A stretch of DNA of 64,000 nt from an uncultured delta proteobacterium (GCA_963737265.1 CAVTRY010000010.1:14075-78074), one strand, 5' to 3'. Positions 1 to 64,000 are shown, numbered from the stretch's first letter. Notes: generated from the letters alone by a model not told the origin. Numbers and translations are program-made.

Positions 1-99
1 ACACAGCACCAGCCATGGTGCAAGTTTGCCAGTTTTCGCCTCCCAAAGCGACCGAAGAAACAGAATAGAATCGCGTTAGCGATTGCCGGTTCGCTTAAG

Positions 100-927
100 A
101 TGCCTGTCCGCATTGTACAGAGTAAGCAGAATGCCCGTTTGAAAGAACTGCGGAGAGCGCTCGCGCACCCGCCGCGTGACCGGGCCGGCCTGGCTGGCAT
201 CGAGGGGCCAAACCTGCTGGAAGAGGCGATACGGGCGGGGCTGCGGATTGATTCTGTGTTTGTGGCGCAAGGGTCCGAGCGGCTGCTGGAGGGCTTCGAT
301 CTGCCCCCGGACCTTGAAGTCCTGCTGGTTCCAAAGGGGCTGCTGAACGCGGCGATGACCACGGAGACACCGCAACCAATTGCGGCGCTGATTGAGCCAC
401 CCGCTTGGACCTGGGACGACATTCTGGGAATTGGCCGTGGTGCGATGCCGCTGATCCTGATCCTGGCTGGTTTACAGGACCCCGGGAATCTGGGGACGAT
501 CTTGCGGTCTGCGGAGGCCTTTGGCGCAAGCGGAATTGTAAGTTTGCCGGGAACCGTGGGCGCCTGGAATCCAAAAGCAATGCGCGCTTCGGCGGGGAGC
601 CTGTTTCGCGTTCCGCTGATCGAGGCGGAGGGTGATTGGTGTTTTGCTCGGCTGCGGGAGGCTGGAATTCGGCTGCTCACCACCGCTGTTCGCAATGCTG
701 AACCTGTGGGCGCTGTGGATCTGAGAGAGCCGGCGGCGATTCTCATCGGAAATGAGGGCAATGGGGTTCAAGAGGAATTGGCATCCCAGGCCGATGGGGC
801 AATCACGATTCCATGCCCTGGGCCGGTGGAGAGCCTGAATGCCGCAGTCGCGGTGGGAGTGCTGCTGTATGAAGCGAGCCGGCAGAGGGCGGGACAGCCA
901 GGTTCCATGATCGGGAGGGCACGGTGA
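100..927 (+). CDS. TrmH/SpoU-family RNA methyltransferase
   Basis: SpoU motifs LQDPGNLGTILRSAEAFG, IGNEGNG and ESLNAAVA; N-terminal IVQSKQNARLK and IEGPNLLEEA typical of TsnR/TrmH. Confidence 0.93.
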   Translation: MPVRIVQSKQNARLKELRRALAHPPRDRAGLAGIEGPNLLEEAIRAGLRIDSVFVAQGSERLLEGFDLPPDLEVLLVPKGLLNAAMTTETPQPIAALIEPPAWTWDDILGIGRGAMPLILILAGLQDPGNLGTILRSAEAFGASGIVSLPGTVGAWNPKAMRASAGSLFRVPLIEAEGDWCFARLREAGIRLLTTAVRNAEPVGAVDLREPAAILIGNEGNGVQEELASQADGAITIPCPGPVESLNAAVAVGVLLYEASRQRAGQPGSMIGRAR

Positions 928-2297
928 GCCTGTTCGATGGAGAACCCGATGGACCACCACGGCCCTCCAAACGCTTGCCTGATGGCAAAGGAGGCGCGCC
1001 GCTGGCCGAGCGCATGCGGCCGCGCAGCCTGGAGGAATATAGCGGCCAGGCGCACCTGCTGGGGCCGGGGAAACCGTTGCGGGTCCAGATCGAGAAGGAT
1101 GACCCGGGTTCGATGATCCTGTGGGGTCCGCCGGGATCGGGAAAGACCACGCTGGCGAAGATCATCGCGGAGACCACCAAGGCCAACTTCATCGAGTTTT
1201 CCGCCGTGATGAGCGGGATTAAAGAGATCAAGCAGGTGATGGCCACGGCCGCGCAAGCCGCGGAGATGCATTCGCGCACGATCCTGTTTGTGGATGAAAT
1301 TCACCGCTTCAACAAGGCGCAGCAGGATGCCTTTCTCCCTTATGTAGAGCGCGGAACGATCCGGCTGATTGGCGCGACGACGGAGAATCCGTCGTTTGAG
1401 ATTATTTCCGCCCTGCTTTCGCGATGCCGCGTATACGTGCTTCAACCTCTGAGTGAAGAACACATTACAGAACTGCTGCGGCGCGCGCTGGAGGATGCGG
1501 AGCGTGGGCTAGGAGCGTTGGGGCTGGCCGCAGACGATGATGCCCTGGAACTGATTGCAAGTTACTCGAGCGGAGATTGCCGCGCGGCCTACAACACGCT
1601 GGAGGTAGCGGCACAGTTGGCAGGCGAGCGGGCAGCCGGCGAGAACGCAAAACGGATTGATCGCGCATTGGCGGTAGAGGCCGTCCAGCAGCGTGTGCTG
1701 ATGTACGACAAGTCAGGAGAAGAGCACTATAACCTCATCTCGGCACTCCACAAGAGCGTGCGCAACTCTGATCCGGATGCGGCGCTTTATTGGCTGGCAA
1801 GAATGTTTGCGGCCGGCGAGGATCCTTTGTACCTGGCGCGGCGGGTGGTGCGGATGGCGGTGGAGGATATTGGGCTAGCCGCGCCCGAGGCACTGAATCT
1901 GTGCTTGTCGGCCAAAGAAGCCATTGATTTTCTGGGTTCTCCCGAGGGCGACTTGGCATTGGCCGAGGCGGTGGTGTATCTATGCCTGGCGCCGAAATCG
2001 AACTCGGTATACACGGCATATGGCGCCGTGCAGGCAGAGATTGAACACACCCGGCAGGAGCCGGTTCCGCTTCATCTGCGCAATGCTCCCACGCGTCTGA
2101 TGAAAGAGCTCGAATATGGCAAAGGCTACCGCTACGCCCATGATGAGGAAGGCCGCGTAGCCGATATGGACTGCCTGCCTGATTCATTGCGCGGGCGGAG
2201 CTATTACCAGCCTACGCAGGAGGGGCGAGAGAAACAGCTGGCGCAACGAATGGAAGAGATTCGCAGGATTCGCGCGGGGAAACGAGGCGGCGTTTAG
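924..2297 (+). CDS. rarA: Replication-associated recombination protein A (RarA/MgsA AAA+ ATPase)
   Basis: PLAERMRP, Walker A GPPGSGKTT, FVDEIHRFNKAQQD, GATTENPSF, ISALHKSVR and VPLHLRNAPT; GTGA overlap with the upstream gene. Confidence 0.96.
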   Translation: MSLFDGEPDGPPRPSKRLPDGKGGAPLAERMRPRSLEEYSGQAHLLGPGKPLRVQIEKDDPGSMILWGPPGSGKTTLAKIIAETTKANFIEFSAVMSGIKEIKQVMATAAQAAEMHSRTILFVDEIHRFNKAQQDAFLPYVERGTIRLIGATTENPSFEIISALLSRCRVYVLQPLSEEHITELLRRALEDAERGLGALGLAADDDALELIASYSSGDCRAAYNTLEVAAQLAGERAAGENAKRIDRALAVEAVQQRVLMYDKSGEEHYNLISALHKSVRNSDPDAALYWLARMFAAGEDPLYLARRVVRMAVEDIGLAAPEALNLCLSAKEAIDFLGSPEGDLALAEAVVYLCLAPKSNSVYTAYGAVQAEIEHTRQEPVPLHLRNAPTRLMKELEYGKGYRYAHDEEGRVADMDCLPDSLRGRSYYQPTQEGREKQLAQRMEEIRRIRAGKRGGV

Positions 2298-2419
2298 GGC
2301 CACCTGCGGTGGGGCGGACGCCGTTTTCTCGGCCAAGAATCGAGGTATTAATGGTTTGACCCGCCAGGGTTGAGTTGAGAGGATGAAACCAATGCTTGTT
2401 AAGAAGATACGAGGCAAAG

Positions 2420-3418
2420 ATGAAGCTGGAATTCATTTGGCAGGAGTCTGGTTTCAATGAGCGAGATTGGATTGCCGACATCTTTGCCCCGGTGGCGGGA
2501 GAGCAGATATTTGACGGCGATCATCGCATCGTGCTCGACAACTGCCTCTTGATCGATTCGTATCTCCATTCGAGGCCGCGAGACTACTACGCGCAGTTTC
2601 GCGGCAAAAATGCGTGGCTTCTGCATCTCTCCGATGAGACCTATGAGGGCGGCTACGACGCCTATGAGAACTTCTGTGGGGTATTCCGCAATTACTGGTC
2701 AGGAGTTTTCAATCCCAAGCGCGTGTTTCAGTTCCCGCTGGGATACGCGGATGGACTGATACACGATGTGCGCGGGCCAGATCCCGAGAACCGCAAGTAT
2801 CTTTGGAGCTTTGTAGGCGAGGCAGCGAAAAGTTCGAGGCCTGAGATGGCGCGCGCGTTGGCGCCCCTGAGTCCGCATTTTGGACTGAACACCGATGGGA
2901 GCAAACACCAGCCGCTGAGCCGACGGGAGTATCAGGATAGCCTGTTCGATTCGATCTTCGTTCCCTGCCCTATGGGCAACGTGAGTCTTGAGTCGTTTCG
3001 CGTCTACGAAGCGTTGGAGTGCGAGGCGATTCCGATACTAGAGAAACGGGCAACGTTGGATTATTTTAAGCAGTTGTTCGGTAACCATCCGCTGCCTACC
3101 TTTGGCAACTGGAATGAGGCCGCGCGATTTGTGCGATCAGTTCGCGAGGACCCAAATGCGCTTAAAGAGCTGCAGAAGCGCTGTACCGATTGGTGGAGGA
3201 CCTACAAGCAGAGGCTTCGCGAAGGAGTGGAGAGCTTCTTCGGCGCGAGTTCCGGCGAGAAGCCAGGCGCGTTCGTACGATGGCCGTATTCTGTTCCAGG
3301 ATGGCAACCCGCTGAGTTGATTCGGCACCAGACGGCGACTTCGTTGGCAAGACGCGTCAGGTTGCAACTGGCGCGATTCACGCGCGAGGGAAGGCTGCGC
3401 AAAACGAAAGGCGCATAG
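2420..3418 (+). CDS. Exostosin-like (GT47-like) glycosyltransferase
   Basis: C-terminal SIFVPCPMGNVSLESFRVYEALECEAIPIL matches the exostosin motif; ATG at 2420 preferred over the ORF-track start at 2396. Confidence 0.7.
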   Translation: MKLEFIWQESGFNERDWIADIFAPVAGEQIFDGDHRIVLDNCLLIDSYLHSRPRDYYAQFRGKNAWLLHLSDETYEGGYDAYENFCGVFRNYWSGVFNPKRVFQFPLGYADGLIHDVRGPDPENRKYLWSFVGEAAKSSRPEMARALAPLSPHFGLNTDGSKHQPLSRREYQDSLFDSIFVPCPMGNVSLESFRVYEALECEAIPILEKRATLDYFKQLFGNHPLPTFGNWNEAARFVRSVREDPNALKELQKRCTDWWRTYKQRLREGVESFFGASSGEKPGAFVRWPYSVPGWQPAELIRHQTATSLARRVRLQLARFTREGRLRKTKGA

Positions 3419-3438
3419 ACCGGCAGATCCGTGCCTCT

Positions 3439-4077
3439 TCAGTTGGCGTACTTCACCGAGCATCCATAGGAACGCGTATACGGAATCGCCACCGGCTTGC
3501 CTGCCATCGCTTCAGTCAGCGCGTCAGAGACGTAGTTGTCTGCGCCGTGCACATCCTCGGGATCGGGCGTGGGACGGTTGTCGATGGCGCCAGAGTAGAT
3601 CAACTTTCCGCTGGGATCTATGACGAACATGTCCGGCGTGGTTTTGGCGTTGTACAGGTGCCCCAGCTTGCCTTCCGGGTCCATGAGCACTGCTGTTGGC
3701 GAAGCGTGAACCTGTGCCAGGTAGGCGTTCTCCTGCGCGGGCGTCACGTATCCCTGCTCGCCCGGAGCCGAGGAGATGACGGTGAACCAGGCTACGCCTT
3801 TGGCGGTCCACTCCTTTTGCAATGCCTGCATGTTGCCTGAGACGTAATGCTTGCGAGTGAAGGGGCACCCCTGATTGTGCCATTCGAGGACCACGTATTT
3901 GCCGTGGAACTGGTCGAGCGATTCGGATTTCCCGCTTGAGTCGGTGGCATTGAAGGCCGGGGCGGGCGCTCCGACGCGGGCAGCTTGCGAGGCAGAAACG
4001 AGCGGCATGAGTGCAGATGCGAGCAGCGCGCTCATTGAGAGCCTATGGCGGCGGGAAAGAAGGGCCATGTGAGTCAA
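3439..4077 (-). CDS. Exported thioredoxin-fold / AhpC-TSA redoxin protein
   Basis: Signal peptide, VGAPAPAF, VVLEWHNQGCPF, YNAKTTP, YSGAID and terminal YGCSVKY; directly downstream of dsbD. Confidence 0.88.
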   Translation of the reverse strand: MTHMALLSRRHRLSMSALLASALMPLVSASQAARVGAPAPAFNATDSSGKSESLDQFHGKYVVLEWHNQGCPFTRKHYVSGNMQALQKEWTAKGVAWFTVISSAPGEQGYVTPAQENAYLAQVHASPTAVLMDPEGKLGHLYNAKTTPDMFVIDPSGKLIYSGAIDNRPTPDPEDVHGADNYVSDALTEAMAGKPVAIPYTRSYGCSVKYAN

Positions 4078-4122
4078 CCTCCTGAGGGGAAATCAGACGA
4101 TTAACCGGATTGGCTTGCCAGC

Positions 4123-6401
4123 TTACTTCAAATTGGACGGTGCAGCGCTGGCTTGGGTTGCAGCCTGTGGCAGCTTGCTGATGGCGTCCGTGACAATACC
4201 CGGGGTGAGCACTTCAGGCAACAGCCGGGGGCTGTTATCCCCTGGGAGGTAAAGAACGTAAGTGGGAACGCCGCTGCGGCCCAGCGCCGTGAGGGCCGTG
4301 GTGATGTCTTCGTCGTGGCGCGTCCAGTCAGCGCGCATGCGGATTACGTGTGCCGCTCTAAACGCGGACTCGACTTCAGGCTTGTCGAGAGCTACGCGCT
4401 CGTTGACCTGACAGCTCAGGCACCAGCTTGCGGTGAAGTCTACAAAAACGGGGTAGCCTTCAGCCCGATAGCGCTCTGCGGAGGCAGGCGACCAGGTTTG
4501 CCAGTAGCTTTCCGGCGCTAACCCAACCGCAAGGACGTGGCGCGAATCGAATTTGGGCTCGGCAAGAACCTTGGATGAAAAGACCATGAGCCCAACCGTG
4601 GCCGCGATGATGATGCCCGCCATGACGGAAGCCCAGCGCTTCGCCGGCCAGCGGCCCAGAAACCAACCCGCAACAGCAAGGAGCAGGAAGCTTGCCAGCA
4701 GCGCGGCCACCAGCGCAGCCCCATAAGCTTGCGCCACCACCCATGCCAGCCAGATGACGGTGCCGAAGATAGGCACGGAGACGGCCTGCTTGAGCACGTC
4801 CATCCATACGCCAGGCTTGGGGAGAAGGCGTGCCCAGGCTGGTTGCAGCGTGAGGGCCACGTAGGGCGCTGCGAGGCCGAGGGCCAGCGCGGTGAAGATG
4901 GCGAAGCTGACCGCTGCCGATTGCGAGAGCGCGTAACCAATGGCTGCTCCCATCAACGGCGCGGTGCAAGGCGTGGCGACGACCACCGCCAGCACGCCGG
5001 TAAAGAAGCTGCCCACGTAGCCTTGTTTGGCGGCGAGCGATCCTCCAGCACTGGTGAGGGTGAGGCCGATTTCGAACTGGCCGGCGAGCGAGAGGCCGAG
5101 GAAGAAGAGCAGGCCAGCCATGAGGGCGAGAACCACGGGCGATTGGAACTGGAAGCCCCAACCGATTTTGGAGCCTGCCGAACGCAAGACCAGCAGCACG
5201 CCGACCAGCGCCCAGAAGGATGCGACAATCCCAAGCGTGTAGACCGCGCCATGCAGTCGAAGCGCGTGGCGTTCCTCGTTGCCGGATCGGACGAGCGCGA
5301 GGCCTTTGAGGAAGAGCACCGGAAAGACGCAGGGCATGAGGTTGAGGATGAGCCCGCCGAGGAAGGCAAAGCCCACGCTGCGCAGCAGATCGGCAAAGGC
5401 CGTTTTCGGTGCCGGCGGAGGCACCGGGCTGGCAGGCTGTTGGGTGACAGCAGGCGGTGGGGTCGATGGTGCGGCGTCAGACGAGGCGGAGACGGGAGCA
5501 GACGGGACAGAGGTCGATGCGGATGCCGCGGGCGGCGATGCAGGGCGCTGCTCGAAGTGGATGCGGTTCCGGGGAGGGCGGCGATGTCATAAGCGCGACC
5601 TCCTGACAACTCCAAAACTCCTTTCAACTGGGGTGGATTTGCGGTGAGATTCGCGTCTTTCTTTAGCTCAAGGGCGAAGCCCTTCGCCGTGGAAGTGAGC
5701 TTCTGCGGCGCGGGATTGTCAAGGATATCGGCGTCGGCGGGAAAGAACGCAGCTTCAGACTCACGATGGCCTGTATCGACGGAGAGACGGAAGCCTGTGG
5801 CCGTGGGCTGGAAGATGGCCTTGGCCGGGGGCGGCAACGGTTTGGGGAAGAGCTTTGGTTGGTCGAGACGCAGCCAGATTTCGCGATCCGGTTGGACCTC
5901 TCCCGCACCGTCCGTGGTGCCTTTGCTTTCAACTTTTCGCACCGTCTCGACTTCCGCTTTGCCAGGGATGCAAGTGGAACTGCAAACCAGCCAATCCACC
6001 TTGGCATGCAGATTGGCTTGACCCAGGCCTGCAGACGTGGCCACGTCGAGCTTGATCGGGAACAACACTTCGTTCTCGTACCCGAAGTCCATCAATGGCC
6101 CGAGGGGCAGACGTTTGGGCGTGGGGAAATCCAAGGGGCCGGCGGTGATTCCCGCAGGTAAAGTCCAGCGAATATGCGGCGGCTCTCCGGCATCGCCGGG
6201 ATTCTTCCAATAGATATGCCAGCCTGGCTCGATTTTGAAGTATAGCGCTGCTTCCGCAGTGGTGCCCTGATAGAGATGTTCCTCTGGAACGAGCAACTGG
6301 ACATGGACATGCGGAGCGTCGGCGGAATTGGACACTGCGCGCCCTGGTAGTGCCGCAGCCAGCAACAGAGCAACGCCGATGATGGAACGAGATACGCGCA
6401 T
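4123..6401 (-). CDS. dsbD: Thiol:disulfide interchange protein DsbD (N-terminal domain, TM domain, thioredoxin domain); apparent frameshift near 5543
   Basis: GWHIYWKNPGDAG and WLVCSSTCIPG (ORF 4953..6428) join LNLMPCVFPVL, ATPCTAP and FTASWCLSCQVNE (ORF 4123..5424) if one base is restored in a short homopolymer at ~5543. Confidence 0.88.
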
Positions 6402-6473
6402 GAAATGGGAACGTCCGCTACCAAGCATTGGATTCAGTCTAATGGACGGACGGTGCGGAGAATAGGTGCGAGG

Positions 6474-6908
6474 CTATAGAGGCATCCGCGCGGCGTGCTC
6501 ACGGAAGATGCAGTCATTCTCAACGCATTTCACGCCGGCGGCGCGGGCACGGGCCACAGCTTCCTCGTGCACTACATCATCTTGAAGCCATAGATACCTG
6601 ATTCCCAAACGGATGACGTCATCAACGATTGCCGGCACGTGCTCCGATGCCCGGAAGACGTCTACCAGGTCAATTCCCTTGCCTGCTTCGGAGCGTAGAG
6701 CTTGGTCAGCAGAATCGAGATCGGGATAGCACTTGAGGCCGAGGACTTCAGTCAGGATGGGATTGACGGGAATGACACGGTAGCCATTTTGGGCGAGATA
6801 TTTGCCGATGTTGTGGCTGGCGCGCCAGGACTTGTTGCTCATTCCAACAACGGCAATGGTGCGTGCTGTCGAGAGCATTTCGTCGATAATCGCGGGATCG
6901 TTGGTCAT
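6474..6908 (-). CDS. CoA-binding protein (YccU-like)
   Basis: TIAVVGMS, GYRVIPVNP, IDLVDVFR, LWLQ and CIFREH; real start MTNDPAII at 6908, since the longer ORF overlaps prfB. Confidence 0.88.
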   Translation of the reverse strand: MTNDPAIIDEMLSTARTIAVVGMSNKSWRASHNIGKYLAQNGYRVIPVNPILTEVLGLKCYPDLDSADQALRSEAGKGIDLVDVFRASEHVPAIVDDVIRLGIRYLWLQDDVVHEEAVARARAAGVKCVENDCIFREHAARMPL

Positions 6909-6910
6909 GG

Positions 6911-6945
6911 GACAGTGAATAGGGGACAGTGGACAATGAACAGTT
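6911..6945. repeat. Five degenerate tandem heptamers filling the prfB to CoA-binding gene spacer
   Basis: GACAGTG AATAGGG GACAGTG GACAATG AACAGTT read directly. Confidence 0.65.
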
Positions 6946-6951
6946 GACGGT

Positions 6952-8089
6952 TTATGCGTCGAGGTCGTCGTTGGAGGATTCGTCAACCGCGGTTCCGCGG
7001 CGCTTGGCCAACAGATAACCGCGCAGGAAGGGCTCGAGGTAACCGTCGAGCACCTTGTCAACATCCCCCACTTCAACCTTGGTGCGATGGTCTTTGGCGA
7101 TGCGGTAGGGCTGCAAGACGTACGAACGAATCTGTGATCCGAAGTTGATTTCCAACTTGGAATCTTCAAGTTTCTTGCTGACGGCCTTCTTCTTTTCGAG
7201 CTCGTACTCATAGAGACGCGAGCGCAGCATCTTCATTGCTTTCTCGCGGTTCTTGTGCTGGGAACGCTCGTTCTGGCATTGCACGACGATGCCCGTAGGC
7301 AGGTGCGTCATGCGCACGGCGGAGTCGGTGGTGTTGACGTGCTGGCCGCCCTTGCCGCCGGAGCGATAGGTGTCGATGCGCAGGTCTTCAAGCTTCAGGT
7401 CAACCTGGATGGAGTCGTCGATCTCAGGCGAGACAAACACGGAAGCGAACGACGTGTGGCGGCGCTTGGCGGAGTCGAATGGGGAGATGCGCACCAGGCG
7501 ATGCACGCCGCTCTCGCCGGCCAACTGACCGAAGGCGTACTCGCCAATGATGGTGAACGTGGCGGATTTAATGCCCGCCTCATCGCCATCCTGAATGTCG
7601 TTGATTTCGGTCTTGAAGCCCTGTTGCTCGGCCCAGCGCAGGTACATGCGCATGAGCATCTCGGCCCAGTCCTGGCTCTCGGTTCCACCGGCGCCGGGGT
7701 GCACGGTGACGATTGCGTTCAGGGGATCGGTAATGCTGGAGAGCATGGTGCGGGCTTCAAGGTCTTCAGCAAATGTGGCGAGCGCCTTGATGTCGCGCTC
7801 GAGATCGCCGAGAACGTCTTCGCCTTCCCGTGCCAGCTCGAAGTAGGCATCGATATCGCCGGCGCGACGCACCAACTCGTCATCGTCTGCGACGAGCTTT
7901 TCAATGCGCTTGCGATCGCGCATGAGAGGCTTGCTGGCGTCTGGGTTATTCCACATGGCCGGATCGGCCAGTTTCGCTTCAATATCGGCTAGTTCCCTGC
8001 GGATGCGGGCGGGGTCAAAGATACTCCCGCAGGTCGCGGACTTGATCGCGCACGGGAGCATATGCGAACTCGAGATCGTTCAACGACAT
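6952..8089 (-). CDS. prfB: Peptide chain release factor 2, translated by programmed +1 frameshift
   Basis: SPF and GGQ motifs; a 24-codon upstream ORF MSLNDLEFAYAPVRDQVRDLREYL ends in CTT TGA C and continues in the +1 frame as DPARIRREL. Confidence 0.97.
8014..8029 (-). other. prfB frameshift cassette (internal SD-like GGGAG, then TAT CTT TGA C)
   Basis: Minus strand reads CGGGAG TAT CTT TGA C, the canonical RF2 autoregulatory shift site. Confidence 0.95.
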
Positions 8090-8290
8090 ATTCTGCTCTT
8101 TCCTTTGACCTGACTATGGGTTGGGATATTAATCTGGGCCGCTCGACTGTACTAGAATACCACCCCCATCGACTTTCACTGGCGCAGGGATGAAGCTGCG
8201 GGAGGTGTCGGACCTGGGTCTTGCTTCCATTTACGGTTTCTCGAGTTTGGCGTGCTTCTCCTTTTTGTACATGTGTGATATATACAAATT

Positions 8291-8890
8291 GTGGCGACTC
8301 ACGATCCACTTCGCGAGTGCATTGGATTCGATTGGGATGAATCGAACACTGTCAAAAACTGGGAGCGACACAAGGTAACACCGGAGGAAGCCGAGGATGT
8401 CTTCTTTCACGAACCCTTGGTGGTGCGTGGCGACGCTGGACACTCCTCGCGCGAAAAACGCTACCGGGCACTGGGAACGACATCACGAGGACGCCTCCTC
8501 TTTGTCGCCTGCACCATCCGGCGCAAGTTGATCCGGGTGATCTCGGTGCGCGATACGAATCGAAGAGAAGCTGAGAGTACAAACGACATGAAGAAAGTTC
8601 CTGAGTTTAAGAACGAGGACGAGGAGTTTGAGTTCTGGTCTTCCACGGGTGAGGGGGCCGACTCGACAGAGTACGTCGATTGGTCAAAAGCCCGGCGGGT
8701 CAAGTTTGTCAAACTCAAGCCCACACTGCGCACCATCTCCGTTCGCCTGCCCGTGGCCATGGTCGAAGATCTGAAGATATTGGCCAACCAGCGCGACGTC
8801 CCTTACCAATCCCTCCTCAAGGTGTTTCTGGCAGAGCGACTCCTGCGAGAGAAGGCGCGGCGGCAGGCAGTCAAGGCTCGGTGCGGCTGA
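8291..8890 (+). CDS. BrnT toxin and BrnA/CopG-type antitoxin, read here as one fused ORF (antitoxin ATG at 8588)
   Basis: BrnT motifs FDWDESN..KNWERH, EKRYRALG and IRVISVR; antitoxin KVPEFKNEDEE, ISVRLP and VPYQSLLK. Confidence 0.85.
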   Translation: MATHDPLRECIGFDWDESNTVKNWERHKVTPEEAEDVFFHEPLVVRGDAGHSSREKRYRALGTTSRGRLLFVACTIRRKLIRVISVRDTNRREAESTNDMKKVPEFKNEDEEFEFWSSTGEGADSTEYVDWSKARRVKFVKLKPTLRTISVRLPVAMVEDLKILANQRDVPYQSLLKVFLAERLLREKARRQAVKARCG

Positions 8891-8973
8891 CCTCACCGTA
8901 GACGCTGCTGCCGCTCGTCGTCACGCAAATTGCGGACGAAAGACGCCGAATCCTCCAAGTCCGTTCAATCATT

Positions 8974-10646
8974 TCAATGCCCAACCGCCTGCCGTAGAAG
9001 TCGCCTACCCGCCCAAGCGCCGAAAACCGCCGCCATGAACGCACAGGTCCACGCGAAGATGTCGCCGTGATCGGTGTAGAAGGTGATGTCGTCGCGGAAG
9101 CCATATTGGGCAGGGAGCGCATCCGTTTGATGACGCGGGATGCTCTGGCGAACAACGCCGTAGGGATCGATGGCCGCAGTGACGCCATTGTTGGTGTCGC
9201 GCAGAATCCAGCGGCGATTTTCGATGGCCCGCATGCGCGCCATGTTCAGGTGCTGCCATGGGGCGCTGGTGTCGCCGTACCAGCCATCATCGCTGATGTT
9301 GACCAGCACCTCAGCGCCGAGTTGGGCAAATTGGCGAACCTCGTCGGCAAAGACTGATTCATAGCAAATGAAGACGCCATATTGGTGCGATGGCCGTTGG
9401 AGTCGGTCAGCCGGAAGACCTTGCGACTGCGCCGCGGTTAAATGCTGAGACCGGCCGGTGAGTTTGTGCGCAAAGAATAAGCAGTTCTTTGAAAGGGAAC
9501 GTACTCGCCGAAGGGGACGAGGTGGATTTTGTCGTAGCGGGCGATTCGCGCCCCATCGGCGCCGACAATCAGAGCGGAGTTGTAGTACTGCCAGGCGCCA
9601 TCCTGGGTGGATCGAAATCCATCGCCAATGTTGCCGACAATGAGCGGCGCTTTCTCTGTCTGGGCGATGCCGATGAGCGCATGCTGAAAGCGGGTATCGG
9701 ATTCGTCGAAGGGCGCAGGCGACTCAGGCCATGCGACAAGATCGGGATGCGTAGGCCAGGGCGGGCAAACGATCTCGCCATTGGGCGCGCCCGTTTGCGG
9801 AATGCCGGCGATATAGGTCTTGCAATTCTCGCTGCCAAGCCTGGTGAACTCTGCGATGTGCTGGTCCCATTCGCCGGGCCCGGCCCAGTGGTTGTCGCCG
9901 GCTACGTCAAGGTTGGGCTGGATGAGAACAGCGGTGTCAGTGCCCGCGGGACGTGGCGGCGTGAGCGTGAGGCCCAGCCCGCCGGCGAACAGCAGAACGG
10001 CTCCGCTGATGCCCCAGATGCGGCGGCGTTCGCAAGGCTTGAGCACAATGCCGCCGGCAATGAGTGCGTTGACAGCCACAATTACGAAACTTATGCCATA
10101 CACACCTGTAAAGGGCGCGAGCTGGTTGATGAGCGCGTTATCTACCTGCGAGTAGCCAAGCTGATCCCACGGAACGCTGGTGATGCGCGCGGCAGCTAAC
10201 TCAAGGGCGGCCCAGAGAACCGGCGCAGCGGCCAAAGCGAGGCGCGTACTGCCGGTTGCCTTGCGAATCAGCATCACACCAAATCCAAAGAATCCGAAGT
10301 ACAGGCCGAGCACCATGCTGTAGCCAAGCAGCAAAAGCGTTGGCGCGAACTTTGGCATATCGCCATATCTGGCCATCACGTCGCGGACCCAGTAGCAATT
10401 TCCGGTGTACCAGAGAACTCCACAGAGATAGGCAATGAGAAAACCCCTGCGGAGAGGTCGCGGGCCGTCAACACAAGTTGGAGACAGAAGAGCGATAAGC
10501 AGGGGGACCAAACCGAACCAGGCGAAGACCGAACGCCATGGAGGAAGCGGGCCGGCAAGTGGGAACGGCAACTCAAGGAGCGCAGCAGAGAGCACCGCGG
10601 CGGCCCATAGCCTCCAGGCTGCTGATTTCAAGAACTGATTGCTCAT
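8974..10646 (-). CDS. lnt: Apolipoprotein N-acyltransferase; apparent frameshift(s) near 9420-9490
   Basis: WPES, YYNSA and YDKIHLVPFGEYVP upstream; FICYESVF, NISDDGWYG, QHLNMARMRAIEN and NNGVTAAIDPYG downstream. Confidence 0.92.
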
Positions 10647-10796
10647 ACAGGGGCGAGTGTATCGCATTGAGGCCAAACGGCACGGGGCTTAGCCAGCCGC
10701 CGGTGCCGGAGGAATATTGCTCGACCAGCCCGGTGCAAATTTGCAGCACGGAAATCTCTTTTTGGGCAAAAGCGAAAACACGCTACAATCTTTTGT

Positions 10797-10970
10797 ATGC
10801 TATCGGCAAATTTGGGATTGCTGCTGCTCGATCCGCTGACCAACATTGCGGTCATTGGACTGCGCGTGCTCGAGGTGATGTTCTTTGCCGGCCTCGTCGG
10901 CTCTACCGTCGTGGTGCTCATCAGCTTCATCGAGGATGGGAAAGAGCTGTTTGGTAAAGACGAAAACTGA
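10797..10970 (+). CDS. Small (57 aa) membrane protein upstream of the APC permease; missing from the ORF track
   Basis: Translated by hand: MLSANLGLLLLDPLTNIAVIGLRVLEVMFFAGLVGSTVVVLISFIEDGKELFGKDEN*; hydrophobic core, acidic tail, co-oriented with the permease. Confidence 0.65.
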   Translation: MLSANLGLLLLDPLTNIAVIGLRVLEVMFFAGLVGSTVVVLISFIEDGKELFGKDEN

Positions 10971-11109
10971 GCTGTCACTACGGCTGCCAGCGCCCCCTTT
11001 ATAAATCATTGACACTTCCTTCATTCAGACTTACACTCACCGGAGGGGCGGGCGATGATCATCGCCTTCTCGAATTTGGAACGCCGAAAACCTCCACGGC
11101 ACCCACACG

Positions 11110-13473
11110 ATGGCATCTGGCAGAACGACCGTAGCCCCTCCTTCAAACCGAGTCCGGCTCATTGTGGCATCTTCCGTGATGCTCACATTTATCTCCTTCT
11201 GGCGGGCAGCCTCCATTGTTCTCTGCGATTTGGGCTCTTCAGCCTTCTATGCAGGGGGCATTGCCGAAGAAGCTGTAGGCGCTGCGGCGCCATGGTTCAT
11301 CCTCGGCATCATGCTGTTCAGCTTTGCGGTACGCGCGGTCTATGTCGAGAGCTGTTCGATGTTTACCCGCGGCGGCGTTTACCGCGTAGTGAAGGAAGCG
11401 CTGGGCGGGACGTTCGCAAAACTCAGTGTCTCAGCACTGATGTTCGACTACATTCTTACCGGCCCGATTTCAGGCGTGTCTGCAGGGCAATACATTACAG
11501 GGTTAATGAACGAGTTGATGACGGTGGCCAACAATAGCCACTGGCTTCCTCCCGCATTGCTCTACACGAACGGATCCCCTTTTCAGTTCGACATGAACTA
11601 CACGTCGGCCGTGTTCGCGGCCATCGTGACCATCTATTACTGGTGGGAAAACACTAAGGGGATTGAAGAATCAAGCGGCAAAGCCATGCAGGTTATGCAG
11701 ATTACCACCGTGATGGTGGTGATTCTCATGGTTTGGGGTGTTTATTCGGTCTTCGTTCGCGGCGCGCATCTGCCACCTCCGCCGACGGTTGCCAATTTAA
11801 AGTTCAGTGACGACGCGCTCGGATTCTTAAAGGGAACACGGCTGGTTCCGCTTTTCGGTGCGTTCGGAATTCTGATGGCGTTTGGCCACTCGGTGCTGGC
11901 CATGAGCGGCGAAGAAAGCTTGGCCCAGGTGAACCGCGAGATTCAGCATCCCAAGCTGAAGAATCTGAAGCGCGCGGCGATCGTGATTGCCATCTACAGC
12001 CTGATCTTCACCGGCGGCGCAACGTTACTGGCCTCCATGCTGATTCCGACGTATGAGCGGACGCATATCTACCAGGACAACCTGATTGCCGGACTCGCCA
12101 TGTTCATGGTGGGCCCCATGTTCTGGCGAATCGCCTTCCGCATCTTTGTGGTGCTGGTGGGTTTTCTCATTCTTTCTGGCGCGATCAATACTTCGATGAT
12201 CGGCTCGACCGGCGTGCTGATGCGCGTGGCTGAAGATGGCGTGCTGACCGATTGGTTCCGCAAGCCGCATCCCAGGTTCGGCACGAGTTATCGAATAGTC
12301 AATCTTGTTTTTGGTTTGCAGATGTTCACCATCATCGTCACCCGGGGCAACGTGATCACCTTGGGCGAGGCGTATGCTTTCGGCGTCATCTGGTCGTTCA
12401 CCTTCAATAGCCTGGCGATGCTTGTGCTGCGCTGGAAGTATCACGGCGAGCGCGGATGGAAGGTTCCGCCGAATGTGCGCATCGGAAAGACCGAGATACC
12501 TATCGGACTGTTCTCAGTTTTTCTGGTTCTGCTCTCGACTGCCATCGTGAACCTGTTCACAAAGTCAGTGGCCACCGTCAGCGGTGTTATTTTTGCCGCG
12601 GCATTCTTCATCATCTTCTCCATCTCTGAGCGGCAAAACCAGAAGAAGCATGCCATCACCGCCCGGGAGATGAAAGACCACTTCCAACTGGAACACCAGG
12701 ACACCATCAGCCGCGAATCCGTTGCCATCCGGCCGGGCGGGATCATGGTTACGATGCGCGACCCGTCAAATCCCCTGGCGCTGAAATGGACGCTTTCTCG
12801 CACCAGCACCGACGAGCAGGACGTTGTGGTGATCAGCGTGCGCATGATGGGCGTGGGCGGCCCTGAATTCCTGAACGCCGAGCAACAGAGCTTTAGTGAG
12901 CACGAACAGATGGTGTTCACCAAGGCTGTCGCCATTGCTGAAAGCTTTGGCAAGAAAGTCTCGCTGCTGGTGGTTCCCGCCGGAGATGTTTTCGCAGCCT
13001 TGGCGCAGGGTGCAAACTCGCTTGAGGTGGACTCAGTGGTTTCGAGCGTCTCCTCAAAAATGTCGGTGGAAGATCAGGCATTCCATATGGGACAGGCGTG
13101 GGAAGCGTTGCCTGAGCCCAAGCGCCAGTTCAACTTCTATGTCGTGGATCCCGCAGGCGAAACTAAGGTATTTTACATTGGACCGCATGCGCCAAATCTG
13201 CAACCCGACGACGTGCAGTTAGTCCATCGACTCTGGCTTAACATGCGCCGTGACCCGTCAGTGCAGGACCTCCATCACAGCGACATCATTACTTATGCTT
13301 TGACCCGGCTGGCCGGACAATACGCGCGAGAGAAACAAGAGATTCTTCGAGACCTGCGCAACTTCCGGGCCATCGAGTCACCCGCTTCAGCACGCCTCGG
13401 CGGACAGGACCTACCCTCAGTACCGCCCGCATCTTTGCCCCCTCCTCCCCCTCCAAGGTCGCCGCGCAGTTAA
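11110..13473 (+). CDS. APC-family permease with a large cytoplasmic C-terminal domain (YdaO/KimA-like architecture)
   Basis: About 12 hydrophobic segments, DLGSSAFYAG, GGVYRVVKEALG, DYILTGPIS, AMSGEES and EAYAFGV, followed by a soluble tail of ~280 aa. Confidence 0.85.
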   Translation: MASGRTTVAPPSNRVRLIVASSVMLTFISFWRAASIVLCDLGSSAFYAGGIAEEAVGAAAPWFILGIMLFSFAVRAVYVESCSMFTRGGVYRVVKEALGGTFAKLSVSALMFDYILTGPISGVSAGQYITGLMNELMTVANNSHWLPPALLYTNGSPFQFDMNYTSAVFAAIVTIYYWWENTKGIEESSGKAMQVMQITTVMVVILMVWGVYSVFVRGAHLPPPPTVANLKFSDDALGFLKGTRLVPLFGAFGILMAFGHSVLAMSGEESLAQVNREIQHPKLKNLKRAAIVIAIYSLIFTGGATLLASMLIPTYERTHIYQDNLIAGLAMFMVGPMFWRIAFRIFVVLVGFLILSGAINTSMIGSTGVLMRVAEDGVLTDWFRKPHPRFGTSYRIVNLVFGLQMFTIIVTRGNVITLGEAYAFGVIWSFTFNSLAMLVLRWKYHGERGWKVPPNVRIGKTEIPIGLFSVFLVLLSTAIVNLFTKSVATVSGVIFAAAFFIIFSISERQNQKKHAITAREMKDHFQLEHQDTISRESVAIRPGGIMVTMRDPSNPLALKWTLSRTSTDEQDVVVISVRMMGVGGPEFLNAEQQSFSEHEQMVFTKAVAIAESFGKKVSLLVVPAGDVFAALAQGANSLEVDSVVSSVSSKMSVEDQAFHMGQAWEALPEPKRQFNFYVVDPAGETKVFYIGPHAPNLQPDDVQLVHRLWLNMRRDPSVQDLHHSDIITYALTRLAGQYAREKQEILRDLRNFRAIESPASARLGGQDLPSVPPASLPPPPPPRSPRS

Positions 13474-13851
13474 CCCGAGTCTCTCTCAAAGTGCAAGTTT
13501 GTTGAGAAGATGAGTCACATCAGACGCGTGAATTCTCCACGGAGAGATTGAACGGTCAAGCTAAACGATTTACCTGAAGAATTAATGGCCGGGAATGTCC
13601 TTCGACCTCTTATGTCAAGAAAACGATCCACGAATTTGACGCATCTACATTCGTATAAAGTCGCCGAATTGCGAGGCTGAAGCCCTAGCTTGGAAGCAGT
13701 GACTTTTGGGCGATCTTCGAACTTTTTGTTTGTAAAAGAGTCTACAGTTGCGTATTGTCTTTCACAGGACAAGGGGCGGGCTTGTGGCTGAGTCGCCTTT
13801 TGAGCAACGGATCAGGACTCCATCACTTATCAGGACCGCATAGGAGGTACC

Positions 13852-14085
13852 GTGGGAGTTTTAGAGATTCTGGCAGAGATTGATCGCGAGATCGCCCAGT
13901 TGCAACAGGCACGGGCACTGTTGGCCGGCAAAGCCGCGCCTGCTCCTAAGAAAGCCGCAGCAGCCCCATCCGCGAAGAAGAAGACCAGGAAAAAGAGAAA
14001 TCTAACTCCCGAAGGGCGGAAGCGGATTGCCGAGGCAGTGAAACGCCGCTGGGCAGAGCAGAAGAAGGCCGCATCCGCAAAGTAA
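13852..14085 (+). CDS. Small basic protein, putative nucleoid-associated / DNA-binding
   Basis: RBS AGGAGG before GTG; coiled-coil N-terminus, PKK/AKK linker and KRNLTPEGRKRIAEAVKRRWA; preceded by an AT-richer intergenic region. Confidence 0.75.
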   Translation: MGVLEILAEIDREIAQLQQARALLAGKAAPAPKKAAAAPSAKKKTRKKRNLTPEGRKRIAEAVKRRWAEQKKAASAK

Positions 14086-14131
14086 GCCGGCCCGATTTCT
14101 GCCGCCGTTTTTCAACCTTGGCTGTTTCGTA

Positions 14132-14836
14132 CTAGATAGTTTGCCCCGGCGACCATTGCACGACCTCTACGTCCGCGTCTACAAGTGCAGCAAGTTCCGT
14201 GGGAGTTCCCGTCAAGGGCGGGAACGTACCGAAGTGCAAAGGAAGAATTCTCTTTGCTCCCAGAAGCCGGACCGCCGCGGCGGCTTCCTTCGGCCCCATG
14301 GTGTAATACCCGCCGATGGGAAGCATCGCAACCTGGGGCTTGTAGAGTTCACCAATCAGCTTCATGTCTCCAAAGACCGTTGTATCCCCGGAGTGATAGA
14401 GAACCGGGCCTCCCTCAACGGTGAGTACAAAGCCGGCGGCAACTCCCACGTAATGCGTTCCCGACTCATCCTGCGCACCGGCTGAGTGCTTGGCATCGAC
14501 CATGGTTGCGGTTACATCGTCCAGTTGCACGCTTCCACCGAGATTCATCCCGATAGTGTTGGTAACTCCTTTGCCGGCAACGTAGGCCGCGAGCTCATAG
14601 ATAGCGACCACCGTTGAACCATGGCTTTTGGCGACTGGAACCGCGTCAGACATATGATCGCCGTGCCCATGAGTTAGAAGTATGTATTGGATTGTGGCGG
14701 GAAGCGTGAAGCCTTTGGGATACTTAGGATTCTGCTCGATGAACGGATCGATCAGGATGTTTGTTCCCCGGGGCGTTTGAACCAAAACGGTAGAGTGGCC
14801 AAGCCAGGTAATACGAGTCTTCTCAAATGAGCTCAT
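14132..14836 (-). CDS. Metallo-beta-lactamase-fold hydrolase (UPF0173-like)
   Basis: ITWLGHS, THGHGDH, YHSGDT, LPIGGYYTMGP and PLHFGTFP. Confidence 0.92.
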   Translation of the reverse strand: MSSFEKTRITWLGHSTVLVQTPRGTNILIDPFIEQNPKYPKGFTLPATIQYILLTHGHGDHMSDAVPVAKSHGSTVVAIYELAAYVAGKGVTNTIGMNLGGSVQLDDVTATMVDAKHSAGAQDESGTHYVGVAAGFVLTVEGGPVLYHSGDTTVFGDMKLIGELYKPQVAMLPIGGYYTMGPKEAAAAVRLLGAKRILPLHFGTFPPLTGTPTELAALVDADVEVVQWSPGQTI

Positions 14837-14912
14837 GAAACCTCCTTGGGATCCCCCTCGTGGCGTGCGGTGGCGAATATGTGATGCGATGGCTCTTCGG
14901 AGGGAAGCCTCT

Positions 14913-15566
14913 TCACCGCGTCATGATGACTTCAGACACGCTGTCTTTCGCCAGGAACTGTTTGTGCCCCGACCAACCGGCAAACAGACGCTCAATGCTT
15001 CGGTTTGTAAATGCCCGTTGAATGGGGAACTGTTGGGTGAGTTGCATTTCGACATCGTCGGTAGGAGTTAGGTGAAAACGGCATCGCGTTGTTTCTTCGC
15101 CATGGGTTCGGGTATGAAAAAATGCGAGCACCTGACCTCCGGAATTCATGGCTCCACGCAGATGGTCCACGAGAGGCTTGACAAGCGGCTCAGGCAGATA
15201 ATCGAGCGCGGTCCATAGCAGCACAACATCGAACATCCGCCCGGAAAAATTCAAAGATTGATCAAGATATTCTTTGTCGTTCCAGATCGGTTTGCCGTCT
15301 TCATCCTCGCCAATCTTCCAGTCTACCGTCCATGCGTCGTGGACAAGATCGGCCATAAAGACACTATGGCCCAGGCCGGTGAGGTAGTTGATATTTGTGG
15401 GGGAGGTGTACCCTACATCGATTACGCGCAGGCCGGACTCGCTCTCAAGCCTTTTGCGCAAGGTCGACCACCCACCGGAATGACGTGGCACTTTGGGCCC
15501 GCTAAACCCCGGAGCGGAAGGGGTTGGGCCGCTGTCCTGCTTCTTGTCAAACCAACGGCTAAGCAA
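14913..15566 (-). CDS. Class I SAM-dependent methyltransferase-like protein
   Basis: LRVIDVG, FDVVLLWTALDY and MNSGGQVLAF pattern; follows bactofilin. Start uncertain. Confidence 0.65.
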   Translation of the reverse strand: MLSRWFDKKQDSGPTPSAPGFSGPKVPRHSGGWSTLRKRLESESGLRVIDVGYTSPTNINYLTGLGHSVFMADLVHDAWTVDWKIGEDEDGKPIWNDKEYLDQSLNFSGRMFDVVLLWTALDYLPEPLVKPLVDHLRGAMNSGGQVLAFFHTRTHGEETTRCRFHLTPTDDVEMQLTQQFPIQRAFTNRSIERLFAGWSGHKQFLAKDSVSEVIMTR

Positions 15567-15626
15567 TCAGAAGTCCTCTTGCGGTGGAACCGACACGGGA
15601 TTCGCCGCACGGCAGAACCCATCCCG

Positions 15627-16010
15627 TCAAAAAATCCCCCCGGACGGCGGCGGATTGGCTCCATCCGGGCCTTTAGCAACGGCTTGCGTCAGATCGACTT
15701 TGCCGCGAAATACCGCGTTGTCTTCCACGGCCAGGCGAAGAGCGCGAATATCGCCTTCGACGATGCAGCCCGCGCGCAACTCGACGCGGCCGCTGGCCAC
15801 AACGTTGCCCTGGACGTGGCCCAGGATCAGCACGTCGCGGGCAGAAAGGTCGGCCGCAACATTTGCGTTGGCGCCGATGGTCAACCGGCTCTCGGAGAGG
15901 CTTACAGTGCCCTCCACGCGCCCATCCACAATGAGATCTTCACTTCCCTTGACTTCGCCGCAAATCACGACGCTTTTGCCGATGCGCGCTGGAGAATTCT
16001 CCACTGCCAT
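15627..16010 (-). CDS. Bactofilin (polymer-forming cytoskeletal protein)
   Basis: Beta-helix repeats ARIGKSVVICGEV, DLIVDGRVEG and GDIRALRLAVEDNAVFRG. Confidence 0.92.
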   Translation of the reverse strand: MAVENSPARIGKSVVICGEVKGSEDLIVDGRVEGTVSLSESRLTIGANANVAADLSARDVLILGHVQGNVVASGRVELRAGCIVEGDIRALRLAVEDNAVFRGKVDLTQAVAKGPDGANPPPSGGIF

Positions 16011-16163
16011 AATTTTTGATCCTTCCGAGAGGCAAAACAAGCCCCTGCCCGAACTATACGCAAAGCGGGCGCATTGCTTCAATCCAGCGGTCGCCATAAC
16101 AGTCGAATCCAAGTTTCCCGCCCAGCGTCTAACCAGAGGTGAACCACTGCGAGGTCTGCCAGT

Positions 16164-17072
16164 TTGCCGTTGCCAGTTAAACTAGACCGTGTGTGTAGTC
16201 CATGGCCGGGTCACGGCGTTCTTACTTTGGTCACTCTCCTGTGGACCACCCTTTGCGCCGTGCCGGCTGGAGGGCAAGCCGGCACGGCCGTAATCTCCTC
16301 TGCAGAGGCGCAGGCGCTGGTGCAGCACGCACTCGCGTCGGAACTGATCGCGGCACAGGACCAGGACCATCCGATGCGCTTCCGGCTGCGCAAATCGAGC
16401 CCAAGGCTCACAACAACCAAGGACATTCTGGAAACCAAAGACGGCATGGTGGCCCGCATGGTGGCTTTGAATGACAAGCCTCTATCCCAGGCTGACGAGC
16501 AGACGGAGCAAGCGCGTTTGGATGACCTGGTGAGAGACCCGGGAAAACAAAGTCGCCGAAAGCAACGGGAAGACGATGACGCCGCGCATGCGTTGAAGGT
16601 ACTTCGCGCGCTTCCCAAGGCCTTCGTGTATCAGTATGCAGGCAGCGCCGCCGGCCCGAGTGGAGCAATCGAGAAGTTCACTTTCAGCCCAAACCCGAGA
16701 TTCAATCCGCCTGACATTGAATCGCTGGCGCTGACGGAGATGAGCGGGGAGTTGTGGATTGACTCAGCACACCAGCGAGTGACGCGCCTGGAGGGCCACC
16801 TGCAACAGGACGCGGATTTTGGCTGGGGAATCCTGGGAAGACTGAACAAGGGCGGCTGGGTGAGGATTGAGCAGGCCGATGTGGGGGCGGGTCAGTGGCG
16901 GATTGTGCGCTTCAAGATGGTGATGAGCGGAAGGGTTCTGTTTAAAACAAAAGTCTTCGATACAACGGAAGAGCAGACCGACTTTCAACCGCTCCCGGTG
17001 GGGCTTGGTTACCAGAAAGCAATTCAGATGCTGCGGGCAACGCCGGGAGGCGTAACGCAAGCGCAAGAATAA
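16164..17072 (+). CDS. Exported hypothetical protein
   Basis: Signal-peptide-like N-terminus; FSPNPRFNPP, GELWID and DFGWGILGRLNKGG; long clean ORF. Confidence 0.7.
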   Translation: MPLPVKLDRVCSPWPGHGVLTLVTLLWTTLCAVPAGGQAGTAVISSAEAQALVQHALASELIAAQDQDHPMRFRLRKSSPRLTTTKDILETKDGMVARMVALNDKPLSQADEQTEQARLDDLVRDPGKQSRRKQREDDDAAHALKVLRALPKAFVYQYAGSAAGPSGAIEKFTFSPNPRFNPPDIESLALTEMSGELWIDSAHQRVTRLEGHLQQDADFGWGILGRLNKGGWVRIEQADVGAGQWRIVRFKMVMSGRVLFKTKVFDTTEEQTDFQPLPVGLGYQKAIQMLRATPGGVTQAQE

Positions 17073-17087
17073 GCTGCCCGGAGAACC

Positions 17088-17131
17088 AAAACAAAACCGC
17101 CTCACCGTCATCGGTGAGGCCGTTTTGTTTT
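17088..17131. terminator. Bidirectional intrinsic terminator between convergent genes
   Basis: AAAACAAAACC-GCCTCACCG tcat CGGTGAGGC-CGTTTTGTTTT hairpin with A and T tracts on either side. Confidence 0.85.
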
Positions 17132-17146
17132 CCCGCAAAGAACTCA

Positions 17147-17443
17147 CTACATCTTCAAGAAAACCATCAGCAGGGTGAACAGGGTGAGGGACTCGATGAA
17201 TGCCAGGCCAAGAATCAGGAAAGTGAAGATTCCGGGGCGGGCGCCTGGGTTGCGAGCCAGCGCTTCTACGGCCGAGCCGACTGCGCGGCCTTGAGCCAGG
17301 CCGCAAAGACCCGCGGCGAGCCCCATGCCGAGACCAACGCCGATGGGAACGAGACTGGTTGCGGTTGAGCCGCCGTCGGCGAATGCCGGAGTGGCGAAGC
17401 AAAGTGCGGCGAGGGCCATAAACAGATATTGAAGCTTGCGCAT
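17147..17443 (-). CDS. atpE: ATP synthase F0 subunit c with an N-terminal extension
   Basis: GLAQGRAVGSAVEALARNPG and GLAFIESL; RBS GCAGGAG. Confidence 0.95.
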   Translation of the reverse strand: MRKLQYLFMALAALCFATPAFADGGSTATSLVPIGVGLGMGLAAGLCGLAQGRAVGSAVEALARNPGARPGIFTFLILGLAFIESLTLFTLLMVFLKM

Positions 17444-17489
17444 GTTTCTCCTGCTTCCGATGATTTGACCGCCAGTGGGTGGTTGAGGT

Positions 17490-17790
17490 TCACCGTGCTG
17501 ACCCCCTCACGCTGGCAGCCGTTCGTTTATCCGGAGCGGAAGCGCCCTCCGGCGAATTCCCTGTCTCGCTAGAGCGAGAGTTGAAGCCCAAGACCTTAGT
17601 GATCGTGTGAAACCGCAAGCGCGAGGTAGATCATCGACAGCAGCATGAACACGCCCGCACCGACATATCTCGCCGGCTTTGTCGTGCGACATCGGCCCGG
17701 GCTGTGAACGGCGCTAGGGGCATACCGTGCAGACGAGCTCTCAGCGGGACGCATCGGGTTCGCATCCGGGCTCGCGGCCGGGTAGTGGGT
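17490..17790. other. Compositional and taxonomic discontinuity (probable chimeric junction)
   Basis: No atpB upstream of atpE; GC content, codon style, indel density and protein families all change beyond this point. Confidence 0.7.
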
Positions 17791-17927
17791 CAGTTTGAAT
17801 ATGTCAGGCTGACGAGCACTCCACCGATGATCATGCCCGCAAAGAGGCCCGGCAGGCCGAACCTTGCGCTCCCGGCGAGCGCAAGCGCGATACCAACGGC
17901 ATAGAACAACGGTCTCCGGTAGCGCAT
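17790..17927 (-). CDS. Small hydrophobic hypothetical protein
   Basis: MRYRRPLFYAVGIALALAGSARFGLPGLFAGMIIGGVLVSLTYSN, two hydrophobic stretches. Confidence 0.35.
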   Translation of the reverse strand: MRYRRPLFYAVGIALALAGSARFGLPGLFAGMIIGGVLVSLTYSN

Positions 17928-17954
17928 GATTCCCCGCACGCCGACGGAGTGTAA

Positions 17955-18030
17955 CCGTCGATCAGCTCCGCAATCTCGGTCAGGGACCAAACGTGGTCGG
18001 CTACGCCAGCGGCCATCGCCGGCGGTGTCG
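17955..18030 (-). pseudogene. C-terminal remnant of an IS1-like DDE transposase
   Basis: Frame reads TPPAMAAGVADHVWSLTEIAELID, the TPAMxAGxxDHVWS terminal motif of these transposases; nothing else of the gene remains. Confidence 0.6.
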
Positions 18031-18565
18031 CTACAGCGAATCGCTCTTCTCCCGGTTGCACTCGGCGCACAGCAGCTGCAGGTTCTCGAGCGTCGTGGCG
18101 CCTCCAAGCGCGACCGGCAGCACGTGGTCGTACTGGAGCTCGAAGCTCGAGCCGCATTGCACGCAGCGGCCACCGTCACGCTCGTACACCGCACGGCCGA
18201 GCTCGTCTTGGGATCGGCTCTCGTGTAGGGATCCCATTCTCTTCGGCGCGCATGAGACTGCGCGCGCTCTGGAGCCTGGCTCGAGCCCGCCGCTCGCGCT
18301 GGAGCGCGAGCGCCTTCACGTCTTCTGCCGCGAGCCCCTCGTCGTCCCAGTAGAACCTCTCATGGAACAACCACATGGTCCGTCGGCCGCTGTGGCACAT
18401 AGCGACGGGCTCATCGCGCGCAGCGCTCCTGATCGCCGCGATCGCGTTCGGCTTGAAGCGCTCCGCGTGGATCCGCCGTCCGGAACGAACCGCGTATCGA
18501 CCCGTGACCACATTCCACACGCTCCAGGGAAGTCGCACTATTTCGGCGTTGTTGTCGACGCGCAA
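18031..18565 (-). CDS. HNH endonuclease (actinobacterial type); apparent frameshift near 18205
   Basis: RAVYERDGGRCVQCG..QYDHVLPVALGG...ENLQLLCAECNREKS; N-terminal part FYWDDEGLAAEDVKAL..REPIP in ORF 18176..18565. Confidence 0.85.
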
Positions 18566-18699
18566 GAATCTCGATCCTTTGTATGCCGGCTTATCGGCAA
18601 CGGTCGGCGACGGATTTAGCGGTCGGGATTCGGTTCAGGGTGCAAATCATGAGTCGCAGGCGTATGCGGTCCCACGAGCCGGGTCGTTTTGCATCGCCT

Positions 18700-19553
18700 G
18701 GGTACGCGTCGCGGTTCTCCTCACTGGTCTTAGGCTCGCCGGTCGCTAGCCGCGGCGGCGCCGCAGGGAGCGGCGCCCCCCACCCGGTGAACAACGCACG
18801 CGCGATCGGGCCGTCGCCGTAGTCCGTCGACGAACGCCGCAGCCGCGGCGAAGCGGAAGCCGCCGCGGGGGCAGCGACCTGGGAGAAGGATCCCCTTCGG
18901 CGTGTACGGGACGGTTGCGCGCGCGGTGTTCGTAGTAGGTAGCCCGGCCGCCGGTCCAATCGTCGCTTGAAGTTGGACGACTGAGACGTCGGGTGCTTCC
19001 GGCAGACTCGGGACGAGCGGGACCCGATGCGGATATCGCCGCCGTACGGCGGCTGCGACGGCAGCAGGACGGCGGGAAGCACGAGGTTGGCAACGACCGG
19101 GCTGATGCCCTGGGCGTCTAGCAGCAGCGCGACCTGCCCGTTCTCGTTTTCTGCGCGCGTGACCGTGATCGCCGCCGGCTCCCGGACGACTCGGGCCCGA
19201 AGGGGATCTCGCCGACCGCTGAGCCGTAGCCCATGATCGAGTCGGGTGGACATCCGGCCGGTCCTAGCGCTTCGAGCGTGGCTGCGGTACACGTTTCGAG
19301 GCCGAGGCCGCTCAGCGCTATCCCGAGATTGTTCGGATAGCGGATATCGAGTCGCTTCAGCGGCGGCGGTACCGCGCCTCTGTTCGTGGAGATCCCGATG
19401 CGCCAAAACGATCGATGTGCCCCGGCCGGGCCGGTCGGGGCGGAGGTGTGCTGCCAGGTGCGCCGACTGGTTGGCGTAGGCCGAGACGGGCAGCAGGCAG
19501 CCGATGGCGCACGCCAACAGAAGCGATCGGCCTAGGCTGCGGCGCTGGCGCAT
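18700..19553 (-). CDS. Secreted hypothetical protein, multiple apparent frameshifts; 3' end approximate
   Basis: Signal peptide MRQRRSLGRSLLLACAIGCLLPVSAYA; fragments in several frames (VALLLDAQGISPV, PPYGGDIRI, CPRGGFRFAA). Confidence 0.5.
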
Positions 19554-19572
19554 GAGGGCCCCGAAACCCCGT

Positions 19573-20013
19573 TCAGTAGTTGAAGCGACCGCGCGTCTGG
19601 ATCGTGAGCCTGTAGGTGCGGCGATCGAATTCTCCGTAGAGGCCTCCGCGCCCGTGCGCGTGCGCGTAGCGGCCTGTGCCGCCCGTGATCACCAGCGTCC
19701 CGCCGAACGTCTGGTAGCGACCGGAGCCGTGTGGCGTCGCCGAACCATGGCCCTTGAGGGCTCCCCGTCGCGGGTATAGAGGATGACGGTCCCACTCGAA
19801 CGAGGAGCCGACCGTCAGCCATGCGCGGATGGTGCCTGGAAGCGAGCCGCTCGCATTGCCCTTCCTGGAAGAAGGGTGGCGCCGCTGCTGCGCACATCGT
19901 GCAGGTGCCTTCATCGGAGCCGTTCACCACATGGGCGGCATGGGCGCGCGACGCTGCCACTGCGACCGCCGTCGCAGCACAAAACGTGGCTAGCGCGGTG
20001 AAAAAAGGCCATG
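19573..20013 (-). CDS. Secreted hypothetical protein, frameshifted
   Basis: Signal-like N-terminus; C-terminal YQTFGGTLVITGGTGRYAHAHGRGGLYG with an ITGGTGRY motif. Confidence 0.55.
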
Positions 20014-20083
20014 TGGTGCGACGCACGATCCTCCCCTCCAATCAGTCGTCGGGCATCCGCGATTGTGCGCAGATCACGGCCCA

Positions 20084-20965
20084 TTAAACACCCAAGGGGA
20101 CGCTTCGGACCGGTCTGGGTGGCTCGCGAGCGGCGCGAGGCGGCGCCGCGCGACGACGAGGTTCCGGCGCCACGCGGGAACGCTGACCGCTCCCCTCTGA
20201 CGCCCCAAGCCCTCGCGCTCGATCTGCCGCAGGATCTCGCGGTAGAGCGAGGCGCGAACAGCGATCCCGAGATGACCGCGGGAGAGGAGTCGTATGCCGT
20301 CGTGCCCTTCGTCGTAGAGACTTGTCCGCGCGCGCTATCTTGGTCCCGCAGCAACTCGCCTCTTGCTCCCGGCGACGGGAAACCGAAGCGCCCGATCGAC
20401 GCCCGCGAGATGTAGATCCTGCCGCGGGAGAGATCCTCGTCGACGTCCCGTAGGACGTTGGTGAGCTGCATCGCCTGGCCAAGCGTGGCGATCTTCGCCT
20501 TCGCATCCGCCGCCCGCGTGCCGAGCAGCTCAGCGACCATGACGGCGACAGATCCTCCGACGTGCGCGCAATAGAGATCGAGGTCTTCATCCGTCTCGAT
20601 CGCCGTGCGAGCCAAATCGTCGCCCGAAACGCGGCACAGAGGTCGATGAAGGGCTCCGGTGAGAGGGGATAGCGGCGCGAGAGATCGGCGAGCGTGAGCG
20701 TGGCGGCTGCTGGGGGCGTCTTTCACCCGCTAGCCAGTCCATCCACGGCGCCCAGCTGCTCCGCCTGCGTCTGGTCGGAGTCACGGTCCACCGCATCGTC
20801 CAGCACACGCAGCGCGGCGTAGAGGCGATAGACATCATCCCGCACGTCCGCGGGCAGTAGTCGGAGACCCGGCGCCAGCGTGCTCTTCCTCGGGCGGGCG
20901 CACCGACTCCGTTGGGGATCTTCCCCGAGCTGGGCAAGCAGCGCTGTCGTCGTCCTCGTCGACAT
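20084..20965 (-). CDS. Squalene/phytoene synthase family protein, multiple apparent frameshifts
   Basis: RLLPADVRDDVYRLYAALRVLDDAVD, DLDLYCAHVGGSV and LGQAMQLTNVLRDVDEDLSRGRIYI. Confidence 0.82.
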
Positions 20966-21012
20966 CGCAGAACTTCGACAGTAGCGGATCAGCGAAGGTC
21001 GGCTCGGACGGG

Positions 21013-23572
21013 CTACTCGGTCGAGAAACGCGGCTCGCGGCTGGAAGCCGACCGTTCTCAGCACGGCGATCGTCGACCGCGCCGATGGAGATCACCAGCG
21101 CGACCGCAACCGCGCGAAATCCGAGTTGCCACGCCGGCTGGAAATGAACCTGGGTGTCGGTGACGCGCGCGGCCCAGTTGTCGGCCAGGCCTTGTGCCAG
21201 GATGCCTCCCGCGAGGCCCAGCAGGCAGCCGCCGAGGAGCATCGAGCCACCCTCGTAGAAGATCAGTCGGGCGAGCTGCGAGAAGCTCATGCCGATCGAG
21301 ATAGGGCGTCGATCCGCCCGCGGCGCTGCCAGACAGCCGCGACCATCATCGCGACGACCGAGACGATCGCCGCGACCAGGACGATCGTGGTCGTGTCGGT
21401 CAGGCGTGAGAGGGTGCTGCCGAGGACGCTCCTGATTTCGGACTGCCGTTCCCCGCGAGTCTGGACGGCGAGCGGCGAGCCAACCGGCAGCGCGCCTTCG
21501 ACGGCGCGCTTGCCCTGCGCCTCCGCGACGCCCGGGTCGAGGACGACGCCAAGCTGGCTCACGCCCGGTCCTCCCCAAAGTCGCGCGTAGTCGTCGCCGT
21601 TTAGCAGCACCGTCCCCGAGGGCCAGCCGTAGTTGTAGATGCGTGGCCGCCAAGCGAAGCTCGCAGGGCCCGTCGGCGTCGGCAGTCGCAGCCGCCCGCC
21701 GATATGCGCGTGCTGTTCTGTTGCGATCGCCTGGCTCACGACCGCCCAGCCGCCTTCGCGCAGACGCTCTTCCGCTCTCGCGCGAGACCCGTGGACGAGC
21801 TGCACGGGGGCAATCACCGCGCGCGGCCTGCGACGGACTCCCTATCACCCAGACCCGGCGGTTTGGCAGGTCGAGGAACGAGGAGCGGAATGGCAGCACC
21901 GAGCGCACACCGGGTACGCGCGCGAGTGCGCGCTGAGTGTCCTCTGACGCGAAGGGCTGCGTCGCGTAGATGTTCGCCGCGCCACCTGGCCTGATCCACA
22001 GATCGGCGCTCAGCCCCGTCTGTTCGGCTCCCGCGTCGACGGCGCGCTGCACGTCGGCGACCGAGCCGCCGATCTGAACCATCAGGAACAGCGCGATCGT
22101 GCCGGTGGCGAACAGGGCGACCGAGCGGGAGGGCGAGCCGCGAAGCTCGGCGACCGCCAGGCGTGCGAGGGGTCGCCGAGATGCCGCGAGAGCGTCCCGC
22201 GGCGGACAGCAGGAGCGCACGATCATCGGCAGGCAGAGCACCAGGCCGCGCCGCGAGCGCGACGAGCCCGCCGATCGGACGGCTGGCCAGAGCAGCGACG
22301 CAGCAGCGGATACGCATATCAGCGCCGCTCCGCCGGCGAACACGGCCAGCCGCGAAGCGCGGTCGCGTATGCAGCGAGAGCGTGCGGCCGACCGCGTATG
22401 GGCTCAGCTCCCGCGCCGCTGCGGAGCACCGCGATCGCCGGCAGCGCGGCGGCGGCGAAGCGCGGCGAGCGATGCCCGCGCCGAGCGCGATCAGCGATCG
22501 TCTGCCGACCCGATGACGCGCTGCGAGCCGATCGGGAACGCTGCGGTCAGGTAGCCGGGGAGCGAACGGAAGGCCACGAGCGAGATCGCGTCACCCACCA
22601 GCAGGCCGAGCACGCAGCCGATGAGGCCGAGAAGGAACGCATCGAACGCGAGCGAGGCGACGACCATCGAGTCGGGCGTCCCGAGCTCGATCAGGTAGCC
22701 GATGAAGCGTCGCCGCTCACCGCTCGCGAGCAGCAACGCGTTGTAGGCGAGAACGATCCCGACGACGATGCTGATCGCACTGAAGAGTAGCCGTCAGCTG
22801 CGCCTCCGGCGCCGCGGCGCTCGCGAGCAGCCTGCCTTCGCTTCCGACCGGACGGACGTTCAGCTCCGGCCGTAGCGCCTCGTCAGCTCCCGCCGTAGCT
22901 GCGCTTCCCGGCCTGGACGAGGCTCGATCAGGACGCGCGTCAGGCGACCCGGGAGTCCGGCGAATCCTCTGGACCACCGGCAAGCGGCGCCGCCGCTAAA
23001 GGGCTCTGCGCGAGCGGACCGAGCTTGCTTGCCGGCACGGCTCGCGTCGAGCGCGATGTGTTCGGCTCGCGCCCCGACCTGGATCGTGACGTCGCTCCCC
23101 GGGTCGCGCCGATCGCCCGCGCGGTCGGCGCGGTCATCACCAGCAGCCCTCGTCTCAGGCGCTCTCGCCGGCCTGCTGCGACTGGCGGTGGAGAGCTTGC
23201 CGTGCAGCGAGGCCAGTTCTTCGTGCGCCGACGAGCCTGAGCGCCGTCTGGCAACCGCGAGGCCCGACGGCACGATCACCTGTTGCTCGAAGATCGGCGC
23301 CGCGGCCTTGACGCCGGGGTCGCGTTCGATTTCGTTCGACCATGCGTTCGTCGAACCCTTCGGGCGCGCGGCGGCCACTTCGAGCGTCGCGTGGCCCGCG
23401 ACGCCGTGGACGATTTCTTCGAAGGAGCCGGTGATGCTGCGGTGGCGACCTGGACGGCGAACAGCAGCGCGACGCCGGCGGCGACGCCGGCGACCGCCAT
23501 CAGCTCGCGCAGCGGCTGGACGCGCAGATGCCGGCGGTAGAAGAGCAGCAGCGTACGCAGGTCACCGATCAT
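21013..23572 (-). CDS. Large duplicated FtsX/MacB/LolC-type ABC permease, many apparent frameshifts
   Basis: [42 protein letters not shown]; NALLLASGERRRFI..ELG; VWQRRGRI..SIGMSFSQLARLIFYE; two periplasmic plus TM repeats. Confidence 0.8.
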
Positions 23573-24268
23573 TCTTCGAGCGCCGCCTGCGTCTCGAGGT
23601 CGGGCTCGGTCAGCTTGCCGTCGCGCATCGCGAGCACCCGGTCGGCGTAACGCGCGACGCGCGCGTCGTGGGTGACGAGGATCGCGGCGGCGCCGTGCTC
23701 GCGCGGGAGCTCGCTCAACAGCTCGAGCACGCACTCACCGGTCTCGGTGTCGAGGTTGCCGGTGGGCTCGTCGGCGAGCACGAGCTTCGGTCTGCCGACG
23801 AGCGCCCGGGCGATCGCGACGCGCTGCTGCTCGCCGCCCGAGAGCCGGTCGGGGCCGTGCTCGGCGCGCTCGGCCAGGCCGACCTCAGCGAGCGCCGCGA
23901 GCGCCCGCTCGCGCGCCGGCGTGGTGCCCACGCCGCGAGCAGCAGCGGCATCGCGACGTTCTCCTCGGCGGTGAGGCCCGGCCATCAGGTTGAAGTCCTG
24001 GAAGACGAAGCCGAGTTCGCGCGCCGGTAGTCGAGGACTCGCGCTTGGAAGGGTCGCCAAGGTCGCGTCCCTCGAAGCGCACGCTGCCGGCGTCGGCCTT
24101 CGAAGCAGCCCGCCGGGGAGCAGCAGCAGCGTGGTCTTGCCCGAGCCGCTCGGCCCGAAGATCGCCACGAGCTCGCGCTCGCGCACACTCATGCTCACGT
24201 CGTCGGACGGCGTGCACGGCGCCAGCCGGAGCTCGTCGTAGTACTTGAGTACGTTCTATCTCAAGCAC
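23569..24268 (-). CDS. ABC transporter ATP-binding protein (LolD/MacB type, canonical motifs), frameshifted 5' end
   Basis: [44 protein letters not shown] and LVTHD. Confidence 0.9.
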
Positions 24269-24279
24269 GGCCGCGCCCG

Positions 24280-25000
24280 TCGGCGCGACCGCGCTGACGT
24301 GAAGGGGACGTAGACGTTGCCCTCGCTCGCCGGGCTCGGCGTTGACGAGCCTGCCGTCGCAGATATAGAGGAAGGGGTCTGCTCGAATCAGCGCGTGGCA
24401 TCGCTATCGGTGATGAGCACGGCCACCTTGGCCTCGTACGCGAGCGATGCGAGCAGCCCCATCACCCTTCCTGCTCGATGGCGAAAGGCTCGACGCCGGG
24501 CCGTCGGCCAGCAACAGGCGCGGTTCGCTCACGAGCGCGCGGGCGATCGCCACGCGCTGGCGCTCGCCGTCGGAGAGCTCGTGCAGCTCCATCCCGACGC
24601 TGCTCGCCTCGCAGGCGAGCAGCGCCTCCCGCGCGCGCCGCTCGGCGCCTCGATGGTCGTGGCGGTCGACCAGCAGCGGCAGCGACACGTAGTCGAGGAC
24701 GCCGAGTCGCTCGTGGCCGCTTTGCGATCTCCAGACGCACGCGATCTCGCGTCGCCGGTAGCGCAGCCGGTCGGCGGGCGACATCTCGGCAAGCCGCTCG
24801 CCGTTGTAGGTGACGGTGCCGCTGTCGGGCGTCTGGAGCCCGGCGACGATTCGAAGAAGTGTCGTCTTGCCGGAGCCACTCGGCCCGAATATCCCCATGA
24901 TCTGGCCGCGCTCGAGCTCGAGCGAGACGCCCGCAAGGGCGACTCTGCTCCCACCGGGGCGCTCATAGCTCTTGCTGACCTCCTGCAGGCGAAGAATCAC
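24280..25000 (-). CDS. Second ABC ATP-binding protein with degenerate catalytic motifs; 3' end approximate
   Basis: Own RBS GGAGG and GTG at 25000; GPSGSGKTT and LSDGERQRV present, but Walker B is LLLADG and the H-loop reads VLITD. Confidence 0.78.
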
Positions 25001-25744
25001 GTCCGCGGTTCCTCCGTCTCTGATTGTCCGGGCAAGCCGTCGGCCCAAGCCTTCGCCGCCTTGCCCACCACCCTCGAGCGCGCTCAGCTCCGTCTCGCGT
25101 GCGGACATCCTGGCGAACAGGCCCTGACGAACGATACGGCTGGCGGAGGCCGCATCGCGCGTCCCAAGCGCGCGCGCGCCTGAAGGCCATATCACGTCCT
25201 CGTGCTCGAGCAGCGACAGCACCACCTCGCGCGCCCGACGCGCCCACCGCAGTTCTCCCTGCAGCGCGTAGATGTCAGCGCTCAAATTCAGGCGCAGCAG
25301 GACCTGGTCGGCACGCACCGAGGTTTCCTGACCTGCGATGGACGCCTCCTGGCTGACCAGCTCGGCGAGCAGCTCGGCGCGATCGCGCTCGAAGGCGTCG
25401 ATCTGTTCCAGCGTTTGCCTGATCCGCGCAGGCCCGGACAGCGTGACCTTTGCCAGCAGCGGCCGTCGCGCCGGTCGCGGCCGCTCGATCGCCTCGTCGA
25501 GCCACTCCTCGAACGCCTGCGTTCCCTCGCTCGTGATCGCATACACGTGGCGCCCCTCACGCGTGCGCCTGTTGTCAACCCGCTCGATGTGGCCCTTGTT
25601 GCGGAGCCACTCGATGTCCTGGTAGAGCTGCCCCGAGTTCACCCGCCAAGCAGGGCCCAACCGTCGCTGCAGGCGCTCGCCGAGCTCGTACGGGTAGCCC
25701 GGTCTGTCCAGTAGAAGCCCCAGTAACGCATGCTTGGCGGACAT
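25001..25744 (-). CDS. PadR-family transcriptional regulator (reads in frame into the downstream ATPase)
   Basis: MSAKHALLGLLLDRPGYPYEL, VNSGQLY and VYAITSEGTQAFEEWL plus a C-terminal helical domain. Confidence 0.88.
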
Positions 25745-25867
25745 CTGAGCCCCATCCCTCGTAGGCGCCCCGCGCACGATCCTCCTCGGCACCGGCGCGC
25801 ATCGTGACCTTTGCTACGCGAACCCTACACCTGCAGGCGCCGACCGGCCAGCTCGGCGCCGACGAAT

Positions 25868-26017
25868 ACCTAGCTTAAAGGTGGCATGGGCCCGCACCGC
25901 GCGGTGACGGGGAAGCCCTCAATTAGGGCCTCGATGCAGGGATGATCGCCCGTCAGAGCCGCCCGCGAGACCCTACCTAGTCACTAGGTGCTTAGCGCGA
26001 ATGCCTCGGTTTAAGGT
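25868..26017. promoter_or_regulatory. Three (A/G)CCT-N7-AGGT operator-like boxes in the divergent padR-lmbU spacer
   Basis: ACCTAGCTTAAAGGT 25868-25882, ACCTAGTCACTAGGT 25975-25989 (perfect 6-3-6 palindrome) and GCCTCGGTTTAAGGT 26003-26017, the last abutting TTGACG at 26019. Confidence 0.6.
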
Positions 26018-26471
26018 ATTGACGCGTGGCTCTGGCGGGGCGTATACGAGCGGAAGTGAGCGTACGCGGGCACGAGTGGGACAACGACTTCTCTCCGTCC
26101 TCCCAGGGAGAGGGGACCTTCGCCCGCCGGGAGCAGCCGCCGACACGGGGCTTGTTGCTCGGCGTGCCTCATCTCCTCCAGGCAGGGGGCCGGGTGCCAC
26201 CGTGGCATTCGGCCCCCGGCGAACCACGCGCCTGTCGCGGTGAGCGGCGGCGTTCCGTAGGCCGAGCGGGGAGAGGACACAACCGGGGCGGTCCGTCGAG
26301 GCATCACCTACATCGCTATGTGGGGTCCTGCACGCGGCGTCGTCGGATCGCCCCGGTCAGAGGCGACGGGGTGGGAAGCGTTGGCGACCCAGGGGCCGCC
26401 GGTCGTGAGCAAGGCGTATCTCTTGATGGCAATCCGCGTTCGCGGCTGGCTCGGCGACGCGGAGATAGTCG

Positions 26472-27062
26472 ATGAGCGCGCCGTGAGCGCGAGCGGTTTC
26501 GTGGCGACATCTGAGCCGGTTCGCCCCCGGACTTCGCGGCCCGCACGCGCGATCGGATGCCGCTCCGGCGTCAGCCCCGTCGCGTGGCGACCGGCGCCAA
26601 CGCTCGAGTACCGCGACTGGCTCGCTCGAGGGAAGGCGCATCGGGGTCCTCTCCCGCGGGAGCCAATGGTGGGTGGGGGACTGGCTTCTCTACGGCACCG
26701 GCAGATGGGGCGAGATGTACGTCGCCGCGGCGAAGGCCACGGGCTATGACCCCAAGAGCCTTCGCAACTATCGCTATGTCGCCTCGCGCGTGAGCGTGTC
26801 CTTACGTAAGGACAATCTGACCTTCGGCCACCACGCGCTCGTGGCGAGCCTCGAGCCCAACGCGCAGCGCACCTGGCTCGAGCGGGCGATTCACGATCGG
26901 CTCTCGGTAGAGGACCTGCGAGGTGAGCTCCGTGCCGAGCGCTGCCACGACATCACGGCTCCGCCAGAGCGCGAGTCGCTCGCGGCGGCACCGCTGGAGA
27001 GGGTCATCATCTGCCCGAGCTGCGGCGATCCCGTCCCGGTCCCAATCGGAGCGCTCAGGTGA
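26472..27062 (+). CDS. LmbU-family transcriptional regulator, frameshifted
   Basis: LEYRDWLARG..., WWVGDWLLYG..WGEMY, TGYDPKSLRNYRYVASRV, LTFGHHALVASL and QRTWLERA; C-terminal CPSCG. Confidence 0.82.
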
Positions 27063-27126
27063 GCGGGACGAGTCATGATCGCGGCGCTCGAGATCGGGTG
27101 TTCTTCCCTACGGACGGAGGTGGCGT

Positions 27127-28905
27127 GTGAGGTTTCTAGATCGCTTGAGAGTCATCAGGGCGAACCTGTTGGGCGTTTCGCTGATGACGGCAGCGCTGTT
27201 CACGCTGGGTCCCGCCGTGGCGGCGAGGGCGAGCGCTCCGTCGGCGACGTGGAAGGGCGCGGCGCCGGGCGTCGCAAAGAGCGACGCCTATTGGTCGCTC
27301 GGCGCCAACTGGGAAGCAGGCGTCGCGCCGAGTGCCTCCGAAGGGATCGCCACGCTCACGTTTCCGCGCCTCACCACTCCGACCTGCGAATCGGCGATCC
27401 CGGCCGACACCTGCTACCTCTCTTTCAACAACCTGGTCGGGCTCTCGGTGGAAGCGCTGAAGCTCGACGACGGCGACGAATACCTGATCGCGGGGGAACC
27501 GTTCACGCTCGGCAGCGGTGGGCTGAGCGCCACGCCGGCGAGCGGCAGCTCTGGCGAAGCCGCCGATGTCGTGGAGGCGCCCATCCAGCTCGGCGCCTCC
27601 CAGGACTGGCAGCTCGCCGGCCGCGGCGGGCTCGTGGCGGAAAACGGCCTCGTCCTGTTCGACGGCACCTTCGGATCGGGAAGTGTGAGCGGGTCCGGGA
27701 GCTCGCTGTCAATCGAACTGAGCGAAGGACCGCTCTTCTTCCTCGACAAGACCGACACCGAGGTCGGGCCGCTCACGATCTCCGGCGCGAACACGGGCGC
27801 GATCGCCTCCAACGGGCTCTTCTCGATGCTCGACGCCAAGCTCAACTCCTCTGACTCGCAGCCGGTGAGCGTGAGCCACGTCTTCTTCGCCGGAAGCGGC
27901 GCGATAGGCCCGCTGAGCACGAGCGATACCGATCTCGACGTCGGCGCCGTCGGCGAAGACCTCGAAGTGGCGAGCGCCAAGCTCGGCTCCGGCACGTCCG
28001 TCGAATTCACGATCACGGGCGAGGGCACCGCCCCCGCGGTCGACTACGCCCAGCTGGTATCGCGCGGCGCGGTCGCGCTCGAAGGCGCGAAGGTCGAAGT
28101 CGTCGTACGGCCGCCGAACGAAGGCTCGGCGTGTCCGGTTCTCAGCGCCGGCGAGACCTACACGTTCGTCTCGAGCACCGGCGCGCTCTCCGGCGCCTTT
28201 CAGAACGCACCCGAAGGAGGCGCCGAAATCCCCGTCCGCTACGGGCTCGCATGCGCGGCGAAACCGTCGCAGACGATCGCGATCTCCTACCACGAGAGCG
28301 GCCCCACGGAGACCGTTACAGGCACGGTCGAAGAAGCAGCCTCCAGGCAGCGCCAGGAAGAAGAAGCGAAGACGAGGGGGCGCGAGGAAGAAGAAGCGGC
28401 GGCACGGCGCAAGGCAGAAGAAGCGAGTGCGCACGGGCCGTCGGGCGCGGCAGGGCCCGGCACCACGCCGGGGGGGACCGTCGTGGCGCCGGGCAGCGCC
28501 CCGCGCGAAGAAGTGTTCAGCGAAGGCGGCGGCGATGAAATCGCTGCGCTGCTCAGCCGCGAGCTCACCCCGAGGGGCACATCGGCACGGATCGCAAGCG
28601 TGCTGAGCGCGGGCGGCTACACGATCTCCTTCAGCGCGCCGGCCGCGGGCACCGCGGTGCTCGATTGGTACGAGCTCCCGCACGGAGGGAAAGCCAGCGC
28701 AGCGAAGACGAAGCCGCTGCTCGTCGCCTCCGGCCGTCTGCGGTTCTCGAAGGCGGGCCGAAAGAAGCTGAGGATCAAGCTCACTGCTTCTGGGCGTTCG
28801 TTGCTAAGCCACTCGCAGAGCGTCAAGCTCACGGCGAAGGGGACGTTCACGCCACCCGGGGAAGAACCAGTTGTCGTGACGAAGTCGTTTGTGCTGAGGC
28901 GCTGA
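27127..28905 (+). CDS. Secreted protein: beta-helix/autotransporter-passenger-like region, charged helical linker, basic C-terminal domain
   Basis: Signal peptide; ATWKG..WSLGANW..GVAP; DYAQLVSRGAVAL; E/R-rich linker; K/R-rich terminal beta-domain ending KSFVLRR. Confidence 0.75.
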   Translation: MRFLDRLRVIRANLLGVSLMTAALFTLGPAVAARASAPSATWKGAAPGVAKSDAYWSLGANWEAGVAPSASEGIATLTFPRLTTPTCESAIPADTCYLSFNNLVGLSVEALKLDDGDEYLIAGEPFTLGSGGLSATPASGSSGEAADVVEAPIQLGASQDWQLAGRGGLVAENGLVLFDGTFGSGSVSGSGSSLSIELSEGPLFFLDKTDTEVGPLTISGANTGAIASNGLFSMLDAKLNSSDSQPVSVSHVFFAGSGAIGPLSTSDTDLDVGAVGEDLEVASAKLGSGTSVEFTITGEGTAPAVDYAQLVSRGAVALEGAKVEVVVRPPNEGSACPVLSAGETYTFVSSTGALSGAFQNAPEGGAEIPVRYGLACAAKPSQTIAISYHESGPTETVTGTVEEAASRQRQEEEAKTRGREEEEAAARRKAEEASAHGPSGAAGPGTTPGGTVVAPGSAPREEVFSEGGGDEIAALLSRELTPRGTSARIASVLSAGGYTISFSAPAAGTAVLDWYELPHGGKASAAKTKPLLVASGRLRFSKAGRKKLRIKLTASGRSLLSHSQSVKLTAKGTFTPPGEEPVVVTKSFVLRR

Positions 28906-28924
28906 AAGGCAGCTGTGCGAGTCT

Positions 28925-29680
28925 GTGGATAGGATCGTCGAAATGGTGAGGAAGATCTGCGGAGGGCGATTGCTGATTTCCTGCGTTGCAGTGGGATGCT
29001 TGCTCGCGCCAAGCTCGGTCACGGCGTTCACCTACGGCGGGTCGCCGTGGGAAGCGTGCAACCTGGCTACGGGCGCCGCGGAAGCCGTTGCCAAGCACAT
29101 GGAACAGACGCCCGCCGAAGCCGCTACGGTCGATCTCGAAGTGCCCGTCACATTGTCAAGCGGCGCGCTCGGCGGTGCGGCACCGACGTTTGAGATCGCC
29201 TCCTCGCCGACGCTCATATCGACTCCGGATATCGACCACGGTACGGGGTCGGCGCAGGCGCCGGGAACGTACTCGTTCACGTCGACGCGAGCGACGAGCG
29301 TCGCACGGACGATCTACTGGGTCGCGAGCTACACCTTCGTCCCTGAAGACTGCGAACACCCAGTGACGTTCACGACTCCCGTGCGGACATTGAGCGTCGT
29401 GCCGCCTGCCACGCCGACAAGCGAACTCGAATCCGCCGGCGCGGGCCGGGGCCGAGCCGGATGCATCGTCCCGAGGCTGATCGGAGACTCACTCGGCCAG
29501 GCACGCAGAGCGCTGCGTCACGCGCATTGCGCGCTCGGCGCCGTGAGCAAACGCGGGCGAGACGTTCGCCAGCTCGTGGTAACGCGCCAGAGCATTGCCC
29601 CCGGTCGCAAACGTAGCGCCGGCACTGAGGTGGCGGTAGGCGTCGGAGCGCGAGCGCAGCGTGGGAAGCAGAATCACTGA
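28925..29680 (+). CDS. Secreted protein with a C-terminal PASTA domain
   Basis: Signal peptide; CIVPRLIGDSLGQARRALRHAHCALG..VVTRQSIAPG. Confidence 0.75.
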   Translation: MDRIVEMVRKICGGRLLISCVAVGCLLAPSSVTAFTYGGSPWEACNLATGAAEAVAKHMEQTPAEAATVDLEVPVTLSSGALGGAAPTFEIASSPTLISTPDIDHGTGSAQAPGTYSFTSTRATSVARTIYWVASYTFVPEDCEHPVTFTTPVRTLSVVPPATPTSELESAGAGRGRAGCIVPRLIGDSLGQARRALRHAHCALGAVSKRGRDVRQLVVTRQSIAPGRKRSAGTEVAVGVGARAQRGKQNH

Positions 29681-30560
29681 GCTATCGCCTGCGCGGGTCG
29701 CGGCGCAGTCGCTGCGCGGGGCAATCGCCGCGCTCGTAGGGTGCGCGTGGTGCCTGGTGGTCGTCGTGCTGGTGACCCTAGCGCCGCCGGCTGGCGCCGC
29801 ACCGGCGCGAGCCGGATATCCGGAAGTGATAGCCATGGCGCCAGAGAACGTCACGGAAACGAGCGCGACACTCCAAGCAGAGGTCAATCCGGAGGGCTCG
29901 GAAACGACCTGGGAAACCTATCTGGAATGCCAGAGTTCCTCTCCGAAGGAGTCATCGCCGTGCGAACCGGTAGGCGGTGGCTCACAACGGCACGAAGGGC
30001 GCATTGCCGCCAGCTCCGGGCTCGAGGTCGTGCACGCTGAACTCGCCGGTCTTCGACCCGAATACGTCTATAGATATGCGGTCCTCGCGACTAACTCGCT
30101 GGGTAAGGAAGGCTGGGTCCAGCTGGAATTCGCGACATGCTCAACCCACGGAGTCTGCCCGGTGGGCGGGTTTCCGGGGCTCCCTTGGTGGGGCGTCGAA
30201 GATTCGATCCGCTCGGGCGAAGAAGCCCCGGAGCGCGAGGCCGCACTGGAAGCGAAGAAGAAGCACGAAGAAGAAGTGGCAGCCCACGAACGGGCCGTGC
30301 GCGAAGAGGGCGAACGCGCTGGGCGGCAAGCAGCTGAACAGGAGCACCGCGCTCGAACCGGGTGCGTCGTGCCCAGGCTCGATGGGGACAGTCTCTTGCG
30401 CGCGCGAAAGGCGTTACGCGCGGCTCACTGCAAGCTCGGCAGGGTTACTCGACCCTCGACCCGCGGCGCCCTCGTTGTAGCTCGTCAGGGAGTTCGACCC
30501 GGGCGAAGGCTTGCGAAGGGCTCGGCGGTCCCTGTGAAGCTCGCTCGCACCTCGCGGTAG
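29661..30560 (+). CDS. Secreted protein: FN3-like domain, charged linker, C-terminal PASTA domain
   Basis: NVTETSATLQAEVNPEG..LAGLRPEYVYRYAVLATNSLG; CVVPRLDGDSLLRARKALRAAHCKLG. Confidence 0.78.
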   Translation: MGSRITELSPARVAAQSLRGAIAALVGCAWCLVVVVLVTLAPPAGAAPARAGYPEVIAMAPENVTETSATLQAEVNPEGSETTWETYLECQSSSPKESSPCEPVGGGSQRHEGRIAASSGLEVVHAELAGLRPEYVYRYAVLATNSLGKEGWVQLEFATCSTHGVCPVGGFPGLPWWGVEDSIRSGEEAPEREAALEAKKKHEEEVAAHERAVREEGERAGRQAAEQEHRARTGCVVPRLDGDSLLRARKALRAAHCKLGRVTRPSTRGALVVARQGVRPGRRLAKGSAVPVKLARTSR

Positions 30561-30966
30561 CGATCTCGAGCTCGCCGGCCGCTATCGGCCGGGACGGGGT
30601 GGCTTTGCGTTGCTCGCGGGTCACCAGGTCACGCTTATCCTCGGAGTGCCAGCCGGCGGCACCCGAGCGCCAAGACGAGTTGGTTAACCCGCACCCGCTC
30701 CGCCGCACCGTATGTGTGGCGTGTGGCGGCCGCGACCCGGGACGCGCCACCGGCATTGGCAGTTTCGAACCACGGGACGAGTCACTGCGGGTCCAACGTG
30801 ACGGTCGGACCCACCTCGCTAGCCGCCCTCGATAAGGACACTCCGGCACTTTGCCGTTCCGTGGGGAAGTGCCATTTATTGAAGGGTGATGCGGCCTCAA
30901 CACGGACATAGCGGGCGGCGTTCGTGGGGCCGTATCGGAGCTCCCGCAGACCCGAACAGGAGGTGG

Positions 30967-33900
30967 ATGGTGAGGCACGGCAGAACGCTTGAACTCAGAA
31001 CGACGTGGGCGAAATGGTGTGTCGTGATGCTGGGCTGTGCGTGCATCGTCGCCGTGTCGGCAGGGGTTGCGCCGACCATGGGTCAGCAGACTCAGACAGC
31101 CCTTGGTCGCAGCGGGCTCCTATCGCGGGCACGTGCCCGTCTAGCACGGCGTTCTCACTTGCTGGTCACTTCGCCGCCATCATCGAGCGCTACCAACGAA
31201 CGCGATACGAGGGTGCTCGACGCCTTCACGCAAGGGACGGGAGTGCAAGAACGCGCTTCGACCGAGATCGCAGGTTCGGTGCTGGCAGGCAGCTCGGCGC
31301 CGTCGCTCGTGCGTGGGCAAGCGACGAAGTCAAACAGCACTGGGCCACCTCCCCCCTCGATGTCGCTCGCGCTGCCCTTTGCGTCCGCGAGTCCACCGAC
31401 CCCCAAGGAGCGCGAAGACGAGGCGCGCTCGCGCACGCGATTCGAGCATATGAGCGCCGGTGAGGCGACCGCGCTCGCAGAGCGAGACTTCCAGGTCCAA
31501 GATCCGAGCTGGCGGCCACCCGGCTCAGAACCGGGATCTCGCGTGACGCGGTACCTCACCGGCTACACGGCGGAGGAAGAACGCCCTGGCAACAGGCATG
31601 TCCTCGTCCAGTCGACGGTGCCGCTCGAGACGACTAAGGCCGATGGGCAACGCGCCCCCGTCTCCCTGTCGCTCGAGGAATCGGCCGAAGGCTACGTTCC
31701 GACCAATCCGTTGGTGCCGGTATCCATTCCGAAGCACCTCGCCGCCGGCGCGGCGGTGGCCGGCGGTTTACGCTTCACGCCCGCCAACGTCCCAAGTAGC
31801 GCCGCTGCCGGCGTCCATGTTGGCGATGCGCTGCTCTATCCCAACAGCGCTACCGATACCGACTTCATGCTCGAACCCGTCCCATATGGCCTCGAGGCGT
31901 CGTGGGAGCTTCGCTCCGAAGCCTCGCCGCAGAGCCTGCCGCTGCGCTTCACCTTGGGCTCCGGCGAGTCGATGCACATGAGCAGCCACGCAGCAGGGAG
32001 CAGTGGAAGTCTCCCTCGGCAGCAGGACGGTCGCCCGATCGCTCCCGCCTTCGCGCACGACGCCGCCGGGCGCCAGCTCCGACCTCGTACTCGCTGAGTG
32101 GCCACACCCTTACGACCCATGTGTCGATCGGGCAGGAAGTCCAGTTCCCGGTGCAGGTAGACCCGGTGGTAGTGGGGTACTACGGGCAGGCCAGCGGTGG
32201 ATCCTGGCCGCACTGGGGCTTCTACCAAAGCTGCGGGTGCGTCTCCGGCGGCGGCAGCGGCTACGGGCTGTCGATCTCGACCGGATCGACAACCGAAGGC
32301 TTCGGCGACTGGCACGTTGAAAGCGGCAACTCGGAGGCCCTCATCACGCGCGTGGATCTGAGCGGAGCGTCGCACACGAGCGCGGCAGGCGGGCTCTACA
32401 CCTACTTTGATGCCGGTACCTATCCGAGCGGCGAACACGCGATCTACAGCTACGAAAGCACCAACCCCAACGCAAGCCGTCCGGGCGCCGTTGCTACGAC
32501 CGAAGAATTCGGTGGACGATCGATCGCCTTCTGCGACTATGGGGCCGGCGGATACGACGGCGGCGCGCAGCCGCTGTGTGATGAACGCTACGGCGCCGAA
32601 GGGTTTGCGTTCTATTTGGCTCATCCAGGCCAGACCTTGGTGAGTGGCACAGCGTTCTCGCAGATCGAAGACGCCGACGTGCATTACGTGCAGACCACGC
32701 CTCCGAACGAACCGCTGCTGGAAGGCCCCGAACTCGTCGGTAACAGCTGGACTCGCTTCGAAAACCCGGGTACGTGGCTCGAAGGCTCAGACGGCGGGAC
32801 GGGCATCGCGGCGATGGGCGTCAACGTCGGGGCGGGGGAACGCTCGGTTAACGAACTGCCTGAACCGCCCGGGTCGAAGCCGGTGCCGGGTACTGGGACG
32901 TATAGTCCCACCTGCAACGACCCGTTCTGCCCGGAATGGGCCGGTCACGAATTCAAGATGACGGGGCTAGCGACGGGGACTTGGACGCTCGGCGCGTGGA
33001 CTGAGAATGCGGTCGGGTTGGCGGCCGAGAAGTCCTACGTCGTCCATGTCGACAAGACGCCGCCGCTTATCCCGAAGCCGTCCTGGGCGGGCACGACGAT
33101 TGGTGACAAGCCGACGGTGCTGACGCTCTTTGCACAGGACGGATATCTCACGCAGCCGCAGGCGGGGGTGGAGTCGATCGACGTGCTGATGGATGGTCGG
33201 GACATCTACGAAGACGTCAAGTCCATCAGCTGCCCGCCGAACTTCAAGGAACCCGAATATCCGCCGCTTCTGCCCGCCCTTCGACGGCTCTACTGGGAAG
33301 ACCGCTGCTACGCCCTGCTGGGCAACTACACGCTCGACGGGGAAGACTTCGGCGCCGGGCCCCACACGATCACCTTGAGGGCTCGCGACTGGGTGGGGAA
33401 CGTCTCGGAACGCTCTTTCACGATCACGATCGAGCACCACGTCAACGACACGCAGTCGGTGGGACCGGGCTCGCTCAACCTGCTGAACGGCGACTACAGG
33501 CTCTCCACGGGCGACGTCTCGCTGCCTGCCGGCACCGCCACGCTCGCCGTGTCGCGCAGCTACGACTCGCGGTCGATCCAGTCGGGTCCGCTGGGTCCCG
33601 GCTGGTCGCTTGGTCTCCCCGACACCTCGGCCGGCGGGCAATGGCGCAGCCTCAAGGTGCTGCCCGAAGGCGGAATCGAAGCGACGACGACGACGGGTCA
33701 GAACGTGCTCTTCACGAAGAGCGGAAATGGCTTCAGTTCGCCCAGCGGCTATCAGAACTACACGCTGACCGAGCCCACGACGAGCCCGGTCGTCTACCAG
33801 ATCACCGACTCCGCCGGCGATTACACGCAGTTCGAAGAGCCCGCCGGCGCAACCAGCTTCATGCCTACGAGTGTCGCGCAGTCCAGCGGCGCGGGAGGGC

Positions 33901-36900
33901 TGAACGCGGTCAAGTACGTGATCAAGGAAGGCAAGACGAGCGAGGTCTTTGGGCCCTCGCCAACGGGCGAGAATTGCGCCAGCAGCGCGCCGGAAGAATG
34001 GACCAAGACACGCACGGTCGAAGAAGAACACCGGGGTTGCCGCGCGCTCGTGCTGCACTACGCAAGCGCCACTAGCGCCAGCGGAGAAGCCAGGGGCGGA
34101 TGGGGCAACTACAAGGGCCAGCTCGAAAGCGTCTCCTTCACGGGCTATGACCCCTCGTCAGGCAAGGAACGCATAACGACCACATCCGTCGCTCAATACG
34201 AATACGACGCGAAGGGTCGTCTGCGCGCCGAGTGGGATCCGCGCATCGCGTCGAGCACGGACTGCACGAACAGCTGCGAAGCGCTCAAGAGCACCTACGG
34301 CTACGACGAAGAAGGCCACCTGACGGCGCTGTCGCCGCCGGGACAGCAGCCGTGGCTGCTGAGCTATGGAGTCGCAACGAAGGCCGAAGCCGGCGAAGAA
34401 GAAAACGGAGCATGCAGTGGTGCCTCCTGCAGCGAATACGCGCGCCAGCAGCGACTGAACCACGCACGTCTCATCAGGGCCATGCGTCTGCCCGCATCAA
34501 CCGCGCTGTGGGGCGGCGAAGCGCTGAGCAACACACAGGCGCCAGTCATCTCCGGCTCCCCGATCGAGGCCGTGCGCATGGGCGTCTCGAACGGCGCCTG
34601 GAGCGGTTCTCCGCACGCGTTTGCATACCAATGGGAACAGTGCAATGCCGCCGGCGAAGGCTGCGAACCTATCGCGGGCGCGACCAACGAGAACTACACG
34701 CCGAACGCAACGGACGTCGGTCACACGCTGCGCGCGCAGGTGGTCGCGCTCAGTGCCGCCGGCGCCACCTCGGCCGCTAGCGGCGTGAGCCAGGTCGTGC
34801 AGGCGCCCGGCTCCCCACCGAGCGAAGCACAGCCGTTCGCCCCGCAGGAAGGCACGACCATCGAGTACGGCGTCCCGGTCGTGTCCGGCGTCAGTGGCGC
34901 GCCGCGGCCGAGTACGCAATGGGCGCCCGAAGGCTTCCTGACCTTCCGCGGCGCGTCAGGGTCGCCGCAGGCGACGAGCGTCGACTCGAACGGCGATGCG
35001 TGGGCCGTGGGCTACACACACTCGCTCAGCGGACCCGGGGTCGTGAAGGAGTACACGCCCCAAGGCCAGATCCTGCACGAAATCGGCACGAGCTTCTGCC
35101 TGCCGCAGAACGTCTCGGCCGACTTGCACGGCGACGTGTTCGTGAGCGAGGGCGTCTGTCAGCGGGTGCAGGAGTTCAACTCCGAAGGCAAGCTCGTGCG
35201 CCAATTTCCCGCGAACGGCTCGGACGGAAAGTACGTCTGGGGCACGGAGGTCGCGGCTGGACCCGAAGGGAACCTCTGGGAGACCACGATGGACGGCCAC
35301 ATCCTGGAGTTGAGCGAAGCCGGCGTCTACGAGCACGAATTCGCCGGTTTCGGTGCGAGCGCCGGCCAGCTCGAGGAACCGCGCGGGCTGGCTGTGGAAG
35401 CAGGCGGCAACTTCTGGGTCGCCGACACGGCAAACAACCGCGTCGACCAGTTCTCGTCCTCCGGGGCGTTCATCAAGGCGATCGGCTTCGGAGTGCTCGA
35501 CGGGGCATCCAAGCAAGAGACATGCACGACCGCCACCGGCTGCCAAGCGGGCCTCCCCGGCGCCGGCGAAGGACAGCTGAGCCATCCGGCGGCCGTGGCG
35601 GTGGACGCTGGTGGCCACTTCTTTGCCGCCGACGCCGGCAATGCGCGAATCGAGGAGTACTCGAGTTCCACGGACGCCTACCTTGCGAGCTACGGCGAAA
35701 AGGGCACCGGCGCGGGCCAGTTGCAGAGTCCCACGTCGGTATCGCTCGACTCCACTGGAAACATATGGGTCAACGACACCGCTACCGATGAGCTCTCAAG
35801 CTACACTGGCTCAAAGGAACCCGTCGCGCCGCCATATGCGATGGGCGCAAGGGAAGTCGAAGCGTGGGGCCAGAGCGAGGCGCCCACGCAGGCGGCGGCG
35901 ATCTTCCCGCCCGATGAGCCCCAGAGCTATCCGGCAAGCGACTACAGGCGCGCGACGATCTACTACTTCGACTCCTTTGGCCGTCGCGTCGATGTCGCGG
36001 CGCCGGGCGGCGCGATCGCGACCACCGAATACGACTCCTACGACAACGTCGACAGAACCCTCACACCAGGCAACCGCCAACGCGCACTGGAAGCGGGCGC
36101 GGGATCAGCCGCGCAGGCAAAGCTCTTGGATACCGAGACCGAATACAGCGCCGACGGCAGCGAGCTACTCAGCTCGGTAGGACCACAGCACGAAGTCAAG
36201 CTGGCGAACGGGACCACTACGCAGGCTAGGGCACGTACACGCCATTTCTACGACGAAGGCGCCCCTACCGAGGAACATCGTCAAAACGGGTCCGAATCCG
36301 TGGAAGTTCCCTATCGCTTGGTCACCAAGTCGACCGAAGGTGCGCTGCTGCCAGGGGGGTCAGAAGAAGAAGTTCGGGCGATCACCGACTCCTACTCGGG
36401 CCAGAGCAACCTCGGGTGGAAGCTGCGCAAGCCGACGTCCGTCACCACAGAACCGGAACCAGGCAAGCATTCCACGCGAACGACGGTGTATAACGCCGGA
36501 ACCGGTGATGTCACGGAAAGCACATCGCCCGCCGGCGCCGGTAAGCCTTCCAGCCCTCATACGGTCCAGACTGTGTATTACACCAGTGGTACTGAAGCTG
36601 CCGTATCGGCCTGCCAAAAGCGCCCTGAATGGGCGGGCTCACCGTGCCAGACACAGCCCGCTTCGCAGCCCGAAACCGTTGGACTGCCCAAGCTCCCTGT
36701 GTCAACTGTCACTTATAACCTCTGGGGCGAGCCGCTGGAATCCATGCTGGCCTCCGGCGCGAACGTCAAGACCACGACCACGATGTACGACGCAGCCGGG
36801 CGCGCGGAAGATGTCTCCGTCAGTTCGACGACCGGGCACGCTGTGGCGCCCACGACGAACAAATACAACGCACAGACGGGCGCGCTTGTCAAACAGAGCG

Positions 36901-38675
36901 CCGTAATCAACGGCCAAGCCGAGGCGATCGAAAGCGTCTACAACTCCCTAGGGCAGTTGACAAGCTATAGCGACGCGGACCACAACGTGTCAACCTACGA
37001 ATACGACATCGACGGCCGACCCACGAAGGTCTTCGATGGCAAGGGTACGCAGACATACACGTACGACCCCACGAGTGGGCTGCTAGCGACGCTTGTCGAT
37101 TCTGCAGCGGGCACGTTCGCGGGCACCTACGACGTAGAAGGTGAACTGCAGACCGAGACATACCCAAACGGGATGACAGCGAGCTACGAACGCAACGCGG
37201 TCGGACAAGCGACGCGGCTGGCTTACGTCAAAGGGCGATCGACTTGGTATCAGGATCAAGTGAGCCTGTCGATACACGGCCAGTGGCTCAATCAACAAAC
37301 CACTCAGGCTGCCGACAGCTATGCGTACGACAGCCTGGGGCGCATGGTCGCGACCACTGAATCTCCCAATGGAAAGCCATGCGTCGCTTACTTGTATTCC
37401 TACGACGAAGAATCAGACCGCATATCCGAAACAAAGCGCGAAGGTACACCCGGCAGTTGCCCATCGCAGGGCGGCTCGACCACTACACACGCATACGACG
37501 AAGCGAATCGCTTGATAGATTCCGGCGCTGAATACGAACCGCTCGGCGCGGCGACGAAGGTGCCGGCAACGGATGCGGGAGGCCACACCCTCGAAAGCTC
37601 TTATTACGCTAGTGGTGCGCTCTACACGGAGGCGCAGAACAGCCTCAGCAAAACCTACCAGCTTGACCCGACAGGACGTGCACGGGAAACGCTGAGTGAA
37701 GAAGTTGGAAGCAGCGCGGAAGTCAAGCATTTGGTGTCGCATTACTCGAGCTCGAATGACATGTCCGCCTGGACTGAAGAAGCACATGGCGCATTTACGC
37801 GCGACGTCGCGGGAATCGGAGGCGCGATCTGCGCGGTCCAAACGAGCACTGAAGTGTTGCTCGAGATATCGAACCTCCACGGTGACGTCGTCGGCACCGT
37901 CTCGGACAACCAGAGCGCCGAACCCAAGCTCACAAGTGAACCGACAGCGTTTGGGGTACCAACCGCGAAGGCATCAACACCCTATAGCTGGCTAGGCTCG
38001 AGCGGGCTGAAGGTCGAATTCGAAAGCGGGGTGTCAGGCGAAGGCGGCGGTACATACATACCTCAGCTCGGCGTGAGCCTCGCGCCTTCGGAATTGAGCG
38101 GGTCGGCGTCGCAAGATCCGATCAATGAATATCTCAGCGACCGCGAAGCCGCGCAGCCCACGGGCGCCAGGGTGACAACGATGCCTGGAGCGATCGAACC
38201 GCTACCCGTGAATCAGCAGATGGAGGACGAATTTTGGGCGAACCCTCCGTGGGACCAGTCGCCGACGAATGAAGTCGGGGAAGGTATCTCGGTTGGCGGC
38301 GATCCGAACTTTATTTGCGAAGTCAAGGCACCAACGCCAGCTGAAGCGAAGCGGCGGCATGGTCATTTGAAGTTTCGCGGCGGTTATGTGTGCTGGGCGC
38401 TCACCGGCACCGGCGAAGAGGAGCTAGATCATATATCTGCTCTAGTGCAGGTGTGCGCTGAACGGCAGAATCCAGACGTGCCGGGCGGGTGGGAAGACGT
38501 GGGACACTGCAACCCGACGACGTGGGCCGATGCGCCCGTCGCTCCAATCGAATTCGAACACTGGTGCTATGCAGGTTCGATATACCGAGTGTGGGTTTGG
38601 GTGTACTGGTGGGGCGCGGGTCCGATGGTGACCGACCCGGCGCAGCGGCGCAGCAGCTGGACGACGTGCCCGTAG
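30967..38675 (+). CDS. Giant secreted RHS/YD-repeat protein (~2,570 aa) with Ig-like and NHL inserts; apparent frameshift(s) at ~32000-32095
   Basis: RBS AGGAGG and signal peptide; VQVDP; VGPGSLNLLNGD..VSRSYDSR..GPLGPGW; YEYDAKGRL..WDPRI; NHL repeats (PRGLAV..FWVADTANNRV); many YD repeats; NLHGDVVG. Confidence 0.9.
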
Positions 38676-38757
38676 CCGGCGTGTTGGTATGCGTGGTACG
38701 GTCTCTCGGCAACGTCGCCGGAAAGAGTCCAGTGTTCTCACTCCCTCTAAAGGACGG

Positions 38758-39481
38758 GTGCTAGTTAGAGTGCGGTGCATCAGATGGTGGCCTGATTCTC
38801 GCCGGGAGGCGATCGCGCACTTGGCGCTTCTTTGCCTTGGCCTAGCTGTTGGGCTGGCGGGTTGCGGTGGGTCGCCAGATAACAAATCGGTGAGCACCTA
38901 CACGATCGGTCGCGGACGCACCGCCGCCGCCCTCGTTTTTTGCGATGAGCCTAGAGGTCGGCGAACGCCCTATGCCAACCTGGTTGTTGGCAACGCCGCA
39001 ACACGGTGTCCGACCGCGTTACATAGGGTGTTCGAGGTCTTTGATCATTGCTGACACGCGCATGGGGACGTTCAATGCGTGCTTGGACCGGTTCCGAGGT
39101 CCTAATGCGATAAGCGAGACGTGTTACCGGGGCCTGATCCGTATCGTCTCAGTGGTGCCAGCGGACGTTCGAGCCATCCGGTTGCTGATGAGAGATGAAG
39201 AACAAATCACTACCCAAGTCATCGATAGTCCGCTTCTTGCGCGCCAAGGGACCGCAGCGTACTTACCAAGTGGTGAGCGGCTCCAAGCCACCCGTGGCGC
39301 TGAGTACCTATGGCGTCAGCGGACAATTGATGTCGCGCCGTGGGCTACTCGGCGTGGAGTGCACGAAACGGTAGCGCGTGCCAGACGAGTGTATGCGCCA
39401 ATGCCGATAAGGACGAGGTCTGGGTTATCGACATCTGAGAGCTTGCATCCACAATCACTCTCAGTCGATATTCAACGCTAA
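38758..39481 (+). CDS. Putative lipoprotein directly after the RHS gene (immunity or partner candidate), frameshifted
   Basis: Lipobox LAGC after a hydrophobic stretch; continues in ORF 38945..39481; GC appears lower than in the flanks. Confidence 0.45.
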
Positions 39482-39987
39482 TTCAACCTCGCGCCGAGCT
39501 CGACTGTCAGCGGAGCCGCGATTAGTTCGTCCTCGGAAACATGGACTCCGGCACGGTCCAACGCAGCAACGAGGCTCTTCCATGCAAGAATAGGAGGCCT
39601 ACGAAGCATCGGGTCGCGCCCGAGCATGCTGTTGATACCGTCTTCGATGTCGGGCCGCCCAACCCTGTAGTTGTGAACGTGCTCGGCACGTGTTACGCCC
39701 GGCGGCATATCGCCATCATGGTACCGATGCCAGACCGCGGCGGGTCCCGTCCGAGCACCGCCTATGCCAAATGCAGTCTGCGCCTGTATCAGTCTTCGAG
39801 TGTCATCTTCAGCGCTCAGCCATACACTAAGAGAGAGCTGGACGGCGTCAGCCTCGTCTGTTAGCCAAGCAGGTACCGACTCGAGACGGGATCTAACAGC
39901 GGTGTTAGTGGCCGGGTCGATCTGTGGTGCGAGCGCGACCTGCGCAAGCACACGGCGTATTCTTTGAGAGTACCTCTGCTTTGGCAT
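39478..39987 (-). CDS. Hypothetical protein
   Basis: 169-aa ORF of normal globular composition, unlike the Arg/Pro-rich shadow ORFs. Confidence 0.55.
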   Translation of the reverse strand: MPKQRYSQRIRRVLAQVALAPQIDPATNTAVRSRLESVPAWLTDEADAVQLSLSVWLSAEDDTRRLIQAQTAFGIGGARTGPAAVWHRYHDGDMPPGVTRAEHVHNYRVGRPDIEDGINSMLGRDPMLRRPPILAWKSLVAALDRAGVHVSEDELIAAPLTVELGARLN

Positions 39988-41835
39988 TCTGCTTATGAAC
40001 AGATTCTAGTGCTGTGGGGGCAAAGCGGCCGTCCTGTGGGACCGAATACTTGACTTCCTCGGCTCAATCGCCCGATGATACCGACGAGTAGGGTCTCGCG
40101 CCATGGCAGCGGAGTGCGCAAAGCCCGCCGTCTTGGCCCTTGAGCACCCACGTATGGACGTAAAGCGGAGGTCAAGCATCGCCCCGCGGAACCGGATCCT
40201 GGGCTGTTGCCGCTCGCGTGGGCCGTCGTAGCGATAGGTCGTAATGGCGCCGGGCGGCGGCGCTGGCGGCACCAGCCGAAGGCAGCGGGAAGCGCGAAGG
40301 CCTGTTGGTCCGGAGTCTCATTCGCGGCGGTTCGACGGCGTCGTGGCAGCGTTGCTCGGGCAGCCCGATGCCGCAGCGCCCGCTGGAGTGGGGCTGAAAC
40401 AGTCATCTAACGAGGCCCGCCTGACGACGTTGCGGCGTATCCAGCGTCCGGCAGCGGGCAACCATCGCCAAGTGGCCCAGAAAGCCAAGGCGACTAGCGC
40501 TAGGAGAGCTACGGCTCCGACGACCTCGACGGCGATACTCATCGCTCCATGATGCCGCATCGCTCAGCCGGCCGGCACGCATCGGCTTCCTGCCCGCTGC
40601 TGCCCATCGAGGGTAGGCGGCGTCCATGGCATGACGGAACGCACCGCTTGCGTACCGCTCAGCGCCGCCCATAATGCTAGCGCTACGCGTTGACACCGCG
40701 CCGCACTGATCCATAGCCTTGCGCACCTATGAAACGCGGTGGGCGGCAGCAGGGCGCCTCCGGCGGTCGGATCGTCAGAGATGGCGATGAGGCTCGGTGG
40801 GTGGCGATTGCTGATTACGGGCGTTGCGGGGGTGCGGTCCTTGCGCCGGGCAACGAACGAGGGAAACCTGCGAAGGAGAAGCGGAACCGTGCGGCGTACT
40901 CGCTCAGCAAAACGGTGGCGCGGCAGCGCGTGGGGTCCTCGGCGGCCGGTCGGCCGGCTTAGTCGCCGTTGCGAGTCCGCTATCGCTGTACCTCTCTGCG
41001 TGGTCCTCCGGCACACACGTGATAGCTCGGGATCGGGCGGAAACGCAGGCGTAACTTGAAGCGGCACTCGCCTCCGAAGAAGGCGGCGCGTGGCTGGCGT
41101 GCCAGCTTCCAGAACAGCGCTTGAAACGCTCGCGGAGCGAGGCTCGGCAGCGAATGCCCGGGGCGTCCTGGCTGGGGGCGACCCAAAGGTGCCGAGCCTT
41201 CAGCCAATTTGCCGCGATCCGCAAGAAGGACGGGGCGAAGAAGACCTGCGAGAAGCGACAGTGGAGGCGACCTTCGTGACGAGCTGACAGGGCGATCATG
41301 CTGTCGAGCACCGAGCCATATCGACAGGCCGCGCTCGCCTATGCCACAAGGCGCGGGCGTTGCGCTGGAGAACCAGACCGTGACGACCTACGAGCACGCA
41401 CTCGCGGCGGCCCTCGAATGGGAAGTTCAGGGTGCGCCGCCGCCGGGTGTGGTGGCCGACATGAAGGCGTGGACAGCGAGCGGGCACAGGGCGCTCTTCG
41501 TCAGCGTCGAAGGCCTCCGACGACGATGGGAAGCAGTGGTGGATCCTGTCACCCGGCTGCTCAAACTCATGCCCAAGGCTCATTTTCGTGTTTCTCAAAT
41601 CCGCTGAGCCGCTATGAAGGATTCGGGAGAAGGCGCTTGACCAGAATCAAGAAGCTACAGAAGCAGCACAAGAGCGAGCTCAAGAGTGTTTTCAACGTCA
41701 GTCTGCATATCAAGCTTGCGCTCGGCGTGATAAGCGAAGCCGAACTGCGTAGGATCAGCAAATTGAGCGAAGCGCCAAAGCTTTCTCGAAGGCGCCAAGC
41801 AGCAGGTCCACACGCAGCCCGTCATCCACACCATC

Positions 41836-42321
41836 GTGACGGGCGCGGTGCATGGGGGGCCGACCTTCTCGATCACCGGCACCCGTCGCCCCTCGCCGCG
41901 CAGCAATATCTCATTAGAAGTCGAACTCGCAAACGAAGGCGAAGCGGGGGGCATGCAACGCGAAGAAGGTGAACTCGGCGCGGCCTTGCCCCGTCGCTCG
42001 CGGCGCGCAGACCCCTTCGCTTGGCAGATCCGAACCGGCTGCGCGCCGCATGAATTCGCGATCTTCTACGGGATACTCAAGGCGAGCAGGGATACGGTGT
42101 TGGTCCGCGAGTCGGACGGCCTCGAGCGTCTCCGGCGGGCCAAGATACCCGCAAGCCTGCGCGCGGATGCGGTGCTCGCCTATATCGTGCTGCCGACAGC
42201 GCCGAGCGAACTCGTGGTGCGCAAGCCCGACGGCAAGACGATCTTCGCCGAAAAGCTCGTCGGCGTCGGGCGGGAAGTCACGGAAACCTGCGAAGGGGAA
42301 GCGGAAGGGCCGCTCTCATAG
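41836..42321 (+). CDS. Hypothetical protein, possibly a 5'-truncated secreted protein
   Basis: Plausible composition (FAWQIRTGC..FAIFYGILK..TETCEGEAEG); no clear RBS or signal peptide. Confidence 0.45.
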   Translation: MTGAVHGGPTFSITGTRRPSPRSNISLEVELANEGEAGGMQREEGELGAALPRRSRRADPFAWQIRTGCAPHEFAIFYGILKASRDTVLVRESDGLERLRRAKIPASLRADAVLAYIVLPTAPSELVVRKPDGKTIFAEKLVGVGREVTETCEGEAEGPLS

Positions 42322-42652
42322 CGAGGGCGTTGTGGCATGCCGCGCGTCGGTCGCATGGCTACCCTCGACGGGCCGAGCAGCAACCTCAGCGGCCCATAAT
42401 CGACACAGCCAGACGCTTGGTCTGGAACGCGACCAACACACCCGCAGTCGTGCGCAGCAAGTGCCGCAAAGCAACGCGGGGCGACAATTGGGACGACCAC
42501 TAGCGGCCGCGCGAATGGGAGCAAATGCCGGTGCTCGCCATCCCGTCGATCATTCGAGCGGGACCGCTACGCTACGGCTCGATGCCAAACCCCAGGCGTC
42601 ACGGGCTACAGCCGCAGAGGGCTGGAATTGTGACGTGGAGGTCCGTTCTCGT

Positions 42653-43435
42653 ATGGTTCCGCGGATGCGACTCCTTGTGTTCCTAAGATCTGCAGTGGTC
42701 GCGACGGTCATGTGCGGGATGACCCTCGCGTCAGCATCGACGTCGCCACAACCGTCCAATGCTTCCTCCGTGCGCTCGATGTTGCGGGCGAGGTATCGGT
42801 ACGAGCGGACGCTCCGGGACAACCTCGCCAACGCACGCGCCTCCACTAGCGCGTGGGTTAGCGATGTCGCCCGTGAATGTTCCGGAGCACTTGCTCACGC
42901 GCCAGAGGGCACCCAGCTAACGGAAATCCGCCGGGAGGTCAACCTGGCGCCGCTGGCGGTCTTGGATGCGCCCGATCGGGCCGCCGCCCGTCAGATGGCC
43001 CGCGCGATCAAGCGTCTCCGCTGGAGCGACCGGGCACTCGCCAGAGCGGTGCGCGCTTGGCTGACCGCGGTTAGGGCCGGATATACGCTGCCGGTCCCGA
43101 ATCTGTGCAGCGACCTCAAGGCGTGGGTGGGCAGTGACTATCACACGCTCTCGCCCGGGACAGTCGGCTTCACCCGCGCGTTACGGAAACTGTTGTTCTT
43201 CGAAGGCGGAAGCGGCGAACCGGGCCTCGAACAGCGACTCCATAGGTACGAGGATCGACTGACCGCGCGTTTCGCACATCGCCTCAGGTCTTTTTCGGAA
43301 AGGGTCGGTCTGAAGTACCTGAAGAGCTGGCAGGCTGCGGCTGAAGCGCTCAGTAACGACCTGACGCTTCCCGAGGAAGCTCCGGCGGCCGGCAACATCC
43401 ACACCACCGTTCCGACACACGGGGCCGTAGCATGA
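42653..43435 (+). CDS. Secreted alpha-helical hypothetical protein
   Basis: Signal peptide MVPRMRLLVFLRSAVVATVMCGMTLASA inside ORF 41969..43435; ECSGALAHAP and PNLCSDLKAW. Confidence 0.6.
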   Translation: MVPRMRLLVFLRSAVVATVMCGMTLASASTSPQPSNASSVRSMLRARYRYERTLRDNLANARASTSAWVSDVARECSGALAHAPEGTQLTEIRREVNLAPLAVLDAPDRAAARQMARAIKRLRWSDRALARAVRAWLTAVRAGYTLPVPNLCSDLKAWVGSDYHTLSPGTVGFTRALRKLLFFEGGSGEPGLEQRLHRYEDRLTARFAHRLRSFSERVGLKYLKSWQAAAEALSNDLTLPEEAPAAGNIHTTVPTHGAVA

Positions 43436-43624
43436 TCCGAGCCGGCCGGCGGCCCCCCACCCACCCCCGTCGGTCGGCACCTTCAGCCCTGGCGGCGGAG
43501 TAGCGACCACTCAACGCGCCTCGCGCGGACAGGCGCCCCGGGCTAACAGGAGCGCCAGCCCGAGGCAGGATTGGCGCGGGCTTCAGTTGCTCGCAGACTC
43601 TAGGCCGAGCCGTGCCCGCTGAGG

Positions 43625-46426
43625 TTACGGCTCGATACCAAGCCCGGGCGCTCTCGTGCGCGCGCTGTGCGCCGAGCAGGAGGCGGCCGTCGCGCACGGG
43701 CGGCGTCCGGCGAATCCGGTCTGGCGACTCGGGTGCGAGCGAGGAGCCACGCGTGACAGAGCCCGCCGTCGGGTCCTCGATGGCGAGGCGCCGCTGCGCG
43801 AGCGCTCTGAGCTCGCGCGCCGCCGCCATGACGCCAAGATCGGCGCGGTCGCGAAGGAGCGCTCGCTCCAACACCTCGCGAGCGCTCTCATCGTCCTCGC
43901 GCACGACATACGCGGTGTTGCGTGCGCGCCCGCGCGTCATGCCCACGTACACCGAGCGAAAGCCGGCGAGCTCGTCGACGAGCGTGCCGCCGCGCATGAC
44001 CGTGTGCCCCTGGACGCCGTGCACGGTCTGGAAGTAGCAGAGCTCGACGTGCTCGCGCGCGTAGGTGCCAGCCACGGTGACGCAGCGTCCTGCACGCCCG
44101 CGCTGCAGCGTCAGCGCCCCGTCGTCGTGGACGGCGCGCACGGACCAGACCTCGCGGTTTCGCACCTGACCGCCGCGCACCAGCGCGGGACGCCGCTCGT
44201 TATCGCGCGTGGCCACCAGATCGCCCGCGTAGATCGACTGGCCACTTGAGGTCTCGAGCCTGCGTCCGCACTCGAGCGCTCCAGCCTCGATCAGGCGCTC
44301 CTGCGCGCGCTGGCAGAGGTGCGCCGCCTGCTCGCGCGTGGGCACGCAGAAGGCGTAGCGCCGGCCGGAGCGATGCGCCTCGTGCCAGTCGGCGAGCATG
44401 CGCTCGTGGACCTGATCGAGCGCCCCGGAGAAGACCCGACCGTGCGCCAGGTAGGGCTCGAGCGCCTCTGCCCGTCCGAGGCGAAGCTCGCGCGAGGCCT
44501 CGCGCTCCCACGGCGCGTTGAAGCGGTAGACGCGCGCGAGCTCGAAGCTCTCCAGGCGCTCGCGCGCGGCGGCGAACATCCCGCCGCGACCGACGGCGCA
44601 GAGCTGGCGATGGTCGCCGACGAACACGATGCGAAGCCGGTCTGCCTCCGCGACCGCAATGAGTGCGCGCCAGTCCGGGGTGGCGAGCGTCCCGGCCTCG
44701 TCGACGATCAGTGTCGAACCGGCCGGAAGCTGAAGCTCCTCGCGAAGCCGGTTTGGCGTTGCTCGCTCGGTCAGGTAGCGCCGCACGTTCTCCGCGGGAA
44801 GCCCGGTGCTCTCCGAGACGGCCGCCGCCGCGCGTGCCCAGGGAGTGAGCACGAGCGTCCTGCAGTGCTGGTGTTCGAGCACGCGCGCCGCGAGCTTCAG
44901 TGTCGTCGTCTTGCCGCGTCCCCGCTGGGCCGACCACCACACACGCTCGGTGCGAGCCCGCGATCAGCGCCGCCGCGCGCACCTGCTCCTCGGTTGGGAG
45001 AGGCGCGTTCTCGTCGTCGGCCATCAGCTCGGCGGCGGCGTGCGCCACTCGCTCGCAGCTGGCAGGTTCACCGCCCTGTGCGCGCCGCCGCGGCCAGCCA
45101 GCGCTGAAGCGCGCGCTCTTCCTCGAGCAGTGCCGGCGTCGAGTAGCGCTCGAGCGCCGGTTCGCGCGCGAGCGCGGCCGCGCGTCGCGGGCCGTCCTCA
45201 CCGAGTGTCGCGAGGTCGATGCAGTGGCGCGCGATCGCCTCGCCGGCGAGCGCTTCGATCGCGCGCGCCTGGGAGGCGGCGCTGCGGCCGCCTCCATCGC
45301 CGATCCGCATGGCCACCTGGCGCTCGACGTGCTCGCGCGAGAAGACGGAGCGCTCCTCGCTCAGCGCCGCGATCGCCTCGGCGGCGATCTGGGCGGCGCT
45401 CGCGTGGGGCGGGCGAACCAAGGGGTTCGGGTAGATGGCGTCGTGCAAGAGCTGCGGAGCGTCGTAGCCGGCCTCGTGCGCCGCCCCCAGCCAGCCGGCC
45501 CGCAGCGCCTCGAGCGTCTTGGCGCCGCGCTTACGCTCGCGCGAAGCGAGCGCCGCCTGGTCGCGCAGGCGGCACTGCTCCTTGAGCGTCGGGTTGCGGT
45601 CGGGATGACGCTCGCGCCAGCGCGAGAGCTCCCGTTCGTAGCGGCGCTCGATCTGCTCCTTGCGCTTGGAGAAGAGCGCGACGAGCGAGTCAAGGCCCTC
45701 GATCTCCGCCTGGCCCTTCGCCACCGCCCCGAAGCGAAGATGAGGGAAGCGTCTGCGAAGCTCGGAGCGAAGCGCCGACTGATAGATGGCGCCGAAGGCG
45801 AGGACGCCGCGCATCATCGTGGTGGCGTCAAGCGAGCGCCAGCGACCATCTGATCCCTGCACGCGCGCCATCACGAGCGCATGCGTGTGCAGCTGCGGGT
45901 CGAGTGCGCGCGAGGTGCGGTGACGGACGGCGAGCACCGCGAGGCCGCCGATATCGAGACGATGGACTCCGCCGCGCCCGGCGCGAGTGGTGGTGCGCTC
46001 CTCGATCAATGCGAGCGTCGCCGCAACTGCGCTTTCGTGTGCGTCGAGGACGGCGCGTTCGGTTGCCTCTCCGCACAACGAGGCGAGCAGCGAGACGGTC
46101 TTCGGCGCCGAGAAGGTGAGGTCGTAGGCGCGGATCGTGTTCCGGCGCGGCCGCTGCCCCAGCTGGTCGCCGGTTTCCGGATGCTGTCCGGCGAAGATCG
46201 CCTGCAGCTGGTCACGCGTGCCGAGACCCTCGACGCCGAGCGCTTTCGTGCCCTGGCCCCACCAGCGCCCGCCTTCGTCCTCGGAGGCGAGGTAGTAGTC
46301 CTCGACGTGGCCCGTGCCGCGCTGCTTCTTCTGCTCGCAGTCGCCGTCGTCCTGCGCTTGGCGCACGAGGCTCGCGTAGTAGTTGACGGCGTCCCTGCCG
46401 CCCTTGATCGGCGTGACTTTGAGCAT
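43625..46426 (-). CDS. mobF: MobF (TrwC/TraI-type) relaxase fused to a RecD-like helicase; apparent frameshifts
   Basis: MLKVTPI..NYY..DYY, GRWWGQG, YDLTFSAPKTVS and HRTSRALDPQLHTH; helicase VGPAG/GKTT, LIVDEAG, VGDHRQL, TVHGVQG and YVGMTRGR. Confidence 0.93.
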
Positions 46427-46486
46427 CCTTGCCTGGGCTTGAAATCGAAGTGGGCGCCGACCATAAGCCGTGCCTGGGACGTGCGA

Positions 46487-46512
46487 GCACCGCAGGGTGC
46501 ATAGGTGTGCCC
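46487..46512 (+). other. Candidate oriT/nic site of MOBF type
   Basis: GCACC-GCAG-GGTGC hairpin followed by ATAGGTGTGCCC, ~60 bp upstream of the relaxase start; resembles from memory the R388 (GCACCGAAAGGTGCGTATTGTCT) and F/R100 (TGCGT...GTGT) nic regions. Confidence 0.65.
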
Positions 46513-47254
46513 GGCGGGGAGGGCGGCTGCGGAGGCGGTGACGGACGAGGCTGAGGGCTGACGGTGAGCGGCGGTGCTGGTGGCGTGGCTGGAGGGCTGT
46601 GGCGGCGTGGCGCGGGGAATGAGCGGGCTCGTGTGTGGCGGCGGGACGGGGCGAAGAGAATGGTGGCGCGAGTGGCAGCGGAGAGAGCGGGGCTCGATGC
46701 CGTGCGCGCAGCTAGTGGTGGCAGCGAGCTGGGAGCGGGCAACGTGACGACTGGGAGTGCGTCGGCTGCCACCGAGCCTCGGGCAGCGCGCGTTGACAAA
46801 CCCGTTTCAAGCGAACACCTCCAGACATCTCGCGGCTGCGCCGATACCCGAGGGTGATGCAGCTGCTTCCGTGGTGACACGCGACAGCACCCCGAGCGGT
46901 GCGGCTAGGTGGCCGCTACGATGGGCCGCGTTCAGCGATTCTGTTCGTGCCGTTCGCGGGCGTACTCATAATCCTGTCGGACGCTCGGCGTTGGCTGATC
47001 TGCCGATTCTCGTCCTGACCGCGCGGGGTCGGCATCCCGGCATCGACCTTCCGGCGGCGCTTGGCTCGCCAAGCTCCGCGCTCGCTCGGCGCGCGCACAC
47101 CAGCGCTGGCGATGAGCAGTTAGCGCATGCGCGATCGCGCTCCTGTCCTAGCGGCGCAACGCCCGCTGAGAGGGACTGGCTCCGCTAGGACGTTGACGTG
47201 GCCGACTGAGCGCACGCCCGGGGCATGCGGAGGTAGACGAGTGAGACTGCACGG

Positions 47255-48128
47255 CTACGCCTCCACGCTCACGGGGTCGACTCCGAGCGCCCGCGCGATC
47301 AGCGCGAGTGTCTCTGTGCGGATCCACGGCGTCGTGCGCCCCGTCGAGGTGTCGGGCATGATCCCGAGGCGGCGCTTCAGCCACGAGGTGTCGCCGCATT
47401 GATGACCGCCGTGAACGGCGTGGGTGTGTCCGCAGCGAAGAGCGAGCTGCGACCACGAGACCTCTCCACGCGCGACGGCGCGCTGGGCCGCTTCGCGCAG
47501 GCAGCGGCTGAGGACAAAGGCGCCGCGGTCGAGGCTTCGAAGCTCGGCGGCAAGCGTCGAGACCTGGACGTTCGTGGCACGGCCCCTGTGGTACGCGAGC
47601 GCTGCGATCGTCATCGAGCGCGCCGGCTCGTAGGCATCGAGTGCGCCGATCACGCTGCGCAGCGACACCAGCCGTCCAGCGACCGCGATCGTCCTCTGCG
47701 CTCCAGCGAAGCGAACGCTGCGCTGCGTCCAGCTCGCCCGCGTCGAGGCGGTAGCGCGCGCCGTCGGGTGCGCTCAGCACGTCGGCGAACGCCAGCGCCT
47801 CGAGCTCGGCCTGCTGCGGGCGAAGGTCTGAGAGGCGAAGCGCCCGGCAGCACCCGCGTGAGGGGTCGGCCAGGTAGAGCTCGGCGATCAGTGCCGCGTT
47901 GTCGATGCTCGGATCGAGCACGGGCTCATCGGCGAGGATGTGGTCGACGAGGCGGACGTCGGAAACGGCGCCCTCGCTCTGATCCACCACGAGCGTGTTG
48001 CCTTCCACGCCGTCGATGGCGAGGATCGTTCGCTGTGCGCCTTCTGCGTCCTGATAGCAGCCGAGGACCCGTCCGCTCTCGAGCGGGCTGGGTGTCTCGG
48101 GCACTGCGGTATCGGTGAGAGTCGGCAT
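47255..48128 (-). CDS. Hypothetical protein of the mobile element, frameshifted
   Basis: RBS AAAGGAG and MPTLTDTAV; continues as SLRSVIGALDAYEPAR..WSQLALRCG..GDTSWLKRRLG..LIARALGVDPVSV (HTH-like end). Confidence 0.6.
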
Positions 48129-48405
48129 CGTCTGCTCCTTTGCTCTGGGCCCTGCCGCGGGCCGTGATGCCGCGCTCCACGCACGCGTCGCGTGCGAAGC
48201 TGAAGCGGCGACGGACCGCGGGTGGCCCAGAGCGCAGATGAGCTCCGAGAACGACCGCCCTCCCAAGGGCAACTCCTGACGCATGCGCACATCACGTGGC
48301 TCGCCCTCGGCGCGATCGAGCACCTCGAGGCGCTGCCCGACGCGGCGCGAGACGACCACGCGCGCGGAGCGCCCGTCGTCGTAGCGGAGCAGCGTGCGCC
48401 AGGGA

Positions 48406-48684
48406 CTAGATGCCGAGACGGTCTGCACCATGCACCCGGGCGCAGCGACGGTGAGCGACCATCCGCTCGCGCGACCAACCAGGTTCTGACTCGATCGCCT
48501 GCCTGACCGCGAGCTGGAGCCTCAGCGCTCGACGCAGGTGCGAGGGACTTACCGTCGCGGCGCCGTCCTCGCGCGCGAACAGTTCGGCGTCGCGCCAGAG
48601 GCCGTGGCTGTTGGGCGGGCGGAGCGGCAGCACCGCCGCCTCGAGCGCGTGGCGGTGAGCGGGATCATTCGTGCGGGTGTGCAC
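48406..48684 (-). CDS. Small hypothetical protein
   Basis: Strong RBS AAAGGAGG before GTG; co-oriented with the primase and ssb. Confidence 0.45.
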   Translation of the reverse strand: MHTRTNDPAHRHALEAAVLPLRPPNSHGLWRDAELFAREDGAATVSPSHLRRALRLQLAVRQAIESEPGWSRERMVAHRRCARVHGADRLGI

Positions 48685-48744
48685 GTCGAGCCTCCTTTGC
48701 TCGGTGTTCTTGGGGAAGCGGGCCGCCTCGGTGGAGGTGCTGGC

Positions 48745-49711
48745 TCATCGCCGCACGCCGAAGCGCTCATCGAGCCCGCGCTGCAATCTGCGAAAGTCGC
48801 CGCCGCTGGCCGGGATGCCGAAGAGCAACGAGGCGAACGTGTAGATGTCGCCGCCAAGCGGCTTGCCGTCCTGCGTCTTGCAGCCGAAGCAGCACCAACC
48901 GCGCTGCGGATCGCGGTAGGCGTGAAGCGACGGGCTCTCGTCGTCGTGGAACGGGCAGCGGACCTTGCCGGCGCGCGACACGGTGCGGCCGCTCAGAGCA
49001 CGGGGATATAGACGCGGGCGCTGATCGCGAGCAGCGGATCAGCGCGCGGTCCCGGGCGCTCTGGAGCGGTGTCTGTCGTCGACGGCGTCTCGAGCGCAGG
49101 CAACCTTGCGAGCAGCGCGACAAACGGGTAGCAGCGGTCTGGCTCGAATGCGAGCAGCCGCACCGGCGTGGGCGGCGAGTGCTTGTGATTCACGGACCCT
49201 GCGGGTCTGAGAATTGCCGCCGGGCCGCATACGGCACCGGCATCTGAGCCGAGCGCCGCCGCGAGCCGTCGATTCCCTTCGCCGACCTCCTCCGGCGAGA
49301 GCGCCGCGCCGACGCTCCAATAGGCGTGGCAGTTGCAGCCCGAGCCGGAGCCGACGAGCATCGTCGGCGCGGGCACGTCAGCAAGCGCGGCCAGCGCCGC
49401 CTCGCTGTCGCAGTCGGCCCAGAGCAGCCGGCAGCTGCCCGAGCGCGTCGCGTCCACCGGCACGCCTCAGACGCGGGGCGACGCCGACGTAGACGTCGGC
49501 GCTGCTCGCTCAGCGCCAGCAGCCGTTCGATTGGGCCCGAGGCGCCCATCGCGTGGAACTCCTGCGCCATGCCGTCTCCGCCGTGGTGGCGCGAGCGGAC
49601 GTCGAGCAGCGCATCGGTAGGCGCGCCCCGCGCCAGCAAGGAGAGGTAGCGCGCCAGTTCGCGCTCGCGCTCGGCCTGGTCGGCTGACGTCCACGTCGAT
49701 CGCTCCGACAC
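48745..49711 (-). CDS. RepB'-like DNA primase domain fused to a CHC2 zinc finger, frameshifted
   Basis: LLWADCD, PTMLVGSG..HAYW, NRRLAAALGSD and ILRPAGSVNHK; C-terminal RCPFHDDESPSL..WCCFGC..GGDIY. Confidence 0.8.
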
Positions 49712-49716
49712 GGCGT

Positions 49717-49744
49717 GGGGCGCCGGCGCAGGAGCCGGCGCCCC
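49717..49744. other. Perfect 11-bp GC hairpin between ssb and the primase gene
   Basis: GGGGCGCCGGC gcagga GCCGGCGCCCC. Confidence 0.6.
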
Positions 49745-49750
49745 TTTGCG

Positions 49751-50110
49751 CTAGGCGGCGAGCGCCTCCGCCTCAGCCGTCTCGGTGGCGCCCTCTGCCT
49801 TCGGCGAGAGGAAGGTCACCTCGTCGGCGATCACGCGGTGCGCGGAGCGCCGGGAGCCGTCGGAGGCCTGCCACTCGCGGTACTCGAGCCGTCCGTGGAC
49901 ACCGACCAGCTGGCCCTTGGTGAGCTTCGCGCAGGTCTCGGCGTAGGTGCCGTAGACGCAGACGTCGAAGTAGCCGGTCGGCTGCTTCTCGGCGCGCTGG
50001 TCGAAGGCGATCCGCAGCTCGCAGACGCTCGAGCCAGAGGGCAGCGAGCGAAGCTCTGAGTCGCGGGTCAGGCGGCCGGTGAACGAAGTGCGTGGTCTTA
50101 GGTCGTACAT
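49751..50110 (-). CDS. ssb: Single-stranded DNA-binding protein (119 aa, no acidic DDxPF tail)
   Basis: GRLTRDSELR, YFDVCVYGTYAE and LTKGQLVGVHGRLEYREW; RBS AAGGAGG. Confidence 0.92.
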   Translation of the reverse strand: MYDLRPRTSFTGRLTRDSELRSLPSGSSVCELRIAFDQRAEKQPTGYFDVCVYGTYAETCAKLTKGQLVGVHGRLEYREWQASDGSRRSAHRVIADEVTFLSPKAEGATETAEAEALAA

Positions 50111-50279
50111 CTGTTCCTCCTTGTGGGGGTTGGTGATTACGCGCCTACACACGCCGGCGAAGCCGGCGATAATCGGCGCGGGCCGATCACCAACCCCAAG
50201 GAGGGGCGATGGGCTACCGAGACCGCCGATCTGCGGTCGGCCGTGGAGTGCGAGACGCGACACGTCTCACAAGCAAGGA
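50053..50279. repeat. ~225-bp direct repeat, copy 1 (ssb 5' end plus structured upstream region)
   Basis: Near-identical to 52798..53021; contains a long hairpin at 50116-50204. Confidence 0.95.
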
Positions 50280-50374
50280 CGCGCTGGGTTACGGGGAGCT
50301 ATTCAGCACCGCTGTTGCAGCCGACACCGCACTGCCTGATCGCGCACGACGCAAGCTGTCCCCCGCGAGGGACC

Positions 50375-50668
50375 TCAGTGAGGGGGGCGCTCCTGCCAGC
50401 TGGCGACCAGACACTCGCGCAGATCGTCCGCAAGTTCGATGTGGAAAGGCGTTGCGTAGAACTCGAACCGCGTGGCATCACAGCCACCCCTGCGTAAATC
50501 TCCGAGCAGGTCGCCGAGGTGGTCCTCGCGGGCCCGTTGCGCTATCCGTACGAGTGCCGTCGTCGGATCGTCGCACAGTGGCACCGCGGTACCCACCCGA
50601 CTCGTCCCACCGACCCGGTAGCGCTCTCCATCGTCCTCAAGCTCAGCAAAGACCTGCGCTTCGGGCAT
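50375..50668 (-). CDS. Hypothetical protein
   Basis: 97-aa ORF with RBS-like GAGG and globular composition. Confidence 0.5.
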   Translation of the reverse strand: MPEAQVFAELEDDGERYRVGGTSRVGTAVPLCDDPTTALVRIAQRAREDHLGDLLGDLRRGGCDATRFEFYATPFHIELADDLRECLVASWQERPPH

Positions 50669-50918
50669 AACCTCGCTTCGATCGGCGGCGGGTACGGGCC
50701 GGCTACGGCCAGGCCGCTCGGGTTATTCGACGCTTCGGGAGCCTCAACTCGACGCCGGTTCTAATGAGCGTCGGTGTCATGGTGCCCGAAGCCTACGTCG
50801 CAGAAGCAGGGCAGGCCCTGAGTCCCGGCGCCCCGCCACCCCTTGCGAGCGATCGGGTCGCGCGGCGTTTTCGTCTCGCATGGGTTCTGTGTTACGGTGC
50901 CGAGTGGTGCGGGGGCAC

Positions 50919-52253
50919 ATGGTCAAACGAGTTACCAACAGACTTGGTATCGCGCTTGTGGCGATCATCGTCGGAGTGGGGGTCGTCGAGTCGGAGTGCG
51001 CGTCCGCGGAAACGCCGGATCTTGTCGCGCCGGCGGCGGTCGTGCCGCTCGCTCCGCCGCCGCCAGACCCGGTCGTAGCCGAAGCGTACGCGAACACGTT
51101 TCACGTGACCACGGCGGTCGCACAAGAACGCCTCACGCTCGAGGAGCGCGCGGGCAACATCGCGAGTGACCTCGGCAGCGCTCTCGGGTCATCCTATGCG
51201 GGTGTCTGGTTTGATAATTCGACGGGGCGGTTCAACATCGCCGTTGCGTCGCCGTCGTCTGCAACTTCGCCTGCGGCCGTCGCGAAGGTAAACGCCGCAC
51301 AAACAGTAGCGTCTGAGCTCGAAGTGTCAGCCGCGACTGACATCAGGACGGTGGGCACGAGCCTTGATGCCATCACGGCGGCTCAATCCAAGATTGATCA
51401 AAGCCTTCACCAGTTGGTGCTCGACGACGAGTTGCAAACCGCCCCCAACGAAGAAATCGACGAGCTGGAGCTTCTTGCATCTGCCTCTGCCTCCGCTGCG
51501 GACAAACGCCGCATTGAAGCCACGGCTACGGAAGATGGCGTGCCAACGCGGATCGTCACCCGACCGGCGTCAGACTTCGAAGTGCATACCGCTTCCTGTT
51601 CGTTCCCCGACTGCGGGAGGCCGATAGAGGGCGGGGTAGAAATCTGGACCGGCTCAGAATTCTGCAGCGCTGGATATCTGGCGCAGGGCAATGAACCTCC
51701 GTATCACTGGTTCGTCATCACCGCGGGTCATTGCGGGCGCGGCCGCCCGCTGACTTGGTACGCCTCGACCGGTGGTGAAGTGCATCAGCTAGGCACCATG
51801 AACCACGCGGTCTGGAACATCGATGGCGACTACGGGCGCATCGACATAACCGGGACCTGGTGGGGGATCGGCGTCGAGGAACCGTTTAGCGCCTTTTGGG
51901 GAATCAATACTCATTACCCAACGCGGTACACCGGATGGTCAGTTGAAGGTACGTATGGTTGCAGAACGGGCGCGGCTGAGAACGGCGCTCAGTGTGGCAC
52001 GATTCTCCACAGAGGGATGACGATCAACGAGGGCGGAGTGGAAGTGGCCGGCGAGTTCGAGGTTAGTGCCTGCGCCAATGAAGGCGATAGTGGTGGGCCG
52101 TTCATGATGAACTACTACGCCGTTGGGATCTTTACGGCTCTCAACGCCCGGTGCGGTTCCGGTGGCGCTGTGAGCTACTACAGTGAGGTCATGAACGCCA
52201 TCGTCCCTGCTAACCTCAATGTCACGATTGATACGATCTACAGTGGCGAATAG
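50919..52253 (+). CDS. Secreted S1 (alpha-lytic/streptogrisin-like) serine protease with prodomain
   Basis: Signal peptide; prodomain YAGVWFD; CSAGY, ITAGHC, DYG, CRTGA and GDSGGP give a complete catalytic triad. Confidence 0.92.
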   Translation: MVKRVTNRLGIALVAIIVGVGVVESECASAETPDLVAPAAVVPLAPPPPDPVVAEAYANTFHVTTAVAQERLTLEERAGNIASDLGSALGSSYAGVWFDNSTGRFNIAVASPSSATSPAAVAKVNAAQTVASELEVSAATDIRTVGTSLDAITAAQSKIDQSLHQLVLDDELQTAPNEEIDELELLASASASAADKRRIEATATEDGVPTRIVTRPASDFEVHTASCSFPDCGRPIEGGVEIWTGSEFCSAGYLAQGNEPPYHWFVITAGHCGRGRPLTWYASTGGEVHQLGTMNHAVWNIDGDYGRIDITGTWWGIGVEEPFSAFWGINTHYPTRYTGWSVEGTYGCRTGAAENGAQCGTILHRGMTINEGGVEVAGEFEVSACANEGDSGGPFMMNYYAVGIFTALNARCGSGGAVSYYSEVMNAIVPANLNVTIDTIYSGE

Positions 52254-52713
52254 AGCTAGTCGATTTTTGGTGCTCGGGGGCGTCTGGGCGGCGTCCGTTG
52301 CCGGAGGGGCTTACCCTGCGGCCTCCGCCCCAGGAGCGCAAGCCATTCCATGTGTCGTCACGGGTCAAGGGAGGTTTGTGGGCGCCGTGCAGGGACGCGA
52401 CTATCACGGTTGGCTCGCTGTTGAATGTCTCTCGCCTGGCGACACGCTCTCGAACGTCTCGATTCATTGGGGCGACGGGTTGGTGAGCGGCGGTACCGTG
52501 GGTTACGAGCCGCCGAACAGCTCGGGGTACGTTACCGCGCTAGTCGTAGGTGATCACGTGTACAGCCGAGCCACGTGCACCACATCGAAACGTCGATGTA
52601 CTTCCGGCTACAAACCCTCGGTCACAGCTACCGATGAGCCGAGCGGGAAATCGGTGTGGGGCGGCGGAGGCGTGGTACTCGTTAGCGGCAAAGCACGCAA
52701 GACGCATCGATAG
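52219..52713 (+). CDS. Small secreted Ig/PKD-like protein
   Basis: Signal-like stretch; SIHWGDG and GDHVYSRA as in PKD-type domains. Confidence 0.55.
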   Translation: MSRLIRSTVANRASRFLVLGGVWAASVAGGAYPAASAPGAQAIPCVVTGQGRFVGAVQGRDYHGWLAVECLSPGDTLSNVSIHWGDGLVSGGTVGYEPPNSSGYVTALVVGDHVYSRATCTTSKRRCTSGYKPSVTATDEPSGKSVWGGGGVVLVSGKARKTHR

Positions 52714-52797
52714 TTCCCCGGGACGGTGGGTGAGCGACCGACGCGACTGGCCCTAGGGCAAACCAGGCACCCGCAGGTACCCGCGGCGCAGCGGTCG

Positions 52798-53021
52798 GCT
52801 CTGAGTCACGCGTCAGGCGGCCGGTGAACGAAGTGCGTGGTCTTAGGTCGTACATCTGTTCCTCCTTGTGGGGGTTGGTGATTACGCGCCTACACACGCC
52901 GGCGAAGCCGGCGATAATCGGCGCGGACCGATCACCAACCCCAAGGAGGGGCGATGGGCTACCGAGGCCGGTTTTCGGTCGGCCGTGGAGTGCGAGACGC
53001 GACACGTCTCACATGCAAGGA
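52798..53021. repeat. ~225-bp direct repeat, copy 2, with a truncated ssb 5' fragment (19 codons)
   Basis: Encodes MYDLRPRTSFTGRLTRDSE and then diverges; differs from copy 1 by synonymous and loop/bulge changes. Confidence 0.95.
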
Positions 53022-53312
53022 GGGGTTCTTCTTCGGGGAGGTGCCGAGGGTCGCATCGAATCCCGAACCGGGTTCTCCGCTCTCAAAGTGTCGATGGTTG
53101 GGCGCCCGACGAGCGCCGCCGATCGCGCTCTACGCAGTACGGGTCATGAGCCTGCCAGACGGACGCCAACCGGACGAGGTGGAGATCCTCAAGCGGCAGG
53201 GCGGGCCCGCGCGACTGCGCGCCGACACCGGTCCTGACCGTGCGCTCGAGACTGGCGGCCTGCGTTCCCTCTTCGACGCGCTGACCCGCCGTCGCGGATC
53301 AGGACGTGACTT

Positions 53313-53750
53313 CTACGGATTCTTCGAGCTCCCAGCGACCCCCGGTGTAGCGCAGGCCGGTCGTTTCGTTGCCGTTGTAGACGGTGGCGCGGTCGCCTGA
53401 CACAACGATGCGGCTATTAGGCTTGAGGGACCCGGAAACTTGCCCTTCTCCTGCGCGGCCCGCTCACCGACAATCTGCGCACAGCTCTTCCCTTTGAAGC
53501 TGGCGTCCATGAGGGAGCGCGCGGAGTCGGTAAGCAGGCCGCAGAAGGCTGCGTAACGCCCAGCCCGAAGGTCGGCTTCCGCTCCGCGAATGGTCGCGCG
53601 CACGCCAGCAGCGGACTGCGAGTGTGTGTTGGTCGGCGGCGATCCGGATCCGCAACCGCCGAGCACAATCGCTATCCCGCATCCAGTGAGGACCTGCCGG
53701 CGCATGCGTCCCTGTCTGCCCTTCGGGTCGTCTCTCGCGAGCCGGATCAC
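53313..53750 (-). CDS. Putative lipoprotein
   Basis: MRRQVLTGCGIAIVLGGC lipobox; YAAFCGLLT..SCAQ. Confidence 0.55.
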   Translation of the reverse strand: MIRLARDDPKGRQGRMRRQVLTGCGIAIVLGGCGSGSPPTNTHSQSAAGVRATIRGAEADLRAGRYAAFCGLLTDSARSLMDASFKGKSCAQIVGERAAQEKGKFPGPSSLIAASLCQATAPPSTTATKRPACATPGVAGSSKNP

Positions 53751-53966
53751 GGTATCCAGCCGCAGTTTCGGCTGCCGTGCTCCGTCGGTTGATGCTTCCG
53801 GGGGAGGGCTTCGTGTGATCGAGAGCAGCAGTCACCGAGGCGGCGCTTGATTCTCTGCCAAGCGTTCCAAAGAGGAGGCGTGTCCGGCCAGTGACGCCAT
53901 CCCTGAGGTTCCCGTTTCCGGCCGCAAGCGGGCGTGTATCGGCACGCTGGCACCCTCATGCAGACG

Positions 53967-54329
53967 CTAGCCCCCGAAGAGAAACGTCGCCATGTCGCCG
54001 CCGGGAAGGCATGCGAATAGGCCGACGCCCTCCGCGACCACCCGCCATGCCTCAAAGTCCTCTTGGGCGGCACATCGAAGGCGAGTGCCATCTGACAGCA
54101 ACAGCTCCAGCGCGTCTGTCTTGACCGCTGCGTCGCTGATCGAGATGCCCACCAGCGCGAGATCCAGGGGAGACGGGTCGCGCCGGTCACCTTGTCTAAC
54201 TCGGTGCTCGGGGCGCCACAGATCGACGTAGAGTCGCGGCTCCGGCCGATCCCCGCGATCGAGCACGAGCCGAACGCCCGCCTCATCGTTCTGCACGCCG
54301 CCAATCACGTTGTCCACCAGGAAATCCAA
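53967..54329 (-). CDS. DUF6188-like protein (immunity-type candidate)
   Basis: LALVGISISDA..LELLLSDGTRL..FEAW..G..ACLPGG pattern recognised by eye. Confidence 0.55.
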   Translation of the reverse strand: MDFLVDNVIGGVQNDEAGVRLVLDRGDRPEPRLYVDLWRPEHRVRQGDRRDPSPLDLALVGISISDAAVKTDALELLLSDGTRLRCAAQEDFEAWRVVAEGVGLFACLPGGDMATFLFGG

Positions 54330-54697
54330 CTCGCCTCGGCTGACGTCCTCCGAGTCGCGTGGGCAGGCCAGTCCCAGCGGGCGGGCGCGACGGCTTCTCT
54401 CGTTGGCATGGGCTTCTGGTCCTCGGTTCGATCCGCGCTCGAGGTCCGCAACCGCGTGTCCCCGGTGCGAGGGTTAACGTAATCGCCAGCCTCATCCGTG
54501 TAAAGCATGTACCCGTCCGGATACGCCGAGAAGCCGGGGCACATAAAGCGGATCGTGCACGCGTTGTTCATCGGGCGCTTGCCCGGTTCCGACAGGATAA
54601 GTCCGCGTCCCCGCGCCTCCGGCCATACTCTGGCTCTGACGCTCGGCCGGGTAGTCCGTAGCCTGCGATTTGCGTGTCGACGAGCTCTTGGAGCCAT
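54330..54697 (-). pseudogene. Orphan polymorphic-toxin-like C-terminal fragment
   Basis: GRGLILSEPG..TIRFM..YPDGYMLY..G.YVNPRTG resembles RHS C-terminal tips; no RHS body upstream. Confidence 0.4.
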
Positions 54698-54828
54698 TCA
54701 GGGGCCGTCATGGTTGGAGGTTCGGAATATCTCTTGCGTCGTGTCTCAAGCTCTTCCTGGCGGGACGGCCGCGTGTACTCCGCACCATCGGGATGCGCCC
54801 CTTACCGCAGTCCTATCCGAGGCCTTAG

Positions 54829-55362
54829 CTACCCCCGGATCCGTACTGCGTCCACCAACTGAACGAACCTAAGTTCGTCGTCCGCTGACGCAAACGCACG
54901 ACGTGGGATAAAGACAGCGCCACGCGTAGCCCTAAGCACGTAGGTGCTTCCCACTCGGTCGAGCCCACTCCAGTAGCTCCAGTCAGAGATGTAGCGCGCA
55001 GGTGGGTGAGCCGCCACCACGAGTGGTCTCAGGAGAATCCATACGTTTGCTCATCGCGTAGCTGTGTATAACGACCCCAGCTTCGGATCGGCGGCACGAT
55101 GACACACAAGCCGAGGTAAAACGCCACAAGCGCAACTCCGACGAACACGCCCTCGACCGCGAGGGCGGCCGCTGCGGCTAGCAGTCAGCACGACGAAACC
55201 GGCGTACCGCTTTGCGCACCACCTGTACCAGGTACTGCGGAGGAACTCCGCCCGGCTCAGGGTGAACCGCACGACGATCTCGTCGGCGGATGGATCCTGT
55301 CGTAGTCGAGACCGGCGGACACCCTCGCCATTATCGGCGGAGAGCCGGTGCATCTTGAACAA
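54829..55362 (-). CDS. YcxB-like membrane protein, frameshifted
   Basis: IVVRFTLSRAEF N-terminus; C-terminal AVFIPRRAFASADDELRFVQLV. Confidence 0.55.
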
Positions 55363-55375
55363 GCGCCCGGGACAG

Positions 55376-56031
55376 TCAGTTCAGCGTCGCAGACGTCGCC
55401 TCGTCGCCCTGCGTCCAGTAGAGCGTGCTGCCTGCCAGCGCCAGCGAGTTCGGAGCGATATCGGCGCCGACTGCCAGCTCGTGGCAACCGGTCTTGTCCA
55501 CCGCTTCCACACGGTATGGACCTTCTCTCGTATGCACGATCCACGCGAGCGCACCGTCCTGTTTGACCACGAGCCCGGTCGTCGGCCGACGCCCAATAGC
55601 TTCGAGCTTGTGGAATCACAGGCGCCCGTCCCGAGCAGGTGGACGTCGTAGCCGATCCTCAAGTCATCCGCGGTTACGGTCCAGAGCCGCTCGCGCGGAC
55701 GGCGCACGGTCACGAACTCTTCGTATGCCACGAAGTCCCCGGCCAGAGTGATGCGTCTTGTACCCCCAGCGCCATTTGCGCCCCTGCTCGGTGGTGAACC
55801 GACGAACGCTGCCCACCGTGCCCCGTGGACGCAGCCCACATACGCGGGAAACCTGCCTAACAACTTGGTCCTCCGGGTGAGGTAGACCTCTGCCCGTGCG
55901 TCGGCGGCTATCAGGCGACCTTGCTTTGGGCGACACGCCGGGGAGTGGTTGTTGAGCACACCGAAGGCGGCCGTCGCCGTCGTGGCGAGTGCCAGTACCG
56001 CCGCAGTCATCGCGATCGGGGTCGTGCGCAC
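55376..56031 (-). CDS. Secreted protein, paralog 1 (ends YWTQG..SATLN), frameshifted
   Basis: LIAADARAEVY, LAGDFVAYE, DGALAWIV and LYWTQGDEATSATLN. Confidence 0.65.
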
Positions 56032-56037
56032 AGCGGC

Positions 56038-56703
56038 TCAGTTCAGCGTCGCAGACATCGGTTTGCCGCCCTGCGTCCAGTAGATCGTGTGATCACTGAC
56101 CGCGAGGACGTGGCTGATATCGGGTCCCGAGGTGGCTACCACTCTGGTTCCGTGCCGGTCCACCACGTGGACCTGAAAGACGTTTGAGCCTGCGCCAAGT
56201 TCGACTATCCACGCTGCGTCTCCGCCGGGCGTGACGACGACAGCTTCGGGCGCAGCGATTCCGTCTCCGACAGCGACATCCGGACCCGACGCCACTCGGT
56301 GTAACACTCGGCCGTTCAGGAGATTGCGCACGACGATCAGACTCGGAACGCTAGGGCGGACCGGCCCAGCTTCGTAAGCCGCGAATCGTCCGGCAAGTGC
56401 CTCCTGAGCAACGCAGTAGGTGCCGCCGAGTCGTCGCGGCAGATCGCACGAGTTCCCGCCGCCGAGCAGATATGGAGAATGCCCGTACGAGCATCCCCAA
56501 ACCGTGACATACGGCTTCGACGTGAAGGATTCGTAGACCTCGGCCTGGGCGTCAGCGGCGATGATGTGGCTGTGCGCCGGTGGACACTTCGGCGTAGCCT
56601 CGTGCAGCGCAGGCGCCCCGCTCGCTGATGGAGCTGCGGAGCCGACCGCCACTGTGGCCACGAGCGCCAGCGTGGCCCCACCACATACCGCAGCGCATCG
56701 CAT
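56038..56703 (-). CDS. Secreted protein, paralog 2 (ends YWTQG..SATLN)
   Basis: IIAADAQAEVY, LAGRFAAYE, GDAAWIV and IYWTQGGKPMSATLN; start approximate. Confidence 0.7.
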   Translation of the reverse strand: MRCAAVCGGATLALVATVAVGSAAPSASGAPALHEATPKCPPAHSHIIAADAQAEVYESFTSKPYVTVWGCSYGHSPYLLGGGNSCDLPRRLGGTYCVAQEALAGRFAAYEAGPVRPSVPSLIVVRNLLNGRVLHRVASGPDVAVGDGIAAPEAVVVTPGGDAAWIVELGAGSNVFQVHVVDRHGTRVVATSGPDISHVLAVSDHTIYWTQGGKPMSATLN

Positions 56704-57376
56704 CACAGCTAAGACATCGGCGCGAGCTGACGTTGCGCGAGCGCTGCCAGTTGTCCTGGTTGGGCTTGACGACGCGGACCTCTTGACCCCACCGATCACG
56801 GACTGCGACCGCTAAGTCCGTCCATGACATCACCAGCTCAACGAGGGGAAGCTTGAGGGTCGCCAAGCCGCTCGACCGATGGGCTTCGCTGCTTTCTGGA
56901 TAGTAGTCGCAGTTGAGCGAGTAGTGGCTCACGCCCATGTGGCTACGTCGCTCCTCAATCCAAACGTCCTCGACGGACGACCAGCGAACGGACGTACTAG
57001 ACGCAGGGATCCTCATTCCCTCGCCGTCAAGTTCAAGCACCGGCGAGCGCTGAACGGCCATCCTCGTGTAGCCGACAACGGACAGGACGAACACGAGCGC
57101 GACGCCAACGCCGAGAATGGCATGCGACCGTCCGACGTTGACCGCCAGCGATAGACCGAGCCAAGCGGACACGACGGCCCAAATAGCTGCGCTCTTGCGC
57201 CGTCGTCGGACAAGGACCAGATCGTGCTTAGGCTCGATCGGTTCGGCAAGCTGCGCGGCTATGCGCTTAGCGCGTCCGCGGCTTTGGCGGAAAACGAACC
57301 ACAGGCCCCAAAGCAAGGCTCCGATGATCGCAAGCTCCAGGATCCCGCCGGGAAGCAGTTGCGTACCGAGCGTCAC
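56700..57376 (-). CDS. Membrane protein with a PH-like soluble domain; 3' end uncertain
   Basis: Three TM segments followed by SPVLELDGEGMRI..VRWSSVEDV. Confidence 0.55.
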
Positions 57377-57607
57377 GGGATCTCATCGGCATCCACCACC
57401 GCGCACTGAAGGCTCGGATTGCTCGATAACCGGGGGGCTGGTGCCCGCTTGACGCGTGACCGCGAAGGTAGGGCGACGATCCTGCGCCTGACGAAGAGGT
57501 CTGCCGCCCGACGCGACCGAAGGAAGGCGAGCCGATCGAGATCCCGATCCCAACCGGGGGGAGATCGAGGGGCTGATCAGCCGGGCGGCGAAGGGCCAGG
57601 ACGAGGA

Positions 57608-57868
57608 TTAGCGCTCGCGCCGTTCCGCGCGGCGTATTTGTAGCTCCAGCGTCGTCCGTCCCATCGCCCAGGCGAGCAACGCCACACCGACCGCCACAAA
57701 GGCTCCTGTGCCGCCGGTGATGATGATCAGCGCGCCGCAAAGAAGCAGGAGCGGCAACGACCTTGTGTAGAACCTGCGGGACCACCGCAGCACCTCAGAG
57801 CGCGTAGCGCCCTTCGCGGGCGGTTCACCGTAGAGCCTGTAGAAGAGGGCGGCGCGACGATTCATCAC
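57608..57868 (-). CDS. Small two-TM membrane protein
   Basis: Hydrophobic hairpin LPLLLLCGALIII..FVAVGVALLAWA; GTGA overlap with the upstream ORF 57865..58068. Confidence 0.5.
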   Translation of the reverse strand: MMNRRAALFYRLYGEPPAKGATRSEVLRWSRRFYTRSLPLLLLCGALIIITGGTGAFVAVGVALLAWAMGRTTLELQIRRAERRER

Positions 57869-58066
57869 GCAGCGCGCCGCCGTGCGGCACCGTCACGCTC
57901 GTTGCTGAACCTGAGGATCTTCAGCACTGTGCGTCCCACGGTATCGCGGCTTCTGCTTTTCGGAGCGACCGGCGGCGCGGTGTTGGCGATCAGCTGGGAG
58001 CCGCGCTCCGTCAGCGGTAACCCGACGTACCCTCCCCGAAACCGGCCGCTGCGCTGCTTGTCTGTC

Positions 58067-58357
58067 ATGAGTCAGCGAAACCTGGCCGAGCCGCTAGGCG
58101 GCTCCAGAGGCGGCTCGCCGGTGCCGCGCCGCGCGACCCCGAGGGCTGCTCGCTCTCTGCGGCCGATCGAGCAGGTGCCGCGCCTGCTACTGACCCGCAA
58201 GGAGGCCGCCGGTGCATTGGGCGTCAGCATGGATTCCTTCGAACGCCACTTCATGCCGCACCTCCGCTGCGTGCGCAAGGGCAGCCTGCGGCTCTACCCG
58301 GTGCGGGAGCTCGAGCGGTTCCTGGAGGACAACGCCAGTCGGCCGCCAGCCGCCTAG
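58067..58357 (+). CDS. Excisionase-like HTH protein
   Basis: LLLTRKEAAGALGVSMDSFERH..CVRKGSLRLYPVRELERFL, immediately upstream of the integrase. Confidence 0.8.
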   Translation: MSQRNLAEPLGGSRGGSPVPRRATPRAARSLRPIEQVPRLLLTRKEAAGALGVSMDSFERHFMPHLRCVRKGSLRLYPVRELERFLEDNASRPPAA

Positions 58358-58445
58358 CGCCACGTCCCACCTATGTCGTAGCGTCGAGGCTCGACGAAGG
58401 GAGCAGTCCATGGAAGACAACGCCGCGTGGCAAGGAGGACCATCC

Positions 58446-59642
58446 ATGAAGAGCGCAGCTCAACGACGGCGCGACGAGGGAATCGAGGTCCGACATGCGC
58501 GAAGCTGCCCGAGCTTGGTCGGCGGTCGCTGCAACTGCGAGCCCTCGTACCGCGCCATCGTGTGGTCCGCGCGAGATCGCAAGCTGGTGCGAAGCCGATG
58601 GTTTCGTGGGGATCGCGCAGCTGCCAAGGCATGGCGGGACGATGCTCGCTCGGCGGCTCGCAAAGGAGCGCTTCGCCCCACAACCCGGGTGACGCTGAAG
58701 AAGGCTGGCGAGCAGCTGATCGCCGGCATGAAGGATGGCTCGATCCGCAATCGCTCCGGCGACCGCTACAAGCCGAAGACGATCAGGGGCTACGAGCAGG
58801 CGCTCCGGCTCCGGGTCTACCCGGAGCTCGGTGACCTTCTGATCCAAGACGTGCGGCGCTCCGATTTCCAGAGTCTCGTGGAGCAGATGACCGCTGACGA
58901 TCAAGAGCCATGCGATCCGTCCACGATTCGCAACACGCTGCTGCCCGTACGCGTGATCTACAGGCGGGCGCTCTCCCGCGACGAAGTGGGCGTGAACCCC
59001 ACCGCCGGTCTTGAACTACCGGCGGTTCGAGGACGACGCGAGCGCATCGCGGCGCCGGAGGAGGCCGCCGAGCTCTTGGCTGCACTCGAGCAGGGCGATC
59101 GGCCGATCTGGGCCACGGCGTTCTATGCAGGATTGCGCGCTGGAGAGCTGCAGGCGCTGCGGTGGGAGGACGTGAACCTGGCCGGGGGCCGAATACGCGT
59201 CGAGCGGACGTGGGACTCGCACGAGGGCGCTGTGGAGCCGAAGAGCCGCAGCGGCAGGCGCACCGTGCCGATTCCCGCGGTACTGCATGATCATCTGGCC
59301 GAGCACCGTGCGATCAGGCCGTGGAGCGCCGGACTCGTGTTCGGTCGCCTGCCCGATAAGCCGTTCAGCTTCGCGGTGACGAAGCGTGCCCGTCGTGCGT
59401 GGGAAGAGCGGAAGCTACGGCCTCTCACGCTCCACGATTGCCGCCATACCTACGCATCAATGATGATCGCTGCCGGCGTGAACGCCAAGGCGCTCAGCAC
59501 CTTCATGGGCCATGCGTCGATTCAAATCACGTACGACCTCTACGGGCACCTGATGCCGGGGAGCGAGAGCGAAGCCGCCAGTCTGCTCGACGCATTTCTG
59601 CGGCGCGCAGACACGGCCGGACGAATCGCTGCGCTCGGCTGA
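58446..59642 (+). CDS. int: Tyrosine recombinase/integrase
   Basis: RBS AGGAGG; GLRAGEL..LRWEDV, PKS, HDCRHTYAS and MGHASIQITYDLYGH give the full R-K-H-R-H-Y set. Confidence 0.95.
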   Translation: MKSAAQRRRDEGIEVRHARSCPSLVGGRCNCEPSYRAIVWSARDRKLVRSRWFRGDRAAAKAWRDDARSAARKGALRPTTRVTLKKAGEQLIAGMKDGSIRNRSGDRYKPKTIRGYEQALRLRVYPELGDLLIQDVRRSDFQSLVEQMTADDQEPCDPSTIRNTLLPVRVIYRRALSRDEVGVNPTAGLELPAVRGRRERIAAPEEAAELLAALEQGDRPIWATAFYAGLRAGELQALRWEDVNLAGGRIRVERTWDSHEGAVEPKSRSGRRTVPIPAVLHDHLAEHRAIRPWSAGLVFGRLPDKPFSFAVTKRARRAWEERKLRPLTLHDCRHTYASMMIAAGVNAKALSTFMGHASIQITYDLYGHLMPGSESEAASLLDAFLRRADTAGRIAALG

Positions 59643-59952
59643 GCCGGGCGCGGCCCTGCGCGCGATGGGGAGCGTTCGCGCTGGTGCGGAGCGCAGAAAG
59701 CGGCGCCTACGACTCGTTCGTTGATCCATCGCGGCTCGACCGCGGAAGAAGCGCGTCGCGGGTTGCGGTCGCGCATGGACCGGCGGCCGCGGTGGCCAGG
59801 GCCTCGACGACCGTCGCAGCTTTCGTATTCCGCGTGCCGGGCGCGGTTCGGCATCTCCGTTGACCGGCGGGCTCAGGTCGATCTCGCATTGGCCGCGCTT
59901 TGACCGGCGGATCGGGCCCGAGTACCGCACTCTCGCGGCAGCCCGGGTGGTA

Positions 59953-59973
59953 GCTGCGGGAAGCTCGCGGGAA
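59953..59973. repeat. Tandem GCGGGAA repeats (candidate integrase arm-type sites)
   Basis: GCTGCGGGAA GCTCGCGGGAA with 11-bp spacing, between the integrase and the tRNA 3' end. Confidence 0.4.
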
Positions 59974-60090
59974 AAACTAACCCCCATTTGAGCGGTCCGC
60001 AGCGGCTCACGGCGGCATCCACCGCGACCGCAGAGCCACCAGTAGGGCACTGCAAAACCGCAGCAAGCAAGCGATATTTGAGTCTGGAAG

Positions 60091-60180
60091 CGGAGGGGCC
60101 GGGATTCGAACCCGGGAGACGGGGGTTACCCGCCTAACGGTTTTCAAGACCGTCGCATTCAACCGCTCTGCCACCCCTCC
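60091..60180 (-). tRNA. tRNA-Ser (TGA)
   Basis: GGAGGGG/CCCCTCC acceptor stem, anticodon arm ACGGT-CTTGAAA-ACCGT, long variable arm and GTTCGAATCC. Confidence 0.97.
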
Positions 60181-60314
60181 AGGGGGCTTCAAGGATGCTA
60201 GAAAAATGGCCGATTGCCCGGACGCAGCTAAGCGGATGGCGCTTCCGCGCCGATCAGGTACTCATGTTCCTGTCGGCCCGCGAGCGGCGCGCTCGGAATC
60301 GCGCTCGCGCGCGC

Positions 60315-61706
60315 ATGTTCGCGCGCTTCCCGGGGTGCGCCGCTGGATGCGTGGTGGCGCTCACGATGGCGTGCGCGCTCACGCCGGCGAGCGCGGTGGC
60401 AGCCGAGCCCGGCGTCGTCCTGAACGGCCCCGAGGGTCTCGCGCCCCAGGCGACCGGTTATGTGCGAACGCTCGACGTCCCGTGGGTCCGGACGTTCGTC
60501 TCCTGGGCGAGCTACGAACCGACCCGGGGCCAGCTCTCCCCGGCGGCGGTCGCGGGACTCGAACAGGGCCTCGCGGGGTTCCGGCCCGGAACCCAGGTGA
60601 TCCTAGACGTCCTCGACTCCCCGCAGTGGGCGTCGGGCTCGAGCAATCCCGCGGCGCCACCTCGCAACGTGGGCGACTATGCCGCGTTTGTGAGCAAGCT
60701 CGCCAAGCGGCTCGGCAGCCGCGTCTCGGCGTGGGAGATCTGGAACGAGGAGGACGAGCCAAGCTTCTGGTCCACCGGTCCCAACCCGGGCCAGTACGCG
60801 ACGCTGCTGCGCGCCGCATACAAGGCGATCAAGCGCGCCAACAAGAAGGCAACTGTCCTCGTGGGTGGCCTCACCGGCAACAACTACGAATTCCTCGAAC
60901 AGCTCTACAAGCACGGCGCCAAGGGCTCCTTCGATGCGGTCGCGGTACACACCGACGACGCGTGCAACGTTGAATCGCCCTACGAATACGAATACACGGG
61001 GCGCTTCACCGGACGCATCAGCCGCTGGTCGTTCCTCGGCTACCGCACCGTCCACGCGGTGATGCTCGCAAACCACGATCCGAAGCCGATCTGGATGACC
61101 GAGTTGGGATGGAGCACCTACCCGGGCACATGCGACAGCGGCGAGTGGGCGGGCAAGAAGCCCGGTGGAGTTAGTCCCGAACTCCAGACGCTCTACCTGC
61201 GGCAGGCCTACCACTGTCTGGCGCAGAACAGCTATGTGCCGGTGGCGCTCTGGTACGGGCTCCAGGACCTGGGGCCAGGCAACGGCTCGTTCGGCGACTT
61301 CGGGCTTGTCGACGAAGCGCTCGGAGTGAAGCCGGCGTTCGCCGCGCTGAGCGCATACGAGCGCGAAGGCGACACCCTTCACGAACCGTGCGGCGATTTC
61401 AACGGGCCATCGATATCGGTGGCGCGTCCGCTCCGTGGTGCCCACCTGCACGGCGCCACGAGCGTGGTGCTGAGCGCAAGCGACCGGTTCGGCGTCGAGC
61501 GCGTAACGCTCGAAACCGACCGTCACCATCACGTCCGCACGTTCACCACGCGCCCCGCGAAGGGCACGTTCAGCGTGCGATGGTGGTGGTGGGACGCCGG
61601 GAGACTCTCGCCCGGACGCCACGTTCTGAAAGTGCTCGCGGTCGATGAGCGCGGCAACCTCTCGGTGCGAAAGGTCGTGATCTGGCGCACCGGCCGTCGG
61701 CGGTAG
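60315..61706 (+). CDS. Secreted clan GH-A glycoside hydrolase (GH5/GH39-like) with a C-terminal Ig-like domain
   Basis: WEIWNEED acid/base, FDAVAVH and IWMTELGW nucleophile; PGRHVLKVLAVDERGN. Confidence 0.85.
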   Translation: MFARFPGCAAGCVVALTMACALTPASAVAAEPGVVLNGPEGLAPQATGYVRTLDVPWVRTFVSWASYEPTRGQLSPAAVAGLEQGLAGFRPGTQVILDVLDSPQWASGSSNPAAPPRNVGDYAAFVSKLAKRLGSRVSAWEIWNEEDEPSFWSTGPNPGQYATLLRAAYKAIKRANKKATVLVGGLTGNNYEFLEQLYKHGAKGSFDAVAVHTDDACNVESPYEYEYTGRFTGRISRWSFLGYRTVHAVMLANHDPKPIWMTELGWSTYPGTCDSGEWAGKKPGGVSPELQTLYLRQAYHCLAQNSYVPVALWYGLQDLGPGNGSFGDFGLVDEALGVKPAFAALSAYEREGDTLHEPCGDFNGPSISVARPLRGAHLHGATSVVLSASDRFGVERVTLETDRHHHVRTFTTRPAKGTFSVRWWWWDAGRLSPGRHVLKVLAVDERGNLSVRKVVIWRTGRRR

Positions 61707-61756
61707 CCACCTAGCACGCGCGCCGTCGGCAGCGTGCTACTCGCCCGTCATCGGTA

Positions 61757-63322
61757 GTGGTCGGCGAACCCGGTGTTCGCCGCGGGCAGGCGCCCCGGGA
61801 GCCCGATCGCTCCATGCCTGGCATGATCGCCGGCACGCAGATGTCCTCGGCGATCGAAAGTCGTTCCGCACAGGCTGGGTGGTTGCGCGGGCGCGCGATC
61901 GCTGCACACGAGCGCGAGCTCGACGGCCGGCTGGCGTGGCTGGTGGTGGGCGGGGCCACGATCCTGGCCGCGGCGCTGCGGCTTCCCTTCCTCGAACACC
62001 AGAGCCTCTGGCTGGACGAGGTCTTCACCCGCGGGATCATGCGCGAATCCACGGTCTCCGGGCTCTGGAACCACATCGCGCGAACCGAGTCGACGCCGCC
62101 GCTCTACTACCTGATCGGCTGGCTCGCACGCGCAAGCTCGGCGGCCGGGATGCGCCTGATCTCGGCGGTCGCGTTGATCGCCGTCGTCCCCGTGGGTTAC
62201 CTCGCCGTGCGGCGCCTCGTGGGCGCGCGCGCCGCCCTCGCGAGCGCGGCGGTCCTCGCGGTGAGCCCGATGCTCGTCTTCTACTCGCTCGATGCGCGCA
62301 GCTACGGCCTCTTCGTGTTGAGCGCGCTCTTCTCCGTGTGGGCGTTCGGAGCCCTGCTCGAGCGAGCCTCGCCAGGCCGATACGCGCTCTGGGTTCTCGC
62401 CGCGGTCGCGTGCGCGTGGACGCACTACTTCGCCGTCTTCCTAATCGGCGGCGAGGCGATCGTGCTCTTCTTCTCGCTGCCGGGCGAGCGGGCGCGGGTG
62501 GCCGCGTCTACGGTTGCCGTGACGCTGTGTGCGCTACCGCTCGCGTGGCTTATCTCCGAACAGACCGGAGACGAACGCGCCGCGTTCATCGAAGCGAGCC
62601 CGCTGTCGTCGCGGATCGCGACGACGGTGCGCCAGCTCGCGATGGGACCGAACGTGCCTCGGACATGGCTCGAGGCGTCGGGCCTGGTGGTGTGGTGTCT
62701 CGCCGTGGGACTAGGGGCGGTCGTCGCGCTTCGCGGAGAGCACGGAGCCCGAGCGCTGCTCCTGGTTGTGTCGATCGCAATCGGCACGCCACTGCTGATG
62801 GCACTCACAGGCGTCGAGGACCGCTTCTACGTGCGCAACCTGATCGCCGTGCTTCCGCTTCTCGCCGCGCTCGCCGCGCCGATGCTCCTGCGCCTCTCCG
62901 CGGTGCCACTCGCGATCTATCTGGCGCTTGCGCTCCTGACCTCGCTGTGGGTCGCCACCGACTGGCGCTACGAGCAGGTCGATTGGCGCGATGCGATCGC
63001 CCGAGTCGAGAGAATCGAACCGCGCGCTCCGGTACTCGCCGTGACCCCCTCGGCGGAGCCCGTGGTGGCGATGTACCTGCATCGCTCACCACTCACGCGC
63101 GGGGAGCTCGTCACCCGGAGGGCCTGGCTCGTGGTCGAACCGACCCGCGACGCGGGCGAGCGCTCGCTCGAGCCGGCGCCAGTTCCGCTGCTGGCCGGAT
63201 TCAGCACCGTCCGAGAGCTCCAGATCGATGCATTCCGTCTGATCCTCGTCGGCGCAGGGCGTCCCGCGGCGATCGCTCCCAGCTCGGTGGGGGATTCCAG
63301 CCTGTTCCCGGGGAGCACGTAG
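61757..63322 (+). CDS. GT39/PMT-like polytopic glycosyltransferase; start probably further downstream
   Basis: QSLWLDE, ESTPPLYY, YSLDARSY and WTHYFA with multiple TM segments. Confidence 0.85.
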   Translation: MVGEPGVRRGQAPREPDRSMPGMIAGTQMSSAIESRSAQAGWLRGRAIAAHERELDGRLAWLVVGGATILAAALRLPFLEHQSLWLDEVFTRGIMRESTVSGLWNHIARTESTPPLYYLIGWLARASSAAGMRLISAVALIAVVPVGYLAVRRLVGARAALASAAVLAVSPMLVFYSLDARSYGLFVLSALFSVWAFGALLERASPGRYALWVLAAVACAWTHYFAVFLIGGEAIVLFFSLPGERARVAASTVAVTLCALPLAWLISEQTGDERAAFIEASPLSSRIATTVRQLAMGPNVPRTWLEASGLVVWCLAVGLGAVVALRGEHGARALLLVVSIAIGTPLLMALTGVEDRFYVRNLIAVLPLLAALAAPMLLRLSAVPLAIYLALALLTSLWVATDWRYEQVDWRDAIARVERIEPRAPVLAVTPSAEPVVAMYLHRSPLTRGELVTRRAWLVVEPTRDAGERSLEPAPVPLLAGFSTVRELQIDAFRLILVGAGRPAAIAPSSVGDSSLFPGST

Positions 63323-63372
63323 GGGAAGGACCTCGCCGGCCCCGGGCCTTCGCTCTACACTGGCCTGACTCG

Positions 63373-63462
63373 GGAGAGGTGGCCGAGTGGCTGAAGGCAC
63401 TCGCCTGCTAAGCGAGTATGGGGGGATAACCTCCATCGAGGGTTCGAATCCCTCCCTCTCCG
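63373..63462 (+). tRNA. tRNA-Ser (GCT)
   Basis: GGAGAGG/CCTCTCC acceptor stem, CTCGC-CTGCTAA-GCGAG anticodon arm, long variable arm and GTTCGAATCC. Confidence 0.97.
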
Positions 63463-63478
63463 TTCCCCCGTTGCCGGC

Positions 63479-63997
63479 ATGGACCTCGAGACCGCGATTC
63501 GAACCCGGCGCACGCACAAGGCGTACGCACCCCAGCCGGTCGACCGCGAGGTGCTCGTCGAGCTGCTCGACCTCGCTAGGTGGGCGCCCAACCACAACCT
63601 CACGAATCCCTGGCGCTTCCGCGTGCTGGGACCGCGAACGCACGCTCTGCTCGCCGAGGCCGCCGAGCGGCAGAGCCCAGGATCGGCACGCAAGCTCGAG
63701 CGCGCTCCCACGCTGGTGATCGCCTCGGTCAAGCTCGACGAGGACCCGGTGCAGCGCGAGGAGGATCTCTTCGCGGGCGCGATCGCGGCCTACATCGTGT
63801 TGCTCGCCGCGCACGGAAGGGGGTTGGCGGGTTACTGGCGCACGCTCCCGCTGCTCGACACCCAGCCGCTCAAATCGGCGCTCGGCATGGGTGAGGACGA
63901 GCGCCCGATCGGGCTCTTGCACCTCGGGGGCGCGGTGCAGGAGCAGCGCGTTCCCGTGCGCGCGCCAGTGGAGCAGGTCGTCGAGTTCCTGCCCTGA
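63479..63997 (+). CDS. Nitroreductase family protein
   Basis: AIRTRRTHKAY, ARWAPNHNLTNPWRF, LAAHGRGLAGYWRT and IGLLHLG. Confidence 0.92.
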   Translation: MDLETAIRTRRTHKAYAPQPVDREVLVELLDLARWAPNHNLTNPWRFRVLGPRTHALLAEAAERQSPGSARKLERAPTLVIASVKLDEDPVQREEDLFAGAIAAYIVLLAAHGRGLAGYWRTLPLLDTQPLKSALGMGEDERPIGLLHLGGAVQEQRVPVRAPVEQVVEFLP

Positions 63998-64000
63998 CGG

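Follow-up and report, generated by a model that had tools for sequence, protein, structure and literature searches.

A conserved, strand-specific hairpin at the start of ssb: a possible single-stranded-DNA promoter or primer site in integrative elements

A hairpin upstream of ssb in a 64,000-nt stretch of DNA from an uncultured delta proteobacterium (GCA_963737265.1 CAVTRY010000010.1:14075-78074; hereafter the window, the whole stretch analysed) is structured, conserved among relatives and adapted to the strand that serves as the ssb template, as its covariation and mismatch bias demonstrate. From the sequence we predict, at about even odds, a promoter or primer site of the Frpo kind, working in single-stranded DNA. 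Most likely, the hairpin would act as a signal for starting transcription or priming after transfer, and would do so only on single strands. The hairpin is part of a direct repeat with the following features.

49751-50110, - strand: ssb, 119 aa (Pfam SSB 2.4e-23; translation)
50053-50298: direct repeat copy 1, with ssb codons 1-19, the hairpin and 94 nt upstream
50116-50204, + strand: hairpin copy 1, an imperfect 89-nt stem-loop folding best on the + strand
50146-50151, + strand: TACACA, the internal-loop side facing ATAATC, template side; not kept in relatives
50152-50168, + strand: apical stem CGCCGGC (50152-50158), GAA (50159-50161), GCCGGCG (50162-50168); the stem is kept across the family, the GAA loop is not
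50168-50173, + strand: GATAAT, a -10-like hexamer whose G forms the last stem pair and whose ATAAT is unpaired; the family-wide xAxxxT position
52798-53040: direct repeat copy 2, with an ssb stump (52798-52855, 58 nt), the hairpin (52861-52949) and GATAAT (52913-52918); covariance model R1, 33.6 bits

The first-pass annotation had described two copies of a ~225-bp repeat upstream of ssb; both copies are present, but the unit measures ~245 bp. The copies are 98% identical over 173 nt (50053-50225 versus 52798-52970) and 84% identical in their second part (50225-50298 versus 52967-53040), and both BLAST and the covariance model find these two only in the 6.55-Mb genome. Since the first 58 nt of ssb lie inside the repeat, copy 2 carries only a stump of the gene. 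The two copies represent one duplication and are not independent support for conservation. In each, folding reproduces the 89-nt + strand pairing proposed earlier: a basal stem of CCTCCTTG..GGGGTTGGTGAT with ATCACCAACCCC..AAGGAGG, a middle stem of CGCGCC with GGCGCG and the apical stem, with GATAAT exposed in the internal loop opposite TACACA. The Shine-Dalgarno sequence of ssb, AAGGAGGA on the - strand, sits within the basal stem. The side hairpin differs in sequence between the copies and remains paired in both, also as annotated. As DNA, the 104-nt hairpin reaches -38.6 kcal/mol, far below the shuffle mean of -18.4 (z -7.7), and a 196-nt piece gives z ~-4.8 on either strand, with 0/200 shuffles as good. 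Folding of both strands as DNA and RNA yields a stable structure that favours the + strand, and the covariance-model match to copy 1 (50104-50224) scores 35.5 bits with R1 on the + strand versus 19.8 on the - strand.

The genes around the repeat place it in an integrative element with a relaxase.

43644-46426 as listed, - strand: TrwC-family relaxase (45068-46426) and AAA_30 helicase (43350-44942), split over three frames
47261-49620, - strand: primase-like gene 3' of ssb, split over at least three frames; CHC2 zinc ribbon at 48745-48981
50299-52797, + strand: cargo between the repeat copies, with an S1-protease-like ORF (50880-52253; Trypsin 1.3e-4) and a second ORF (52219-52713)
58212-59642, + strand: tyrosine integrase at the island edge (Pfam Phage_integrase 3.1e-17)

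In the relative L025 the primase-like homologue is a single 702-aa ORF, and relaxase and helicase form one 1001-aa open frame in the relative. Judged from these split frames, and from the finding that Pfam detects no type IV secretion gene in the window ORFs tested, the window's element looks degraded. No stretch homologous to the cargo was found in L025, and a related soil contig departs from the window sequence exactly at 50298. An ORF at 50209-50670 (+ strand), which starts at the mirrored Shine-Dalgarno sequence, was rejected as a gene because its product is kept neither in copy 2 nor in L025.

The hairpin belongs to a family of 22 same-strand copies (rows) in 12 genomes. Model R1, built from 10 relatives, none of them of the window's type, still recovers both window copies and that of L025. 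The next gene encodes SSB in 17 of the 22 rows, one row precedes an ssb stump, and the remaining four precede other genes, each with a Shine-Dalgarno sequence and start codon no more than 20 nt from the hairpin base; in all 22 rows the base abuts or overlaps these two signals. All copies lie in relaxase, coupling-protein or integrase contexts, with no relaxase found by Pfam in 42 ORFs, over 9-20 kb, upstream of the G681, G636 and G639 copies. Several hairpins occur in each of G552 and G551, and in the latter two (G551_2 and G551_4), 14 kb apart, have opposite orientations. Because the rows are kin, these counts overstate their independence. The apical region varies by type: G421 has a TGT loop, 18 other copies carry an insert of ~70-85 nt, and the d(GCGAAGC) tip to which the first-pass annotation drew attention is restricted to the window and its closest relative. 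A joint MAFFT alignment of both hairpin types was dropped because it wrongly set the 5' arm against the apical insert.

Conservation follows the structure. Between the window and L025, identity is 90.8% in the hairpin (109/120 columns), 79.2% in the ssb coding sequence and 47% in the upstream DNA. Across 55 pairs, 87.4% of cells are paired, versus 29-46% in slid controls; 12 pairs have changed on both sides, a covariation score reached by 0/500 shuffles, and the variable stem covaries rather than keeping its sequence. Homologous ssb upstream regions thus show the covarying stems and retained structure expected of a conserved fold. This fold is also strand-specific. Isolated G.T-type mismatches, counted in a strand-neutral way, number 12 on the mRNA-complementary strand versus 1 on the other, and 21.5 versus 2.0 over 21 rows; from this concentration it follows that the folding strand is the template strand of ssb. 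The same strand folds better in 13/13 hairpins, has the lower z-score in 10/12 and gives an alifold energy of -107.5 versus -88.6. Abundant G.T pairs are more usual in RNA than in DNA, which counts against a signal read in single-stranded DNA.

Such strand bias would suit any signal read in single-stranded DNA, including a site for priming only (ssi or sso). There the folded strand would serve to start complementary-strand synthesis, recognised either by the primase-like protein that the element encodes or by RNA polymerase laying down a short primer, and would have no part in ssb expression. We consider this unlikely, although a primase-like gene follows ssb in the window, L025, G552, G681 and G690 (Pfam RepB_primase (weak), CHC2 zinc ribbon, Toprim; E 0.003 for the weak RepB_primase match of the L025 702-aa protein). 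The ssiA and ssiB sites of RSF1010, ~40 nt long and not known to carry promoter-like motifs, are read by the plasmid RepB' primase; as single-stranded-DNA hairpin signals beside an element-encoded primase, they resemble our case. The marks of ssoA-type origins are a conserved loop hexamer of TAGCGT type (CS-6) and an RSB site. By direct reading, the window hairpin is without such a loop motif, neither TAGCGT nor TAGCGA occurring in 50053-50298. A functional sso is described for ICEBs1 (PMC4595007). The ssoA-type origins of rolling-circle plasmids and sso1 of ICEBs1 are strand- and orientation-specific hairpins on which RNA polymerase acts in single-stranded DNA, and such hairpins occur in integrative conjugative elements (PMC4595007); unlike the window hairpin, they have no link to a gene start or to a Shine-Dalgarno sequence. 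The placement of the hairpin base at these signals in every row would be needless for a pure origin, and the multiple copies within one element precede different genes.

The fold could alternatively work in RNA, the ssb-sense leader hiding the Shine-Dalgarno sequence as a translational operator (for SSB autoregulation or as a thermosensor, for example). The ssb-sense RNA is indeed stable (-96.2 kcal/mol, z -4.9), with its Shine-Dalgarno sequence paired to CCUCCUU, so that read-through mRNA would bury the ribosome-binding site in the hairpin stem, as the first-pass annotation had it, and the basal stem between Shine-Dalgarno and anti-Shine-Dalgarno sequences is kept in most family rows. This reading is nevertheless rather improbable: on the mRNA strand the isolated mismatches counted above would be A.C rather than G.U, that strand is the worse-folding one in all 13 hairpins, and the hairpin has no Rfam 15 match at E <= 1, whether in window positions 48000-55000 or in the loci of six relatives. 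What Rfam does report in these loci has no relation to the hairpin, falls below threshold or lies in another place. If the + strand were transcribed across the start of ssb into a structured antisense RNA, this would agree with the G.U-rich strand being the + strand, whose RNA fold is the most stable of three tested (-104.5 kcal/mol). We regard it as very unlikely, as it would require a promoter inside every downstream gene, four of which are unrelated to ssb, and the hairpin is neither followed by a T-run terminator nor matched in Rfam.

The preferred reading, a signal in single-stranded DNA, draws further on the internal loop. An xAxxxT motif occurs 0-3 nt after the central stem in 22/22 family rows, versus 10% of control windows, and its first base is G, C or A, not T, in 21/22; the -10-like A...T signature at the stem/loop junction is thus kept across the family. 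Shifted by one base, the signature is identical on the complementary strand and therefore gives no direction. The folded window-type hairpin contains no -35 element. In relatives, TTGRAG or TTGCGC in the apical insert lies 15-21 nt from the hexamer, a spacing too variable for us to adopt it as a -35. In duplex DNA, TACACA-N16-GATAAT forms a sigma-70-like promoter directed away from ssb, and the least probable of the readings is an ordinary duplex control region built on it, with the CGCCGGC palindrome as operator, or a cruciform: the promoter has 9/12 matches and is present in both repeat copies (2 sites versus 0.5 expected), that of copy 1 aiming at the protease cargo, but its -35 half and spacing are not kept (CCCACA and GACAAT in L025), its halves are >100 nt apart in relatives with the apical insert, the divergent gene is absent at copy 2 and in L025, the variable stem does not keep its sequence, and neither a duplex site nor a cruciform would give a mismatch bias on one strand.

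A candidate oriT was located next to the relaxase gene.

46473-46512, + strand: candidate oriT nic region, with the inverted repeat GCACC-GCAG-GGTGC (46487-46500) followed by ATAGGTGTGC; non-coding, just upstream of the relaxase start
46887-46916, + strand: a second, similar inverted repeat in the same orientation, GCACC-CCGAGC-GGTGC followed by GGCTAGGTGG

In the nic site of R388, a 4-nt loop closes hairpin arms of 5 nt, and ~9 single-stranded nt precede the nick (PMC4176350). Matched by description to this MOBF/TrwC site, the candidate at 46473-46512 has the same geometry (5-nt arms, 4-nt loop) and the same position next to the relaxase gene. Its nic-region block is conserved between two elements while both flanks of the block diverge. 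Relaxases typically lie in the lagging region adjoining oriT, as stated in the available portion of PMC11541004. Together, the R388-like inverted repeat beside the relaxase start and this rule suggest that the + strand is transferred and that ssb belongs to the leading region, probably ~3.6 kb into it, with the + strand as its template. With oriT placed by position and geometry, the hairpin would thus be on the side expected to enter the recipient first, in agreement with the initial proposal. Both flanks of the candidate inverted repeat are conserved, which counts against the deduced transferred strand.

The closest known parallels are the Frpo elements, which the consulted sections of PMC11541004 place directly upstream of plasmid ssb genes. 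Frpo1 and Frpo2 (ssp1a/ssp1b) of plasmid F and ssi3 of ColIb-P9, so far as the available parts of PMC11541004 and 10.64898/2026.01.09.698686 describe them, share with our hairpin a long imperfect stem upstream of ssb whose template is the presumed transferred strand, a -10-like element in a mismatched part of the stem, the possibility of several copies per element and possibly the combination of promoter and primer functions; Frpo transcripts also prime DNA synthesis, according to the part of 10.64898/2026.01.09.698686 seen. The differences are considerable. In the Frpo/ssi class, host RNA polymerase transcribes single-stranded but not double-stranded DNA. Both -35 and -10 lie within the stem in that class, whereas the window type has only the -10-like element, with neither -35 nor UP element. 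At 89 nt the window hairpin is also much shorter, its basal stem includes the gene's Shine-Dalgarno sequence, and it is found in high-GC integrative elements, probably of Actinomycetota type, where the Frpo/ssi elements belong to enterobacterial plasmids. PLSDB includes F-like plasmids. A distant-mode blastn search of its 72,556 plasmids, which stands in for a Frpo comparison, gave no match at E <= 0.01 to window:50100-50300 or L188:2940-3150; the sequence-similarity criterion for Frpo/ssi given in the accessible part of PMC11541004 is BLAST E 1e-6. Plasmid F also carries ssp2, a GC-rich leading-region stem-loop with promoter elements that was found by structure and is unrelated to Frpo in sequence (PMC13478746); the portion of 10.64898/2026.01.09.698686 consulted presents it as a structural barrier prolonging the single-stranded state. 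The likeness lies in the GC-rich stem-loop, the leading region and the promoter elements, but ssp2, unlike the window hairpin, has recognisable -10 and -35 boxes and precedes ardB-type genes.

We propose the following mechanism. When single, the + strand, which is the ssb template and probably the strand transferred in conjugation, would fold into the long imperfect stem. Its central CGCCGGC stem would end in a pre-opened internal loop, whose non-template arm presents an A and, four bases on, a T. Their arrangement would be like that of -11 and -7 in the -10 element of a sigma-70-type promoter, where the upstream fork junction forms. RNA polymerase may then bind with no need of a -35 and read along the other arm into ssb and on into the primase-like gene, producing a transcript with a leader of ~30-40 nt and a free Shine-Dalgarno sequence. 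This transcript might in addition serve as primer for the complementary strand, a role demonstrated for the Frpo element of plasmid F. Once the DNA turned double-stranded, the signal would be lost, and read-through mRNA containing both arms would bury the ribosome-binding site.

More tentatively, the hairpins could possibly form a widespread, undescribed class of -35-less single-stranded-DNA promoters, in which a ready-made bubble displays no more of the promoter than an A at -11 and a T at -7, and in which duplex-derived mRNA has its ribosome-binding site masked by the same inverted repeat. They would then be strandedness sensors, allowing SSB, primase and a few other early genes to be made only from fresh (transferred or rolling-circle) single strands, and cargo such as the 2.5-kb protease block would preferentially be joined at the edges of the hairpin-ssb module.

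The actinobacterial, Thermoleophilia-type host first suggested is not borne out: the nearest clusters to the window RF2 are labelled Nitrospirota, Acidobacteriota and Pseudomonadota, while the relatives' host order looks like Actinomycetota, both by Atlas taxon labels that are weak hints. DNA searches in 89 genomes of the window's order returned only short chance matches (E >= 4.4e-4); among 401 genomes of its class, SSB matched in 15 at E <= 1e-15, all others at 41-46% identity, and the primase-like protein matched only in the window's own genome. A pattern search of genome contigs gave one relative among 139 matches. In metagenome contigs, a protein search yielded 118 pattern matches and no relative, and none of 89 stretches with the main-stem pattern resembles the hairpin element; the 135 records of a PLSDB protein search are all <60% identical. 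No RNA run is listed as containing the locus, and two soil DNA runs of one study, which contain 7-8% of the sampled sequence words, do not cover 50472-53075 and are uninformative. The family is, on sequence grounds, a new one, a conserved and strand-specific structure that falls in no catalogued family, although the supplementary candidate list of PMC11541004 may include relatives.

Even if the single-stranded-DNA reading is wrong, the hairpin remains a conserved, strand-specific structure outside the catalogued families. Single-stranded-DNA promoters are how conjugative plasmids turn on protective genes before becoming double-stranded, and in the accessible parts of PMC11541004, 10.64898/2026.01.09.698686 and PMC13478746 they are shown experimentally in enterobacterial plasmids only. 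If our reading is true, the 89-nt hairpin would be a compact test object for a polymerase that recognises a pre-opened -10 without a -35, and, in poorly studied phyla, model R1 would be a marker for leading regions and early genes, some of them possibly anti-defence genes. A sequence-unrelated, simpler family in high-GC integrative elements would then make the single-stranded-DNA promoter a general strategy.

The hairpin upstream of ssb lies within a direct repeat whose first part (50053-50225 and 52798-52970) matches at 98% and whose second part (50225-50298 and 52967-53040) matches at 84%; these two copies are the only ones in the whole 6.55-Mb genome. In each of them, the pairings, the tip and the internal loop described in the first-pass annotation are present at the positions it gave, with the 89-nt stem-loop at 50116-50204 (+) in copy 1 and 52861-52949 in copy 2. 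The hairpin alone (104 nt, DNA parameters) folds with -38.6 kcal/mol vs -18.4 kcal/mol for dinucleotide shuffles (z -7.7), and folding as DNA and as RNA, the check that the annotation had proposed, gave a z of about -4.8 for a 196-nt piece as + DNA, + RNA and - RNA alike. The surrounding features are:

49751-50110, - strand: ssb, encoding a 119-aa SSB and adjoining copy 1 (Pfam 2.4e-23)
50299-52797: cargo block of 2.5 kb between the hairpin copies, on the strand opposite to ssb
50880-52253, + strand: S1-protease-like ORF in the cargo block
52219-52713, + strand: second cargo ORF
58212-59642: tyrosine integrase

The Shine-Dalgarno (SD) sequence of ssb sits within the basal stem of the hairpin. 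Since the repeat takes in just 58 nt of ssb, copy 2 contains a mere stump of the gene. The two copies are the product of a duplication around the cargo block and are therefore not independent evidence of conservation. At the left joint of this block, ssb is cut after codon 19, and a related soil contig departs from the window exactly at 50298, so that the module edge looks like a recombination joint. A putative duplex promoter, TACACA-N16-GATAAT, in copy 1 is directed toward the cargo block. Upstream of the hairpin, a motif CCTTGCTTG-N15-GCGTCTCGC is found at 50270-50240 (-) and at 2773-2810 of L025, the closest related locus; both window copies carry it, one of them altered at one position, and it may serve ssb as a duplex promoter or regulator site. 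The short window SSB ends in ...AEAEALAA and is devoid of the acidic DDIPF-like tip typical of chromosomal SSBs.

On the - strand, ssb is the first gene of a row that continues with a primase-like gene, a spacer of ~0.8 kb of non-coding DNA, a TrwC relaxase and an AAA_30 helicase. The primase-like gene carries a CHC2 zinc ribbon and is homologous to a 702-aa ORF with a weak RepB_primase match. Pfam found no type IV secretion gene among the ORFs tested (31 + 31), and the term "mobilizable" therefore fits the element. Both the relaxase-helicase gene (43644-46609) and the primase-like gene (47261-49620) are split into three reading frames vs single intact ORFs in the related genome G418, which may reflect a decaying element undergoing pseudogenisation or assembly indel errors. 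The L025 ssb itself has one extra A after codon 5.

The GC content rises from 55-60% in 1-18000, where housekeeping genes (SpoU methylase, MgsA, DsbD, RF2, Lnt) occupy the first 17 kb, to 65-73% in the island at 18000-64000. This jump could mark a large island or a chimeric contig, and the contamination of the genome is rated 7.6%. The nearest clusters of the window RF2 are labelled Nitrospirota, Acidobacteriota and Pseudomonadota; LeuS of G639, which belongs to the order of G418, falls closest to Actinomycetota; and the element SSB is 43-56% identical to SSBs of that order vs 41-46% for the window's own class. From these comparisons, a non-actinobacterial host may carry an island of actinobacterial type, or the contig may be a chimera. 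The narrower label "Thermoleophilia-type", attached to the element in the first-pass annotation, drew support from none of our analyses. The high-GC island also holds a 2257-aa ORF (31902-38675, +) with RHS, NHL and DUF6531 domains and a polymorphic-toxin-type resemblance. An ORF called as 199 aa at 8291-8890 (+) combines BrnT toxin and CopG antitoxin domains and may be two adjacent genes read through.

The window element is rare, with no close relative in its own order or class or in two metagenome scans. The species-representative genome G418 encodes, at L025, an SSB 71% identical to that of the window, in the same gene order of hairpin, ssb, primase-like gene, spacer and relaxase. The hairpin is the best-conserved stretch between the two elements (90.8% identity; the ssb coding sequence has 79.2%, the spacer that follows ssb 57% and the upstream DNA 47%), and the differences fall in loops and bulges, save for one stem pair in which both sides changed and pairing was not restored. 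G418 has two further relaxase-linked ssb genes whose upstream regions share the hairpin arms, with a conserved insert of ~85 nt in place of the GAA tip. In this long type (e.g. L188:2951-3145), the apical insert contains near-invariant blocks GCGGAACCGA, GAGGGGAAGGGAGC and GCGACCTTG on the folding strand, conserved in sequence beyond structural need.

A DNA search with one of these G418 upstream regions matched 14 of the 301 genomes of its order, eight of them across the hairpin itself. Ten such sequences from published genomes, aligned on the strand complementary to the mRNA (alignment A5), gave an RNAalifold consensus from which a covariance model, R1, was built with no window-type sequence included. 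R1 nevertheless recovers the two window copies in full (35.5 and 33.6 bits) as well as L025 (23.8 bits), with the apical insert scored as a 71-position deletion. It also retrieved more distant members from a further 151 genomes (G551, G421, G530 and G509), bringing the family to 22 copies in 12 genomes, a set that excludes four opposite-strand echoes.

In A5, 55 pairs are formed with 87.4% of cells paired, vs 29-46% for slid partners, a control inflated by the structure coming from A5 itself. The covariation that the first-pass annotation had named as a test is present, with a score of 0.199 vs 0.152 for shuffled alignments, reached by 0 of 500 shuffles; pairs changed on both sides number 12 (shuffled mean 8.4, reached by 25 of 500). 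The stem just above the nearly invariant CGCCGGC stem differs wholly in sequence between lineages while its pairing is kept.

Where one strand forms a G.T (or G.U) pair, its complement has an A.C mismatch, and such pairs report on the folding strand. We aligned each left arm with the reverse complement of the right arm, a strand-neutral procedure, and counted isolated transitions with two matches flanking each side. The G.T reading lay with the strand complementary to the mRNA in 12 cases and with the mRNA strand in one. When 21 copies were each compared with their own reverse complement, the count was 21.5 vs 2.0 (13 leaning one way, 1 the other, 7 tied), and in the seven newly found copies 9 vs 2. 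The window type has no isolated transition mismatches and so contributes nothing to this test. With DNA parameters, 13 of 13 hairpins are stabler (by 1.8-13.3 kcal/mol) when folded on the strand complementary to the mRNA, and the z-score is lower there in 10 of 12. Base composition does not explain the bias, the G+T share of the folding strand being 0.49-0.55; its direction is consistent, though kinship among the copies makes the counts overstate independence. The one-strand bias argues against a duplex site or cruciform, and likewise against a function in the ssb mRNA. The hairpin is a real, conserved, strand-specific element.

An unpaired motif accompanies this structure. In all 22 copies, a hexamer xAxxxT starts 0-3 nt past the last base of the 3' arm of the CGCCGGC stem, in 14 of them one base past it, vs 10% in control windows of the same sequences. 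The hexamers are GATAAT, GACAAT, GATAGT, GAAAAT, GACACT, CAAAAT, CAAACT, CAACAT, AAACAT, CAACCT, GAGAAT, TAGGGT, CACCCT and CAGGCT; the first base is T in one copy only. In the window fold this first base is the last one paired in the stem, and the unpaired stretch begins at the A. This placement corresponds to the layout of a sigma-70-type open complex, whose last base pair is at -12 and in which -11A and -7T are recognised as single bases. An A and a T spaced by four also occur, displaced by one base, on the opposite strand, so the motif is compatible with both directions.

The next gene encodes an SSB in 17 of the 22 copies and is an ssb stump in one; the other four precede two genes of unknown family, one weakly DUF3072-like gene and one ECF-sigma-like gene. 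In every newly found case, the hairpin base has an SD and a start codon no more than 20 nt away. In G552 (L192:190-324), two copies ~3.3 kb apart share an orientation, one preceding ssb and the other following the primase gene, and G551 has five (e.g. L207:159-335 and 1501-1689). Several copies per element occur in the same orientation in these genomes, before ssb and unrelated small genes. The copy G551_4 (L210), before the ECF-sigma-like gene, is oriented opposite to G551_2, 14 kb away. Genes for coupling proteins (TraG/VirD4), DUF4913, Toprim primases, TrwC relaxases and integrases lie nearby. SSB homologues (E <= 1e-20) occur in 230 of the 301 genomes of G418's order, mostly as a single match, but R1 matches in 6 of 151; the hairpin therefore marks mobile-element ssb rather than ssb generally.

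Upstream of the relaxase gene, 47-86 nt before its start, the window and G418 share a conserved, non-coding block of 40 nt (46473-46512), with divergent DNA on both sides. Within it lies an inverted repeat (arms of 5 nt, loop of 4 nt), the geometry described in PMC4176350 for the R388 nic site, which is followed by about nine single-stranded bases before the nick. A second, similar inverted repeat (46887-46916) has the same orientation as the candidate nic hairpin (46487-46512) and lies 400 nt farther from the relaxase gene. Both sides of the inverted repeat itself are conserved, so sequence alone does not name the nicked strand. According to PMC11541004, relaxases typically occupy the lagging region beside oriT and are last to enter, and the SSB genes of plasmids are placed so that the transferred strand is their template for transcription. 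By this analogy, the + strand would be the transferred strand, the primase-like gene and ssb would enter first, and the hairpin would lie ~3.6 kb from the candidate nick, on the template strand.

Among known systems, the hairpin comes closest to the single-stranded-DNA promoters Frpo1/2 (ssp1a/b) and ssp2 of plasmid F and ssi3 of ColIb-P9. The window hairpin resembles them in its position before ssb, its presumed strand logic and its mismatched -10-like hexamer; it differs in having no -35 or UP element, a third of the length and an SD inside the stem. No similar sequence was found among 72,556 PLSDB plasmids, and no Rfam family matches the hairpin. A literature search on sso or ssDNA promoters with Actinobacteria returned no description of such an element, and the main texts of PMC11541004, PMC13478746 and 10.64898/2026.01.09.698686 contain no word starting with "Actino".

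Our analysis shows the structure, folding strand, motif and context of the hairpin, while polymerase binding, the transcription start and the switch on strandedness that the first-pass annotation suggested are inferred. The most likely reading, to which we give about even odds, is that the hairpin represents a new family of single-stranded-DNA promoters or primer sites. In the mechanism we propose, the hairpin would form when the + strand is single, and polymerase would bind the ready-made bubble and, copying the left arm, read on into ssb and the primase-like gene, with a leader of ~29 nt (window) or ~38 nt (long type). This RNA would leave out the anti-SD arm and so have a free SD. It could also prime the complementary strand, as for Frpo, whose transcript also primes DNA synthesis (10.64898/2026.01.09.698686). 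In duplex DNA, the signal would be gone, and read-through RNA would fold and bury the SD.
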